64,000 nucleotides of DNA, taken from positions 64,001 through 128,000 of the forward strand of contig JAHLWR010000001.1 in assembly GCA_019057815.1 (NCBI GenBank), written 5' to 3'. The DNA is from Candidatus Heimdallarchaeota archaeon (lineage in GTDB: Archaea; Asgardarchaeota; Heimdallarchaeia; Heimdallarchaeales; Heimdallarchaeaceae). Position 1 is the stretch's first letter. Each line of letters opens with the position of its first letter. Positions 1 through 64,000 of this stretch are shown one piece after another. The notes under the pieces are model-generated. The model saw only the letters and a list, made by a program, of their open reading frames with translations, searched no databases and had not been told where the DNA came from. Position numbers and translations under genes: made by a program.

Positions 1-67
1 CTTTTCATCTTCTGAAAGCCAAGAATATTACTTGGTTAAAAAATTGGTGATTAGAGCATTTTTTGTG

Positions 68-1564
68 TTATTGACTCTTTTTTAATCTTCTAACTTTGCT
101 CTTTTTAATGAATTCTTCTTCAGGTGGCCACAAGAATGTTGATACAGTGGTTAGAAGGATTAGAGCTACTGTGGGAACCATAAGAGCTATTAACTGTGTT
201 TCGATTTTCCATCCATCTATGAGAAAAGCTACTAGTAGTGCTATACCACCTAAAACAATTCCAACAATTTCACTTATTGCCGTAATAATTTGTTGAACAC
301 TCATAGTAGATCCGTGTCTTTCTTCCTTAAATCCTATTGAGCTACTATCACCTAATCTTCCACTTATTGATGGAGCATAAGCTGAAGACATTATAATTGA
401 AGTAGCGAGAATTACAGCAATAAGTGGATTATCGAATATTTTCTCAGGTTGATTCATATCTAGGTATCCCAGGAAGTAAGCTATAACCATTGATACAGTC
501 ATCCCTATAATTCCAACGACACCTATAGTTAGTGTTTTTTTTCGTCCTATTTTATCAGCAACATATCCCCATAACGCCATTGGTAAACCCATAATTAAGG
601 TGATTATAATAGTTAAATAGGCTGCAGTATCTGGTCCTGTATCAACAGCTAAGATAATAAAACCCCAATTGTTCAAAATACCGATAATAGAAGCAGTACC
701 TAAAAGAGGTAAAATTATTCCACGCCTTTCCTTGCTAACCATTATTTTCCAAGAAGCTTTAAATTCTTCTTTAAATCTAAATCCCTCTTTTCTTTTCACA
801 GCAGGTTTTGTTTTATCTACCAGTTTGTAGACAATAACAGCACTCATAACTAGACAAAAAGCAAATAGAAGGTAAACATAGATTAAATTATATTCCCTAG
901 TAGGACTCCAATCACCAGAATCTACTGGAGGAGTTTTACCTACAATGACTGTATATAACACTCCAGCTAGAACTACACCTAAAGCCCTTCCTGCAAAGAT
1001 AGCAGTGTTATAAAGACCCATTCTACGAGCTCTTGTTTCATAGACAGAATATCGGGAAATATATGCAAAAGATGAATTAATTTTACACGCTGCAACAACT
1101 CCATGAAGCAGATGGAACAAACTCATCCCAAAAAGGAGTAAACCACAAGCTAATGGAGCTAAACCTATGATACCCTCCCAATTGAGAGCACAGATTCCAT
1201 AGCCTATCAATATCAATCCACCAGCTGAAGTTCCAAAAAGAATCCACTTTTTAGTATCATCCTCATCTGCTCTAAAACCGAAGTAACCCGATGCTAGAAT
1301 AAGACCTATCGAATAGGTTATCTCAACAACAATTACAGCGATATAAAAGAGTGTTCCGCGTAATCCTAAGTGGTGATAAATGAAGATAGGCATAAGAACT
1401 GTTGTACTTCCAAATGCTATGCGTAGAAAGAAAGTAGAGATTATAATTCCATAGATAGATCGATTTGGGTGGGGAATGTTGAATTTATCTCCTTTCATGG
1501 TTGAAAGAGAAGGGGAGGATGGGCTATTAATTTGTTCAGTAGTGTCAGAGCTCATGGAGTTCAA
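68..1564 (-). CDS. MFS transporter
   Basis: About 12 hydrophobic segments; MFS loop motif GYVADKIGRKK in the second half. Confidence 0.85.
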   Translation of the reverse strand: MNSMSSDTTEQINSPSSPSLSTMKGDKFNIPHPNRSIYGIIISTFFLRIAFGSTTVLMPIFIYHHLGLRGTLFYIAVIVVEITYSIGLILASGYFGFRADEDDTKKWILFGTSAGGLILIGYGICALNWEGIIGLAPLACGLLLFGMSLFHLLHGVVAACKINSSFAYISRYSVYETRARRMGLYNTAIFAGRALGVVLAGVLYTVIVGKTPPVDSGDWSPTREYNLIYVYLLFAFCLVMSAVIVYKLVDKTKPAVKRKEGFRFKEEFKASWKIMVSKERRGIILPLLGTASIIGILNNWGFIILAVDTGPDTAAYLTIIITLIMGLPMALWGYVADKIGRKKTLTIGVVGIIGMTVSMVIAYFLGYLDMNQPEKIFDNPLIAVILATSIIMSSAYAPSISGRLGDSSSIGFKEERHGSTMSVQQIITAISEIVGIVLGGIALLVAFLIDGWKIETQLIALMVPTVALILLTTVSTFLWPPEEEFIKKSKVRRLKKSQ

Positions 1565-1751
1565 TCCTTAAAGTTTAAAAAGAATAGGAGACGAGAGTTA
1601 TAAAAACTTGTGCCATGTTGTCTTCAGAGAAAAAATGCATAAGAGAAGGGAACACACTCAAAGGAAAAAGAAAAAAAGGAAAAGATAACAGCTTAAACAC
1701 GAAGATTTCAACTATTATACAAAGAAGAAAAGATTCACATATTACACACAC

Positions 1752-1788
1752 AAGCAAAAAGTATTTAAGAAAGGCACAAAGTATTTAA
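1752..1788 (+). promoter_or_regulatory. Tandem 17-bp direct repeat with 20-bp period (AAGCAAAAAGTATTTAA / AGGCACAAAGTATTTAA), BRE/TATA-like
   Basis: 15/17 identical copies at 1752-1768 and 1772-1788, about 50-85 bp upstream of the ATG at 1836. Confidence 0.5.
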
Positions 1789-1835
1789 TATTGTATATTC
1801 ATAATAATTTAGCAATAGAATAAAAAAGTGATTTT

Positions 1836-2261
1836 ATGAGCGAAAAAGGGTCAGTTACAATTGCACAAATGGTTAGATTAGAAGAGGAAAAGCCTATATC
1901 GTTACCAGAAGAGTTCTTATCAGCTCTTAAACCCGATGGGAAGACTTACGCAGTTTTGATCTTAGCACCTAATACTCGAATTATCAGGATTATTCCTACA
2001 AGTACAAATGAGGTTGCTAAAATCAATATAAATATTGGTAAACTCTCTCCAGACTTCTTGCGTAAAATGGGATCTATTTTCATCCGACTAGGAATTAAAA
2101 CGCTCTATAGCACTGGGCTTTGTTTCACTCAAAGTGCCTGTGTCTACGAAGGATATATAGATTCTGAGGAACTTAACGAAGTCAGTATAGACGAAATTAG
2201 GGAAGAACTTGAACGTATAGAGGGTGTCTCATCGGTCGAAGTTGAGACCCTTACTGCCTAA
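1836..2261 (+). CDS. Probable AbrB/SpoVT-like N-terminal + ACT-like C-terminal regulatory protein
   Basis: N-terminal VRLEEEKPISLPEEF resembles an AbrB swapped hairpin; the C-terminus ends EELERIEGVSSVEV as in ACT domains; GLCxxxxxC motif. Confidence 0.55.
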   Translation: MSEKGSVTIAQMVRLEEEKPISLPEEFLSALKPDGKTYAVLILAPNTRIIRIIPTSTNEVAKININIGKLSPDFLRKMGSIFIRLGIKTLYSTGLCFTQSACVYEGYIDSEELNEVSIDEIREELERIEGVSSVEVETLTA

Positions 2262-3000
2262 TAGGAGCGACCCTTCTGTGGTTCGTCAAAGGAAGAAAAA
2301 AGAGAAACGTCTGACTCTACTTCTTCATCCTTTACGACGAGAGATATACCGACTTGTCTGCGAGACTCCTGGACTTTATTTTTTTGAATTATCTAATATT
2401 TTGACAGCACCTCATGGTACTGTCAATTGGCATTTACGTAAATTAGAAGAAGCTAGTTTAATTAATACTATCAAGTTTGGTGGGAAAAGAGTTTACTATT
2501 CTAAAGCTCTACGTTCAGAGGAAGTAGAGAAAGCTTTCGTTGTTCTCAAGCATGCAACAGCAAGAAAGATTTTTGCTTATATATTGAATAACGATGGATG
2601 TCATCAAACACAGATTGCTCGAGCTTTGGGTGTCCATCACGATACAGTCAGGCATCATGTTGAACGCATGAAAACAGCTAATCTTGTGTCTATTTTTAAA
2701 GATGGACGTAAGACATGTTACTCTTTAGATGATGTGGGGTTGAAGCTCCAAGAAGAGAGTATTAATACAATCTCTAACAGCTATGTTGTAGCTTTGATGG
2801 ACATCTTAGAAGATAATTGTCTTCACCCGGAGATAGAAGAAGTTACTAAAGAGAGTCTAACAATACGTATAGAATGTCCAGGTAAAGAGGACGCTACTTT
2901 CACCATTTCCTTATCACAATGGGAGTTCGATGAGGTATTGGATGAATCTTGGAACGGAGATATTGTTGATTCGAATAAAGTTGTACTAGAGGAAACATAA
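2224..3000 (+). CDS. Double winged-HTH (ArsR-like) transcriptional regulator; true start probably near 2254-2278
   Basis: Two wHTH units: HPLRREIY...GTVNWHLRKLEE and ARKIFAYI...DTVRHHVERM. Confidence 0.8.
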   Translation: MSHRSKLRPLLPNRSDPSVVRQRKKKEKRLTLLLHPLRREIYRLVCETPGLYFFELSNILTAPHGTVNWHLRKLEEASLINTIKFGGKRVYYSKALRSEEVEKAFVVLKHATARKIFAYILNNDGCHQTQIARALGVHHDTVRHHVERMKTANLVSIFKDGRKTCYSLDDVGLKLQEESINTISNSYVVALMDILEDNCLHPEIEEVTKESLTIRIECPGKEDATFTISLSQWEFDEVLDESWNGDIVDSNKVVLEET

Positions 3001-3111
3001 TCTTACACTACTTCGATTTTTAGAATGGTGTTCTTAAGAGAAATCTACTAATGGTAAAAAAAAAGGTTTTTAAGAGCTTTTGTCCCCATCCTTAATAATG
3101 GTGTTTTATCT

Positions 3112-4131
3112 ATGAGTTCAAAAGGGAGTACGTCCAAATCGAAAAAGCTTTCTACAGCAAAAAAAGTTAGTATCAAAACCATATCAAAACAACTTGTTGA
3201 TATACAAAAACAGATTAGTCAAGTAATCGTAGGGCAAAAAGAGGTTATTGAAGCCATGATTACTGCGGTATTAGCAGATTCTCACGCTCTTTTAGAAGGT
3301 GTGCCAGGTGTTGCTAAAACGCTGATGGTGCGTTCATTAGCGAAATCTATTTCTTGTGATTTTAAAAGAATACAATTCACACCAGATCTGATGCCTTCTG
3401 ATGTCACTGGAATCATGGCATATAGACCAGAAACAGGAGAATTTTACTTTAAACAGGGACCTGTTTTTACAAACATTCTGCTATCTGATGAGATTAACCG
3501 TGCACCTCCCAAAACACAGGCAGCAATGCTAGAAGCAATGCAAGAAAAACAGGTCACAATTGAAAAACGAACTGATAAGCTACCAGAACCCTTTCTAACT
3601 TTCGCAACACAGAACCCTATAGAACAAGAAGGAACTTATCCTTTACCTGAAGCTCAAATAGATCGTTTTGCTGTAAAGATTCTAGTTACATACCCTAATG
3701 AGAAGGATGAAGCTGAAATTGTAATGCGTTTCACTGGAGAACACGATTCATATGCAAAATTGGAGGAAATAAAACCAGTTCTCTCTGCTAAAGAAGTGAT
3801 AGAAATTCAGAAATTTGTTCGTAAAGAAGTAACAATCTCTGATGAACTAGTTAAATATATTATTCGCATTGTCAGTTTGACACGAGAAAGTGAAGAAGTG
3901 GAGATAGGCGCAAGCCCTAGAGCAAGCCTTTGGTTAACAATAGAAGCTAAAGCTTCTGCTGTAATAAATGGTAGAAAATATGTTAATCCAATCGACATAC
4001 AAAAAGTTGCTAAAAATGTTCTGCGTCATCGTATTATAATTAAACCTGAATACGAATTCGATGGAACAACTTCTGAGATTATAATTGATCGCATACTTAA
4101 ACACACTCCAGTTCCAAATATTAAAGCATAA
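3112..4131 (+). CDS. moxR: MoxR-family AAA+ ATPase
   Basis: Walker A GVPGVAKT, RIQFTPDLMPSD, DEINRAPPKTQAAMLEAMQE, ATQNPIEQEGTYPLPEAQIDRF, ASPRA. Confidence 0.95.
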   Translation: MSSKGSTSKSKKLSTAKKVSIKTISKQLVDIQKQISQVIVGQKEVIEAMITAVLADSHALLEGVPGVAKTLMVRSLAKSISCDFKRIQFTPDLMPSDVTGIMAYRPETGEFYFKQGPVFTNILLSDEINRAPPKTQAAMLEAMQEKQVTIEKRTDKLPEPFLTFATQNPIEQEGTYPLPEAQIDRFAVKILVTYPNEKDEAEIVMRFTGEHDSYAKLEEIKPVLSAKEVIEIQKFVRKEVTISDELVKYIIRIVSLTRESEEVEIGASPRASLWLTIEAKASAVINGRKYVNPIDIQKVAKNVLRHRIIIKPEYEFDGTTSEIIIDRILKHTPVPNIKA

Positions 4132-4143
4132 AGTGAAAAATAT

Positions 4144-6333
4144 ATGAAACTATCAAAAAAAACTGTGATTCTTACATTTTTTTGTATAGAATTAGCAAGT
4201 TTATTGGTAGTAAGTTGTTTTCTAGTTAACAACAATGATTTTTCTGACACTACAGAAGTTAATGCTCAAGAAGGCAATTTGACTGTTGAAGTGTCTCGCT
4301 ATCAAAAATATTTCAAAAACGACACTTTCTTAACAAATGGTTATCTCTATTGGGCAGAACTTGCAGGTGGAGAACTTTCTCTTTATGGAAATACTTCAGA
4401 TATGTTCTCGTACTCTTTCTGGGACGCTATTGGAAACTATTCTGAAGGTGAAAATTTCTACTTGGAGTCTGATAGGATTGTTGTCCATGTTAGAACTACA
4501 GAATTATATTATCAAATTCGTGGAAATTACTATCCAGACTATTTCCAAGACACAAACTTTGTAGTAATTTTTGACACATTCTGGGCTCAATTTAGCTATA
4601 TAAGCCCTGAAGGTGAAAGTGTTTACGCTCCAATAACCTATTACAACAAACAAATACTTCCGGAAGGGGCAGGGATTGTAAGTTATGCTCCTACAGATGG
4701 AGCAACTATCATAAGAGAGGGAAATGCCTTTGGTGTAGTATGGAATTATGTAGAAAGGGCTATGGATCCTTTTCATAAACCACTAACATATGAAATCACC
4801 TACAATTTCGACCCAATTTACCTCCAATTTACAGAACAAATGTATCAAAATCAGCAGCAACAACAAGAAATAGAGCAGAATAATAGTTTATTGAATTTAT
4901 TACAAACATATTTCAGAATAATTGCTTTCTTTGCAATAGCACTTAGCATTATAGCAGCACTTTTGGGTTATTTAAGGGCAAAAATGAAATTCAAGTCGCA
5001 ATTAAATAAAGCTAAAAATATGCCTAAGCGAATGCTGAAGGATATAGAAGGAGAAACAGAACCAGGTAGAAGAATCTCATCATTATTTAATGTTTTCATT
5101 TTGATTCTAATAATTTCCACTGTAATTCCTCAGACTGATAACTCATCAGCTCCTAGTATTGATATAGCTTACAATGAACAATTAGTTGAGTTAATGGGTT
5201 GCTCACTAATAGAAGAAACCTCTAGAAACATAAATTATCAAACAATTATAGATTTAGGGAAAGATGGTATTGCATATGAAACGGTAATTATGTCTATGCC
5301 GTACTCTGTCACGAATTATAGTATATGGGTTGATACAACTAATGTTATATCATTCAAAGCGTATAATAGTTTAGGCACGCCTGTTTCCTTCCAAGAATTT
5401 TCTGACCGATATCTGATTAATAATGTTCAAGGCTATATAGAATACGAAATTATCAAACCTTATGTTTATTATAATAACAGCGATATTCTTGTCTATCTCG
5501 ATTATTTCTGGCTATATTTTGTTGACCCTGATTTAGATCCAGAGCAAAGTAGTGATAATTATTCGAATGCTGACATTACTTTCACAGTAATCATACCAGA
5601 AGGAGCCATATTATACAGTGCCTCCCCTGAAAATTATTTGACCCTATCTGTTACTCCAGAAGGAAGAAAAAAAGTTACTTTTACTCACTATAATAGAGAA
5701 ATAGATCCCTATCATGATCCCTTCTCAACCCAAGTTACGTTCTCATTTTTCAACGTTATAGAAGCAATTGAGAATCAATCAGCAAGATTTGAACATTGGA
5801 GAGTGGAGACAGACTTAACTCAACAACAAGTAACCTCATTAACGCGTAATTTATTTTTCATAAGCTTGTTGGGGATAATAGCTCCTATTCTAGCTTTTCT
5901 CCTAACTTATTTCATCATGCGAACTAGGATGCTCAAGAAAATCCAAGAGGAAGAGCAGAAGTATGAGTTATTAATTTCAGTCGAAGAAAGTCAATTGATT
6001 GCACTTATAAAAGCTCAAGAAATAGATCTTACTAAGGAACCATGGAAAGCGATGTTAGGAGGGTATTGGGAACTTTTATCGTATTTAAGCCGCTTTACAC
6101 CGATTAACTTGATGGCTGCAAAAGAGGATTTACACGAAAAGACAATCAGAAAATACATTCCCTCATTCTTAATTAATGAAACTCTTGAACATCTCTCAGT
6201 TGGTCAAGGGATATCCAATAGTTGGTTAAAGGGAGAACAGTTGATATACAACCGACAGCAATCTCGTGATTACCTTGAAACAGTTAGTAAACTAACAGAA
6301 AAATTGGAAAAATGGAGGAAGGAAAAACCATGA
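4144..6333 (+). CDS. Membrane protein with two tandem homologous extracellular modules
   Basis: Signal-like N-terminus; duplicated motifs ILPEGAGIVSYAP..DPFH and IIPEGAILYSASP..DPYH, each followed by a coiled coil and a TM helix. Confidence 0.75.
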   Translation: MKLSKKTVILTFFCIELASLLVVSCFLVNNNDFSDTTEVNAQEGNLTVEVSRYQKYFKNDTFLTNGYLYWAELAGGELSLYGNTSDMFSYSFWDAIGNYSEGENFYLESDRIVVHVRTTELYYQIRGNYYPDYFQDTNFVVIFDTFWAQFSYISPEGESVYAPITYYNKQILPEGAGIVSYAPTDGATIIREGNAFGVVWNYVERAMDPFHKPLTYEITYNFDPIYLQFTEQMYQNQQQQQEIEQNNSLLNLLQTYFRIIAFFAIALSIIAALLGYLRAKMKFKSQLNKAKNMPKRMLKDIEGETEPGRRISSLFNVFILILIISTVIPQTDNSSAPSIDIAYNEQLVELMGCSLIEETSRNINYQTIIDLGKDGIAYETVIMSMPYSVTNYSIWVDTTNVISFKAYNSLGTPVSFQEFSDRYLINNVQGYIEYEIIKPYVYYNNSDILVYLDYFWLYFVDPDLDPEQSSDNYSNADITFTVIIPEGAILYSASPENYLTLSVTPEGRKKVTFTHYNREIDPYHDPFSTQVTFSFFNVIEAIENQSARFEHWRVETDLTQQQVTSLTRNLFFISLLGIIAPILAFLLTYFIMRTRMLKKIQEEEQKYELLISVEESQLIALIKAQEIDLTKEPWKAMLGGYWELLSYLSRFTPINLMAAKEDLHEKTIRKYIPSFLINETLEHLSVGQGISNSWLKGEQLIYNRQQSRDYLETVSKLTEKLEKWRKEKP

Positions 6334-7007
6334 AATTTTCAAAATTAATTATATCACTATTTGTATTAACCACTACTCTATCAACGTTATCAATACCTAT
6401 AGGAGTCTTAGGGGAAGAAACGGGTTATACTTCTCCACTTAATTTCTTTCAAATAGGAGGAGACACAAATTTCACAGCTTATGTGGTAGCACCTCTTTCT
6501 TGGGAACTCAATAAACCAGTTAACCTAACACTCTACATTAACGTTACAGTTTTGCCAGAGGGTTCAAACATGACAATAGTTAGTTTATCTTATAGTTACA
6601 ACTTACCTAACAGCCCCTATCCGATTTATCAAACACCCTCAACTCCAAATGAAATGATAACTGAAGCTAATCAACAAGTTGTTGATAGAAAAATTCTTCG
6701 TGCACCCTCTGATGTGGAAGAGTTCAATATAACAATAAAAATCATAGCTAATAGCTCTTCCTCCCCCGAAAATCAAGAATTTGAAATGGAATTTCCTGGT
6801 GATCTTCCATATATAGAAGTTGAAGATACGTCTGCAAATCCTATCATAAACCTACCAGGATTCCCTGAATCTAGAACATTTTGGAGATGGATTTTGATCT
6901 TTTTCGTAGCTATGATAATTATGACTTTACCGGCTTCATATGTTGCTTTCATGAAGATTCAGCAGAATTTGAAAAGTAGGAAGAAGAAAGGAGCGAAGAA
7001 AAAATGA
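6330..7007 (+). CDS. Single-pass surface protein (signal peptide, beta-rich domain, C-terminal TM, Lys-rich tail)
   Basis: MKFSKLIISLFV signal; ATGA overlap with the upstream stop; TM followed by KSRKKKGAKKK. Confidence 0.75.
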   Translation: MKFSKLIISLFVLTTTLSTLSIPIGVLGEETGYTSPLNFFQIGGDTNFTAYVVAPLSWELNKPVNLTLYINVTVLPEGSNMTIVSLSYSYNLPNSPYPIYQTPSTPNEMITEANQQVVDRKILRAPSDVEEFNITIKIIANSSSSPENQEFEMEFPGDLPYIEVEDTSANPIINLPGFPESRTFWRWILIFFVAMIIMTLPASYVAFMKIQQNLKSRKKKGAKKK

Positions 7008-8596
7008 GTGAGAAAGAAACAACTTCACCTTTAGAAAGAGGAACAAGAAAAATGGATGTTCTTATGCGTGCATTTGGTATGAGGACTAGAATCTTTAAGG
7101 GTTCATCTCGTTCTATTGTTAAAGGCACAAGGAAAATTTATCCCTATGAGCTAAATGCAACTGTTATTGAAACAGCAAGAGGTGTAGGTATTCGTATCCA
7201 ACTAGAAAAACTATGGTACACCTTTCTCAAGTTCATACCATTCTTACTACTAATAATTATATCACTTTTATCTTATTTTGTTCCTAGTATAGGAGACAAC
7301 ATTGCTAGTGTAACAGGAGTAAATCCCTTCAAACTAGTTTTAGGTTCAGAACCGGGTTTTATTGGATTATGGATTATACTCCCTATATTAGGTCTGATTT
7401 TTATTGGAGTTGAAATATTAGAAAGAATTATTCGAGCTAGATATATTCAAGACAGAATGCCAAGATTCCTTAGTGGTGCAGAGTGGGAAATAGCAGAACC
7501 TCCAATAGTTTTAGACACAGTATCTACTTCAAGTAATTTATTGTGGTTCATGTATGTAGTAATGATTTTAATTTTCGCGCCTTTATCCTTTTCAGATTGG
7601 GTTTACACAAAATTCCTAGAAGTATACAAGGTTGAATCATCAGCTATTTTCAACACAACAACCTTGATTTCTATTCTAGATATAGCTATTCTATCAGGAA
7701 TGATGTTCGCTATCCTTTACATGAATTATGAGAAATTTAGAGGAAGTTTAGACAGAAAACAGTTTAGATATGATGTAAGGGTGGAAAGCCAAGTAAGACA
7801 AATGATACAAATAGCTACTGGTACCACAATTCTGGCAACTTTTGAATTGGTTCTATTTTATTTCATGTTTTGGAATAATATTACTGTAATCCAAGTAATC
7901 ATTTTTTACGTTCTAACAGTTGCTGCAAGTGTTTTAGGAACGTGGCTTTTCTGGCAAAAAGAAAATTACATCTTCATTGCACTATCTATTTGGTTCTTCT
8001 TGAGTGATGTAGTAATGATTTTCCTCAATGCTAATGACCCTTCATATTCATGGATGATAATTTGTCATCTATTTCTAATTCTATTCATAGTTGGGATATC
8101 ATTAAACAGATATTTTGAAGGTTACCTCGCTAAAAAAGGAATGTATGAACCTAGCTGGATCTTCAACCCATTCCCATTTTTTGCCTTTGTTATACTCTTA
8201 AAGAAGAAGAAGGTAAGAATTACAAAAAGTGTTGATAAAGAACTTGAGGAGATTAGAGATGAGGAAATGGTAACACGAGTTCGAGAGAGAGAACCTTTAA
8301 CCATAGATATAGATAAGATAAAGAAGAAGGGTAAGGGAGCTGATAAAATTATCCAATATTATCAAAAAATTCTTTCACGAATAGTTACTGGGGAGTTTAG
8401 TATTTTATCTATTACCACATTAAATTCTCAAATCTTGGAGTTTTTACGAGAAAAGAAAGAGTTAGTACCTCAAACTAAGGAGCTATTCATTGTAATAGAC
8501 AAATTATTGTGGGAAGACAATTACAAATTACAAAATGGAAGTAAGTATGTAAAAATCGCGGAACAAATGTATGAAATCGTCATTAAGATGAGGTGA
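7004..8596 (+). CDS. Polytopic membrane protein with soluble helical C-terminal domain
   Basis: About 10 hydrophobic segments; ATGA overlap. Confidence 0.75.
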   Translation: MSEKETTSPLERGTRKMDVLMRAFGMRTRIFKGSSRSIVKGTRKIYPYELNATVIETARGVGIRIQLEKLWYTFLKFIPFLLLIIISLLSYFVPSIGDNIASVTGVNPFKLVLGSEPGFIGLWIILPILGLIFIGVEILERIIRARYIQDRMPRFLSGAEWEIAEPPIVLDTVSTSSNLLWFMYVVMILIFAPLSFSDWVYTKFLEVYKVESSAIFNTTTLISILDIAILSGMMFAILYMNYEKFRGSLDRKQFRYDVRVESQVRQMIQIATGTTILATFELVLFYFMFWNNITVIQVIIFYVLTVAASVLGTWLFWQKENYIFIALSIWFFLSDVVMIFLNANDPSYSWMIICHLFLILFIVGISLNRYFEGYLAKKGMYEPSWIFNPFPFFAFVILLKKKKVRITKSVDKELEEIRDEEMVTRVREREPLTIDIDKIKKKGKGADKIIQYYQKILSRIVTGEFSILSITTLNSQILEFLREKKELVPQTKELFIVIDKLLWEDNYKLQNGSKYVKIAEQMYEIVIKMR

Positions 8597-9543
8597 ATAG
8601 TATGTCACTCTCCCGAGAAGAAAGGACAATTAAAGCGCAAGATGATAAGCCCAGAATTCCATTAAGGAAATTGAAGAGACTTGAGATTCTTGCGAAACAA
8701 AGAACGACTAGTTTCCTACAAGGTCATAGAAGATCAGTATTCCGCGGTCCTGGTACTGAATACTCAGATTTACGAGAATATATAGCGGGAGACGATTTAC
8801 GTTATGTTGATTGGAATGCCTCTTCTCGCGTTCCTTTAAAGCTAATTGTAAGAAATTACGAGCAGGAGAGAAATACTAACGTTGTTTTGATGATGGATAC
8901 AAGCCATTCAATGTTACTCGGAGATCCCATCCCAAGAATAAAACTTTCCGTAGAAGCCACTGCTACATTAGCTTACACCATTCTGGATAATAGAGACAAT
9001 TTCGGTTGGGTGTCATTCTCAAACAAGATTCACAAATTTATACATCCTAAAAGCGGTAAAAAACATCTTTACCATGTTTTTAATGAAATGTTTAAAATAG
9101 CACCATTCGGTCGAACAATAATTGGAGAAACCATCCGTGAAGTTTCTTTAGCACTTAAAAGAAGATCAATTATAGTAGTTTTAACAGATTTGCATGGTGA
9201 TCTTTCAGGAGCTATTGATGGTTTTAGGGTTGCAAAGGTAAAAAAACACGAAGTTAAGATTATTCATGTTCATGATCCTGAAGAGTTTCTCTTCCCAAAA
9301 CAACCTCGACAAGTTAAGTTTCAAGATCCTGAAACAGGAGAAATGCATGCTATCAATCTTAGTAATCTTCTAGAACGTGGAAAATACATGTTTGAAGTTG
9401 GAAAACAGATTCGGGAAATCAATGACTTTAAACGAAAAATTAGGGGATTAAATATTGATGTTATTGATGCACCTACAACTGTTCTTTCTGAAAAACTTCT
9501 CCTGGCATATTTTGGATCAAAAAGAAGGGGGTTGAGAACATGA
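8593..9543 (+). CDS. DUF58-family vWA-like protein (MoxR partner)
   Basis: GTEYSDLREYIAGDDLRYVDWNASSR; MIDAS-like DTSHS; VVLTDL. Confidence 0.92.
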   Translation: MNSMSLSREERTIKAQDDKPRIPLRKLKRLEILAKQRTTSFLQGHRRSVFRGPGTEYSDLREYIAGDDLRYVDWNASSRVPLKLIVRNYEQERNTNVVLMMDTSHSMLLGDPIPRIKLSVEATATLAYTILDNRDNFGWVSFSNKIHKFIHPKSGKKHLYHVFNEMFKIAPFGRTIIGETIREVSLALKRRSIIVVLTDLHGDLSGAIDGFRVAKVKKHEVKIIHVHDPEEFLFPKQPRQVKFQDPETGEMHAINLSNLLERGKYMFEVGKQIREINDFKRKIRGLNIDVIDAPTTVLSEKLLLAYFGSKRRGLRT

Positions 9544-11417
9544 AAAAAACGCATTTTCACTTAATTATAGTATTAATTTTAATTATATTTAGTACTGAAG
9601 GTTTAGCCTTCATAGAAAATGAAACAATTGTTATAGCAGGAAGTAGTAGTTCAGGAGATCTCCCTCCTCCAGATGGGGGATCAGGGGGAGATACCAGTGG
9701 TGGAGGTGCGGCAGGAGGATTATATATGAATTACAGAATTCCACTTGTTTTTAAAACTGGATCTTATGCCCCTACTTTCATATCAATTACATCGTTTCAA
9801 GATGGGCTCCCAATCATATTTGGGTATGAATCTGCATTATTTCCGGAGAATTCAGTTGTTTTAAATGTAACAGAACCTCTTATTATTAACGCGACAGCAG
9901 AACCAGAACTAACAAATGGATCTCTAATACAATCTTATGGACCACTTCAAATAACGGTTTACCATGTTGCGGAATCAGACGAGAAAGATGATAGCTTCTC
10001 ATATTCTCCTTTAGTAATGTCGATGTGGGGAAGAAGATATCAATCACCATTTGACAATGCAAAAGTAATGTTAGTTGCAGGTTTTAATAATACAAATATT
10101 GAGATTAGATATTCTAATGGAACTATATCGTATGAAACAATCCCTTTTGTTGGGGAAGTAATCGAACTAGATGTAACAAATGGGACAATTATTGAAGCTA
10201 ATGGACCAGTAGGAGCAACATTTTATTTTCTCACTCAAGATAGGGGTTCATACGCTTTTACCTCTATTCCTCAATTTCTGTGGGGAAAAGAGTATATGCT
10301 TTCACCTCAACCATTTATAGGTAATCTTTCTTTAGATGATAATTCAACTGAAATAGTATTTACAACCATGGGAGAGGGGAACCTCTCCACGTTAACCATA
10401 TCAAATCTTGGTAGTTTTGATCGCCTTGATGTACCATATAATAGCACAGCTAGCTTAAAAACTAACATTTTAAGAGAAAATGAGCACTATTATGATATTC
10501 TAGGTTTTTCTCTTGAAACAGGTTTAGAAGCCAACTTTTCAATCACCATATTGTATAATTATACAGTTAACAGCGTGATTCATGTATCGGCAATGCAATA
10601 TGTTGCATTAGAAAAAATGAAATGGGCAGAAATTTTCTATGCTACACAGAATTTCCAAAATGATTATTTAAGCTCAGTAGCCTTAGAAGACAGCGATCCG
10701 GTAATAGCATTCTGGGTAAACACAACACATATTGGAATAAGTAATCAATTTTCTGTTAATAAGGGGGACTACTTCAACTTAACATACTTTGGATTATATG
10801 GTTTCGCAGGAAATGGAACATTTTTTGCTTCACAGACAACTCCACCTCCTGAAACTAATTATTGGAATAGTTCAGCAAATATACTCTATCCAATGAATCT
10901 AATGTCTTTGAAAAACACTTCAACATTTTTTCCTTCTTGGTATAGATTCCCTAATGTAAATATAAAAGAAGTCCTTATCTTTCCTGAGGAACCTACAGAA
11001 CTTAGAAAACTAAAGCTAGATATTGTAGTTCAAAATAACGGATCTATTCCTTGTGCACCGTTTCATGTAACAGTATTTGTAAATGAATCATTGAAAATTC
11101 ACACTCTGTTGGAAGGTTTGGATATTAACCAATCGGTGTCAGTCGACTATGAGGAATTTCAATGGTTTGGGAGAAAAGTGCTAAATGTGTCAATTTATGT
11201 CGATTCTTTGAGCCAAATTTTTGAATTAGAAGAATTCGATAACGGTTTTGAGTTAATGATTGAAATAACGCGTAATTGGAATATAATTTATATCGGTGTT
11301 ACTATAGGTGTAATAGTATTTAGCTACTTAGTCTATAGGATAGTAAGAGCACTTTTGAAGAGGAGTAAGAAGCGAAAAAGAAGATTTGATATTATTGTCA
11401 GCGATGTAGAAATTTAA
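9540..11417 (+). CDS. Membrane-anchored surface glycoprotein with a CARDB-like domain and a possible IgGFc-binding-like domain
   Basis: Signal peptide, Gly/Ser/Pro linker, many N-x-S/T sequons, VQNNG...VDSLSQIFELEEFDN CARDB signature, C-terminal TM plus basic tail. Confidence 0.7.
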   Translation: MKKTHFHLIIVLILIIFSTEGLAFIENETIVIAGSSSSGDLPPPDGGSGGDTSGGGAAGGLYMNYRIPLVFKTGSYAPTFISITSFQDGLPIIFGYESALFPENSVVLNVTEPLIINATAEPELTNGSLIQSYGPLQITVYHVAESDEKDDSFSYSPLVMSMWGRRYQSPFDNAKVMLVAGFNNTNIEIRYSNGTISYETIPFVGEVIELDVTNGTIIEANGPVGATFYFLTQDRGSYAFTSIPQFLWGKEYMLSPQPFIGNLSLDDNSTEIVFTTMGEGNLSTLTISNLGSFDRLDVPYNSTASLKTNILRENEHYYDILGFSLETGLEANFSITILYNYTVNSVIHVSAMQYVALEKMKWAEIFYATQNFQNDYLSSVALEDSDPVIAFWVNTTHIGISNQFSVNKGDYFNLTYFGLYGFAGNGTFFASQTTPPPETNYWNSSANILYPMNLMSLKNTSTFFPSWYRFPNVNIKEVLIFPEEPTELRKLKLDIVVQNNGSIPCAPFHVTVFVNESLKIHTLLEGLDINQSVSVDYEEFQWFGRKVLNVSIYVDSLSQIFELEEFDNGFELMIEITRNWNIIYIGVTIGVIVFSYLVYRIVRALLKRSKKRKRRFDIIVSDVEI

Positions 11418-11434
11418 AATGTGAGGGGTAGTGA

Positions 11435-13615
11435 ATGAAAGACGCTATCGATACTAGTAGAAAAGGTAAAAAACAGAATAAAAAACAGAAGGAAGAAGAG
11501 ACCTTCGCACCTTTAAGTGTTATCCTAGCTAGAGACCTAATCTTCATGGATTGGACAATCAATTTTGGTTCACAGATATTAGGTATCATTGTTGGAGCTC
11601 TAATAGGATTTATGTTTGGTACTAATTTATTCGACTTATTCTCACAAACTAAAGAAGTTCCTGCTTCAGCTTATCTTGTATATTACTTTGGAATTGCCTT
11701 AAGTGTTGTAGGTCTCACTCTTTATTATATTCAAAAGATGGGAGTAAGATTGAATTCTCCAAAAAAGATTTCATCAAATTGGTTGAATATAATAAAAATC
11801 TCGTTTTTTGGGTTAGCTTTTGTTTTTGGTGTATCATATTTGTACAAAGATTACATTGTCCCTGCTGCATACAAAATTTCAGGAATAGACATACCTATAA
11901 ATGGAGATTCTGGTGACAATGGAAGTACAGGAATTGACATTCAAACTACTAACCAGTACATACTTCTACTCTTCGCTGTTATATTAACAACTGCGGTGAC
12001 AGCACTCCTCTATGCAGGATTAATGTATTCTATGAATCGTAAAATTGATACATTAATTGGTATTGCAATCATAGCTCCAGCAATTTTGTTAACATTCACC
12101 ATGCTGAATAATTCGATACGAGAAAATCTTCTAGAAGGGAGATTTCTAATATTTTTGACGGATTTTGCATATTTTCTTGTTATTTCTATTGTTACGATCC
12201 TAGTCTATCATATGAGTAGACGCATAGAGCTCACTCTTATCGTATTGTTCTTAGGGTACACTTTTGGTTATGGAGGATCTACTAATATAGTAGATCAGAT
12301 CATTGCTCTTAAATGGGGATTTCCTAACTTCTCTGACAACGTTACCACAACTGCTGATACTCTCACTCGTTCATTGCAAATTTTACAATATACAGGTCTA
12401 TTTGGAATGGTGGCTTTTCCTGTCATATTCTATAAGGACACAATACGATTCGGAAAAAATGTTTGGAAAACTATAAAGATACAAGGTTTACACATTCTAG
12501 CTTTTTTAGTAGTTGTTTTGACCATTGACGTATTGATGACTTGGTTAATGACAAGTATAGGCAATATTTTTATTACTCTAATAATTTTCATAGGGCTCAT
12601 TTGGATAGTTAATTCTATAATATCTAAAAGATATGGTAAGAAAAGCTATACTGGTATGCTTGCTACAATGACCAAAGCAACAATTCAGATGAGTGGGGCA
12701 ATGATTCCACCACTTGAAGCACAGTTTAAACTTCTAGAAGGAAAAGCTAGAAGAAGAACCATTACACTTCTGATCACTGGAACTGTCATTCCTGTTACAA
12801 TATATTTTGTAGTTATGTATATTACTACAGCAATTACTTCGCTTACACCTGTAAGTACAGCAATTTTCATGTACACAGTTGTTCCACTTTCGATAGCTGC
12901 TATTGCTTTTGCCATAACGTTCTTCTTTGTTAAAGATCCTCTTATTAAGGGAAAATTTTCCTATCCTATTAAAGCGGTATCAGTTATTGGAGGGATAGTT
13001 TATTTTATATTTGCATGCGACCAATTGATTTTCAACAACGTTGGATATTATCCCCTCTTTGTTCTATTTTACCCACTATTAGTTTATATCCCAATAAGAT
13101 CCAAGAAAAAAGTGGGAAGTTTACTTCTATCCATACCGGGAGAAAACAGAAAAAAAGCACTTCGAGAATTGCTAATAAGAAAAGATATGGAGATTATAAA
13201 ACTGGAAGATCATTTTTACAGCGCCCCTCCAATTATTAAAGTTTGGCTAGCCCTCATTCTGTCAAAACGGGGAGATAGAGAAAAAACAATTGAAAACCTA
13301 TCTGTAATGCTTAAAAGTGGTTTTCCACTAGAGAGAGCTACTTCAGCATTATGTTTACTTTATCTCAAACATCAACAAAGTGAAGAAAAATTAGTTAAAT
13401 TACTGGAAAATGACGTGGATCCAAGTGTAAGAAAAGCAATTGCATATGGTCTTAGATATCCAGATAATTTATCAGAAGAAATGTTTAAACGAATAATCGA
13501 TTCACAACATTATGAGGATGATGCAAGAGTGCAAGAAGTCCTAAAAAAAACCATTGTTTTATTGGATGAACATTTTGATAAGGCAGAAGAAGAAATATAT
13601 CTGGAAGAGATATAG
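11435..13615 (+). CDS. Polytopic membrane protein with C-terminal HEAT-like repeats
   Basis: Many TM segments, then LERATSALCL / DPSVRKAIAYGL / DARVQEVL HEAT-like helices. Confidence 0.7.
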   Translation: MKDAIDTSRKGKKQNKKQKEEETFAPLSVILARDLIFMDWTINFGSQILGIIVGALIGFMFGTNLFDLFSQTKEVPASAYLVYYFGIALSVVGLTLYYIQKMGVRLNSPKKISSNWLNIIKISFFGLAFVFGVSYLYKDYIVPAAYKISGIDIPINGDSGDNGSTGIDIQTTNQYILLLFAVILTTAVTALLYAGLMYSMNRKIDTLIGIAIIAPAILLTFTMLNNSIRENLLEGRFLIFLTDFAYFLVISIVTILVYHMSRRIELTLIVLFLGYTFGYGGSTNIVDQIIALKWGFPNFSDNVTTTADTLTRSLQILQYTGLFGMVAFPVIFYKDTIRFGKNVWKTIKIQGLHILAFLVVVLTIDVLMTWLMTSIGNIFITLIIFIGLIWIVNSIISKRYGKKSYTGMLATMTKATIQMSGAMIPPLEAQFKLLEGKARRRTITLLITGTVIPVTIYFVVMYITTAITSLTPVSTAIFMYTVVPLSIAAIAFAITFFFVKDPLIKGKFSYPIKAVSVIGGIVYFIFACDQLIFNNVGYYPLFVLFYPLLVYIPIRSKKKVGSLLLSIPGENRKKALRELLIRKDMEIIKLEDHFYSAPPIIKVWLALILSKRGDREKTIENLSVMLKSGFPLERATSALCLLYLKHQQSEEKLVKLLENDVDPSVRKAIAYGLRYPDNLSEEMFKRIIDSQHYEDDARVQEVLKKTIVLLDEHFDKAEEEIYLEEI

Positions 13616-13673
13616 TTAAAGGCTTTATCATAGGGCAAAAAGATCTTAGTTAAAAGTAAATAGATAATAGGAG

Positions 13674-14360
13674 TTATTTAAGGATGATTCTAGCATCTAC
13701 AGGGAAGATACCTTGTTCATTGGCTATAATCGGGTTTATGTCCATTTCCGCAATGTAATCTCTATATTCCCATGCCAGTTTAGAAAGTATCACCATTTGT
13801 TCTGCTAATTTTTCTCTGTCAACTTTTACCATACCTCTAAAACCATTTAATAAATTCTGTGTTTTTATTTCTTCTATTGCACTAAGTGCTTGTTCTTTTG
13901 TACATGGACACATTCGAAAAACCACATCACGCAAAACCTCTACAAAAACTCCACCTGGTCCTATCAAAATCACAGGTCCAAATGTTTCATCTATCTGGCT
14001 TCCTATTATCAGTTCTATCCCCTTTTTGACCATCTTTTCAACTAGTATTCCTTCAATTTCTTTATTAGCAAATCGTTGCATATAATCTCTATACACACCT
14101 CTTACCTTTTCTTCTGTATCAAGTCCAATTACAACTGCACCTTCCTCTGTTTTATGTAAAATATGAGGACTCATAAGTTTCATTGCCACGTTTCCTTCGA
14201 AATCATGAAAGGCTTTAACAGCTTCTTCCTCACTTTTTACTAAACACGAGGGAGGTAAAACTAAACCTAATATCTTCAGAATATCCTTTGCTTCATGCTC
14301 TAATAATGCGTTTCTACCAGATTTTTTGACGTTCTCAAATATGTTTATCACTTCACTCAT
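13674..14360 (-). CDS. acdB: ADP-forming acetate/acyl-CoA synthetase beta subunit (ATP-grasp)
   Basis: LLEHEAK, HKTEEGAV, ELIIG..DETFGPVI, EMDINP, VDARII. Confidence 0.92.
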   Translation of the reverse strand: MSEVINIFENVKKSGRNALLEHEAKDILKILGLVLPPSCLVKSEEEAVKAFHDFEGNVAMKLMSPHILHKTEEGAVVIGLDTEEKVRGVYRDYMQRFANKEIEGILVEKMVKKGIELIIGSQIDETFGPVILIGPGGVFVEVLRDVVFRMCPCTKEQALSAIEEIKTQNLLNGFRGMVKVDREKLAEQMVILSKLAWEYRDYIAEMDINPIIANEQGIFPVDARIILK

Positions 14361-14369
14361 AATCTTCAC

Positions 14370-15800
14370 CTATTGTTTTTTCAAGGGGGATTCATTTACA
14401 TTGTAGCGTTTTAAGAATTTTGCATATTGTGTCAACAATCCCACAGCACGAACAGCTCTACCTGGGCTATCAAAACAGGGAACATCTTCCTGAAGTAATT
14501 TCTCTGTTCCCCAAATTGCTTCGTTGCCCCCTACAAGAGCTGTTAGAAAGGGTTTATCTTTTCTTTTTGAAAGCTCTTTAGTGATTTGTATATATTCCTC
14601 TATATTCAGATTTGGTATGCAAGGAAGGCAAAGATTAACAACACTATCGACGTTAGGATCGCTATATACTGCTTCTAGAGCTATACGATAGTCTTCAGCT
14701 GTTGCACTCCCGGTAATATCAATTGGGTTTTCTGTAGCATAAAAAACTGGGAAGGATTCATCTAGCTTCTTTTGTGTTTCTTCAGAGAACTTTGCTAGTT
14801 TTAAATTACAGTCAGAAACCATATCTGAAGCCATAACTCCAGCACCACCCCCATCTGTAACGATAGCTACTCTATCACCAGCTGGTAAAGGTTGTGTTCC
14901 AAAAGCCAATACGCAATCTTCAAGTTCACCCCATGTAGTAACTCTAATAAATCCTGCTTCAGTGAGAAGATCATCCACTACAGCATCATTTGAGGAAAGA
15001 GCTGCAGTATGAGATGCTCCAGCTTTAGCCCCTGTTTCCGTTCTATTGGCTTTAATTCCCATGATTGGTTTCTTTAACGAAATTTCTCTGACTTTTTCAA
15101 TGAATTTTCTACCATTCTTGAAATCTTCAAGATAAACTAATATCACTTTTGTTTCTTCATCACTACCCAAATAATCAATGCAATCTGCTTCATTAATATC
15201 TGATGCATTACCATAACTTATGAACTTCGATACCCAATTTCCACTACCAAGACGATATAACTGATCAATAAAAGCTGCACCAAAAGCTCCACTCTGGGTA
15301 AAGATCGATACTTTCCCAGATTTTGGTCTTTTAAGTTTTGATTCAGGTAGGAACATTGTATCATAACCAAGTTTAGGAGCATATAATCCTAAACAATTGG
15401 GACCAATAACGTTAATTCTATATTCATTCATTATTTCAAGCATTTTTTCTTGAATCTTTTGCCCCTCAACTCCTATCTCAGAAAAGCCACCAGTTGTGAT
15501 AATTACTTCTCTTATTGCTTTCTTACCACATTCTTCAAGAGCTTTGGGAGCATATTTTGCAGGAACAATAATAATGGCAACATCTACAGTACCTTCAATA
15601 TCTAAGATTGATTTGTACAAAGGATACTTCTTGCCAGCAAGCTCATGTTCCCCTCCTTTAGGGTTCACAAGATAGAGCTTTCCTGGAAACTTTTTCGCAA
15701 AATTCTCTGCAACAACGCCTCCTGGTTTAAGAGGATTAGTAGAAGCGCCAATAACACAGAAACTTGTTGCATCAAAAAAATTCTTGAGTTTATTAGACAT
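14370..15800 (-). CDS. acdA: ADP-forming acetate/acyl-CoA synthetase alpha subunit; start at 15800 or 15809, not 16019
   Basis: VIGASTNPLKPG, GPNCLG, QSGAFG, phospho-His motif ASHTAAL, NPIDITG. Confidence 0.93.
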   Translation of the reverse strand: MSNKLKNFFDATSFCVIGASTNPLKPGGVVAENFAKKFPGKLYLVNPKGGEHELAGKKYPLYKSILDIEGTVDVAIIIVPAKYAPKALEECGKKAIREVIITTGGFSEIGVEGQKIQEKMLEIMNEYRINVIGPNCLGLYAPKLGYDTMFLPESKLKRPKSGKVSIFTQSGAFGAAFIDQLYRLGSGNWVSKFISYGNASDINEADCIDYLGSDEETKVILVYLEDFKNGRKFIEKVREISLKKPIMGIKANRTETGAKAGASHTAALSSNDAVVDDLLTEAGFIRVTTWGELEDCVLAFGTQPLPAGDRVAIVTDGGGAGVMASDMVSDCNLKLAKFSEETQKKLDESFPVFYATENPIDITGSATAEDYRIALEAVYSDPNVDSVVNLCLPCIPNLNIEEYIQITKELSKRKDKPFLTALVGGNEAIWGTEKLLQEDVPCFDSPGRAVRAVGLLTQYAKFLKRYNVNESPLKKQ

Positions 15801-15960
15801 GTTTCTCATTCTGTTCTTTAAATATCTGATTAAAAATATTGTTTTTAGCACATAAATATCATTAAATGTCACGAAAAACGTATTTAAGCACTTATTTAAA
15901 GCTTTAAGCTTTTTTGAGAATTTGAAAAGAGATATAAAGGTGTTATAACCGTAAATAAAT

Positions 15961-16572
15961 ATGGGTCGTAATAGATTTCTATCTAATTTGGTCGCGTTGA
16001 TTGTAAGTTTAGCAATCACCTATCCAATTGTGCATTTTATCGACAATGTTACACGTGGAGGGACTATAAGTGTAAATGCGGGTGCGTTTCTATTCGGTGG
16101 TTTTATACTGGGATTAATTGCCTATAAAAACGATGGAATAAAGATAGCTGCAATTATTTCAATAACGATTTTCATATTAGCTACTATTGTTGGTGTAATG
16201 ATGATAGTAGCTGGAGGAGGAACTATAGGAGATTTCTCACAAGACGTTGTCGAACAAATATTTGGACCAATTTTGGGTTTGACGTTTATCATAATTGGAA
16301 TAATACTCATCGTAGGTTTTGCTATTGCAGCAGGATTGTTCATAGTAGCTTCAGCAATAGGATCAGCTATTGGTAATAGTATTTGGAGAGACAAAGAAAA
16401 GGAACTTGAAGCTAGAGGAGCATATAGTCCAGATGCTTATCAGCCAGCTCAGCAACCTTATCAACAACCCTACCAACAACCACAACAAGCAAGAGTCAAA
16501 CTATGTCAATATTGCGGAACTGAAGTTCCTAGTTCGGATAGTTTCTGTATAAATTGTGGAGCAAAGATTTAA
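15961..16572 (+). CDS. Membrane protein with Q/P/Y-rich linker and C-terminal zinc ribbon
   Basis: 4-5 TM segments, QQPYQQPYQQPQQ, CQYC...CINC. Confidence 0.8.
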   Translation: MGRNRFLSNLVALIVSLAITYPIVHFIDNVTRGGTISVNAGAFLFGGFILGLIAYKNDGIKIAAIISITIFILATIVGVMMIVAGGGTIGDFSQDVVEQIFGPILGLTFIIIGIILIVGFAIAAGLFIVASAIGSAIGNSIWRDKEKELEARGAYSPDAYQPAQQPYQQPYQQPQQARVKLCQYCGTEVPSSDSFCINCGAKI

Positions 16573-16678
16573 TTCTTTCTCTTTTTCATTATTATTTATG
16601 TTTTTTGAGCCAAAATCACATCTAGATACTATAACATGAAAGACAACTTTTTGTATTTCATTAACATCTACACTCTTA

Positions 16679-17848
16679 ATGACAGATGATACTCCAGTTT
16701 TTTGGTCAGCTCCTTATCAAAAAGAGATATGTGCTAAAATCGTAGAAGTTAATGAAACTGAACTGAGATTCGATCGAGCATTATTTTATCCCGGTGGTGG
16801 AGGTCAACCACACGATTTAGGAACCATGAGCTATCAAGAGTATACACTACCTATCATTGAGGTTTATACAATAGAAGGAGAAATTTGGCATAAAATTGAT
16901 AAGAAAGAGACAATAGATTTTCAAGTCGATGAAGATGTTAAACTAGAACTAAATTGGAATCGTCGATACAATCTGATGAGAAGCCACACAGCTCAGCATT
17001 TATTGTCCTATTACATCAGAGAAATGCATGAATGTGAAACAATCAAAGCTAATTTTGATGAAGGGAAAATAGAAATCGAAACATCAAAAAAACTAAATCT
17101 TAATGATGTGATTAGAGTTCTCGAAGAATCCAATCATCGATTAGAAGAAAATGCTGATGTAATATCGATTATTGTTAATCAGGAAGCTTTCCAGGAAGAG
17201 TATAAGAGGAAAATTAGGGGAAAAACATCTGACGAAAAAAAAGTTAGAATGATACAATTAGGTGATTTTGACCTAGTGTGCTGTGGAGGAACACATGTTA
17301 ATAAAATGGCTGAAGTGAGAGGAATTTTTCTCGAAACAGTGAAAAACAGGGTCATAAAACTCTACACTGGTGGGAAAGGGATTAATTACACTAATAGACA
17401 AAGAGCAAATCTTCATGCGCTTGAAGAAATAACAGAGAAAAAAGATTCAAAACTAATTGAGCTTGTTAATAATAAATTGAAAGAAAATAAAAACCTAGAG
17501 GAAGGAAATATACTCCTTTTGAAATTACTTTTTCAAAAAATTCACACTTGGTCAGAAAAAATACAGAATTATTCTGTGATACTTTTGGATATCCCCACTC
17601 TTGACAGAATAACAGTTCAAGCAGCATTAAAGGAAGTGAGGGAAAAGATATTTGTTGCGATAATAGGCAAAAATGCTATTCTTTACCTTATTTCTACTAA
17701 CGAACGCATAAAAGCAAATGAGGTAATTGATAAAATAAAAGAGAAAACACGAGCTAAAGGCGGAGGTAATGAGGGGTTTGCACAGATGTCAGTCAAGGAT
17801 ATAGAAGAACCTTTACAACTAGTTAGGGAAGTAATATCTTCCCTGTGA
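16679..17848 (+). CDS. alaX: AlaX-type free-standing tRNA editing protein with C-terminal DHHA1/C-Ala domain
   Basis: FYPGGGGQPHDLG, HTAQH, CCGGTH, KGGG. Confidence 0.88.
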   Translation: MTDDTPVFWSAPYQKEICAKIVEVNETELRFDRALFYPGGGGQPHDLGTMSYQEYTLPIIEVYTIEGEIWHKIDKKETIDFQVDEDVKLELNWNRRYNLMRSHTAQHLLSYYIREMHECETIKANFDEGKIEIETSKKLNLNDVIRVLEESNHRLEENADVISIIVNQEAFQEEYKRKIRGKTSDEKKVRMIQLGDFDLVCCGGTHVNKMAEVRGIFLETVKNRVIKLYTGGKGINYTNRQRANLHALEEITEKKDSKLIELVNNKLKENKNLEEGNILLLKLLFQKIHTWSEKIQNYSVILLDIPTLDRITVQAALKEVREKIFVAIIGKNAILYLISTNERIKANEVIDKIKEKTRAKGGGNEGFAQMSVKDIEEPLQLVREVISSL

Positions 17849-17855
17849 AGAATTT

Positions 17856-18851
17856 TTAATACCAATCTTTTTTTGATTCTATATATGTATAAGTTAAAGG
17901 ATCATGTTTATCGTTTCTTTTAACCTTCTTCTCGTCAACTAATTTATTAAGATGAGCAGTCATATTAGCTCTGGGAGCTAGAACATTGTAGGGGTGATAC
18001 CACTTAATTCCTTGTGCACTATGTACTCTTTCTATCAAGTCATCGACTGTTAGAAATTTTCGTTCCATCATAGCCATCACTAATTGACTTTCAAATTCTT
18101 TGAATGCTCTAACTACATCTTCGATGTAGGGTTTAACATGACGTCCTTCTTGTACCAGGTCATGAGCAGGACACAAAACGGAAATTTTTGCTTTTAATAA
18201 AAATTCAATGTTCGAGAACCATTGTTTATAAGAAGCTGAATGATCTATCAAGTAACTATGAGGAAGGGAGGGATAAATACTAAGAGCATCTCCAACAAAC
18301 ATTGTTCTCTCTGTAGTGTAGAAGAACATACTATGACCTAGACAATGACTGTCATAGTTTATGATCATTAATTTTCCATCTCCTAAGTCAAATTTGTCTC
18401 CATCTTTGAAAAGGATATCAGGCTTAAAACGCTCTAATTCATCAAAAGGATCTTTTCTTATAGCAAAATATAATCGTTCTTTCTTTGTATATTTAAAGTA
18501 TTTAACTTTTAATACATTCTTAGGATTTTTTGCTACTTCTTCACATTTTTGATTTATTGCTACTTGGGCTTTTGTAAAGATTTTCTTTAAGCGATAGACT
18601 CCAGCCATGGTATCAGGGTGAGGGTGAGTAAGGAAGATATATTTCACATCTTTAGGATTTTTGTTCCTGTTAACCACAGCTTCTTGAAATAAGGTGTCTA
18701 GTGACCCTTTTGTTCCTGTATCAATTATAGCAAGATTGTCTTTACCTACAAGATAGCCTCTTGTCAGTTCTCCACCATCACCTAGTGGTCCATCAACAAC
18801 AGAAATTGTTTCTTTTAAACTTTTAATTGGATCTCCTATCACTTTTATCAC
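17856..18851 (-). CDS. Metallo-beta-lactamase-fold hydrolase with C-terminal winged helix
   Basis: IDTG, THPHPDT (degenerate HxHxDH), HCLGH, GDA, PAH. Confidence 0.8.
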   Translation of the reverse strand: MIKVIGDPIKSLKETISVVDGPLGDGGELTRGYLVGKDNLAIIDTGTKGSLDTLFQEAVVNRNKNPKDVKYIFLTHPHPDTMAGVYRLKKIFTKAQVAINQKCEEVAKNPKNVLKVKYFKYTKKERLYFAIRKDPFDELERFKPDILFKDGDKFDLGDGKLMIINYDSHCLGHSMFFYTTERTMFVGDALSIYPSLPHSYLIDHSASYKQWFSNIEFLLKAKISVLCPAHDLVQEGRHVKPYIEDVVRAFKEFESQLVMAMMERKFLTVDDLIERVHSAQGIKWYHPYNVLAPRANMTAHLNKLVDEKKVKRNDKHDPLTYTYIESKKDWY

Positions 18852-18858
18852 TTCTTGA

Positions 18859-19677
18859 CTATTTAGCTTCAGATAATATTACCTTTACTACTTGACTAAC
18901 TTTTTTCATTCTATCGATTTCTTTAGACTTCTCAACTTTAGATTTTTGATAGGCTTTTTCACCTAGTTCTCCAGTTTGTGATTGAACATATAAAATTTCT
19001 AAGTTTCTCTGAAGTTGTTTCATTTTTCTTTCTAAAGCATCAAAAGTCTTTTTCATCTTAGTAAGTTCTATATTCAACTTCATATTAAAGCTTTCAAGAT
19101 TTTTCTTGTACTTAACCTCCATCTCATCGTAAGTCCCTCGGCTTATAGCTTTATCACCTTTTAAAGCTTGAAGACGTTTATACTTTTGACGCTCATTATT
19201 TCGATCTTCAATGATTTGTTCGATGGGTAATATAGCACTGAAATCTTCAAATTCAGCTTCAGTTTTTGTTATTTCACCTATTTCAGATGATAACGTTTTT
19301 ACTTTCGGTTTAGCTTCGCTAGCAGGGATGAGCTTATTTTTCACCCTATCTAGGAGTTTTGAGACTTCATCTTCAAGTTCTCGCTTTCTTTTTAGAAGAG
19401 AATTGTATTGTTCTCGTTTAACAACAGTTTCTGCGATTCTCTCAACTAGTTCATCATCACTTAGCTCTTTCTTCTCTACCTCTTCTTCTATCTCAATAGG
19501 TTCTTCAACTTCGTAAATTACACCGGTAGGAGATGTCTCGTCTTTCTTAACGCTCTCAACAACTTCACTAATCTCAACTTGTTTAGATTCTACTGGTCGG
19601 ATTATTTTAGCGCCACATTTACGACAAAAATTCCAATGGTCTTCGGTGGGGTTACGGCAGAATGGACATTCACTCAT
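18859..19677 (-). CDS. Zinc-ribbon + CdvA-like coiled-coil protein
   Basis: CPFC..CRKC; helical-hairpin motifs KAISRGTYDEM and TGELGEKAY; AGGTGA SD before ATG 19677. Confidence 0.6.
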   Translation of the reverse strand: MSECPFCRNPTEDHWNFCRKCGAKIIRPVESKQVEISEVVESVKKDETSPTGVIYEVEEPIEIEEEVEKKELSDDELVERIAETVVKREQYNSLLKRKRELEDEVSKLLDRVKNKLIPASEAKPKVKTLSSEIGEITKTEAEFEDFSAILPIEQIIEDRNNERQKYKRLQALKGDKAISRGTYDEMEVKYKKNLESFNMKLNIELTKMKKTFDALERKMKQLQRNLEILYVQSQTGELGEKAYQKSKVEKSKEIDRMKKVSQVVKVILSEAK

Positions 19678-19753
19678 ATTTATCACCTAACTATCATATA
19701 ACATTGAGATATATTTAGAGTTATCCTTAAAAAAGATAACCAAAACAAGCAAT

Positions 19754-20326
19754 GTGATATTGATGAAAATTGTTTGTTGCTCCAAAAACCCTGTAAAGAT
19801 TCAGGCCGTTAAAGAAGCGTTTTCTTCTTATTTTGAGACTTTTCAGCTTGAATCTTTGGACATGAAACCTTATTCTTCTGTCTTGTTACAGCCACTTACT
19901 CCTGAGAAGACTCTTGAATCAGCTGTTAACAGAATAATTACGGCACGTAAGTTGGAAAAAGCTGATTTTTTTGTTAGTCTCGAGGGAGGTATGGGGAAGG
20001 ATCAATATGGAGCTTTTCTTACAGCTTATGTTTGTGTTTCTAATGAAGCTAATGCAAGAAAAATATCCGTTTCTGGTGGGTTTCGAATGCCACTTCCGGT
20101 AAAAATCTACCAGAAATTAGAAAATGATAGAAGTCTAGAGCTTGGAGACATAATAGACATAATTACTGGAGAGAGCAATGTAAAGCAACAAGGGGGATCA
20201 GCAGCTGTTTTTACTGATAATCGGATTCACAGAAAAGATGTTTTCAAACAAGCTGTTATTTTTGCTTTAATCCCATTTACAAGTGATAAATACAAAAGTC
20301 TTGAGATTTCTAATAACAATGACTGA
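19754..20326 (+). CDS. yjjX: Inosine/xanthosine triphosphatase (YjjX/DUF84)
   Basis: SKNPVKIQAV, QP...AVNR, LEGG, ELGDIID, KQQGG. Confidence 0.85.
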   Translation: MILMKIVCCSKNPVKIQAVKEAFSSYFETFQLESLDMKPYSSVLLQPLTPEKTLESAVNRIITARKLEKADFFVSLEGGMGKDQYGAFLTAYVCVSNEANARKISVSGGFRMPLPVKIYQKLENDRSLELGDIIDIITGESNVKQQGGSAAVFTDNRIHRKDVFKQAVIFALIPFTSDKYKSLEISNNND

Positions 20327-20355
20327 TTCCTCAAATTATCTAATGAAAGAGTTTT

Positions 20356-21192
20356 TTAGAAATACTCTTTCGTATTTAATACATAATAAGCACCAAAGAG
20401 AAATGCAACAATAGCTATCATTATTACGAGAAATGCTTGCCAGATATCCATAAAAGAACTAGCAATTCTTAAAGGGAACGTTTCTACTGCTACTATTGTT
20501 TTAGTAAGATAACTATGAATGTAATAACTCCCAAAAATATACCTAATATTGTCGAATAGCGAAACAAAAAGTCTGTAACCTGATAGTTCATAACCTAGTA
20601 CATAGATTACTGAGAATATAATCGAACGTTTAGATAAAGTTCCAAAAAAGAGAACAACAGCAATGATCAAAAGAACATACAACATCACAGCTACGCAAAG
20701 ATGGCACAAATCAATAAGACCTGTTTTGAAATCAAATTGAGGATCTGCTGCCCCATATAATAGAAAATTAATAATTACAGGAGGTAAAGATAGCAAAAAT
20801 CCAATTGGAACTAATGACATGTATTTTTGCAGGATTATCCATAATCTTGAAACAGGCCTCGTTAACAGATAAACAATTGTATGATTTTTTTGTTCTTCTC
20901 CTAAGGAGATAGAAGTGAATATTGCTACCAGTATGGGAATAAGAACATAAAGATAAATAATATAGATATTATTTATGAAAAAAACAACAGCATCTTCACT
21001 TGACAATGCCCAGTTATTGTGATTTCCAGAAATCCGTTGAAAAACATAAAATAAAGGTATAATGATAGGCACTAATAAAATAACTTCAATAACTATTATA
21101 CGTTTTATTTTTAAATAACTAAAGAAAGAGTTTTTGAATATCTCTAAATTGAAAGCAAGTTTTCCTGAATTAGTACTTTTCCCTTGTCCCAT
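20356..21192 (-). CDS. ABC-2 type permease
   Basis: Six TMs; EQKNHTIVYLLTRPVSR motif. Confidence 0.85.
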   Translation of the reverse strand: MGQGKSTNSGKLAFNLEIFKNSFFSYLKIKRIIVIEVILLVPIIIPLFYVFQRISGNHNNWALSSEDAVVFFINNIYIIYLYVLIPILVAIFTSISLGEEQKNHTIVYLLTRPVSRLWIILQKYMSLVPIGFLLSLPPVIINFLLYGAADPQFDFKTGLIDLCHLCVAVMLYVLLIIAVVLFFGTLSKRSIIFSVIYVLGYELSGYRLFVSLFDNIRYIFGSYYIHSYLTKTIVAVETFPLRIASSFMDIWQAFLVIMIAIVAFLFGAYYVLNTKEYF

Positions 21193-21196
21193 TTAA

Positions 21197-22132
21197 TCAC
21201 CTTATAAGATACCTAAACACTGAATCAAGATTATCATCAGTTGATGATATATGAAAAACATTTAATTTGTTAGATTCAATTATTTTGGGGAGTTGCCCAT
21301 AGAATTTTGAGGGGTTACTCGTTTTTACATACAAGACTTCCTCTCCATTCTCATCTTTTATGAAACTTATATTTTGAATGTGAGATAGTGATAGCATATG
21401 TTCAGCAAGCTTTCTTACTTTAACCCCTTTAATTTTTACTTCGTGTGGATATTGATAAATAAGTTCTCTTATTTCATGTATTTTCCCCGAAGCAAGTACT
21501 TTCCCTTGGTAAACTAGCAATATTTTAGGAGATATTTTTTCTATTTCATGTAATACATGAGAGGAAACAATTACTGATTTTCCAGCCTTACTCATATCTT
21601 TTATTAAAAACATAAGCTTAATTCTTGTTACTGGGTCAGCTCCCGCTAAAGGTTCATCCATTATCAATAGTTCAGGATCATGTGCAATTGCTTGAGCGAA
21701 TTTCATTCTTTGCTTCATCCCTTTTGAATAACCTCCAATTGCTCTATCTGCGGCTCCTTCCATTTCAACAATCTTAATAGCTTCGTTCGCTAATTTCACT
21801 GATTCTGAGCTTGAAAAACCATATAGTCTGACTAAGGAGGTTACAAAATGCCTACCTGTTTGTCCATAGTAGAAAGCATCATATTCCGGACAATATCCTA
21901 TTCTCTTGTAGAGAAGCAAGTTCTTCCACGGATTTTGTCCAAGAGTAGAAATTTGACCTTTTGAAGGTTTAATTTGACCAATCATAAGTTTCTGAAAAGT
22001 AGTTTTACCTGCTCCATTTGGTCCCAATAATCCAGTAATTCCACTCTGAATGGTTGTATTAACTTGATTAAGACCTACAACTTTTCCATAGAAACGGGAT
22101 AAATCGACAGCCTCTATTATATTTGCACACAT
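21197..22132 (-). CDS. ABC transporter ATP-binding protein
   Basis: GPNGAGKT, YSKGMKQR, MDEP, SSH. Confidence 0.93.
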   Translation of the reverse strand: MCANIIEAVDLSRFYGKVVGLNQVNTTIQSGITGLLGPNGAGKTTFQKLMIGQIKPSKGQISTLGQNPWKNLLLYKRIGYCPEYDAFYYGQTGRHFVTSLVRLYGFSSSESVKLANEAIKIVEMEGAADRAIGGYSKGMKQRMKFAQAIAHDPELLIMDEPLAGADPVTRIKLMFLIKDMSKAGKSVIVSSHVLHEIEKISPKILLVYQGKVLASGKIHEIRELIYQYPHEVKIKGVKVRKLAEHMLSLSHIQNISFIKDENGEEVLYVKTSNPSKFYGQLPKIIESNKLNVFHISSTDDNLDSVFRYLIR

Positions 22133-22143
22133 ATCATTTTCAC

Positions 22144-23112
22144 CTATTCAGTTAATTCTAGTTTTCTTATTTGTCTAATTAGGATGTAGAGGAAAATCAC
22201 TATCAGAATGACAATAAACAGAAAACATATACCTACACTTATGGGGGAAAGGGTAGCTGCAATTTCTTGGGTACTAGCGAAATAATCGGAGGGAGAAACC
22301 CCAATTAACCACAGTTGAATGACTTTTAGACAAATTGGTAAACTAAATAAATACCAGAAATCTATACCCAAAACATTCCTCATGATTTGAGAAAATAGAG
22401 TCGATAAAGGATTAATTGCTGCTGTTAACATCCCAACATACAATCCACGTTTTGTAATACTTGAGAGAGATAAAACCAATGTCATTATTAAAAAACCATT
22501 AATAAGGCCAGATAATAAAGCTGGGAAGTAAACTGAAACAATATCTAATGCAACTTGACTGAACGATCTTTCCATTAAGATTTCCAGTGTAAAGAAGTAC
22601 AATGTTGTTGGAACCCAAGTAAAAGAAAGAACATAAATGAAAACTGCACCATATTTTCCAATAACATATTCTGCTTTTCTAATAGGCCTAGAAAGATACA
22701 ATGTTATAGAATTGTATTCCCTATCATTAGATATAAGGTTGGATCCTACCCAACCAATTAGAAGAACATCAAAAAAACTAAATTGGGAACCTAACATTGC
22801 TGCAAAGACTCGCAGGAAAGCTGTTTTGCCTGCAAAAATAGGAAGGAAGGTTGGTGACATCATTAACCCAAAAAGAGCATCAAAGGAAAGCATAAATGTT
22901 ATACCAGAAATCCCGAAGGATATTAATTTAAAAATTCCAATAACTAAAATAGCAATTCGCGCAAAAATTAATAATTTTACAACTCTTGAACCAAGTGCTG
23001 TTTTTGCTTCAACTATTGCAATTGTAAGGACCCTATAAATAGTGCCTTTGAATTTCTTTTCCCATTTTCTATACCCTAAAGAGTAAATCTGAGAAGTGCT
23101 TTCACTTTCCAT
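22144..23112 (-). CDS. ABC-2 type permease
   Basis: Multiple TMs; DREYNSITLYLSRPIRKAEYVIGK. Confidence 0.85.
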   Translation of the reverse strand: MESESTSQIYSLGYRKWEKKFKGTIYRVLTIAIVEAKTALGSRVVKLLIFARIAILVIGIFKLISFGISGITFMLSFDALFGLMMSPTFLPIFAGKTAFLRVFAAMLGSQFSFFDVLLIGWVGSNLISNDREYNSITLYLSRPIRKAEYVIGKYGAVFIYVLSFTWVPTTLYFFTLEILMERSFSQVALDIVSVYFPALLSGLINGFLIMTLVLSLSSITKRGLYVGMLTAAINPLSTLFSQIMRNVLGIDFWYLFSLPICLKVIQLWLIGVSPSDYFASTQEIAATLSPISVGICFLFIVILIVIFLYILIRQIRKLELTE

Positions 23113-23123
23113 TGTTTTCCCTC

Positions 23124-24041
23124 TTATATATCCTGTGATTTCATTAATTCCACAAAGAATTCTTCGAGTGTATAACGTTCTCTTTCTAGAAGCATAAGCT
23201 GAAAATTATTTGCTGCTGCAAGTTTTATTACTTTGGATGGAACATCTGCTTCTCCTTGAATTATCAGTATTTCATCCTTAATTGACACATCCATCATACC
23301 ATTATTAACTAATATTTCATAGAAGGTTTCTGGGTTATTCACCTTAATTTTGTAGAATTCTCTATCTTTGGTTAGGAGATCATTCAAATTGCCATATTTA
23401 ACAAGATGACCTTCTGATAATATTAAAGTGGTTTCACATGTTTCCTCAACATCAGGTAGAATATGAGAGGATAGTAAGATATGTTTACCATTTCGGTTTA
23501 GATCACGTATTAGTTCAAGCATTTCTTCTCTTCCTACTGGATCTAAACCATTAGTAGGCTCGTCTATTAGTAATAAATCGGGATCATGAACAAGAGCTTG
23601 CGCCATCTTTAAACGCTGTATCATACCCGCAGAATATGTTCCAGTCTTTCTGTATCTTTGTTCCTTCAGACCTACATAATCTAAACACTCATGAGCTCGT
23701 TGCATTGCATCTGCTTTTGGCATGCCTACTAAACGACCAAAATATGTACAAACTGATACACCATCCATATCTAGTGGTATGCATTTTGCTTCAGGCATAT
23801 AACCAATTAACTGTCGAATTCTACGCGCATCTTTAGAACTGTTATAGCCCAACACATAGGATTCTCCCTCTGTAATATTCAATAACCCGATTAAACATTT
23901 AATCATAGTGGACTTTCCACTACCATTTGGTCCTAGAATCCCTAAAGTTCCACCATGAAATTCAAAATTTACGGATTCTATACCTTTTATAGGGCCATAG
24001 AATTTTGTTAAATTCTTCGCCTCAATAATAACATCGGGCAT
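23124..24041 (-). CDS. ABC transporter ATP-binding protein
   Basis: GPNGSGKS, YSAGMIQR, DEPTNGLDP, SSH. Confidence 0.93.
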   Translation of the reverse strand: MPDVIIEAKNLTKFYGPIKGIESVNFEFHGGTLGILGPNGSGKSTMIKCLIGLLNITEGESYVLGYNSSKDARRIRQLIGYMPEAKCIPLDMDGVSVCTYFGRLVGMPKADAMQRAHECLDYVGLKEQRYRKTGTYSAGMIQRLKMAQALVHDPDLLLIDEPTNGLDPVGREEMLELIRDLNRNGKHILLSSHILPDVEETCETTLILSEGHLVKYGNLNDLLTKDREFYKIKVNNPETFYEILVNNGMMDVSIKDEILIIQGEADVPSKVIKLAAANNFQLMLLERERYTLEEFFVELMKSQDI

Positions 24042-24193
24042 AAGACTTACTCTCTTGAGTTTGTACTCCGACTATTATAAAGCTAATTGTTTTTTATCTC
24101 AAAAATGTATGACTCTAGGAAAATTTGTTTTATCGACACATTTTATAAAGCTTGGAACAGAGTTGGTATTAGAAAATTAGAAAAGGGATTATC

Positions 24194-24442
24194 ATGAAAG
24201 ATAAGATCCAAGAAGTATTAAACGAGATTAGAGTTGCTCTTCAACAAGATGGTGGAGATATAGAGTTAGTGGGTGTTGACGAAAATACAGGTGTTGTTAG
24301 AGTAGAGTTACAAGGCAGATGTAGAGGGTGCCCCTATAGTCAGATGACACTCACAGGCTATGTGGAGAAGGTTCTGAAAGAACGAGTCCCAGAAGTTACT
24401 GAAGTTTTAAATGTAAACTTAGAATCCATGAAAACTTCCTAG
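24194..24442 (+). CDS. NifU C-terminal (Nfu) Fe-S carrier domain protein
   Basis: LQQDGGDIELV, GRCRGCP. Confidence 0.92.
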   Translation: MKDKIQEVLNEIRVALQQDGGDIELVGVDENTGVVRVELQGRCRGCPYSQMTLTGYVEKVLKERVPEVTEVLNVNLESMKTS

Positions 24443-24497
24443 ATTTCTATGCAAAACGTTTTTATTTCGTTTTTTCTAATAGTAAAAAGGATTAATC

Positions 24498-27044
24498 ATG
24501 GTTTCTACAATTCCTCCGGAGATAGCGGTCCACCAAAACCGAATCAGCCCTGAGCTCAGAGATTTTATTGCTCAAACTTTAGGGATGAAAATAACACCTA
24601 AACCCGTTACACAATTGATTAAAACTCTTTGGAATATCATTGATGACCCAGTTTATGAAACGGATGAGGAACTCAAGTATTTAGCAAGTAAACTTGGCGT
24701 TATTACGGGAAATTATGATTTATCGATCAAATGTATCTCTGATTCAAATGTTGGCACCAAAGTTTGGGGAAGTGTTGGTCTTTTTGAGATAGGACAAGTC
24801 GACCAAGCATTCAGAGGTTTATTTGAGGTCTTAGAAGATGAAAATACAGATGTTGTTCCCCTCATTGAAGCTTTATTTTGGATAATTTATCTTAAAACAT
24901 TGATTGGTGATACAGAAGAACTAGAGAACTTTAAGGAATTATTACAATTACTTTTTGAAGAGAAAAAAACGATGTTAATTCCTGTTCAGTTACGTGAACT
25001 CAAGAATTTCGCAGATGGACTAGTCGATCTCTATTCTTCGAATAGCGTCTCTGGTATCAAGAAAATAGAAGAATTTTATCAAAATCGAAAAGAAGCAAAG
25101 GATCAATATTGGCTACTACTTTCTCTTCTAGTAATGGGAGAACAAAAACTTGATACATCTGATTTTAAAGTTGCAGAAGAGATTTATAAAGAATCTTCGA
25201 TTCTAGCTTCTAATCTTGCAAACATTACTTTGACAGAGGCAGCTCAGATAGGTACTGCTAATGTTTTTTATCTAAAAGGGTTATTAAAACATGGGAATGT
25301 TATAACTGCAAAAATAATAGACAAACTTCAAGGGCAATCTCACTATTATTCAGGAAAAGCTCACTTCATACGGGGTAAATTACTAGCAAAACTAGGACAG
25401 CACTCATCTGCAAGGAATCACTTTTTTGAATCAAATCGTTTAGCTGAGAGATATGGTGACCATAATAAGGAATTTTTATCACTACTAGCCATAGCAGACA
25501 ACTACTCCAATTTGGATGAAATGGATAAAGCAGAGGAGTTATATGAGAAAGCTTACACGCAAGTAGTCAATATTTCAAACAAAAAGCAATTTACTAAAGC
25601 TTTGACCCAACTAGTTATTGGTGATTACAAACAAGAAAAATACGAAAGAGCGTTTAGAAGAATAGATCAAATTGAAACGCTTTCCGAAGAAATATTATAC
25701 CAAAAGGGGAAAACAGATGCTTTGAGATTACGTGCTCAAATAGCTATATTAAGGAATCAAGATCTAGACAAACAAATAAACGTTTTAAAAGCGTGTCAAG
25801 TCCTTTATACAGAAATTAGAGACGAAGAAAATGATGCAGGTTGTTCTATACTGATTGCAGATGCATATAGAAAATCTGGTCGAAATGAAGAAGCTGCAAA
25901 GCATCTAGAGGAAGCTAAAAATTTCTATCTAACAGTACATGATAACATGAAAATCGCACAAATTAAAGAACTTCAATCTACATTCGATGTCAAAGAGGGA
26001 AGATACGATGAAGCTTTAGTTAAATTAAGAGCAGCATACAGCCACTATTCTGACATCTTTGATCGCACTATGAGAGCTAGATGTTTACGAAGAATTGCAG
26101 ATATATTAGTACTAAAAGCTAGTTTTGTAGACGGTATAGACCGCTATGAAAAAGTAAGGAACAGTTTAATAGACTTCAAGAAAGGCACCGAATCAGCGAT
26201 TATTAATTTAAATGAAGCAAGAGTCATTCACATTACTGAAAAAAGCAATAAGAGTCTCAAATATTTTGAAGATGCGGAAAAATACGCGAAGGATAATAAG
26301 TTAACACAAATGGTGTTTAAAATTTATACTGAAAAAGCATATTCTTTAGCGTTACGCGGAAATAAAAATAAATTAAAAGAAATAAAGGAAGAAATTGACC
26401 AACTAGAAGGAATAGAAGATAAAACTAAAAAAACTTGGAATAATTTCCTAACATCTACAAACCTAATTCAAGAAGAAGAATATCAAGAAGCATATGAATT
26501 ATTACTTCAGATCCTACATGATTCTTTAGAAAAAGACAGTTTAATGCCTTTGGGAATTCTTTTTAGTATTCTAAGAATACTTATGACAATTAATAGATTA
26601 GATATTGATGATTTCACTGTTGAAGAAGTCAACAATTATTTAGGATTAACGAAAAGTTTGGTTGCGGAAACAAACTTCTTCTATCTCCAAGGCTTAGTGA
26701 GCTTAATTGAAATAGTTTTGCAATATATAACATCTAAAAACCAAAATATTGCTGAAACAATTGTTCAAGCTTCAACATTTTTTGCAAGTACTGGTATGGA
26801 AAAATTCAGCACAAAATTACTGATTTTGCAATATAACATCAGTGTTTGGGAAGACAACGTCGATAAAAGAATCAAGCAAATACTTGGGTCACCAAAACCG
26901 TATGATTCTCCATTTGAAGCTTTATATGAGTTAGTTGACCAAGCGAGATTCTCTTTGTTTATTGAAAGAATAAGAACAACTGAAAATGATTTTGTACAAG
27001 AACTGAGCTTTGTGAGTAAAAAACAGAAAACTAATCTCTCCTAA
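24498..27044 (+). CDS. Large TPR-repeat protein
   Basis: All-helical; repeated TPR-like units (e.g. KLGQHSSARNHF, SGRNEEAAKHLEEA, EGRYDEALVKL). Confidence 0.75.
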   Translation: MVSTIPPEIAVHQNRISPELRDFIAQTLGMKITPKPVTQLIKTLWNIIDDPVYETDEELKYLASKLGVITGNYDLSIKCISDSNVGTKVWGSVGLFEIGQVDQAFRGLFEVLEDENTDVVPLIEALFWIIYLKTLIGDTEELENFKELLQLLFEEKKTMLIPVQLRELKNFADGLVDLYSSNSVSGIKKIEEFYQNRKEAKDQYWLLLSLLVMGEQKLDTSDFKVAEEIYKESSILASNLANITLTEAAQIGTANVFYLKGLLKHGNVITAKIIDKLQGQSHYYSGKAHFIRGKLLAKLGQHSSARNHFFESNRLAERYGDHNKEFLSLLAIADNYSNLDEMDKAEELYEKAYTQVVNISNKKQFTKALTQLVIGDYKQEKYERAFRRIDQIETLSEEILYQKGKTDALRLRAQIAILRNQDLDKQINVLKACQVLYTEIRDEENDAGCSILIADAYRKSGRNEEAAKHLEEAKNFYLTVHDNMKIAQIKELQSTFDVKEGRYDEALVKLRAAYSHYSDIFDRTMRARCLRRIADILVLKASFVDGIDRYEKVRNSLIDFKKGTESAIINLNEARVIHITEKSNKSLKYFEDAEKYAKDNKLTQMVFKIYTEKAYSLALRGNKNKLKEIKEEIDQLEGIEDKTKKTWNNFLTSTNLIQEEEYQEAYELLLQILHDSLEKDSLMPLGILFSILRILMTINRLDIDDFTVEEVNNYLGLTKSLVAETNFFYLQGLVSLIEIVLQYITSKNQNIAETIVQASTFFASTGMEKFSTKLLILQYNISVWEDNVDKRIKQILGSPKPYDSPFEALYELVDQARFSLFIERIRTTENDFVQELSFVSKKQKTNLS

Positions 27045-27050
27045 ACTTTT

Positions 27051-28301
27051 TCAAAATAGACCAATATCTTTTCTATGAAACAGTTTTCCTTTGATTTTTG
27101 GAATATCTGCCATGACACTCTCACGTGCATCTTGTAATGTCGTTCCTGTTCCAACCACTGCGATAGCTCTACTCTTTGTGGTTAATATTTGATTATCACG
27201 TCTGTATACTGATGCATAATATAAATCATAATTTTGTGAATCTTTAACTTCAATAAATTGATTTTCCAATGGTTTAGTGGGATATCCTTCAGGAACCAAG
27301 TACACACATGAAGTAGCTAAAGGAGAGAATGCTACATTTTTCAAGTTTTGATCAATCATACTCAAACATACACTGTTAAAACCTGTTTCTTGAATTTTTA
27401 AAACATTTAATGCCTCAGGATCACCAAATCTAGCATTAAACTCTACTAAGAAAATCCCATTGTCTGTCTTCATAAATTGTCCATACAAGACTCCTATATA
27501 TGAAAAACCAGTCTTTTTATGAATTATTTCAACAACTTTCTTCATAATTTTGAGTGCTGAAACTGTATCCGCACTGGACAAATATGACAAAGAATGTGAT
27601 GGTAAGGAATATGAACCCATACTTCCAGTATTTGCTCCTTTATCACCATCAAATGCTCTTTTATAATCTTTAACAAGTGGCATTGGAATCAAAGTTTTTC
27701 CATCAGTATAGGTTTGAAGAGAAAATTCTTTTCCCATCAGTTTTTCTTCAATTATAAACTGTGATTGTTGCTTTTGAAGGATTTCAACGTAATCTTTAGC
27801 TTGATCATAATTTGAAAAATGATCACCATATACTCTCACTCCTTTCCCACCTGTCAGACCATCAGGTTTAATCGCTATCTCTATTCCAAACTCTTTTATC
27901 GCATTTTTAAAATCATCTAGTGAGCTACAAATCCTGTATTTTGGATTACCTGGAAGGTTATTTTCGTCTAGTAACTTTCTCGCATAAATTTTACTTGATT
28001 CGATTTGAGATACGACCTTTCTAGGACTACAGGTTGGTATATCTAGTTTCTCCTCAAGATAATCTGCTATACCCTCTGCTAAAGGTTGTTCAGGTCCAAC
28101 TATAGCATAGTCTACTGATTTAAAATTGTCCAACTTTTTGAAATCGTTCAAATTACCTATCAAGAACTTTTGCGATAAATCAGCAATTCCTGGATTTTCT
28201 TTTGACATATAAGAGAATAAGATACCATTATCTTCTACAATTTTTTTGGCTATTGCATGTTCCCTTGCCCCATTTCCAACAAGTAATACTTTGTAAGACA
28301 T
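27051..28301 (-). CDS. purD: Phosphoribosylamine-glycine ligase
   Basis: VGNGAREHAI, VGPEQPL, GLTGGKGV, GANTGSMG, EFNARFGDPE. Confidence 0.95.
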   Translation of the reverse strand: MSYKVLLVGNGAREHAIAKKIVEDNGILFSYMSKENPGIADLSQKFLIGNLNDFKKLDNFKSVDYAIVGPEQPLAEGIADYLEEKLDIPTCSPRKVVSQIESSKIYARKLLDENNLPGNPKYRICSSLDDFKNAIKEFGIEIAIKPDGLTGGKGVRVYGDHFSNYDQAKDYVEILQKQQSQFIIEEKLMGKEFSLQTYTDGKTLIPMPLVKDYKRAFDGDKGANTGSMGSYSLPSHSLSYLSSADTVSALKIMKKVVEIIHKKTGFSYIGVLYGQFMKTDNGIFLVEFNARFGDPEALNVLKIQETGFNSVCLSMIDQNLKNVAFSPLATSCVYLVPEGYPTKPLENQFIEVKDSQNYDLYYASVYRRDNQILTTKSRAIAVVGTGTTLQDARESVMADIPKIKGKLFHRKDIGLF

Positions 28302-28304
28302 TTC

Positions 28305-29702
28305 TTATCCCTCTTCATAATGGCTTCTATTTATTATTTCACCATTCAAATACTTGATCCGAAGCTCCGCAGCGAATTGTGTAGGATAACTTCCAGATAA
28401 ACATGCTGTGCATAAATCATTAATCCCAATTGATTTTTTTAGCGATTCTATTTTTTGATAATATAAATTATCGACATCTAATATTTCCTTGATTTGCTTC
28501 AAAGTATTTCCAGAAGCTATTACTTCTTCATCAGATGGGAAATCAATTCCATAGTAACATGCAAAACGTATAGCTGGACATGTAATAGCGAAGTGAATTT
28601 GATCTACACCTAAAGAGCGTAAATCGCGTATTATTTTCTGACTAGTTAGTCCCCTTACTATTGAATCATCAACAAGTAGAATCTTCTTTCCTTTAATGTA
28701 TGAAGGTATATAGAGGTACTTTCTTTTTGCGGCGTTTGTTCTCTCTTTTTCGCTCTTCATGATAAAAGTTCTTTGTAAATATCGGTTTTTTATAATTGCT
28801 TCCCTAACAGGTATGTTCAACTCCTCAGAAAGACCTTGAGTAGCTGGTCTAGATGTGTCAGGGACTGGGATAATATAATCTATCTCAATATCATCTTGTT
28901 GGATTCTATGGGAGAGTTCCCTACCAAGTGATAACCTGATATCATATACCAATTGTTTCTCAATAACTGAACATGGGTTTGCAAAGTAAACATATTCAAA
29001 CATGCAGTGAGCGTGATCAGCATTGCAAAGTTGAGCTCGTTCAAGTGAATTTTCTGAAAAAATAATTAGCTCTCCTGGTTTAACATCATCAAATTCCGTT
29101 ATACCCATATTCTGGAGAACCACACTCTCTGAAGCAATTACAGTTAGAGAACCATTTTTCCCTATCACAAGAGGACGAATCCCTTTAGGATCTCTGAAAG
29201 TGAACAAGGTTTTTCCAAGTAATCCAATAATTGAATAGCTCCCATCAATGCTATCTATAAAATCTTTAACGGATAATTTGATATCTCCTTTGTTTCTATC
29301 AAGTAGATCCCCTAGAAAATCTGCAATAAAATTGGCATCACTTTCATACTTCCTTGAGGTTAGTTGAGAGAGATTGGTTGTATTGCCATTATGAACAATA
29401 ACTAAAGTGCCATATTTACTTTTCACGGAAAAAGGTTGAGCGAAATTATCAACATTCGTGAAATTAGTTCTAGTCCCAAAAGTAGGGTACCTGGTAGAAC
29501 CTAAGAGAAAAATAGCTTTTTCATCTTCACTAACTTTCAATAAATCAGGATAAGCATCAATCTTACTAATAGATAATTTGTTGTCATTTTCTGAAATCCA
29601 AGCTAAGCCACTTGCATCTTGTCCTCTATGAGTTAACATTTGGAGTAGAATTTTACCTTGCTCAAGCGTTGTTTCACCTTTAACTCCTAGAACACCACAC
29701 AT
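28305..29702 (-). CDS. purF: Amidophosphoribosyltransferase (4Fe-4S type, no propeptide)
   Basis: MCG N-terminal Cys, HRGQD, CMFEYVYF, VDDSIVRG, CYYG, CTAC. Confidence 0.95.
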   Translation of the reverse strand: MCGVLGVKGETTLEQGKILLQMLTHRGQDASGLAWISENDNKLSISKIDAYPDLLKVSEDEKAIFLLGSTRYPTFGTRTNFTNVDNFAQPFSVKSKYGTLVIVHNGNTTNLSQLTSRKYESDANFIADFLGDLLDRNKGDIKLSVKDFIDSIDGSYSIIGLLGKTLFTFRDPKGIRPLVIGKNGSLTVIASESVVLQNMGITEFDDVKPGELIIFSENSLERAQLCNADHAHCMFEYVYFANPCSVIEKQLVYDIRLSLGRELSHRIQQDDIEIDYIIPVPDTSRPATQGLSEELNIPVREAIIKNRYLQRTFIMKSEKERTNAAKRKYLYIPSYIKGKKILLVDDSIVRGLTSQKIIRDLRSLGVDQIHFAITCPAIRFACYYGIDFPSDEEVIASGNTLKQIKEILDVDNLYYQKIESLKKSIGINDLCTACLSGSYPTQFAAELRIKYLNGEIINRSHYEEG

Positions 29703-29704
29703 TA

Positions 29705-30310
29705 TTATTCCTCAACAATTATTTTTCGTTCTTTTATGCTTATTTTACCTTCAGAAATCAGTTTTAATGCAAGGGGTAATATCTCATGTTCGTGTTTTAG
29801 AATTTTCTGAGATAAAGATTCCTCTGTATCGTCGTTACTAATTTCTACCGCTCTCTGTAGTATTATAGGACCATAATCCACTTCCTCACTTGCAAAATGG
29901 ACAGTACATCCAGAGATTTTGGATCCATGATTGAGAGCTTGTTTTTGTGCTTTTAAACCTGGAAAAGCGGGAAGGAGAGAAGGATGAATGTTTACAATTC
30001 TATTAATGAATGTATTTACAAAGAAAGGAGTAAGGATTCTCATAAATCCAGCTAATACTATGAGATCGATATCATGTTTGTGCAATACTTTTACCAATTG
30101 ATTATCATATTCTTCTCTGGAATTATAGGAATTTGATTCAAGAATGATAGCTTTTTTATTATATTCCTTAGAATATTTCAAACCTTCAGCATCTCGTTTA
30201 TCTGAAATAATAAGACTAACTATTGCTTTACCAAGAGAACCTTTTCGTTCAGATTCCAGTATAGATTTAAGGTTTGAGCCTCTTCCTGATATTAATACTG
30301 CTAGTCTCAT
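29705..30310 (-). CDS. purN: Phosphoribosylglycinamide formyltransferase (folate-dependent)
   Basis: ISGRGSNL, LAGFMRIL, NIHPSLLP, GCTVH, DYGPII. Confidence 0.95.
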   Translation of the reverse strand: MRLAVLISGRGSNLKSILESERKGSLGKAIVSLIISDKRDAEGLKYSKEYNKKAIILESNSYNSREEYDNQLVKVLHKHDIDLIVLAGFMRILTPFFVNTFINRIVNIHPSLLPAFPGLKAQKQALNHGSKISGCTVHFASEEVDYGPIILQRAVEISNDDTEESLSQKILKHEHEILPLALKLISEGKISIKERKIIVEE

Positions 30311-30314
30311 TAAA

Positions 30315-32666
30315 TCACCGAGTTAGTTGTACATCATAATCAGGAATTTTCACTATTGGTTCTTCAATTATTTGTCCTAAAATGTGAGAATCAAAATACT
30401 TGTTTAAATGATAAAGAACTTTCTCTCTTTCTTCTTCAGGAACAACAACTACAAAACCTATTCCCATATTAAATGTAGAAAACATCTCATCGTAGGAAAT
30501 TTTTCCCAATTTTTGAATCTCTTCGAAAATTTTTGAAGGCCTTGGAAAATGTTTCAAAAGAAACCCGTTCTCTGTCAATCTGAATAATTTGGAGAAACCT
30601 CCTCCAGTAATATGAGCTAAGCCACGTACATCGTAATTATCAATAAGAGATTCTATGACTTCAGAATAGATTCGCGTTGGTGTTAGTAATTCATCACTTA
30701 GTTTTTTTTGTCCATCAAATACATCATCTAACTGATAATTACTTAGTAGAACTTTACGGGCTAATGTATAGCCGTTTGAATGTATCCCACTACTTGATAT
30801 CCCAAGTACAACATCTCCCACTTTTATATTCGAACCATCAATAAGTTTGTTTAAATGAACCATACCTAGAGCTGTCCCTACTAGGTCGAAAGGTTTCCCT
30901 GAACCCTTAAGCATTTCAGGAACAGTAGCTAATTCACCACCTATTAAAGGAGTAGAAGCGATTTCACATCCTTTATACAAACCTTTCATAATTTCTTCAA
31001 TCATATCAGCATTTAACTCTGCAACTGCCAAATAGTCCACAAAAGCCTTAGGAACTATTCCCATCGCTAGTAAATCATTTACATTCATAGCGACGCAATC
31101 AATTCCAATAGTGTCAAACTTGTTGACTTTCTGTGCAACAAGTAATTTTGTTCCTACACCATCTGTTACAAGAGCTAAACCTTGATCACCATACTTTATC
31201 AAGTTGGCATAATGACCTTCTCTTCCAACAACATCTCCAAACTCAAAAGTGTTCTTAACATGTTCATTTATTATTTTCAACACTTTGGATTCTAATTTTA
31301 AATCAACACCAGCTTCAGAATAGGAAGAAGGGATTTTTTCTTCATCTTTTTTTTCATCTTTTTCATCTTTTTCATCTTTTAGAGAATTAACAAATTCCTC
31401 TACAATTTTTGAAGCTATACCAACATAGTTCATTGGTTCAAGGATAGAATCAATTTCATCTTCTGAAAAGAATTCCCTGACAGTTTCATTATCTTTTGTT
31501 GCTTGCATAAAATTATCCTGATTAGACAATTGTTTCAAAAGATCATGTGCTTTTTGTCTTCCCATCTTATCACTTAATCTAATCATCAAATGTTCAGAGC
31601 ATTGAGCTCCATTCCTTAAATAGAGGTTTTTCTTAATTTTTTCTTCATTAAACTGAAGAGAACTGAGAACTTGATTCATCTGTAATAGAATATAATGAGT
31701 TAAAATGGAAGTTTCAGCTAAAATCAACCTTTCAGAGCTTGAATTCGTGAGATCTCTTTCATGTTCTAAACACACATTATCAAATGAAACTTGAACAGCA
31801 GAACGAATGTTTCGAGCTAAGCCAGATATTCTCTCACTTTTTTCAGGATTACGTTTTTGTGGCATTGTTGAAGAACCAACTTGAGCCTTGTCGAAAGATT
31901 CTCTGATTTCATCAATCTCCGTTCTCTGTAGATTTCTTATTTCTCTAGCAAAATGATCTAATACTGTGGCAATTAAACCTAAAGCGTAAACATACTTCGA
32001 ATATATAACACGAGATACTACTTGTGTTGTTAGGGGTTGTTTTTTCAATTCTAACTTTTCTAGAACGATTTTCTCAATTTCATCGGTTCCGTATGAAGCA
32101 TAAGTTCCTACAGCTCCAGAGATTTTCCCATAAGCGACATTTGTATTTATTAATAATTCTTTAACTAAAATTAACTCATTCAAGAAATTACCTATCTTCA
32201 TTCCATATGTTGTAGGGATAGCATGTTGTCCATGAGTTCGTCCAATACATACAAGATCTTTGTATTTTAAAGCTAAATCTGAAGCAATTTTGATTGTTTC
32301 ATTCAGAGTTTCTAAAATGATGTTTCTTGCATCCTTTAGCTGTAAACCTCTAACTGTATCTTGAATATCATAAGAAGTGGCTCCCAAATGAATATAACCT
32401 CCATATTCTCCACATTGCTCAGCTATAGCTTTAACAACACTCATTAAATCGTGATGAATTTCTTTTTCAATTTCCTGCGCTCTTTCCAACATTACATCGG
32501 TTGTATTGCATTTTGAATTAATAATTTCAAAGGCTTCCTTTGGTATTTTACCAACTGAATAATTTGCTTCTGCAAGTACTTTTTCAACTAATAATTGGAG
32601 TTCAAACTTTCTTTTTGTAGAAAAAACCTCGTTTAACGAGGTTTTATATCTTTCACTTTCTAGCAT
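30315..32666 (-). CDS. purB-purM: Fused adenylosuccinate lyase (N-terminal) and AIR synthetase (C-terminal)
   Basis: PurB: [25 protein letters not shown]; linker [12 protein letters not shown]; PurM: [35 protein letters not shown]; one uninterrupted ORF. Confidence 0.93.
31341..31379. repeat. 9-bp tandem repeat TTCATCTTT x4 encoding the KDE linker of PurB-PurM
   Basis: Copies at 31341, 31353, 31362 and 31371. Confidence 0.85.
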
Positions 32667-33045
32667 TTTTCACACCTAAGATTCGAAGAGCTAAATAAGC
32701 CGCATTTTGCCCATTATCTATTCCGACAGTTGCCACAGGGACGCCTTTAGGCATTTGAACTATTGATAACAAAGCATCTAAACCATTAAGGGCAACAGAG
32801 ACAGGGACCCCAATGACAGGACGTTCAGTTATTGCAGCAACAACACCCGGAAGAGCAGCAGCTAGTCCAGCTATACATATAAAAATATCCGCTTTTGAGT
32901 TCTTTACTTTATCCACAAGTTTTTCATGTTCTCTATGAGCTGATATATAATTAATTTCAAAAAAAACATTATTTTCCTCTAGAACCTTTGCAACTTTATC
33001 AACTATATGAGAGTCACTCTTACTTCCTGCTATTATATCAATCAT
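32653..33045 (-). CDS. purE: AIR carboxylase / N5-CAIR mutase, short form (130 aa)
   Basis: [35 protein letters not shown]. Confidence 0.93.
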
Positions 33046-33047
33046 AT

Positions 33048-35228
33048 TTATTCCTCCATAAATTTAGGGATAGCATTTCTCCAATTATCATACAATTCTT
33101 GGATACAGAGAGAAATACTATCGTTAATTTCTATTCGAGTTTTTTCTGTAACAATACCCACAATTCCATAATCTGTTTTAAGTTCTTGAAGAACTTTTTC
33201 TGTTTCACACAAATTTTCAGAAGACACTTCAATCAAGTATCTGGCTGGCGATTCAGTGAAAAGATATTCTTCCATAGATAATTTGGTTTTTGAGGGAATT
33301 GAAGAAGTAGTTAACTTTACACCTAATTTGTTTTGAAAGGTCATTTCGATTGATGACACCACTAACCCACCATTTGATATATCGTGACAGCTTTCTATTA
33401 AATTAATCTTATTCAAATTAATAATTGCTTCAATCGAGTTATTTTCTTTCTTAAAATCATATTTGGGTATTGGTCCCGTTACTATTCCATGATTATATCG
33501 AAGATATTCAGAACCACCCAATAAGCCTTCAGTGCTACCTATTACTATTATATGGTTTCCGGTTTTTTGAAAGCTATTTTGTAATAATAAACTCTCGTTC
33601 TCAATAATTCCTAACATACCTATCGTAGGAGTAGGATTAATTCTTTCTCTTTTCTCATTGTGAACACTTTCGTTGTAAAATGAGACATTTCCACCAATAA
33701 TAGGGATTTGAAAATCATGAGAAAATTGACCTAAACCTTTTACAGATTCGACAAATTGCCAATAAGAATCAGGCTGCTCAGGGTTACCATAATTAAGACA
33801 ATCTACTAATGCATAGGGAGTTGCACCCATAGTTATAAGATTCCTCATTACCTCTGCAGCGGAGTTGGCAGTGCCGTTGAATGGATCTATATAAACCATG
33901 AAAGAATTACAATCTAATGAAAGAGCAATGTGTTTTCCATTGTCTAGTCTAATGACAGCAGCATCAGATCCAGCACCTTTTACAGTTTGTGTCTGAACAT
34001 GTTGATCATATTGTTGGTACACCCAGGATTTGTCACCGATATTTGGGGAGGTTAGTAGTTTAGATATTTCGGAACTTATATTCTCCGAAAGAGGTAAATT
34101 GATTTTGGAGTTTTTACCTATATAATCTGGTTTTACTGATTTCCTTTCTGGTTCAGGACATCCATTTACAACTAAATCAACAGGAAGGTCACTAACTTTG
34201 TTTCCATTATAATATGTAATAAAATGACTATTATCTGTCACTTCACCTATAATAGCGTGAAGAAGATCAAATCTATCTAAAATATATTGCACCCTATCAA
34301 CATTGTTTGGAGAAACAACTGCTAACATTCGCTCTTGAGATTCAGAAACTAGTATCTCCCATGATTCCATCTCTTTTTCTCTAAGAGGTACATCTTCAAC
34401 TCTTATTATTGCGCCTGTGTTACCCTTTTCAGTCATTTCTGAAACTGCACAACTTAATCCTCCCCCACCTAAATCTTGAAGTCCATCTAGTAGACCTTCT
34501 TCTACTAATTCAAGAGTTGCATCTATAACCACCTTTTCCATCAAAGGGTCTCCAATTTGTACAGCAGGTCGATCTTTATCACTTTTATCTGATAAATCCT
34601 TTGAAGCAAAGGAAACGCCATGGATTCCATCTTTCCCTGTTCTTGCACCATATAAAATTAGGAAACTTCCTGGTTTTGAAGCAATGCTTCTAACAACTTT
34701 TTCTTTTTCAATCAGACCTACACACATTACATTAACTAAACAATTACTCTCATAAGCTGTACTGAATTCAACTTCTCCACCTACTGTAGGAATCCCGCAA
34801 CAATTCCCATAGAAAGAAATTCCTCTAACCACATTTTCGAATAGATTTCTTGAGTGATGAGAATCTAAATCTCCAAATCTGATAGAATCTAGTAGAGCTA
34901 TTGGTTTACAACCTTGAGATAGAATATCTCTTATAATTCCCCCAACACCTGTTGCAGCTCCATCAAATGGACTTATAGCTGATGGATGGTTATGACTCTC
35001 GAGTCCCAAACCAATTAGTAAACCGTCACCGATATCGACAAGTCCAGCTCCTTCACCTATTCCTAAAAAGAGATATGGTGCTTTGATATTAAATAGATGA
35101 AACCAGCGTTTAGAGGATTTGTATGAGCAATGTTCACTCCACATTGCTTCCAGAATCGCTAATTCAGCTTTATTAGGTTCTCTGCCAATTGTCATCAATA
35201 CTTTTCCATACTCTTCTGGTGTTAGCAT
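33048..35228 (-). CDS. purL: FGAM synthase, small PurL subunit
   Basis: [52 protein letters not shown]. Confidence 0.96.
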
Positions 35229-35911
35229 TTTAATTCCTCGATTAAATTTTCGAAAATTGAACGTCCATCAATTGAACCTAAATAGTGGAAACTCGATCTT
35301 TCAGGATGAGGCATCATTCCTAGAACATTTCCCTTATCATTCACAATTCCTGCAATATTTGCAATAGAACCGTTTGGGTTACTCATAGACTCAACTACTT
35401 TTTTTTCATTACAGTACTGGAAAGCAATTTGAGAATTATCTTTTAATTGTTTGATTGATGCTTCAGTATTGTAATAATTACCCTCATAATGAGCAATAGG
35501 AATTCGCAGAACCTTTGATTCTAACCCTTTGAGGAGAGGAGAATTAGTTTTATTTACTTTAATATTAACCCATTTTGAGATAAATCTTGTTGAAGTGTTT
35601 GTAGTAAGAACACCTGGTAGATAATTAGCTTCACATAACATCTGAAAGCCATTACAAATACCAAGAACGAACTTTTCAGAAATTATAAAATCGTGAAGTT
35701 CATCAATTAGACTTGTTCTTGCAGCTACTACTCCGGCACGTAAATAATCACCATAAGAGAATCCACCAGCAAGAATCAAAGCATCAAAATCTTTCAGCTT
35801 CCTATAATCTCTTGGATATAATAACTCATTTTCGACATTAAGACAATTTAAAACACGTGTAACATCTTGTTCATTATTTGTTCCTGGAAACTTAGTAATG
35901 CCTATTTTCAT
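35222..35911 (-). CDS. purQ: FGAM synthase glutaminase subunit
   Basis: FPGTN, GGFSYGDYLRAG, GICNGFQ, NPNGS, MMPHPER. Confidence 0.95.
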   Translation of the reverse strand: MKIGITKFPGTNNEQDVTRVLNCLNVENELLYPRDYRKLKDFDALILAGGFSYGDYLRAGVVAARTSLIDELHDFIISEKFVLGICNGFQMLCEANYLPGVLTTNTSTRFISKWVNIKVNKTNSPLLKGLESKVLRIPIAHYEGNYYNTEASIKQLKDNSQIAFQYCNEKKVVESMSNPNGSIANIAGIVNDKGNVLGMMPHPERSSFHYLGSIDGRSIFENLIEELKC

Positions 35912-35915
35912 TTTA

Positions 35916-36884
35916 TTATCTCTCCTCTTCAAACCACAAATCTATGGAATAATCTTCAATTAACGGATTCGAGAAGAGTTTTTCGCTCATATCATTTAAA
36001 TTCTTTAATAATTCGGAAGAAGGAGCAGTTAGGCAGTTAACAAAAACATGTTTTCCCAATCTTACATTATCTATTTCTTGATAATTCATCCTATTTAATG
36101 ACCTTAGAGTTACTTCACCTGCAGGATCTAATACAGTTTTTTTCAGCTTGACAATAACCTGAGCCTTTGTTGATAAAGATAATTCAGGTAACTTTGACAA
36201 TTTGGATAATTTGTCGTAGACATCATTATAATGTTGAATAACATCACCCATGTCTTTTCGATAACGATCTTTATCTTTTACTTCACCAGTTTCTTTATCC
36301 CACAACCGCATGGAATCCCCAGAAATTTCATCGGCAACAATAATCCTCCCATCATGAGTTCTCCCAAATTCTAGTTTAAAATCAACAAGTTGGAGTGAAA
36401 TCATATCAAAGAGTTCAACCAATATAGTGTTTACGGCCCTTGTTACTGCTTTCATAAGCATCACCTCTTTTTTGGTCATCCATTCAAGTTGTATAGCAAC
36501 TTCTTGAGTAACTAGAGGATCATATAACTCATCATCTTTGTAGAAGAACTCAATGACTGGTGGTAAAAGCTCCAGTCCTTGTGTTACTCCATATCTTCTA
36601 CAAAAACTACCAGCAGTAACATTTCTACAAACGACTTCAACTGGAATTATCTCAACTTTATCGCATATTAGCGTGTTATTATCTAGCATGGAATGATAAT
36701 GAGTACGAATGCCATATTCGTTAAGAATCTCAAAAAGCTTTGCTGACATTCTACAATTAGCTTCTCCTTTTCCTTGTATAATATCTTTTTTTTCTCCATC
36801 AAAAGCAGAAATAGAATCGCGAAAAATTAGCTTGACTTTGTTATTTTCATAAATCTTAACATCTTTTGCTTTTCCAGAATACAT
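35916..36884 (-). CDS. purC-purS: Fused SAICAR synthetase (N-terminal) and PurS (C-terminal); start probably 36884
   Basis: PurC: YSGKAK, IPVEVVCRN, DFKLEFG, ADEISGDSMRLWD, DKDRYR; PurS: VKLKKTVLDPAG, VRLGK, SNPLIEDY. Confidence 0.92.
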   Translation of the reverse strand: MYSGKAKDVKIYENNKVKLIFRDSISAFDGEKKDIIQGKGEANCRMSAKLFEILNEYGIRTHYHSMLDNNTLICDKVEIIPVEVVCRNVTAGSFCRRYGVTQGLELLPPVIEFFYKDDELYDPLVTQEVAIQLEWMTKKEVMLMKAVTRAVNTILVELFDMISLQLVDFKLEFGRTHDGRIIVADEISGDSMRLWDKETGEVKDKDRYRKDMGDVIQHYNDVYDKLSKLSKLPELSLSTKAQVIVKLKKTVLDPAGEVTLRSLNRMNYQEIDNVRLGKHVFVNCLTAPSSELLKNLNDMSEKLFSNPLIEDYSIDLWFEEER

Positions 36885-36900
36885 TATAGCGCATAACCTC

Positions 36901-36918
36901 TTTGCAGTATATTGTAAA
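36901..36918. promoter_or_regulatory. Palindromic operator candidate TTTGCA-N6-TGTAAA adjacent to the pur operon SD
   Basis: TTTGCAGTATATTGTAAA; 16/19 identical to 37052-37070. Confidence 0.6.
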
Positions 36919-37043
36919 TTCGTGTTAAGTTTACTCTGACCAATTGAAATAAGTTTAATTAATAAAGTTTGCGAAAACAAACATAAGAAAAGGTGTGTTC
37001 AACTCAAGAAGATTTAAAAACAATTGCTCTTTATTCCGCTTAG

Positions 37044-37077
37044 CGAAATAGTTTGCAGTGTAATGCAAATGGTTTCG
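37044..37077. promoter_or_regulatory. 34-bp imperfect palindrome CGAAA-N3-TTTGCA-N6-TGCAAA-N3-TTTCG, candidate PurR-like operator
   Basis: Read directly from the intergenic region between the pur operon and the divergent HTH-PRTase gene. Confidence 0.65.
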
Positions 37078-37214
37078 TTTTATTTTTGATTCATTAGCGA
37101 AAAATAGTGATAGAAAAAGCATCAAGAAAGCATTATCATAGTTACTTAACTTTTCATTGAAAGAATGATGTTGTGACATACCAAAATTTTTTACTTAAGC
37201 TTCATAATGAATAT

Positions 37215-37982
37215 ATGATGACTGTAGACAGCTATGTTGATTCCCAAGAAAAGTTAATGACAATTAATCTTTTACAAATAGCATTCAAACGCTTTGAAAC
37301 TTTAGAGAATTTAAAAAATTACCTTTTGAAAAAAGGTGTTGAGGTTTCGATAGCGAACTTATCTCGGTATATAAATGGTAAAGCCTTACCAAAATCGAAG
37401 TTAAAAGAAAAACTTCTAAATGTGCTAATTCAAAATAAAGACTTAGGCTTAACAATTCAAACATTAATTAACAAACGCATTACAATTATATCAAATAACT
37501 CTGAAAATATTTCTGTTAATAATAGCCATTTGTTAAATGATTCAAAGATTCTTACTACAATATTGTTTATAGCATTACGCAAAGGAATCATAAGCAGAGA
37601 TGTTGATAAAGTTATCACGGCTGAAGTAGATGGAATTCCCATTGGTATGATTTTAGGGCAACTCTTGAATGTTGATTGCGTTTATGCAAGGAAGAAAAAA
37701 CTTGTAGGAACAACAAAAGTTCATTATGAAGATGTACAATCACATGGTTCAGGGAGGATGGATACGCTATACTTACCGGATAAATTCATCAGAAATGGTG
37801 AAAAAGTGATAATAGTCGATGATGTTATACGCTCAGGATCAACACAAAGAGCGTTAATAAGCTTGGTAAGAAGATCAGGAGGAAACCCAAGCCAGATAAT
37901 AACATTGATAGGAATTGGTGACCATTGGAAAGAGATTACAACACTTGATTCGATACCATTTAAATCATTAATAATTCTTTGA
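37215..37982 (+). CDS. HTH + type I PRTase-domain regulator (PurR-like architecture)
   Basis: N-terminal HTH (SIANLSRYING); PRTase motifs TAEVDGIP, ARK, IVDDVIRSGST; divergent from the pur operon. Confidence 0.8.
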   Translation: MMTVDSYVDSQEKLMTINLLQIAFKRFETLENLKNYLLKKGVEVSIANLSRYINGKALPKSKLKEKLLNVLIQNKDLGLTIQTLINKRITIISNNSENISVNNSHLLNDSKILTTILFIALRKGIISRDVDKVITAEVDGIPIGMILGQLLNVDCVYARKKKLVGTTKVHYEDVQSHGSGRMDTLYLPDKFIRNGEKVIIVDDVIRSGSTQRALISLVRRSGGNPSQIITLIGIGDHWKEITTLDSIPFKSLIIL

Positions 37983-38039
37983 AATCAATTCCGAGAAATT
38001 ATCCAAACCTTTTTTAAAAATCGCAAACATTACTTAATT

Positions 38040-38939
38040 ATGCCATATGATAGGATGACAAATAACTTGCACCAGAGTGTTTTTGCGTTAATTATTGGGG
38101 CAGGATTTAGTTCACTGTTAATCGCATTTTTTGGAGTAGAATCGCTGATTTTTGCAATTCTTGAAGTTCCTTTAGCATTCTTAATAGCTTTAATAACTAT
38201 AACAGAGTGTATCTATTCGTACAATGAAGAGGTCTCAATGCAAACAACGTTCAATATGGTTGGACCTTTATTAAAGTCGATTTTAATCTCAATTCCTGTC
38301 GTTCTGATGTACTCTGCTATTATCTTAATATTAGATAAAACCGTCACCAAATTTCATGATGCAATACAACCTCTTTTTGATCAGACAATTCAAAGTTTAG
38401 GTCCAATAGCAGCTATCCCTATCATATGCTTTTTACCCGTTCTACTGATGAATTTCGCTATGCCTTTGTTTCTATATTTCTATGGAAGCGTCCACGTCTT
38501 ATTCTGGGGAAGAAAAGCAAGATCTGATAAAAAAAGAGCGAAAGATGAACTAGCAGGCGATGTAAAGGAAAAAGAGTATCAAGATAAAGTAGATGAAGTC
38601 ATCGCTAAATTTGAAGATGATGCAACAAAATTGCACCAATACCTTCTAGAATTACAAGCTTTTGATTCACTAATCGAACAAATAGAAGATCATGTATCAT
38701 ACAAAGGGATGGCAAGTAGACTAGTAATGATGAAAGATTATGTCATTTCTCTAGCAGAAGTCCCTGAAGAAAAAATATACAAAACAATTATAAAAGAAGA
38801 TGAAGTTAAAGAGAAAGCTGAAGCGGTAGAGATGCAAAGCAAGACAGTTATAGACATCGTTGAGAAAAATATGAAGAAATTAATAGATGAAAAGGGACAA
38901 TTTGAGAAAGAACCAGAAGAAGAAAGCGAAGAATATTAG
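38040..38939 (+). CDS. Membrane protein with C-terminal charged coiled coil
   Basis: About four N-terminal TM segments followed by an E/K-rich helical region. Confidence 0.7.
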   Translation: MPYDRMTNNLHQSVFALIIGAGFSSLLIAFFGVESLIFAILEVPLAFLIALITITECIYSYNEEVSMQTTFNMVGPLLKSILISIPVVLMYSAIILILDKTVTKFHDAIQPLFDQTIQSLGPIAAIPIICFLPVLLMNFAMPLFLYFYGSVHVLFWGRKARSDKKRAKDELAGDVKEKEYQDKVDEVIAKFEDDATKLHQYLLELQAFDSLIEQIEDHVSYKGMASRLVMMKDYVISLAEVPEEKIYKTIIKEDEVKEKAEAVEMQSKTVIDIVEKNMKKLIDEKGQFEKEPEEESEEY

Positions 38940-38975
38940 ATAAGAAAATAAAAAGAAAGGATAGAAAAAGGAAGT
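38940..38975. terminator. Purine/pyrimidine tract between convergent genes; oligo-T terminator on the minus strand
   Basis: TAAGAAAATAAAAAGAAAGGATAGAAAAAGGAAG reads as T-rich just downstream of the PDO stop. Confidence 0.45.
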
Positions 38976-39635
38976 CTAATTTTTATTAAAAGCTTCCATT
39001 ACTTTTGAAATGAACATGTCTTCAGGGACGCCACCTTCAAAGGTAACTTTGCCATCATCGATGACAGTTTTGGGGACACCCATCACATTGAATTTTTGAG
39101 ATAAAGCTGAAAATTCGGTAGCTTCAACCATCTCCCCAACAACATTAGGATTAGCCATAGCAATTTTATGGGCAACACGAACAGCTACAGGACAATATGG
39201 ACATGTGGGTGTAACGAATACTTTGATATTCATTGGTCGATCGATTTTCGCAATTTTCTCTAGGTTCTCTTTCTTCAGGGATACTTTCCCATTTGATATA
39301 TCTAGTATACCTTCCACTATTGTGCCGAATTCATAACCTGAAGGTATTCCTGTAAACAGTACTTTTCCTTTAGCTTCTCCTTCAATAAAAGTAGAAGGGT
39401 AGTATTTTACGCTGTATTCCTCAATCTCTGGAGGATTATCTTCCTTTAAGAATTCAATAATTTCTATTTTATCTTTGGGAGCTAATTCTTTTAACATTTC
39501 AAGAATAGCTTTTGTTTCATGACAAGTCAAACACTTTTCTTTATCAATAAACAGTTTAATGGTTACTGTCTTTTCCATGTGTTGGAAAATTTCTCGCACT
39601 TGTCTCTGAACATTCTCGTCTACATTAACACTCAT
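38976..39635 (-). CDS. Protein disulfide oxidoreductase (two thioredoxin folds, PDO/AhpF-N-like)
   Basis: CLTC and CPYC; GIPSGYEF; VMGVP. Confidence 0.9.
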   Translation of the reverse strand: MSVNVDENVQRQVREIFQHMEKTVTIKLFIDKEKCLTCHETKAILEMLKELAPKDKIEIIEFLKEDNPPEIEEYSVKYYPSTFIEGEAKGKVLFTGIPSGYEFGTIVEGILDISNGKVSLKKENLEKIAKIDRPMNIKVFVTPTCPYCPVAVRVAHKIAMANPNVVGEMVEATEFSALSQKFNVMGVPKTVIDDGKVTFEGGVPEDMFISKVMEAFNKN

Positions 39636-39724
39636 TATATTTCATCTATGTGCGGTTACTATACACACTTGGATTTTCTTTAATTTAAACATTGTGCACT
39701 AGCAAAAAAGAGAAAAAGAAGAGG

Positions 39725-39997
39725 TTAACCTGTTCGTTTTATAATATGATAGCCAAATTCTGTTTTAACTGCTCCCGACACTTCCCCTTTAGCCAAGGAA
39801 AAAGCTGCTTTCTCGAACTCTTTTACCATTTTTCCTCTTGTAAAGAAGCCTAAACTTCCACCTTTTTTACTTGAAGGACACAAAGAATATTTCTTTGCTA
39901 ATTCTGCAAAGTCTGCTCCTTTTTCCATTTCTTTCAGAATATTATCTGCTTCTGATCTTTTTTTCACCAGTATGTGACTTGCCTTAACTTTCGACAT
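39725..39997 (-). CDS. ppiC: Single-domain parvulin peptidyl-prolyl isomerase
   Basis: [39 protein letters not shown]. Confidence 0.93.
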
Positions 39998-40019
39998 TTT
40001 TTTTTCACTTCCATTTCCT

Positions 40020-40733
40020 TTATTCTAGGATTATTCTAGCATCTATTGTTATAAGTCCTTTTTCTGTTGCAACAACAGGATTAAGATCCATTTCTTTTAT
40101 TATTGGATTTTCTTCTATTAGTTTTGAGATTTTTAGCATTAGGTTAGTCAATTCTTCCTTTTTTACTTGAGGAAGACCTCTAAAACCTTCAAAGATTTTT
40201 TTCCCTTTAATTTCATTCATCATTTCTTTTACATCCTCTTTTGTTATAGGTATCAATCTAAATGTTACATCTTTGTAAATCTCAGTAAATATTCCCCCGA
40301 TTCCTAGAGCTATCATTTTTCCAAATTGACTGTCAGTCGTACTTCCTATAAGTACTTCTGTCCCTTTGACCATTTCTTCAATGCTGACACCGTCAATTTT
40401 TGCAGTTGGATAATGTTTTTTGATACTAATCATCATATCTTCATAAGATTTCTTGAGCTCTTCATCGGATTTTATTCCTACCTTTACCCCACCAGCATCA
40501 GATTTGTGAATTACATCTTCGGAGACAATTTTCAATGCGATAGGATACCCCACTTCTCTCGCTTTTTCTATACTTTCTTCAGCATTTGTTGCTAGAGCCA
40601 TTTTATTCAATGGTAAACCAGCTAAATCGATTATTTTGCGAGATTCTTCGTAGGTTAGAACTTCCCTTCCTTGGTCTTTTATTTTTTCCAGCATTTTTTT
40701 TATTTCTATGTTCATTTCTCTCATTCTCATCAT
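40020..40733 (-). CDS. acdB: Second ADP-forming acyl-CoA synthetase beta subunit (orphan)
   Basis: [30 protein letters not shown]. Confidence 0.9.
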
Positions 40734-40739
40734 ATTTTT

Positions 40740-40920
40740 TAGTTATACCTGCAACATTTTCCTTTCCAAGAAATTAACCTTGATCTACTAGAGCTTTTAT
40801 CGCAATATTTACCTACTCAGGAGCACTAAAAGTTGGTAGACCAAATCTTCTAACCACCTAAAACACTTTAGGTCTTCCAGACCAACAAATGCTATGGTTA
40901 TGGTTTCTCTAGCGCTTATA
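40740..40920 (-). pseudogene. Decayed 3' remnant of an ACD alpha subunit gene
   Basis: Minus-strand translation ...ICWSGRPKVF*VVRRFGLPTFSAPE*VNIAIKALVDQG*FLGKE aligns with the alpha C-terminus in this window (LVGGN..QEDVPCFDSPGRAVRAVGLLTQYAKFLKR); stops at 40858-60, 40813-15, 40774-76. Confidence 0.65.
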
Positions 40921-41002
40921 TCAGTTTCTAGAAAAACTTCTACCACATTCAGTTAAAAAATCTACTATTCGGAATGAAACTTAATTCAAAAAAGAAAGAA
41001 AA

Positions 41003-43756
41003 TTATGAAAAAAGAATGGGAGGAATTCTAATTTCGTATTTTCTAGATATATCACTAGTTGCAAGTCGAAGGATAAGCAGTGTTGTTATAGAAATATTAA
41101 CAACAAGATCTGGTGATGCAGTAAAGACATCACTCCAGTGTTGATCACTGTGATCAGCGCGGAATTTGTAATCACCGGCGCCAACACCAGTAAATAATGC
41201 GTAACCAGAAATATTAGTGTATACATTCTTTCCAGTATATCTGTTTGTAGAAGTAAAAAGATAGACTCTAATATTGATTCCGTGATTACCATCAACTTCA
41301 ACATAGCATAGTATTGTACCTCCACCTAAATCATAATCAAGGATTGTACCATTGATAGCTTCAAACTCTGGTGACCAGAATTGTTTGGAGAGATAATCCA
41401 CACGCCATTTGAAAGTACCGTTACCAATAGCATCAAATTCAATATAACCTGAAGCGTTCAAGTCACGATATATTCCTGTGTAGCTATTTGTAGATGTGAA
41501 GAGATAGCATCGAGCTCCTGTGATAGGTGTATCACTTGCATCATGAGCATACATCCAAACAATACCACCACCGATGTTGAACTCAAAAAGCAAATCTGGT
41601 GTAGCTGCAAAAACATTGGACCAGTATTGTTTTGCCAAATAGTCTGCTCGAAACTTGTAATTAGCTTCACCAATACCGGTAAAAACAGCGATACCAGACG
41701 AGTCCGTATTAGCATATTTTCCAGTGTAACTGTTGCTTTCTGTAAAAAGATAAATTCTGACACCGGAAATATCAATTCCATAGTTATTGGTAAGATGGGC
41801 ATAGATATCCCCTCCACCAAGATCAATGTCAACAATTAATTCATCAGAAGCTGTAAAGATATCCGACCAGAACTGACGGCTTAAGTAATCGACTCTTAGT
41901 TTATAATCACCGCCACTAAGAGCGAATTCGGCTATTCCATATTCATTTGTGTTAGCATAAGTACCAGTATAGCTACCACTGGAGGTGAAAACATATACTC
42001 TTGTGTTAGTTATAGGAGTTCCACCAGCTGTTATATTGGCATAAACTGTGCCACCACCTACATCATGATGAACTATAGCTGTTTCATTGAAGAAAAAGAT
42101 ATCAGACCAATGTTGACTAGCTTGATAATCAACTCTCATCTTATAGCTACCTTCACCTACACCTTGAATCTCAACAATACCGCTTAAATCCGTATTGCCA
42201 TAACGCCCTGTATAACTGTTAGTATCTGTAAATAGATACACTCTCACATTGACTAACGCATTTCCTCCAGCAGTAATGTTGCCAAACAGAGTACCTCCAC
42301 CAATTGAAGCTTGAACAACATAACCATGAGTTGCGTTGAATATTGGAGACCAGAATTGTTTGGCCATGTAATCAATTCGTATCTTAAACCATCCACCTGC
42401 TATCCGCTCATATGTTGCGATACCGTCGTTATTGGTGTTTGCGTAACGTCCAGAATAACTTCCGGATTGTGTAAATAGATATGTTCTAGTGTTTATTATG
42501 GGATTTCCAGAACCATCTGTAACATTAACATAAATTGTACCTCCCCCTACATTAATAGGGATAACACTATTATGTGCTGCTCCAAATGTCTGACTCCAAA
42601 GTTGTAATGCTAGGTAGTCTACTCTAAACTTGTATAGTTGTCCACCTGCTATTCCCAGAAACTCAGCATAACCTGTATCATTTGTTCTATCACTTTTTCC
42701 AGTATAGGAGCCACTTTCTCTGAATAAGTATACCCTTACATTTGTTATTGGATTGTCTGCGCCATCTATAACTTTACAGTATATATCTCCTCCTCCTACA
42801 TCAATTATAACAGATGTTTGATTTGGGTATGTAATTAACGCGCTGTAGTATTGCCCTCCCAAGTAGTCAGCTCTGAAAATATATCTTCCACCTTCTAGTG
42901 AATAAGTTGCTATACCATCTAATCCTGTGGTTGTAGAATCACCTAAATAATGACCGTTATCATCAAACAAATAGGTTATTACAGAACTTAGAGGAGTTGC
43001 TCCAGATTGTACTTTCAATGAGAATGTTCCACCCGTTACTGCTAAGTGGATTAAACCCTCTCCTGGATGGAGAAATGGTTCTGAATAGTAAAGCGATACT
43101 CCACTAATTGCCCTAGCATAGTAACGTCCAGGGAACAGATAAGTTTCAGACATCCCTTGATCATTTGTTAGGTCACCATTATATGCATATTCACCTGTTT
43201 CATAATAAAAATCGACGTTTGCCCCCTCAATAGGTATTGATGAAGCATCCACAAATTCTACTTGTACAGGATTGCCAGTGATTACTGAAATCACTCCGAT
43301 TTCAAAAACATCGACAGCTGCTTCGTTACTAACAATAGTCACTGCCACATCGGATCCTTGTGGTATTTCATCAGTATCATCTTGTTCTGCGATTAACTTA
43401 ATTGTCCTAGTACTCCCTTCCAGAATTGTTCTAGATTCATTAGTAAAGGGAATCCAAGAAGTTTCTTTTGATTCAGTCCCTATAGCTCCAAGAATAATAA
43501 CTTGCGTAATTGTAGCATCTGCACCTCCAGGAAGATTATTTATTTGTAACACCATATAGTCGCAAGAGCCATCATTATCATAATCTCTGAAACTGACTGG
43601 ATCTAATATAAGATTGGGTGACATACTTGAATCTAACATAGGAATTACTACCAGAAAAACGATTGCAGCAGCAGCCAGAGTCAACCCTATGATAAGCACG
43701 GTTGCAACAACTGGAGAAACTGCTTTTTTATTTTTCAAAATTTTAAGAACACTCAA
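41003..43756 (-). CDS. Giant type IV pilin/archaellin-like protein with nine tandem ~81-aa beta-sandwich repeats
   Basis: Class III signal KNKKA|VSPVVATVLIIGLTLAAAAIV; repeats with RVYLF..SYTG..T..G..YKFRVDY..QFWS..GGG. Confidence 0.85.
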   Translation of the reverse strand: MSVLKILKNKKAVSPVVATVLIIGLTLAAAAIVFLVVIPMLDSSMSPNLILDPVSFRDYDNDGSCDYMVLQINNLPGGADATITQVIILGAIGTESKETSWIPFTNESRTILEGSTRTIKLIAEQDDTDEIPQGSDVAVTIVSNEAAVDVFEIGVISVITGNPVQVEFVDASSIPIEGANVDFYYETGEYAYNGDLTNDQGMSETYLFPGRYYARAISGVSLYYSEPFLHPGEGLIHLAVTGGTFSLKVQSGATPLSSVITYLFDDNGHYLGDSTTTGLDGIATYSLEGGRYIFRADYLGGQYYSALITYPNQTSVIIDVGGGDIYCKVIDGADNPITNVRVYLFRESGSYTGKSDRTNDTGYAEFLGIAGGQLYKFRVDYLALQLWSQTFGAAHNSVIPINVGGGTIYVNVTDGSGNPIINTRTYLFTQSGSYSGRYANTNNDGIATYERIAGGWFKIRIDYMAKQFWSPIFNATHGYVVQASIGGGTLFGNITAGGNALVNVRVYLFTDTNSYTGRYGNTDLSGIVEIQGVGEGSYKMRVDYQASQHWSDIFFFNETAIVHHDVGGGTVYANITAGGTPITNTRVYVFTSSGSYTGTYANTNEYGIAEFALSGGDYKLRVDYLSRQFWSDIFTASDELIVDIDLGGGDIYAHLTNNYGIDISGVRIYLFTESNSYTGKYANTDSSGIAVFTGIGEANYKFRADYLAKQYWSNVFAATPDLLFEFNIGGGIVWMYAHDASDTPITGARCYLFTSTNSYTGIYRDLNASGYIEFDAIGNGTFKWRVDYLSKQFWSPEFEAINGTILDYDLGGGTILCYVEVDGNHGINIRVYLFTSTNRYTGKNVYTNISGYALFTGVGAGDYKFRADHSDQHWSDVFTASPDLVVNISITTLLILRLATSDISRKYEIRIPPILFS

Positions 43757-43968
43757 CTTAACAACCTCTTAAAATAACAATGTGAATATTGTTTTTTATC
43801 TTTTTAGTTAGTTTTTTGTGATTGGTTTTAGTTAGATGAATAAAATTTGTATCGAATAGAAAAAACCACTAAACCTAATATTATCGAAATATGGTGATAA
43901 GGAATTGAATATATTAAAACAACTACAAATTCTATATATTAAAAAAAAGAGAAAAAAGGAGAGAATTA

Positions 43969-45837
43969 TCACGTTGAATACTTTCTCTTCAGGAAATAAT
44001 ATCCTACAGCACCTAGAATGAGTATTCCACCAGCTGTACCGAGTATTATTCCTAGTGCATTTGAATCAGGCTCATCTCCATTTGTTGATGTTGTTTCTGT
44101 TGTTTCTACTTCAACGGGATTAACTAAAACCTCTAGTATTTCAATCTCTGAAATATCATACCCAGGAAAATTCGCTTGTATGTTGAAGGAATACTGTTTT
44201 ACTTGAGTAACTGTCATATCTGCTGTAATCCATATAAATTTTACATAACCAGTAGAATTAGTGTTAATAGTAGCAATTACTGAAATAGAGCTTTCAAAAA
44301 CACCATCTTGGGCGGTAATCTGTACAGAAACACCTTCAATAGCTTGTTCATTTGCTGATACAAATACAATTATTGTAACATTGTCTCCCTGAGTTATTGA
44401 ACTAGGATTCGCGTTGCTATCAGTACTAAGCTTGAGTATTATGGGATTAACATGAATACTAATTGATGAAGAATTGCTATTATAAGATTCTTTTATTAAA
44501 GACACTTCAATTTGGTAATCTAGCCCACCTATAGTAGGCTCCAAATCTGATGTGTCCCAGACTACAACAACTATTCCTAACGCAGAAGAGGTAAGTTCAA
44601 TTGTATCTGTTCCAGATCCAACAAATGTACCATCTGGTGCAACAAATGTGGCATTAGCTCCTTCAGTCGGATTACTGAGTTCATTAAGTATAGTTAGAGT
44701 TATTTCTACTAATTCCCCAACTGTTACAGTTGTTATATTAGCCTCCAGTTCAATACTAGCAAACTCATGTACAAGTGGGCTAACAACAATATCATCTTCT
44801 ATTATTTTGACCACAACTACATCAGGATAATTTATCGTTGCAATTATTGTGATATTTATTATTTCAGTAACTTCTGGTGCTGTCCATGTTTCTACATATA
44901 ATCCACTAATATCTGAATATCCGATTATAGTTGTTTCATCATTTACAAAAACTCCACCAAGAGCGTCCAATTCAATTAATGCTCCAGAAACTGGACCGAT
45001 AGTTCCAGAGGTGGTAACAGTTACAGCTACAGCTGATCCTCCACTTACTTCACTCTCTGAAAATTCTAGAGTCGAAGTGTCAAAATCAATTGGGTGTACT
45101 GTTATATTTTGGGAAAGGAATGATGATACAATTTTTCCAAGAAATGTAATAGTTGCTGTAATGTTTACATCAAAAGCAGGTTCTTCACTAATAATAGCTG
45201 GTGCTTGCCATACGACTACTGCTTTTCCCTCATCAGCTGTGTTCACAGAAATAGTAGGGTCACCATTAACTGATGGGAATCCACCTCTTTCCAAACTCTC
45301 AATAGTAACATTCGCTCCATTGATTGTACCATATACGCCCTTAGCTTCTACAACAATAGAAGAGTTGTGAAATTCATAGACTTCATCAAACGTTGCCATA
45401 ACGGTGCTTAAACTAAAATCGATTGGATGAATAGTAATACCATGATTTATGATCAGTTGATCTGATCCCGAAGTGATATTAGCGCTAATTGTGACAACTA
45501 TTGATGATGTTTCGTTATCTGTATCAGGAGCTCTCCAAGCTACTGATACCTCACCTGAAACGTCAGTTATCAGCTCAATCCACTGGCCCCCATTATCTAC
45601 AAAACTTCCAAAAGGAGCAGAGATGTTAACTGTTGCACCTTGAACTAATCCCTCTGTTCCATTCACAGTAACATTGATCAATGTTGTTTGTAAAACATGC
45701 ATATCAGTAACAGCTGAAATTTGACAGTCATCAAGATTTAATGCTTGGATGTTTATAGTGTTAAAATAGAGCATTGATGTACTTAAAAGGATTAGGAGAA
45801 ATAGTTGATTCTTCAAACTTAATTTGCTTATCATCAA
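43969..45837 (-). CDS. Membrane-anchored Ig-like (Big_1/invasin-like) repeat surface protein
   Basis: Signal peptide; five ~105-aa repeats GA.V...A..G.F...T...G.....W.AP; Thr-rich stalk, C-terminal TM, KRK. Confidence 0.78.
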   Translation of the reverse strand: MMISKLSLKNQLFLLILLSTSMLYFNTINIQALNLDDCQISAVTDMHVLQTTLINVTVNGTEGLVQGATVNISAPFGSFVDNGGQWIELITDVSGEVSVAWRAPDTDNETSSIVVTISANITSGSDQLIINHGITIHPIDFSLSTVMATFDEVYEFHNSSIVVEAKGVYGTINGANVTIESLERGGFPSVNGDPTISVNTADEGKAVVVWQAPAIISEEPAFDVNITATITFLGKIVSSFLSQNITVHPIDFDTSTLEFSESEVSGGSAVAVTVTTSGTIGPVSGALIELDALGGVFVNDETTIIGYSDISGLYVETWTAPEVTEIINITIIATINYPDVVVVKIIEDDIVVSPLVHEFASIELEANITTVTVGELVEITLTILNELSNPTEGANATFVAPDGTFVGSGTDTIELTSSALGIVVVVWDTSDLEPTIGGLDYQIEVSLIKESYNSNSSSISIHVNPIILKLSTDSNANPSSITQGDNVTIIVFVSANEQAIEGVSVQITAQDGVFESSISVIATINTNSTGYVKFIWITADMTVTQVKQYSFNIQANFPGYDISEIEILEVLVNPVEVETTETTSTNGDEPDSNALGIILGTAGGILILGAVGYYFLKRKYST

Positions 45838-45995
45838 ATAAACCTCTTAATGGATACTAATCTATAATATAGGTATTGTATCTTTTAATCTTTTTTAATA
45901 GGTAATTTGAAAAAAACGAAAATCCTTGTTCAAGTTTTTTGAATTAGTGATAACTTAATCAATGAATAAGAAAAAAGGGGATGAATTTTCTTCCT

Positions 45996-47885
45996 TCATA
46001 TTAAAACCATTTCATATTTTTCCATTGGGGGAAAGAGCTCAACACCAGTTCGTTCTTTAACTAAATCAATGATATGTTGGTAAAGTTTCCTATAATCAAA
46101 TTCCTTTGTGCTGTTTTTTCCAGGAATCACAAGATTATGTTTCTCACCAACCTCTATTGCTTTTTCGTAACCAGCTGCAGAAAGGCGTAAAATTGCACTT
46201 AAGGGATCCCAAGTGAGAACGCGGAAGAGTTTCTCCTGGGAAATATGTGTCCCATCAGCAAGTATAACTTGTCCAGCATGAAGACTATAACCTACACCTA
46301 CTCCACCACCGCCATGATAACTTACCCATGTTGCACCAGAAAGAGCATTCCCTAGAAGGTTAATCACCGGATAGTCACCTATTGCATCACTCCCATCTTT
46401 CATTCCTTCTGTTTCCCTATTAGGAGAAGCAACAGATCCACCATCTAGATGATCTCTTCCGATTACAACTGGAGCTTTAAGTATCCCATCTGTCACTAGT
46501 TTATTCATTAGCATGCCGAAAGCTGCACGTCCAATGAACCCTGCCCAGAAAACTCTAGCAGGAAGACCTTTCTCAAATGGTATAAATTTATCAGCTAACT
46601 CTAACCAATTAACAAGTTGTTCATCATCATAGAATAATTTCTTCGCATATTGGTCTGTAGTCCTTATATCAGAGGGGTCATTACTTAATGCCATCCACCG
46701 GAACGGTCCCTTTCCTTCACAGAATAAGGGTCTAACATATTCCAAAACAAATCCTGAATAGTTGAAAGCATCTTTTACTCCAAGTTCATATGCTTGTTGT
46801 CTAATATTATTACCATAATCAAATGTCTCTGCACCTTTTTTATGAAGTTCTGTCATAAGGCTAACATGTTTGACTACTGTTTTTCTAGATTTTTCTAGAT
46901 ACTGTTCAGGGCTTTCAGTTCTTAGGATATCAGCTTCATCATAAGTCAAACCTGTAGGATAATAACCATTGAGAAGATCATGTGCGGATGTTTGGTCTGT
47001 AAGAACATGAGGTGTGATATTATTTTCAATAAGATAGCTTAGAAGCTCTACAGCATTACAAAGTACTCCAATAGAAATGTTTTCATCTTTTTCAGCAGCT
47101 TCTTTTGCAATTTTTACGGCTTCTTCTATTGAATCTGTTTTATAATCCAAGTATGGTACTCCTTGATCTCTACCTGTATTGTACATACGATCAATAAGAA
47201 TGGGATTAACTTCTGCTATTAAACCAATTTTTCCACACATTTTAATTGATAAAGGTTGAGCACCGCTCATTAATCCCAACCCAGCACTAACAATTAGTTT
47301 CTTTTCAAAATTCGAAAGCTTCTGATAAGCAGGTTTTCCTTCTGCTGTTTTAATTGCTGCAGCGATCGTTTCATAAGTTCCTTGAATAATCCCTTGCAAG
47401 CCTATAAAAATGAAAGAACCAGCAGTCATTTGTCCATACACAGACAAACCAGCAGCAACAAATTCCTCAAAATTTGGAGACCAATGTGGTACAATAACAC
47501 TATTAGTTATCACACATCGTGGAGCCCATCTAGTTGTCTGCATTTTGCCATAAGGAACACCAGATTGCAAGAAAAGGGTTTCATTTGGTTCAAGAGTTTT
47601 TAGAAGATCTATTGTTTCAAAAAAGGATTTCCAATCTCTTGCTACTTTTCCAGAACCACCATAAATGTATAGGGTTTTCCAATCTCTACCATTATGAAGA
47701 TTTGAAATCATTGCCCTGATAATAGCTTCAGTCTCCCAACCTGCTTTTGTTGAAGGTTTTAAAGCTTCATCACCTTTCGGAAGAGCTGGAATAGCTTCTG
47801 GTATATTATCCATTCTTAATCTTTCTTCCTCTATTAAACGACATTTGCCATCCATAATCTCTTCCATTTTGTTTCGGTATTCCAT
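45996..47885 (-). CDS. hutU: Urocanate hydratase; start probably 47885
   Basis: YGQMTAGS, QGTYET, TDQTSAHD, FDYGN, GPFRW, GRDHLD, SPNRETE, HGGGGVGVG. Confidence 0.94.
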   Translation of the reverse strand: MEYRNKMEEIMDGKCRLIEEERLRMDNIPEAIPALPKGDEALKPSTKAGWETEAIIRAMISNLHNGRDWKTLYIYGGSGKVARDWKSFFETIDLLKTLEPNETLFLQSGVPYGKMQTTRWAPRCVITNSVIVPHWSPNFEEFVAAGLSVYGQMTAGSFIFIGLQGIIQGTYETIAAAIKTAEGKPAYQKLSNFEKKLIVSAGLGLMSGAQPLSIKMCGKIGLIAEVNPILIDRMYNTGRDQGVPYLDYKTDSIEEAVKIAKEAAEKDENISIGVLCNAVELLSYLIENNITPHVLTDQTSAHDLLNGYYPTGLTYDEADILRTESPEQYLEKSRKTVVKHVSLMTELHKKGAETFDYGNNIRQQAYELGVKDAFNYSGFVLEYVRPLFCEGKGPFRWMALSNDPSDIRTTDQYAKKLFYDDEQLVNWLELADKFIPFEKGLPARVFWAGFIGRAAFGMLMNKLVTDGILKAPVVIGRDHLDGGSVASPNRETEGMKDGSDAIGDYPVINLLGNALSGATWVSYHGGGGVGVGYSLHAGQVILADGTHISQEKLFRVLTWDPLSAILRLSAAGYEKAIEVGEKHNLVIPGKNSTKEFDYRKLYQHIIDLVKERTGVELFPPMEKYEMVLI

Positions 47886-48014
47886 AATATCGCCTTTATC
47901 TATTATTAAAAAGAATAGGAAATAAGTTATCAAAAAGTTTACTCTTGGGAGAAAAACTGAAAATGATATCAATTATGCACAAATTATTTATTCTGTTACG
48001 CGAAATATTATTTA

Positions 48015-48515
48015 ATGAAAAAAGTAGTATTTGTTTCTGCTTTTTCACATCTTGGCCCAGAAATTTTAGAAATATATCCAAGATTAGTTATATCAATAGA
48101 ACAAGAAAAAGCAATAGCATTAAAATGCATTCCCATGGGAGGGAAAGAGGGGGATTTCATAACAGTACATGAGGGAGACTTCCAAATCGCTAGTCTTCTA
48201 ACAGTTATTCCAAGTTATATGGAAACAGAGGACAAAAGAAATACTTACGCTTCAGTTGGGTTTTTACTAGATAGTGATATAAATCCAGTTCCTTATAAGA
48301 AACTGCTAGAACAAATAATTGATGCATGTAAAGAACATAATCTGCTCAATGCAAATACTCTCAAAAAGATTCCTCACCAATTGTATAAGATTCTCGAACA
48401 AACTGAAGTTTCTCTTGATCTAAAAGAAGGAATAACAGTTGAACTATCTTTGGAAGCAAAGAAAAAAGACAAAAATGGTTTAGATTTACTTAATGATGCA
48501 CTTTGGCGAGTATAA
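48015..48515 (+). CDS. Stand-alone uDENN/longin-like domain protein
   Basis: F.HLGPEILEIYP...IALKCIPMG matches the F..GP....YP...I....P.G pattern of uDENN/longin N-termini. Confidence 0.55.
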   Translation: MKKVVFVSAFSHLGPEILEIYPRLVISIEQEKAIALKCIPMGGKEGDFITVHEGDFQIASLLTVIPSYMETEDKRNTYASVGFLLDSDINPVPYKKLLEQIIDACKEHNLLNANTLKKIPHQLYKILEQTEVSLDLKEGITVELSLEAKKKDKNGLDLLNDALWRV

Positions 48516-49141
48516 TGATCGAAAATGTCCCACTAATCATTAATATATGTGTTCTAACAACGATTTGCCTAATATATCTCGTAATATTAATATCAAGATT
48601 TGTTAAAAAGCACTTTTCACTAACTTTGATAGGTATTTCTTGGGTATTGTCATATATAGGATTATTAGTATCACAGCTATTTGAAGAAACAATTTTCCTA
48701 GTTCTGACTCTTTGGTGCATTTATCAGTTTTTTTGGTTTCTTCTAGTGAGTAAAGTCTTTTACAACCAAAAATCTCTAGTGTTCAGATCAAGTCAAATTT
48801 TTCTTTTTTCAAGCGCTTTAGGTTTGATAATATCTTTAATTATAGATGATTTGGATAATTTGGACATAATTTCTTTGATAGTCTTAGTTGCATTTCTTAC
48901 TCTACCATCACTAGTTGGATATGTATTCTTAATATCTAAAATGCTAAAATCGAAAAATTATATTCACAAAGTTTTATCATTTAGTGGATTTAATCTTTTT
49001 TCAAATATTACCATTTTCTTTTATTTTACCACTATTATTTACAATATTCCAGTATTAACCATAATTTTTACAATCTCTTATGTCGCTACAGGATGTGCTT
49101 TAGTCTATTATTTGTTTAGTATTTTCATTATAGGGAGGTAA
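48515..49141 (+). CDS. 7TM membrane protein
   Basis: Seven hydrophobic segments; TAATG overlap with the upstream stop. Confidence 0.7.
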   Translation: MIENVPLIINICVLTTICLIYLVILISRFVKKHFSLTLIGISWVLSYIGLLVSQLFEETIFLVLTLWCIYQFFWFLLVSKVFYNQKSLVFRSSQIFLFSSALGLIISLIIDDLDNLDIISLIVLVAFLTLPSLVGYVFLISKMLKSKNYIHKVLSFSGFNLFSNITIFFYFTTIIYNIPVLTIIFTISYVATGCALVYYLFSIFIIGR

Positions 49142-49144
49142 AAA

Positions 49145-49909
49145 ATGTCATCAATTCCCATTGGACCGGTAATTATAGAAGGAATAACTTCGTTTATTTT
49201 ATTAATCCTAACAATTCAAATATTAAGACGTTATTATTCTAAGAAGTCCAAAATCACCCTATTACTGTATCTATATTTTTTGTTTCTTTTTTTAGCAGCC
49301 TTAACAAGTTTTATGGGAAGATTAATAGTATATACTAGAACTCTAGAAGCTTATAATACACGCCCTTTTGCTATTGGAGCTGGTCTTTTTTCTATTATTG
49401 GAATCTTCATCATTGTTGCTTTTGCTCAAAGACTATTCTTCAGTAAAAACAGATTTATTTTACATTGCGTAAGTATATTCCAAGGTTTAAGTTTAGGTTA
49501 TGGGTCATATATCTTGATTAATTATTCAGCTTACGAACAAGTTGAATATGAAAAAATATTGTTTATCATAGCATCTGGAATTCATGCATTCTTCGGTATT
49601 ATTTGCTATGGTTTAGTTTTTTATTTTGCTTTTAAGGCATCTAGACGTGAGAAGGATGTTCTTAGAAAAAGATGTGCAGAAGCAATCAGCATTTATGGTA
49701 TAGTCCATATATCCGCAATGTGTTTCTTAATCTTTGATCCATTATTAGCAAAAGATTTCAGCGATTACACCATTTTTTATTTCATCGGTTGGACGATGTT
49801 GATCATAGCTTGCATTATTGCTTATATTGGATATATTCAACCATGGTGGTTTAAGAAAATAGTCCTAAGGAAAATAAGTACTGATAAACAAGTAAAAGTG
49901 CTAGAATAA
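49145..49909 (+). CDS. 7TM membrane protein (sensor-like, GY..P.W end of TM7)
   Basis: Seven hydrophobic segments, basic loops (RRYYSKKSK, SRREKDVLRKR), GYIQPWWFKK; GGAGG SD. Confidence 0.75.
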   Translation: MSSIPIGPVIIEGITSFILLILTIQILRRYYSKKSKITLLLYLYFLFLFLAALTSFMGRLIVYTRTLEAYNTRPFAIGAGLFSIIGIFIIVAFAQRLFFSKNRFILHCVSIFQGLSLGYGSYILINYSAYEQVEYEKILFIIASGIHAFFGIICYGLVFYFAFKASRREKDVLRKRCAEAISIYGIVHISAMCFLIFDPLLAKDFSDYTIFYFIGWTMLIIACIIAYIGYIQPWWFKKIVLRKISTDKQVKVLE

Positions 49910-49967
49910 GAAAAATAAAAGAAAGTTTAAGAAAAATGTTTCCTAAACTCTATATTCCTGTTTTCCT

Positions 49968-50051
49968 TTAGATTTTACTTGAAATATCTCTTAGTGTAGC
50001 TAGTATTTGTTTTAACAGTTCTTCTTCTTCAAGCGCGGGTGCTGTTTCCAT
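49968..50051 (-). CDS. Possible 27-aa amphipathic micro-ORF or gene remnant (METAPALEEEELLKQILATLRDISSKI)
   Basis: ATG to TAA open frame with a helical, protein-like composition; below the ORF-track cutoff. Confidence 0.3.
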   Translation of the reverse strand: METAPALEEEELLKQILATLRDISSKI

Positions 50052-50273
50052 AATTTTTTAGAAACAATTTTTTTCGCTGAAACATACGCGTATAACAAAG
50101 AACCAAACATAGAGGAAAAAAACAATTTGGTCTAAGAAATACTAAAAAAAGCACTAAATCCGCAATAAAGAATTAATGCGAGTTTTACGCAGTTCTAAAC
50201 TATTTTCAATGGAAACTCTAGAACACATAGGTTTGTCACAAGATATATAAAGATTAGAAAAAAATACAAGTTC

Positions 50274-51626
50274 ATGAAAGTAGTTATTATAGGACATGGT
50301 TCTTCTGGATGGACTACAGCAGCAACTCTTCGAGCATGGGACAGAAAATGTGAGATCACTGTTATTGATGCTAAACACTATGATGCTTATCATCCTTGTG
50401 CTATGCCTTATGCTATTGGTGGTTTGCTGGAGGATGAAACTCCACTCAAAGAATCTATGAATTATGAAAGGATGAATATTAACTTTTTACGTCGCCATAA
50501 AGCAATGAAAATCGATTGTGAAAACAAGAAGGTTTCAGTTAAAAATCTTGAGAATGAAGAATTATTTGAAGTTGAATATGATAAACTAGTTATCTGTACT
50601 GGTTCAATAGCCAAATATCCACCTATACCTGGAGCTGATGGTAAGAACATCTATGCTCTCAAATGGATAGAGGATTCAGAAACAATACGTAAAGCTGCTG
50701 CTACGGCCTCCAAAGTTGTCGTATTAGGCGCTTCAGCTATTGGGCTTGAAGTTGCTACTGAACTTGCTCATAGAGGTATTGAAACGGTTGTATTAGCTCG
50801 TTCTCGAATTATGCGTCTTCTAATTGATCCTGATTATGCTGCTGAAACTGTTAAACTTCTTGAAGAAAAACTACCAAAACTCAAAATTATCTCTAGTATT
50901 GGTATACAAGAAGTAGTTCTTGATGAAAATGGTATGGCAAAAAAAATTACTACCGATCAAGGAGATTTTGAATGTGACTTCGTTGTTGCTGCTACAGGAA
51001 TCAGAGCAGAAGTTACTTTAGCTCAAGAAGCAGGCATAAAAATTGGTGAAACAGGAGCTATTGCAACTGATGAAGAGCTTTACACTTCTGATCCGGACAT
51101 TCTAGCAGTAGGTGATTGTGCAGAGACAACACATCTTGTTTCCAATCAGAAGGTACACTCTGCTTTGGCAACTTGTTGTGTTAGAATGGCAAGAGTAGCA
51201 GCTATGACACTAGGTAAACCTGGAAAAGCGAAGTTCCCTGGGACATTGAACAACTTTATCGTTCCTTATATTGACCTTCGTGTTGGTTCTGTAGGACTTA
51301 TAAAAAAAGCAGCAGAAGATGCAGGATTTGATGTGTTAAGTGTGAAAATAAAAACACACGGTAAACCTACATACATGCCGGGTGCTAAAGAACTCTACTT
51401 CAAGATTCTTGTAGAAAAAGAAACAGGAATGATACTTGGTGCTCAAGCTATTGGACCTGATTCAATTTCTGATAATTTGAATATTGTTGCTATGGCTCTA
51501 CAGAAAAAGATGACCTTCCAAGAATTGCTAGAGGCTGATTTATGTTATGCTCCAGCGATTAATGAAACAATCTATCCAGTAACACAAGCTTTAGAGATGG
51601 TTTCTAGAAGATTATTAAGGAAATGA
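50274..51626 (+). CDS. CoA-disulfide reductase / NADH oxidase-family flavoprotein
   Basis: IIGHGSSG, redox Cys YHPCAMPY, TGS, GASAIGLE, AVGDCAE, CYAP. Confidence 0.88.
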   Translation: MKVVIIGHGSSGWTTAATLRAWDRKCEITVIDAKHYDAYHPCAMPYAIGGLLEDETPLKESMNYERMNINFLRRHKAMKIDCENKKVSVKNLENEELFEVEYDKLVICTGSIAKYPPIPGADGKNIYALKWIEDSETIRKAAATASKVVVLGASAIGLEVATELAHRGIETVVLARSRIMRLLIDPDYAAETVKLLEEKLPKLKIISSIGIQEVVLDENGMAKKITTDQGDFECDFVVAATGIRAEVTLAQEAGIKIGETGAIATDEELYTSDPDILAVGDCAETTHLVSNQKVHSALATCCVRMARVAAMTLGKPGKAKFPGTLNNFIVPYIDLRVGSVGLIKKAAEDAGFDVLSVKIKTHGKPTYMPGAKELYFKILVEKETGMILGAQAIGPDSISDNLNIVAMALQKKMTFQELLEADLCYAPAINETIYPVTQALEMVSRRLLRK

Positions 51627-51706
51627 TTCACCAATCAGTAATTTAGAAATTGTTCATTATACTTTTTTTCTTCTTCTTTGGTTTTCTTAGTGTTTTATAT
51701 CTAAAA

Positions 51707-53455
51707 TTAAACTTCTGAATGCATCATATTTTTCAAAACTGTTTCTAGTTGTGATAGTTCAAGTCTTTCTCGTAAGGAAGCTTTTTCCTCAAATAACCTA
51801 ACCCAATCATCCATTTATTTTAAAAATGACTCTTTTTCTTTGTAAATTCTTTTAACTAACGATTTTAGCCCTTTCTCACTAGCAATAGCATATGCCTTAT
51901 CTAATAACGCCTGTGCTTTTTCAATATCAAATTCTAGCAAGGCTATTTTTGATTGAAGTAAATATGTCTCTGAAAATAACCAATATGAGTGCTGACTCTT
52001 CGCGACTTCCCACAATTTGTCAACTAATTTCTTGACTTCTTCTAAAACAACCTCTTTACCTGTTTTTTCTAACTCATAAATAAGATATCCACACATGTTT
52101 AACAAAGCATCTACTGTAAAATCGTAATAAACCATTTTACCTTCAATTACTTGTTCGAAGATTTGTTGAGCCATTCCTTTCTTGGCTAATCGATCACTTC
52201 TATTATAGATTAGAGCCTTAGCCAAACTATATGCTTGGTTAATTATCTTATTCTCTTGCCTATCGTTGATTTCTTTTAAATCAGCTAAATGATTTGAAAG
52301 AACGGGAAGAGGCAAATATGCTATAAGAAAGCGGATAAAATAATATAGAGTTAAGGATGTATAAATGTCATTACCTACCTTTCTGATTAATTTATAAGCA
52401 TTATCGAAATATTCTCTAGCAACTTCTAGTTCCCCTTTATAACTATAGACTATTGCGATATTGTTTAGAGAAGTCCCAACAAAAAGCTTATTACCTGACT
52501 TTTTCTTAATCTGAAGACTTTTTTGATGATATTCCAGAGAGAGATCTAATTCTCCTCTATCTGAATAAATAATTCCGAGATGACTGAGAACAATAGATAT
52601 ACCTCTCTGATTGTCAAGCTCTTCAAATATCTTCAAGCATTTCTGGAAGGTTTGAAATGAATCTTCAATCTCACCTGAACTACGATATACATCACCAATA
52701 CCATAAAGTGCAGAACCTATCAGATACTTATTGTCAAGCTTTTGACTCAATGATAAACTTCTTTTGTAAACTTTTAGTGCTTGATTCAATTCACTCTTGT
52801 GTTTGTAAATAGCACCTTGATTCTGTAAAGATAATGCAAGAACGGGCAAATAATTAGCAGATTCACTTATCCTTATACTTTCCAAACAATAATCCATCGC
52901 TTTGTTCATTTTTCCTTGGCTTAGAAATCCTTCACTAACATTCAAAAGCGTTATAGCGGTGAAATAGTCATTACCAACGTTTAGACACAAATTAAGACTT
53001 TTTTTATGTAAGTCTAAAGATTGAACAAAATTACCTGATTTATATTCTATGACACCTTTTGATGTCAACAATCTCGCTTTTCTCGCAATAATAAGTGAGG
53101 GATCTTTTTTTGCTACTTTTTTGATATTCTTTTCCACGATTTTTATAAGACTGGACACTTCACTTTTTTTTTCTAACTTTATTAGGTTCAATATCTTATA
53201 TAATAGTCCATCAATTTCTCTCATTTTGTTTTCGTATTGTATTGCCTTATCCACAAGTTGATTTGCTGTTCTGAGCCCATCTTCATAGCAATTTATAGAA
53301 ATATAATAGGTACATTTTAAATCTAAATATGTTAATAATTTATCATCAATTAAAATTCTTGATTTTTCGATTCCCTCAATTTTCTTTTTTGCTTTAGAAT
53401 TTTTTCCTTCATAAATTAATTTATAGATATTTCCGAAATTGAAGGAATCTTTCAT
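51707..53455 (-). CDS. TPR-repeat protein interrupted by an in-frame TAA at 51815-51817; the frame continues 35 codons to 51707
   Basis: Canonical TPRs (LGIIYSDRGELDLSLEYHQKSL); after the TAA the frame reads MDDWVRLFEEKASLRERLELSQLETVLKNM. Confidence 0.8.
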
Positions 53456-53622
53456 TAAAAATTACCCACAATACACGTCACAATATGTCTTATTAAAAGT
53501 TACGTTTAAGTTTTATGGAACTACGTAATAAAGGAGTTAAATAACTCAACTTATAACATCTCAAAACATACAGTCTTTTTCTTAAAGTAATATTATTATA
53601 CATACTTTTAGACGAATAAATT

Positions 53623-55671
53623 ATGAATGATATTAAAAAGCCACCAATTGCAAAAAAAGAAATGAAGATTACAGAAATTCATGGAATTGAACTTAAGGAC
53701 GATTATTTTTGGTTACGTGATAAAGAAAATCAAGAAGTAATAGATTACCTAAATGCAGAAAATGATTATACTAAAGAAAAAACTAAACATTTGGACGATT
53801 TTACGGATAAATTATTCAATGAAATGAAAAATCGTATCAAAGAAGACGATGAAACAGTTCCTTATAAATTCAAGGATTATTTTTACTATTCAAGAACTGA
53901 AAAGGACAAAGAATATAGTATATATTGTCGAAAATACAAAAACTTAGATAATAAAGAAGAAATTCTACTTGATTTAAATGAAATGGCTAAAGGACATGAA
54001 TATTATAAATTGTATACCTCTAAAATAAGTCCTAATCAGAATATACTGGCTTACTCAATTGATGATACAGGTTATGAGAAATTAGTTATCTATTTTAAGG
54101 ATTTGACAACAGGAGAAATCTTTGCTGAAAAACTTGAAAATGTTGGTTGGAATTTTGAATGGACAGATGATAAAACGCTCTATTATACAATTAGAGATAA
54201 AGCGCAACGACCATATGCATTAAAACGACACGTGTTGGGTGCTAATCCTTCGGAAGATGCCCTAATTTTTGATGAGAAGGATGTTAAGCGGAATGTTTCT
54301 ATAAGTAAAACTAAAAATCAGAAATTCTTACTATTGAGTTCCAATTCAAAATTAAGTAATGAATATCATTTTCTTGACCTCAAAGACCATCTTGGGAAAT
54401 TTGTAGTTTTTCTACCAAGGGAAGAAAAACACGAATATATTATAAATCATAAAGATGGTTATTTCTATATTATCACAAACAAGGATGAGTCACCAAATTT
54501 CAAACTCATGCGTACTTCTATTAATAAACTTAGTATGGAAAATTGGGAAGAAATAATTGCTCACAATAAGGATGTCAAAATCGATTGGATTGAGACTTTT
54601 AAAGACTTTTCTGTAATTTCAAAAAGAGAAGAAGGATTGGATAAATTCGAGATTTTCTACGATAAAAATGATGAAAGAAATCACAACATAGAAATGCCCG
54701 AAACAGTTTATGGTGCGTGGTTTGGAGATAACCTTGAGTATTCATCTAATATTTTCAGATTTGTCTATACATCTTTAATTACTCCTAAATCAATCTATGA
54801 CTATTCTTTAAAAGAAAGAAAATTGGAATTGAAGAAGCAAGATGAAATTAAAAATTATAATAAAGAAGACTATGTCACAGAAAGAAAATATGCTATTGCC
54901 CGAGATGGTACCAAAGTTCCTATTTCTATTGTTCATAAAAAAAACATAGTTACACCTGCTCCAACATTGTTGTATGGATATGGATCTTATGGATATCCTA
55001 TGGATACTTACTTCAGTCCTTCTCGAGTCAGTTTGATAGAACGAGGGATAGTATACGTAATAGCACATGTGAGGGGTGGAGGTGAGCTTGGGAGAAAATG
55101 GTATGACGACGGTAAATTTTTGAAAAAGAAAAACACATTTTTCGATTTCATTGATTGTGCAGAATACCTGTTAAATAAAGGAATAACAACTAAAGACAAA
55201 TTTATAATACAAGGAGCAAGTGCAGGTGGCTTATTAGTAGGTGCAGTGATGACAATGAGACCTGATCTCTGTCATCTAGTTGTAGCGGAAGTACCTTTTG
55301 TAGATGTTGTTAATAGTATGTTGGATGCAAGTATACCACTTACAGCAGGGGAATGGGAAGAATGGGGTGACCCAAGTGAAAAAGACTTTTTTGATTATAT
55401 GTTATCTTATTCTCCTTATGATAATATAAAAGCTATAAATTATCCACACACTTTAGTCACCACAGGACTTAATGATCCAAGAGTAGCTTTCTGGGAACCT
55501 GCAAAATTTACAGCAAAACTTAGAGCTTTAAAAACAGACAATAATGAATTAGTACTTAAGACTAATATGGGAGCTGGGCATGGTGGCGCTTCTGGTCGAT
55601 ACGAATCCATGAAAGAAATAGCTTTTATCTACTCTTATGTGTTAGATAAAATGGGATTAGTCGACAACTAG
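53623..55671 (+). CDS. ptrB: Oligopeptidase B (S9A)
   Basis: DDYFWLRD, YGYGSYG, HVRGGGELG, GASAGG, NDPRV, GAGHGG. Confidence 0.95.
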   Translation: MNDIKKPPIAKKEMKITEIHGIELKDDYFWLRDKENQEVIDYLNAENDYTKEKTKHLDDFTDKLFNEMKNRIKEDDETVPYKFKDYFYYSRTEKDKEYSIYCRKYKNLDNKEEILLDLNEMAKGHEYYKLYTSKISPNQNILAYSIDDTGYEKLVIYFKDLTTGEIFAEKLENVGWNFEWTDDKTLYYTIRDKAQRPYALKRHVLGANPSEDALIFDEKDVKRNVSISKTKNQKFLLLSSNSKLSNEYHFLDLKDHLGKFVVFLPREEKHEYIINHKDGYFYIITNKDESPNFKLMRTSINKLSMENWEEIIAHNKDVKIDWIETFKDFSVISKREEGLDKFEIFYDKNDERNHNIEMPETVYGAWFGDNLEYSSNIFRFVYTSLITPKSIYDYSLKERKLELKKQDEIKNYNKEDYVTERKYAIARDGTKVPISIVHKKNIVTPAPTLLYGYGSYGYPMDTYFSPSRVSLIERGIVYVIAHVRGGGELGRKWYDDGKFLKKKNTFFDFIDCAEYLLNKGITTKDKFIIQGASAGGLLVGAVMTMRPDLCHLVVAEVPFVDVVNSMLDASIPLTAGEWEEWGDPSEKDFFDYMLSYSPYDNIKAINYPHTLVTTGLNDPRVAFWEPAKFTAKLRALKTDNNELVLKTNMGAGHGGASGRYESMKEIAFIYSYVLDKMGLVDN

Positions 55672-55765
55672 GTTCTTTTTTTCTTCCTCAAAATTAGGTT
55701 TTTCTTTTTTTTGTACAAACCTTTAATTAGATTATTACGCCAAATCACAAGATACACAGATTTTA

Positions 55766-56725
55766 GTGATAATATTGAATAAATACAAACCAGTTGATCC
55801 CTTGAAATCCCCGAGATTCTTAGGGATTAAGACATTCATGCGTTTACCTCACGTAAGAACATTAGAAGGGATAGATTTTGCAATTATAGGTGTTCCAGCT
55901 GATCAGGGAGCATCGTTTCGAACAGGACAAAGAGATGGACCTGCTGCTATAAGAAGAGTATCATCTTTACTGCGAGGGCATAATCCTATTTTGAACATTA
56001 GTCCATTTGAGTATGTTTCTGGAATAGATTATGGAGATTTACCTGTTGTACCAGGATATATTGAAGATAGTTATACAAAAATAGAAGAAGGTCTTTTTCC
56101 AGTAATTGAAGCAGGCATCATTCCTATACTTCTAGGAGGTGACCATGCAATAACCTTACCAGAACTCAGAGCAATTGCAAAAAAACATGGTCCAGTTGCT
56201 TTGGTGCATTTTGATGCACACAGTGATACATCAGATGAATATTTTGGGCGTCCATATAATCATGGAACACCTTTTTCAAGAGCAGTTGATGAAAATCTTC
56301 TCCTTGTTAACCATTCAATTCAAGTTGGTTTGCGAGGTTCTACATTTTCCGAAAATCATTTGGAAATACCAAAATCTATGGGGTTTGAAGTTATAACAAT
56401 GGAAGAAATACGTAAAATAGATATTGATGACTTGATTCAAAAAATAATCGATAGAGTAGGAAATGCAAAGGTTTTCCTTACTTTTGATATAGATTTTGTT
56501 GACCCTGCTTATGCTCCAGGAACGGGTACGCCTGAGGTTGGAGGAGCTACGAGTGGAGAGGCAATGAGATTGGTGAGAGGACTAAAAGATTTGAATTTTG
56601 TAGGATTTGATATTGTTGAAGTTCTACCAGCATTTGACTTATCGGAAATAACTGCTCTCCTAGCAGCAAATATTGTATATGAATTCATCTCAATAATTGC
56701 CTACAATAAAAGAAGAACATCTTAA
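55766..56725 (+). CDS. speB: Agmatinase / ureohydrolase
   Basis: GGDHAIT, DAHSD, HGTPF, DIDFVDPAYAPGTGTPE, DIVEV. Confidence 0.88.
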   Translation: MIILNKYKPVDPLKSPRFLGIKTFMRLPHVRTLEGIDFAIIGVPADQGASFRTGQRDGPAAIRRVSSLLRGHNPILNISPFEYVSGIDYGDLPVVPGYIEDSYTKIEEGLFPVIEAGIIPILLGGDHAITLPELRAIAKKHGPVALVHFDAHSDTSDEYFGRPYNHGTPFSRAVDENLLLVNHSIQVGLRGSTFSENHLEIPKSMGFEVITMEEIRKIDIDDLIQKIIDRVGNAKVFLTFDIDFVDPAYAPGTGTPEVGGATSGEAMRLVRGLKDLNFVGFDIVEVLPAFDLSEITALLAANIVYEFISIIAYNKRRTS

Positions 56726-56731
56726 AGAGTC

Positions 56732-57424
56732 TTAAGTATAAACCTGCATTGAAAGATAATTAAAAATTATTGTCAAGGGTATCTCATAGCATTGTGCATC
56801 AAGGTTTGAAGTTTCATAAAAGACTATTTCTCTATCAATGACAGAAGAAAAAACGATTCTTTCCGCTACATCTTGTCCTAGATATATCCCTTTTTCCTTC
56901 AAATCTGATTTATTGATAAACACGATTACAGGAATTTTTCTATTTTTCCTCTGTTCTTCCATACTTACCAAACTAAGGTAATGAGTAATTTTCTCTATGG
57001 AGGAAATATTTGTTCCATCAGCCATGATGATTACTAAATTTGCACCTTTAATTGCAATATCTTGCATGAAATCAAAGCGCTCTTGACCTGCAGGATCATT
57101 AAATACTACATTGAATGCTTCATCAATTGATTCAAAATCTATTGTTTCAAACTCTTTGTATTTCTTCACTATTACTTTATTAAAACGCGTTAAAACAATA
57201 ACCGAATTAACAACATTTAGAGAGATAGTTGTTGTACTGTTTGTAAAATCATTATACTTCAATGGAGTAAAATCAAGATTACTACTAACTTCCTTGAATA
57301 TTTGTCTAGCAACATCATTCTTTTCGATATCTCCAAAAAGAGTCTCTAGTAAAGTTGTTTTGCCACTACCTGTTGTACCTAAGATGGTTATTTTTTTCAT
57401 GGTTAATGATTTAGCTAACATCAT
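56732..57424 (-). CDS. Small Ras-like GTPase with an insertion between G1 and G3
   Basis: G1 GTTGSGKT, TTT switch I, G3 DPAGQERF, G4 NKSD, G5 ETS. Confidence 0.85.
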   Translation of the reverse strand: MMLAKSLTMKKITILGTTGSGKTTLLETLFGDIEKNDVARQIFKEVSSNLDFTPLKYNDFTNSTTTISLNVVNSVIVLTRFNKVIVKKYKEFETIDFESIDEAFNVVFNDPAGQERFDFMQDIAIKGANLVIIMADGTNISSIEKITHYLSLVSMEEQRKNRKIPVIVFINKSDLKEKGIYLGQDVAERIVFSSVIDREIVFYETSNLDAQCYEIPLTIIFNYLSMQVYT

Positions 57425-57513
57425 CTTTGGTACCTCAATATTATATAACCAAAGAATCTCTTCATAAGTTTTTACTTATTCCTAGTTTATGCAAAATATG
57501 AATGGATGTACTT

Positions 57514-58908
57514 TTAGAGAGATAATTTCTCGAATCTTGCTTGGAAAAATCTCAAATACTCTGGTTCATAAATCATTTTTAATCCTGCAATTGTATCTCT
57601 TTTTTCATATAGATTTATTACTGAATTTGCAACATACTCCATGTGAGTATTTGTATAAACCCTTCTAGGAATCGTTAACCTAACCAATTCTAATGCAGGG
57701 AAGATATTCTCACCAGTTTTTGAATCTCTACCTATTGAAACAGCACCTCTTTCCATAGTCCTAACTGCAGAATCTTCATATATCGCTGCTGATAATGTTT
57801 GCCCGGGCCATTGTTCTCTTTGTAGATGAGGTAGGAATTCTAATGCATTAATAAAAATTGCATGACCACCAATAGGTTTCACAATTGGGACATTAGCCTG
57901 TATAAGCAATTCTCCTAAGTAGCGAACTTGATTTATTCTATACTTTAGATATTCATATTGTGTTCCTTCCCTTAGTCCTCTTGCAAGAGCCTCCATATCT
58001 CGCCCTGCCATACCACCATAAGTATGAAGACCTTCATAGATAACTACTGAACTTCGTGTTGCTTCAAATATCTCCTTATCATTCGTTGCGATGAAACCGC
58101 CTATATTTACTAGACAATCTTTCTTCGAACTATGAATACATCCATCAGAATAACTCATCATTTCATTTAAGATGTCAATTATTGGTGTATCTTCATAACC
58201 TTTTTCCCTTTCTCTTATAAAATAAGCATTTTCACAAGAACGTGTGATATCATATATTACCTTGATTTTATAGTCATTACAAAATTCCCTTAACTTTCGA
58301 AGATTTTCCATAGAGATAGGTTGACCACCAGCCATGTTGACATTCATTTCCACATTAACAAAAGCTATCTTATCGAGTCCATATTCATCTATGTAACCTT
58401 GCAACTTCTCAAAATCTATATTGCCTTTGAAAGGGTGTAAATTTTCAGGATCATGGGCTTCATCTATTACTGTATCAATCATCTTTCCACCAGCTATCTC
58501 CACATGTAGTTTTGAAGTTGTAAAATACATATTTCTAGGAACAATTTGCCCTGGTTTTATAAGATATCTTGACATTAGATGTTCAGCAGCTCTTCCTTGA
58601 TGAGTTGGAACAACGTATTTATATCCGAGTATATCTTGTACTGCTTTTTCTAGATTATAGAAATTCTTACTGCCTGCATATGCTTCATCTCCAAGCATCA
58701 TACCAGCCCATTGATTATCAGACATAGCAGATGTACCAGAATCTGTTAAAATATCAATATAAACGTCTTCAGATAACAGCAAAAATGTATTAAATCCTGC
58801 TTCTCTTATTGCTTCTTTTCTTCTTTTTTCAGAAGGAAGATTGACAGGTTCAACAACTTTAATTTTAAATGGTTCAACTGGAGGTTGCATATTCTCAATC
58901 ATGCACAC
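57514..58908 (-). CDS. tpl: Tyrosine phenol-lyase (tryptophanase family)
   Basis: EPFKIK, TDSGT, HQGR, MYFTT, PLP Lys SSKKD, ERG..S.GR, C-terminal LRFFQARF (TPL-like rather than RHF). Confidence 0.82.
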   Translation of the reverse strand: MCMIENMQPPVEPFKIKVVEPVNLPSEKRRKEAIREAGFNTFLLLSEDVYIDILTDSGTSAMSDNQWAGMMLGDEAYAGSKNFYNLEKAVQDILGYKYVVPTHQGRAAEHLMSRYLIKPGQIVPRNMYFTTSKLHVEIAGGKMIDTVIDEAHDPENLHPFKGNIDFEKLQGYIDEYGLDKIAFVNVEMNVNMAGGQPISMENLRKLREFCNDYKIKVIYDITRSCENAYFIREREKGYEDTPIIDILNEMMSYSDGCIHSSKKDCLVNIGGFIATNDKEIFEATRSSVVIYEGLHTYGGMAGRDMEALARGLREGTQYEYLKYRINQVRYLGELLIQANVPIVKPIGGHAIFINALEFLPHLQREQWPGQTLSAAIYEDSAVRTMERGAVSIGRDSKTGENIFPALELVRLTIPRRVYTNTHMEYVANSVINLYEKRDTIAGLKMIYEPEYLRFFQARFEKLSL

Positions 58909-59122
58909 CTAAATTAAAAAGATTTTGTGGTCAAATTACCACCTGTTTCTAAAAGCTAAAACACAATTGAGTGGTACATGCGTTATGAGAGTTAAATCTT
59001 CTTGAAAAAAGTTCAAATTTTTTACTCATTTTATTAAGATAGAAAAAAAAGAATATTTCATCCAATAAGCAGATTAGATAATCTTTATATCTGGTAAGAA
59101 AAAAAATCATGTGGTTATTAAA

Positions 59123-60286
59123 ATGACAGAGTTAACAAAGACTCCGATGTGGAAAGTACATGAGGAAGCAGGAGCCCGTATGACTGATTTTGCAGGTTAC
59201 TACTTACCCGTTTCTTACACAGGTATTGATGAAGAGATTATGGCTACAAGAGAGAATGTATCCATAGTTGAAGTAACAGACATGGGTCGTTATTCCTTGA
59301 AAGGCAAATATGCATCCAAACTTATGGAACTTCTTACTCCTCGAGATATTGCTGCCATGTCTGACATGAAATGTGGTTACACTTATTATCTTAATGAAAA
59401 CGGTGGTTATCGTGATGACACAATTATTGGTAAAAAGAACGCAGAAGACTTTTTCAATGTCTGTAATGCAGGCTCTCAAACTACAAAAGTTTTAGCTTGG
59501 ATAGGTCAGTTTGTTGAAATCTTTAAAGAGATGACAGGTGAACCTCTTGAATTCAAAGATTGGACACTAGAAACCACTATGTTCGCTGTTCAAGGACCCA
59601 ATTATAAAATCATTCTAGATAATTTGGGTGTTCCTGATACTGGTAGATGGAAGATGGTTGAAGCTGAAGTAGCTGGTTGCAAATGTTTATTCACAGGAAC
59701 AGGCTACACAGGTGAGAGTGGTTTTGAAGTAGTAATCTTTGATTCTGATCTTGCAAATCCTGAAAAAGGTATTAAAGTTTGGAACGCCATTCTTGAAGCA
59801 GGCAAGGAAGTTGGTATTGCTCTTTGTGGTCTTGGTGCTCGAGATATCCTACGTTTAGAAGCTGGTTTACCTTTATATGGTGAGGACATTCATGAGGATG
59901 TTAATCCCTATGAAGCTGCCTTTGGATTTCCAGCATTCTGTAAAACTGATAAGGAACCATTTTTCTTTGGTAAAGCCGCTGTAACAAAGGCTAAACAAGA
60001 AGGCGTCAAAATTATGCATGTATGTATTAAACTCAAAGAAAAGGGTATCCCACGTGCAGGATACGACATACTGAATAAAAATGGTGAAAAAATTGGACAT
60101 ATGGTTAATGGTGGACGTTCCCCCACAATAGGAAATATTGGTATCGGTATGGGGTTTGTAGATATTGAATACTCCAAACCAAATACAGAGGTTCTAATCC
60201 AAATACGTAAGAAACAAATTCTAGCTGAAGTTGTACAAATGCCCTTTTATGACATGAAAAAATGGGGATGGAAGAGAGAAGCCTAA
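59123..60286 (+). CDS. gcvT: Glycine cleavage system aminomethyltransferase T
   Basis: FAGYYLPVSY, VQGP, TGYTGESGFE, GLGARDILRLEAG, PFYD. Confidence 0.93.
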   Translation: MTELTKTPMWKVHEEAGARMTDFAGYYLPVSYTGIDEEIMATRENVSIVEVTDMGRYSLKGKYASKLMELLTPRDIAAMSDMKCGYTYYLNENGGYRDDTIIGKKNAEDFFNVCNAGSQTTKVLAWIGQFVEIFKEMTGEPLEFKDWTLETTMFAVQGPNYKIILDNLGVPDTGRWKMVEAEVAGCKCLFTGTGYTGESGFEVVIFDSDLANPEKGIKVWNAILEAGKEVGIALCGLGARDILRLEAGLPLYGEDIHEDVNPYEAAFGFPAFCKTDKEPFFFGKAAVTKAKQEGVKIMHVCIKLKEKGIPRAGYDILNKNGEKIGHMVNGGRSPTIGNIGIGMGFVDIEYSKPNTEVLIQIRKKQILAEVVQMPFYDMKKWGWKREA

Positions 60287-60295
60287 GTTCTCCTC

Positions 60296-60325
60296 AATTT
60301 CTTTTTTATTTTTTACTTTTATTAT
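60296..60325 (+). terminator. Oligo-T archaeal terminator after gcvT
   Basis: TTTCTTTTTTATTTTTTACTTTT immediately after the stop. Confidence 0.5.
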
Positions 60326-60341
60326 CAATACTCATTGTTCA

Positions 60342-61127
60342 CTATTCAAATTCGAACTCAGCTATTTCTCCGCCTACTATATGATAATGCATGTCGATAC
60401 GCTCAGCTTTAGGGATTTTTTCACTGTTCATTTCCTTTTCAATTTTCTCTTTCAACTTATTAAATTCAACTTGAAAACTTGTCAATAATTTTAAGATTTC
60501 AAAAGTATGTCTAGGTTTAGATATCTTCATAACAAGAGGGAAGTTGGCTAAACTTCCTAGTGGATAATTTGGATTCTTGGGTTTAGCCCCGCGCATAAAT
60601 GCCTTTTCAGCATTATCTAAATTATTAAGCATAATATTTTCAAGAATACGATTATAAGCAAAACTTCTTTTCTCTTTCTTACATTGCTGTCCTAAGTCAG
60701 GATGATTTGCAAGCAGTTCCATATAAATTTTTGAGATCTCCTTATCAGACTGTTCTAATAGTTTATCAAAAACAGCCATCATCTTATCTTCTACATCTTC
60801 CTTAGAGGGTTCTCCGAAATGCCGACTTGCTAACGAGGAAAGACAATAGTAGATACCTTTGTGTGAATCTGTCATTTCGACATCGATTTCTAGTAAGGAT
60901 GGAGGTTTTTTCATTTCCTTTATATGATGGTAGATAGTAGCATCGTTCTTACCCAAAAGTTTTGCCAATTTCTTTATATTTGCTGAACCAAAATTGGTAA
61001 TTGCCATTATTATGGCGTATCTTGTCTCAATACTGTATGTTTCATCTATCTTTTTTTGAATAACTGGGTCTTTCAATGCTTCCTTCAATTTCTTGTAATC
61101 TATTTTTATTTTATCTTGTTTATTCAT
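60342..61127 (-). CDS. Winged-HTH transcriptional regulator
   Basis: ETRYAI..NIKKLAKLLGKNDATIYHHIKEM. Confidence 0.8.
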   Translation of the reverse strand: MNKQDKIKIDYKKLKEALKDPVIQKKIDETYSIETRYAIIMAITNFGSANIKKLAKLLGKNDATIYHHIKEMKKPPSLLEIDVEMTDSHKGIYYCLSSLASRHFGEPSKEDVEDKMMAVFDKLLEQSDKEISKIYMELLANHPDLGQQCKKEKRSFAYNRILENIMLNNLDNAEKAFMRGAKPKNPNYPLGSLANFPLVMKISKPRHTFEILKLLTSFQVEFNKLKEKIEKEMNSEKIPKAERIDMHYHIVGGEIAEFEFE

Positions 61128-61185
61128 CCCACTATCTCCAGTTTTAGGTTCTAACTATAGAAAATAAAGCTTTCAGATATATAAA

Positions 61186-61258
61186 TTTAACCATCAAAAC
61201 AATTTGATTATCAAAATGTTTATAAACAAGTCGAAGTAAATAAGATTTGATGATTAAA
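61186..61258. promoter_or_regulatory. Three copies of palindrome TTTGATnATCAAA flanking a symmetric TATA (GTTTATAAAC)
   Basis: 61186-61198, 61203-61215 (perfect), 61246-61258; TATA at 61218-61227. Confidence 0.65.
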
Positions 61259-61298
61259 TTATTATCATAGCCAAATCAGTATTAGTGAAATATCAAAA

Positions 61299-62339
61299 GT
61301 GAAACATATGAATACACTGACAAGTACGAAAATAATTGTAGAAAATGAAGAATTAGAATTCAGAGAATGGAATTTTGAGAAGGATCATGAAAATGTATCA
61401 GCCCTACTTGAAATAGTTTTTGAGAAAGAATTGGAATCAAAAGGTCTTAGTATTAAAAATATCTTCAATGAATATAAATCAATGCTCCCTTTTCTCAAAT
61501 TCTTGAGTATATTCAACAAAAATTTCAAGCACATTTTGGATGGCTATGTTATTGAAAACGAGGAAGGTAACATTGTTTCTTCTGTTAATGTTGGTTATGC
61601 TATGGGAGATAAATATGAAGTGGCGATGGTTGCTACTCATCCAGACTATAGAAGAAGAGGTTTAGCTAGGAAATTGGTTACAAAGGCAGTTAATCATGCT
61701 AAAAATCTTGGTGCTAAGATGTGCGTTCTTGAAGTTTTGGATATAAATGAACCAGCTTATAAATTGTATCGAAGTTTAGGTTTTGTTCACTATGATAGTA
61801 TCACTAGACAAAAATTAGATCACGAGAAGTTAGCAACAATTAATTCAATTGAAATTCCTGACAGATATCACTTAAAAGAGATGAAGCGTAATAAAAAAAC
61901 CAATCAAGCTAGGTTTGATTTAGATAAAAGAGTTACACCTAAAGAAGTGCAAAGGTTTAGACCTATTGAGAGGAGTAAATATCATAAGTCACTCATAATA
62001 AAAATAATTCGACCTTTTGCTAAATTAGTTCTTAGAATCAAACTCAGTAGCTGGACTATTCACCATGACAACAAACTGGTGGGAACAATTTACGTTAATG
62101 TTAGTCGTAAAGAAGGAACTCCGCATAGAGTAGATTTGATGATCGACCCTGAACATACTGAAAGATTAGCTGAACCTATGTTAACTTATGCTTTGGAGTT
62201 CACTGAAAAGAATTTGACAACTGAACAAAAGATTATAGTTGAGTTTCGAATTTCTGAAGAAAATCAGATAGCAGCTTGCAAAAAACATGGCTTTGTTGAA
62301 GTCGAAGCAATGCATCTACTAGGTTTAAAATTCGAATAG
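61299..62339 (+). CDS. Tandem GNAT acetyltransferase
   Basis: VATHPDYRRRGLARKL, NEPAYKLYRSLGF; degenerate second GNAT domain. Confidence 0.88.
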   Translation: MKHMNTLTSTKIIVENEELEFREWNFEKDHENVSALLEIVFEKELESKGLSIKNIFNEYKSMLPFLKFLSIFNKNFKHILDGYVIENEEGNIVSSVNVGYAMGDKYEVAMVATHPDYRRRGLARKLVTKAVNHAKNLGAKMCVLEVLDINEPAYKLYRSLGFVHYDSITRQKLDHEKLATINSIEIPDRYHLKEMKRNKKTNQARFDLDKRVTPKEVQRFRPIERSKYHKSLIIKIIRPFAKLVLRIKLSSWTIHHDNKLVGTIYVNVSRKEGTPHRVDLMIDPEHTERLAEPMLTYALEFTEKNLTTEQKIIVEFRISEENQIAACKKHGFVEVEAMHLLGLKFE

Positions 62340-62346
62340 ATACAGT

Positions 62347-63210
62347 TTAAAATGATAAATTATCTTCTTTTTCTCTTTCTTCTCTTTCTTCTCTTTCTCT
62401 TTCTTCTTTCTTTTGCAGATATTCGTTTGGATTTTCCCAGACAGGTATTTTTCCTTTATTTATATGCTCGTTTAAGAATATAGTAGCTGCAGTATCTAGG
62501 TCTAATTCTCCGCCTTTCTTTCTTTTATTCCTTTTTTCAGCAAATTTTTCTATAAACTCTACAGGTGTTTCATAATTAATACCATAGATTTCTTTTATAA
62601 CATTAGGTTTAATCGTATCTATCCGATTAACTAATGCCCATGAAGCTCTTAAAGTATCTGGGAGTTGTTCAGGTCTAATAGTTCCTAGTAGTAGTTTATC
62701 TGTAAGTGAAAGATTTGAAGGGAGGACTCCAGGGGTATCGAATATACGTAGACGAGTTGTAATTCTCAGTACTTGTATTGCTTTTGTGAACCCTGGTATT
62801 GGGGCCACAGGTGCACTAGAACGTCCTTTTAATATATTTATCAATGAACTCTTTCCAGTGTTAGGTAATCCAATAAAACATGATGTAATAAAGAAAATCT
62901 CCCCTTTAACTGATCGGATTATCGCTTTTTTTAGTACATTAGTACTAAGTCTTTCTCTTGCAGAAGTTGCAATAACGGATATTCCTTCGTCCATAAAGAT
63001 TTTTTTCCACTGGTTTACCACCTGTCTTGGCACTAAATCTACTTTATTCATTGCAATGAGTAAAGTTTTACCTCTTACTCTTTTCACCATGTTTTCATAT
63101 TTCTTTGCACGAGAAAGGCTAGGAAAACGACCGTCGATTACTTCGACTACTACATCACTTCCCCTAATCATCTTTCGTACCATTGCTGGATAGTCTCTCT
63201 TTTTACCCAT
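62347..63210 (-). CDS. Circularly permuted ribosome biogenesis GTPase (YlqF/RbgA family); start 63210
   Basis: G4 NKVD and G5 SA precede G1 GLPNTGKSS, G2 PGFT and G3 DTPG. Confidence 0.92.
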   Translation of the reverse strand: MGKKRDYPAMVRKMIRGSDVVVEVIDGRFPSLSRAKKYENMVKRVRGKTLLIAMNKVDLVPRQVVNQWKKIFMDEGISVIATSARERLSTNVLKKAIIRSVKGEIFFITSCFIGLPNTGKSSLINILKGRSSAPVAPIPGFTKAIQVLRITTRLRIFDTPGVLPSNLSLTDKLLLGTIRPEQLPDTLRASWALVNRIDTIKPNVIKEIYGINYETPVEFIEKFAEKRNKRKKGGELDLDTAATIFLNEHINKGKIPVWENPNEYLQKKEEREREEREEREKEDNLSF

Positions 63211-63232
63211 TAGTTTCACTGTCTTTTTGAAC

Positions 63233-63418
63233 CTAAATTTCTCGTGGAGGACCAACATCTGGGTGACCGGGTCTAAAAGGGTCCTTAGGAGGTATGTCGG
63301 GTTTAAAAGGTGGAAAACCATGATCTCTGACGTGGGTTTCAATCAATCTACGTAATCTTTCCACCTCACGCTCAAGTTTTTCTACTCTCTCTTCAAGAAT
63401 TATAGATTTTCGTTCCAT
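63233..63418 (-). CDS. 61-aa protein: coiled coil + proline-rich tail
   Basis: LEERVEKLEREVERLRRLIE then FPPFKPDIPPKDPFRPGHPDVGPP; ATG 63418; ends 22 bp before the GTPase start. Confidence 0.6.
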   Translation of the reverse strand: MERKSIILEERVEKLEREVERLRRLIETHVRDHGFPPFKPDIPPKDPFRPGHPDVGPPREI

Positions 63419-63469
63419 GATTTCTCTGATACAAACAAAAAATATAAACGATGTGTTTCTTGTTAAAAT

Positions 63470-64000
63470 ATGAAATTTCATGATGCCCATTGTCATATTC
63501 CTGTTAACTACTTTTACAATAGAATTGACCAACACATGAAAATGTGGCTTGAAATGGGATTAGAATATGTTATTGGAGTATCAACAAAATACAATGAATC
63601 ATTGAAAATTTTAGAAGTTAGTAAGAAATATGAACAAATTATACCCGGTATTGGCATTCACCCTTGGAAAGCAAAATCACCATTGAAAGAAGAGACAAAA
63701 AAATCTTTTTCCGACATTCTAGAAAACAATTCCCTGATTGTCATAGGAGAAATTGGTTTAGATCATCATTTCATCAAGAAAACAGAATTATATCCATTCC
63801 AAGAAGATTACTTGAAGTTTTTTTTGAGCTTAGCCGAAAAACATTCAGTTCCAGTTAATATTCACACTAAGGGTGCAGAAAAGGAGTGTTCAGATATCTT
63901 ATCATCTTACAAGATTCATAGTAGTAAGATCCTTATTCATTGGTATAGTGGTCCAAAAACCGTTTTGAGAATATTTCGGGATAGAGGATATTATTTCAGT
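63470..64000 (+). CDS. tatD: TatD-family hydrolase (partial, runs off the window; absent from the ORF track)
   Basis: MKFHDAHCH, GIGIHPW, IGEIGLDH, NIHTKG, IHWYSG. Confidence 0.9.
   Translation, partial: MKFHDAHCHIPVNYFYNRIDQHMKMWLEMGLEYVIGVSTKYNESLKILEVSKKYEQIIPGIGIHPWKAKSPLKEETKKSFSDILENNSLIVIGEIGLDHHFIKKTELYPFQEDYLKFFLSLAEKHSVPVNIHTKGAEKECSDILSSYKIHSSKILIHWYSGPKTVLRIFRDRGYYFS

Follow-up and report, generated by a model that had tools for sequence, protein, structure and literature searches.

The purine operon analysed here raises the question of whether two gene fusions that join non-consecutive steps of one pathway reflect a genetically built-in enzyme assembly or the ordinary merger of neighbouring genes. 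The operon occupies the minus strand of the window (the whole stretch of archaeal DNA that was analysed, 64,000 nucleotides long) from 36884 to 27051, where the open reading frame (ORF) listing and Pfam matches identify purC-purS, purQ, purL, purE, purB-purM, purN, purF, and purD in this order (Table 1). These eight genes are all co-oriented, adjacent genes overlap or are separated by no more than 4 nt (the start of purB-purM overlaps purE by 14 nt), and together they cover steps 1–8 of de novo purine synthesis. The coordinates, the gene order, and the numbering of the joined steps (viz. 7+4 and 8+5) given in the initial annotation of this DNA are correct, and the two fusions that it described are both real, on the evidence of NCBIfam and an independent contig, and conserved. 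The best explanation of the locus, to which we assign a probability of roughly 0.78, is that it contains two genuine bifunctional genes formed by the opportunistic merger of operon neighbours, whose products most likely form small closed oligomers.

Table 1. Features of the purine operon and its two fusion proteins (positions in the window; residues of the respective protein).
Feature	Position	Strand	Residues	Evidence or remark
purC-purS fusion gene	35916-36884	-	322 aa	From ATG at 36884; Pfam SAICAR_synt 1.4e-71 and PurS 3.2e-19
PurC half	36204-36884	-	1-227	
PurC-PurS linker	36168-36203	-	228-239	Short
PurS half	35919-36167	-	240-322	
purQ, FGAM synthetase glutaminase subunit	35222-35932	-		Pfam GATase_5 3.3e-47
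purL, FGAM synthetase (step 4), small form	33048-35228	-	726 aa	Pfam
purE (step 6)	32653-33045	-	130 aa	Pfam AIRC 4.4e-47; TIGR01162 150.7 vs. cut-off 149.6
purB-purM fusion gene	30315-32666	-	783 aa	Pfam Lyase_1 and ADSL_C, then AIRS and AIRS_C
PurB half	31392-32666	-	1-425	
PurB-PurM linker	31326-31391	-	426-447	
PurB-PurM linker repeat, Lys-Asp-Glu-rich run	31335-31380	-		TRF
PurM half	30318-31325	-	448-783	
purN (step 3)	29705-30310	-		Pfam Formyl_trans_N 2.3e-56
purF (step 1)	28305-29702	-		Pfam GATase_7/GATase_6 and Pribosyltran
purD (step 2)	27051-28301	-		Pfam GARS_N, GARS_A, GARS_C

All four fused halves pass the cut-offs of their own protein families. The PurC half scores 216.3 bits against the curated NCBIfam purC model (TIGR00081, cut-off 189.9), and the PurS half scores 61 bits against TIGR00302 (cut-off 39) and 69.3 bits against PF02700 (cut-off 22.2); the ORF of this fusion can be extended upstream to a TTG at 36980. 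The PurB half scores 418.2 bits against TIGR00928 (cut-off 326.2; residues 5-426), with Pfam matches to Lyase_1 (8.1e-43) and ADSL_C (1.5e-10), and the PurM half 355.6 bits against TIGR00878 (cut-off 236.35; residues 448-768). Among structures, the PurC half matches PDB chain 2yzl_A (5.4e-67 over residues 1-227) and the PurM half is closest to 9jzy_A (9e-93 over residues 448-780), and no PDB chain spans either junction, the matches covering residues 1-240 or 240-320 of PurC-PurS and 5-428 or 444-780 of PurB-PurM, never both. The translation of the PurB half contains the conserved Ser-rich loop that marks the fumarase/ASL superfamily; in an alignment of 23 fused proteins S265, S266, M268, P269, K271, R272, N273, and P274 of this loop are invariant, as are the motif residues of both the PurB and PurM halves.

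The dN/dS ratios of the four halves lie between 0.09 and 0.38 (PurC 0.17 and PurS 0.38 against G013; PurB 0.14 and PurM 0.17 against G011; PurB 0.13 and PurM 0.09 against G014), and judged by these ratios all four are shown to be under purifying selection. In the genome, which is 95.4% complete, purC-purS is the only copy and its PurS half the sole PurS match found, and purB-purM is likewise the only match found for PurB and PurM. Since both halves of both fusions are under such selection and are the only copies found, they should be catalytically or structurally active, and the AMP branch, too, must depend on the fused PurB.

The PurS half has its partner genes, purQ and the 726 aa purL, directly downstream. 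Pfam identifies in this PurL an FGAR-AT_linker, two AIRS stretches, and two AIRS_C stretches, and detects no PurS domain. A small PurL needs PurS, for which a PurS:PurL:PurQ stoichiometry of 2:1:1 is given in a passage of PMC10912719, and the fusion should therefore bring two PurC chains, as a dimer, to the PurS dimer within the PurL-PurQ-PurS complex. The earlier proposal of a tether between PurC and the FGAM synthase complex is a sound and reasonable one, given a small PurL that lacks a PurS domain and a fused PurS that is the only match.

The origin of the PurB-PurM fusion is suggested by two unfused genomes from the same family (G012 and G013), in which the gene order is identical and purB and purM are separate, with the stop of purB and the start of purM sharing 8 nt within an A-rich tract. 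The operon had initially been described as rewired, which is overstated, because in both of these genomes the genes concerned already lie side by side in this order. On the evidence of gene order, purC-purS and purB-purM are each shown to be a merger of genes that were already adjacent in the operon. We propose that each of the two bifunctional genes arose in the compact operon by the merger of neighbours that were translationally coupled, PurC-PurS being the older fusion and PurB-PurM the younger and sporadic one. A small frame change within the 8-nt overlap would have created the single purB-purM frame, leaving a linker made of the former C-terminal tail of PurB and the N-terminal tail of PurM and lengthened by slippage of a 9-nt repeat. 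The linker in the window consists of a match to the G012 and G013 PurB and PurM tails plus this repeat, for which TRF reports 3.4 copies with 100% matches at 31350-31380, together with a 12-nt unit in 2.5 copies at 31335-31364. The repeat length differs among strains (the linkers of P0003 and P0004 are 7 residues shorter), and across the fused proteins the linker can be as short as about 4 residues or as long as about 45, several lineages having almost none.

The likeliest consequence of these mergers would be a fixed 1:1 expression and the co-localisation of the joined activities in small closed oligomers, which would resemble the eukaryotic multifunctional purine enzymes and not an obligatory channelling machine. 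Both the quaternary structure of the fusions and their kinetic benefit, if any, we infer here, and closed rather than open assemblies are suggested by analogy with eukaryotic precedents.

The two fusions differ in their distribution. Full-length, stop-free PurB-PurM frames are rare, being found in 9 of 400 Asgard species genomes (a single contig in two cases) and in 3 of the best 150 representatives, and the fusion is present in about 20 protein clusters from NCBI, JGI, ENA, and Logan. The host shares its GTDB family with the single-contig genomes that we take to be Ca. Heimdallarchaeum. PurC-PurS is limited to certain lineages (37 of 150 among the PurS matches listed), and of the 120 best matches for PurC-PurS 118 are fused; it occurs throughout the order to which the window belongs, in one other Asgard family, and also in bacteria (ESM Atlas clusters). 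Where purE lies directly upstream of purM (viz. 32 genomes of family f31, G108, G109, and G051), a PurE-PurM fusion replaces PurB-PurM; in genus g5, purE and purM are separate and purB is located elsewhere. Other fusions in public data are PurB-PurA, PurB-PurC, and AIRS-AIRS-PurN. As far as gene neighbourhoods indicate, PurM is joined to whichever gene adjoins it upstream, PurB here and PurE in f31 and others. On the PurB tree the fused state changes at least five times, three of these changes being forced by well-supported branches, and the placement of all 21 fused rows in a single clade was rejected (p 1e-7). The varying partner of PurM and the repeated changes of state are explained as well or better by opportunistic fusion of neighbours than by selection for a cross-step assembly.

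A more elaborate reading, put forward when the locus was first described, is that of a hard-wired purinosome, in which the (PurC-PurS)/PurL/PurQ complex (steps 4 and 7) binds PurB-PurM (steps 5 and 8), with or without PurE, and a large or polymeric metabolon, for which the fusion of a tetramer to a dimer would provide a multivalent scaffold, channels FGAM, AIR, CAIR, and SAICAR. In its favour is pathway logic: what steps 4 and 7 produce is consumed by steps 5 and 8, and the four fused activities thereby pair neatly, which a purely neutral model does not predict. In each of the PurB-PurM lineages checked (f1, f3, f4, and f6) at least one member also has PurC-PurS, and family f31 combines PurC-PurS with PurE-PurM. 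Parts of two papers (PMC10912719; PMC12583656) report that purine enzymes of bacteria form networks of weak interactions and that PurL had previously been proposed as a scaffold, and section 4.2 of the first of them treats the existence of a prokaryotic purine metabolon as an open question. However, PurM is unfused within the same operon in the close relatives G012 and G013 and in genus g5, the fused state flips repeatedly on the PurB tree as noted above, G108 has PurE-PurM without PurC-PurS and with PurS fused to PurL, indicating that the fusions are not strictly linked, and the wide range of linker lengths argues against one conserved geometry. What is seen here of the purinosome or metabolon class is only the covalent joining of two enzyme pairs (Pfam), and we regard this reading as unlikely. 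Similarly doubtful is its specific form as a two-part shuttle, in which (PurC-PurS)2-PurL-PurQ would make FGAM and SAICAR, exactly the substrates of the two PurB-PurM halves. If true, a single contact between the two particles, with PurE between them, would shuttle intermediates in both directions across steps 4 to 8; a genetically fixed purine metabolon, independent in its evolution of the eukaryotic purinosome, would then exist in the group of archaea nearest to eukaryotes, and f31 would have its own counterpart, made of PurC-PurS and PurE-PurM.

It is more improbable still that the continuous frame is real while the cell makes separate enzymes, by an internal PurM start or by cleavage of the charged linker, the fusion having no structural consequence. 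The linker is of low complexity, variable in length, and probably disordered, and the unfused ancestor had a start codon at the position of the junction; however, no ATG, GTG, or TTG is present in frame between residues 426 and 461, a PurM started at the first such codon (the GTG of V462) would lack Y449 and G453, both nearly invariant, and in several lineages there is hardly any linker that could be cleaved.

Independent contigs bear on whether the junctions themselves are correct. A Logan contig of 29,401 nt from a 2017 subsurface metagenome of a different study (run X4) spans 30300-36900, including both junctions, with 285 substitutions relative to the window, and its sole tabulated indel is the absence of 21 nt at 31336, in frame and inside the PurB-PurM linker; a 206-nt contig from run X3 has the same gap (31336/31337). 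The contigs of run X1, the possible or likely source of the window, are identical to it and break within the linker repeat (31351-31379), and X1 thus provides no independent support. Hence, although the purB-purM junction sits in an A-rich tandem repeat at which the X1 contigs break, an assembly or sequencing artefact, such as a homopolymer indel, is scarcely credible in view of the X4 contig, which retains both frames, the stop-free frames in nine species genomes, the numerous protein clusters, and the fused state of nearly all the best PurC-PurS matches.

The merger of operon neighbours remains our preferred reading, and the locus looks like an ordinary adjacent-gene fusion and not, so far, like a built-in enzyme super-complex. 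The fusion of adjacent pathway genes is, by itself, common. The PurM fusions recur and in some lineages persist with very short linkers, and this could reflect positive selection and not neutral drift. The value of the locus lies in the view it offers of the birth of a bifunctional enzyme, from an 8-nt overlap through a linker to its growth by repeat slippage, with fused and unfused forms coexisting within one family. The operons of g1 and g4 (fused) and of g2 and g3 (unfused) are otherwise identical and represent matched natural constructs for asking whether the covalent linkage of non-consecutive steps alters flux or assembly. Additionally, where the sources give these proteins a name, it is just "adenylosuccinate lyase" or "SAICAR synthase", a small number of the latter being given as "PurS", and purM and purS can therefore seem to be missing when Asgard metabolism is reconstructed.

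Eukaryotic GART is a PurD-PurM-PurN protein and yeast Ade5,7 is PurD-PurM. PurB-PurM resembles them in having a purine enzyme of a non-adjacent step at the N-terminal side of PurM in a multifunctional protein, but its partner is PurB (step 8) instead of PurD, and the fusion arose in an archaeal operon from overlapping genes. PurC-PurS resembles animal PAICS (PurC-PurE) in having PurC in covalent linkage with another member of the purine pathway, but that member is PurS, which serves step 4 as a subunit without catalytic function, and PDB chain 2h31 ("Multifunctional protein ADE2") aligns with the PurC half alone. The domain compositions of GART and PAICS, PurD-PurM(-PurN) or PurC-PurE, are thus absent here, where the partners are PurB and PurS, and the earlier claim that these fusions differ from the eukaryotic ones is borne out by purD, purN, and purE, all of which are separate ORFs (Pfam).

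Closer counterparts are found among prokaryotes. Two bacterial PurC-PurS clusters in the ESM Atlas, one with 77 members that are mostly Bacillota, named "Multifunctional fusion protein", and the other from Actinomycetota (400 aa, 63 members), combine SAICAR_synt and PurS in 97–100% of their members at a similar length (322 aa), but they belong to another domain of life and their origin may be independent; our literature search found no paper on either PurC-PurS form. In the methanogen "mdPurL", as described in part of Brown et al. (2011; PMC3261824), a PurS-like domain is fused to PurL, and Asgard G108 encodes a PurS-PurS-PurL protein of 982 aa. In large PurL and in these fusions, as in the window, the free PurS subunit has been lost through fusion to a neighbouring purine protein; however, in the window PurS is joined to PurC, a protein other than its direct binding partner, and a second enzyme therefore enters the complex. 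Lastly, the PurE-PurM proteins of Asgard archaea (about 477 aa; source names include Thorarchaeota, Sifarchaeia, Hodarchaeota, and Promethearchaeota) share the operon position and the PurM N-terminus of PurB-PurM and co-occur with PurC-PurS in f31, but they join the consecutive steps 6 and 5, purB lies outside the operon, and they are much commoner, with 32 genomes in f31 against 9 genomes in all for PurB-PurM.

The two fusions that the initial annotation had read in the purine operon, viz. purC-purS and purB-purM, were borne out in their claimed order by Pfam and by the curated NCBIfam cut-offs (purC half 216.3 against 189.9, PurS half 61 against 39, purB half 418.2 against 326.2, and purM half 355.6 against 236.35), and NCBIfam held no model spanning either fused form. 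The operon encodes the first eight steps of de novo purine synthesis, its purL is of the small form (726 aa; Pfam), and in the ORF listing neighbouring genes either overlap or are separated by no more than 4 nt. The purC-purS gene likely starts at the ATG at 36884, which has GAGGT upstream of it; its ORF is formally extendable to a TTG at 36980.

Three lines of evidence show that both fusions are real. An assembly artefact at either junction is countered by an independent 29,401-nt Logan contig (run X4, from a different study), which covers 30300-36900 with 285 substitutions and keeps both fused frames. Its single indel, the absence of 21 nt at 31336, is in frame and within the PurB-PurM linker, and the same gap is present in a short contig from run X3. 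The contigs of X1, the probable source run, are identical to the window, yet they end within the linker repeat and therefore lend no independent support. Of 400 Asgard species genomes, nine have a stop-free PurB-PurM frame, and four sources contribute about 20 protein clusters with the fusion; in the window's genome each fusion is the only match to its own query. Both fusions are under purifying selection, with dN/dS values of 0.14 and 0.13 for the PurB half and 0.17 and 0.09 for the PurM half (against the fused genomes G011 and G014, respectively), and of 0.17 and 0.38 for the PurC and PurS halves (against G013), dS being close to saturation in distant pairs. The motif residues of both PurB-PurM halves are invariant in an alignment of 23/23 fused proteins.

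Positions and identifiers of the features discussed (G, Asgard species genomes, G000 being the window's own; L, genome loci; C, contigs of the window's genome; P, protein representatives)
Feature	Genome, locus or protein	Positions	Strand	Basis
Eight genes: purC-purS, purQ, purL, purE, purB-purM, purN, purF, purD	window	36884-27051	minus	Pfam
269-aa gene	window	37173-37982	plus	
299-aa ORF	window	38040-38939	plus	
74-aa intergenic ORF	window	36955-37179	minus	
PurB-PurM genomes	G000, G011, G014, G015, G042, G043, G046, G078, G079			
PurE-PurM	L020 (G312)	6289-7740		
PurE-PurM	L021 (G051)	5189-6733		
PurE-PurM	L019 (G108)	5839-7266		
982-aa PurL	L019 (G108)	9547-12492		
Adjacent purB and purM, Micrarchaeota	L042	2950-5360		
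purB and AIRS-family gene, family f20	L013	4900-7464		
purB and AIRS-family gene, family f20	L015, L016, L023, L026, L031			
Other purine fusion proteins	P0335, P0294, P0256			
PurH/PurP/PurK survey loci	G000	C3:6341-6712, C44:12105-12449, C24:25708-26304		

The PurB-PurM fusion is rare and scattered. The nine genomes that carry it belong to four GTDB families of one class, and when 1.84 billion representatives were searched exhaustively with HMMER, it was found in 3 of the 150 best (P0019, P0244, and P0254, the last two being the most distant). Linker length varies between about 4 and about 45 residues. In a tree of PurB the fused label requires at least five changes, three of them forced by well-supported branches; the tree is unrooted, and gains are therefore indistinguishable from losses. 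For groups named post hoc, after the tree had been viewed, a single clade of all 21 fused rows was rejected (log-likelihood 441 lower, p-AU 1e-7), and the six fused rows from Heimdallarchaeaceae were compatible with one clade (p 0.50). A search of the ESM Atlas with PurB-PurM gave no usable match. A contig scan with the fused alignment matched both halves at 5 of 80 loci among the matches listed, which include no Heimdall record, so that the scan neither widens nor narrows the range. L023, L026, L031, and L042 were rejected as fusions, each consisting of two separate ORFs (L024 was left out).

The PurC-PurS fusion is older, yet not universal in the phylum. An Asgard-wide distribution, suggested by fusion in 118 of the 120 best matches, was rejected on the lengths of the PurS frames in the 400 genomes: among the 150 PurS matches listed (109 more were obtained, and 151 genomes had none), the frame is at least 320 aa long for 37 and 82-128 aa long for 112, with one ambiguous case. 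Among these matches, the long frames occur in the window's order (families f1-f4) and in family f31. The same architecture is also present in bacterial ESM Atlas clusters, mainly from Bacillota and Actinomycetota.

The sequence of the PurB-PurM junction points to its origin. Two genomes of the window's family, G013 and G012, have an identical gene order with purB and purM unfused; in both, an A-rich tract contains the purB stop and the purM start, with an overlap of 8 nt. Residues 426-447, the linker of the window's protein, comprise a PurB tail followed by a PurM N-terminal tail, as in these relatives; between the two, residues 430-444 form a Lys-Asp-Glu run, for which the DNA has 3.4 copies of a 9-nt unit. 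This repeat differs by 7 codons among strains. A slight shift of frame within the overlap would have brought both genes into one frame, and subsequent repeat slippage would have produced the present linker; together, these two steps account for the entire junction. No in-frame ATG, GTG, or TTG occurs between residue 426 and V462, and a separately started PurM would therefore lose nearly invariant N-terminal residues. The same pre-fusion layout is seen outside the Asgard archaea in a Micrarchaeota locus, L042, where the frames of adjacent purB and purM overlap at 4287-4314.

In f20, the largest Asgard family sampled, a divergent AIRS-family gene (27-31% identity to PurM; Pfam AIRS 29.8 bits) lies directly after purB, and in L013 and L023 one stop codon separates the two frames. 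With a threshold of E 1e-60, typical PurM was found in 0 of 135 f20 genomes, and the AIRS-family gene may be the sole PurM of this family or a paralogue.

PurM has also acquired another partner. In 32 genomes of f31 the operon consists of purC-purS, purQ, purL, and purE-purM, with purB elsewhere; full-length, uninterrupted PurE-PurM is found in these and in G108, G109, and G051. This protein of about 476-515 aa joins the consecutive steps 6 and 5 and occupies the operon position of the window's PurM fusion. Family f4 contains both kinds (PurE-PurM in G051, PurB-PurM in G046), and in genus g5 of the window's family purE and purM are separate and purB lies outside the operon. The proposal that PurM fusions occur only alongside PurC-PurS was rejected by G108, in which PurE-PurM accompanies a 300-aa PurC without PurS; the 982-aa PurL of this genome has two N-terminal PurS stretches and an FGAR-AT linker, resembling the methanogen "mdPurL". 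Among public proteins there are also an 855-aa PurB-PurA, in a 62-member Bacilli cluster, a 690-aa PurB-PurC, and an 882-aa AIRS-AIRS-PurN. All this is most simply read as repeated fusion, in compact and overlapping pur operons, of whichever genes adjoin, with PurM tolerating N-terminal additions.

With regard to function, no PurS-like domain is present in the window's PurL, and no PurS other than the fused one was detected, which suggests that the PurS half still serves FGAM synthetase and would thereby place PurC on that complex. A reported ratio of 2 PurS : 1 PurL : 1 PurQ (PMC10912719, available text) would be compatible with a PurC dimer there. As the only PurB found, the fused half should also contribute to AMP synthesis. 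Neither junction is crossed by a solved chain, 47/47 PDB matches to PurB-PurM and 13/13 to PurC-PurS being confined to one half. In eukaryotes GART is dimeric and PAICS octameric, and on these precedents a tetramer-dimer PurB-PurM would more likely form closed particles than a polymer.

The initial annotation had gone further, proposing that the two fusions hard-wire a purine metabolon in which steps 4-8 are co-assembled. We consider this improbable, although a new argument can be made for it, in that the products of the complex with steps 4 and 7 are the exact substrates of the protein with steps 5 and 8, and PurC-PurS is present in at least one member of every PurB-PurM lineage checked. Against it, split genes in the same operon suffice for close relatives, the fused state is labile in evolution, linker geometry is unconserved, and G108 uncouples the two kinds of fusion. 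As far as the available text of two studies goes, weak interaction networks are reported among bacterial purine enzymes, earlier E. coli interaction maps held no data on PurL partners, and a later two-hybrid screen describes PurL as an interactant and not a scaffold (PMC10912719; PMC12583656).

Elsewhere in the window's genome (48 contigs totalling 3.74 Mb, with a completeness of 95.4%) a search for a PurH domain found none, and two PurP-type matches lie on contigs other than that of the operon, which suggests that step 9 is probably formate-dependent. No PurK scored above its cut-off in this genome (best 32.6 against 318.4 bits), and PurE probably functions without a recognisable PurK. Divergent from the operon is a 269-aa gene whose phosphoribosyltransferase domain is extended by about 100 aa at the N-terminus (PRK08558 150.5 bits, under the cut-off of 184; Bacillus subtilis PurR 54 bits), a candidate regulator of the pur operon. 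Nearby are a 299-aa ORF with neither a Pfam nor an NCBIfam match and a 74-aa intergenic ORF with no Pfam match. A scan with a sigma-70 model, which is ill-suited to archaea, marked 46 sites as promoter-like, where 43.2 would be expected; no terminator-like sites were seen on the minus strand.

Our literature search, which covered papers outside their supplementary files, found none naming a PurB-PurM, PurC-PurS, or PurE-PurM fusion, and in databases the fused proteins, where named, are called after one function or automatically labelled "Multifunctional fusion protein". A 2011 survey of archaeal purine synthesis, older than the Asgard genomes, lists other fusions in its available text (PMC3261824). 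The fusions described here belong to the well-known multifunctional purine enzymes; the origin of PurB-PurM can be followed with unusual clarity, and nature provides matched unfused controls for it.
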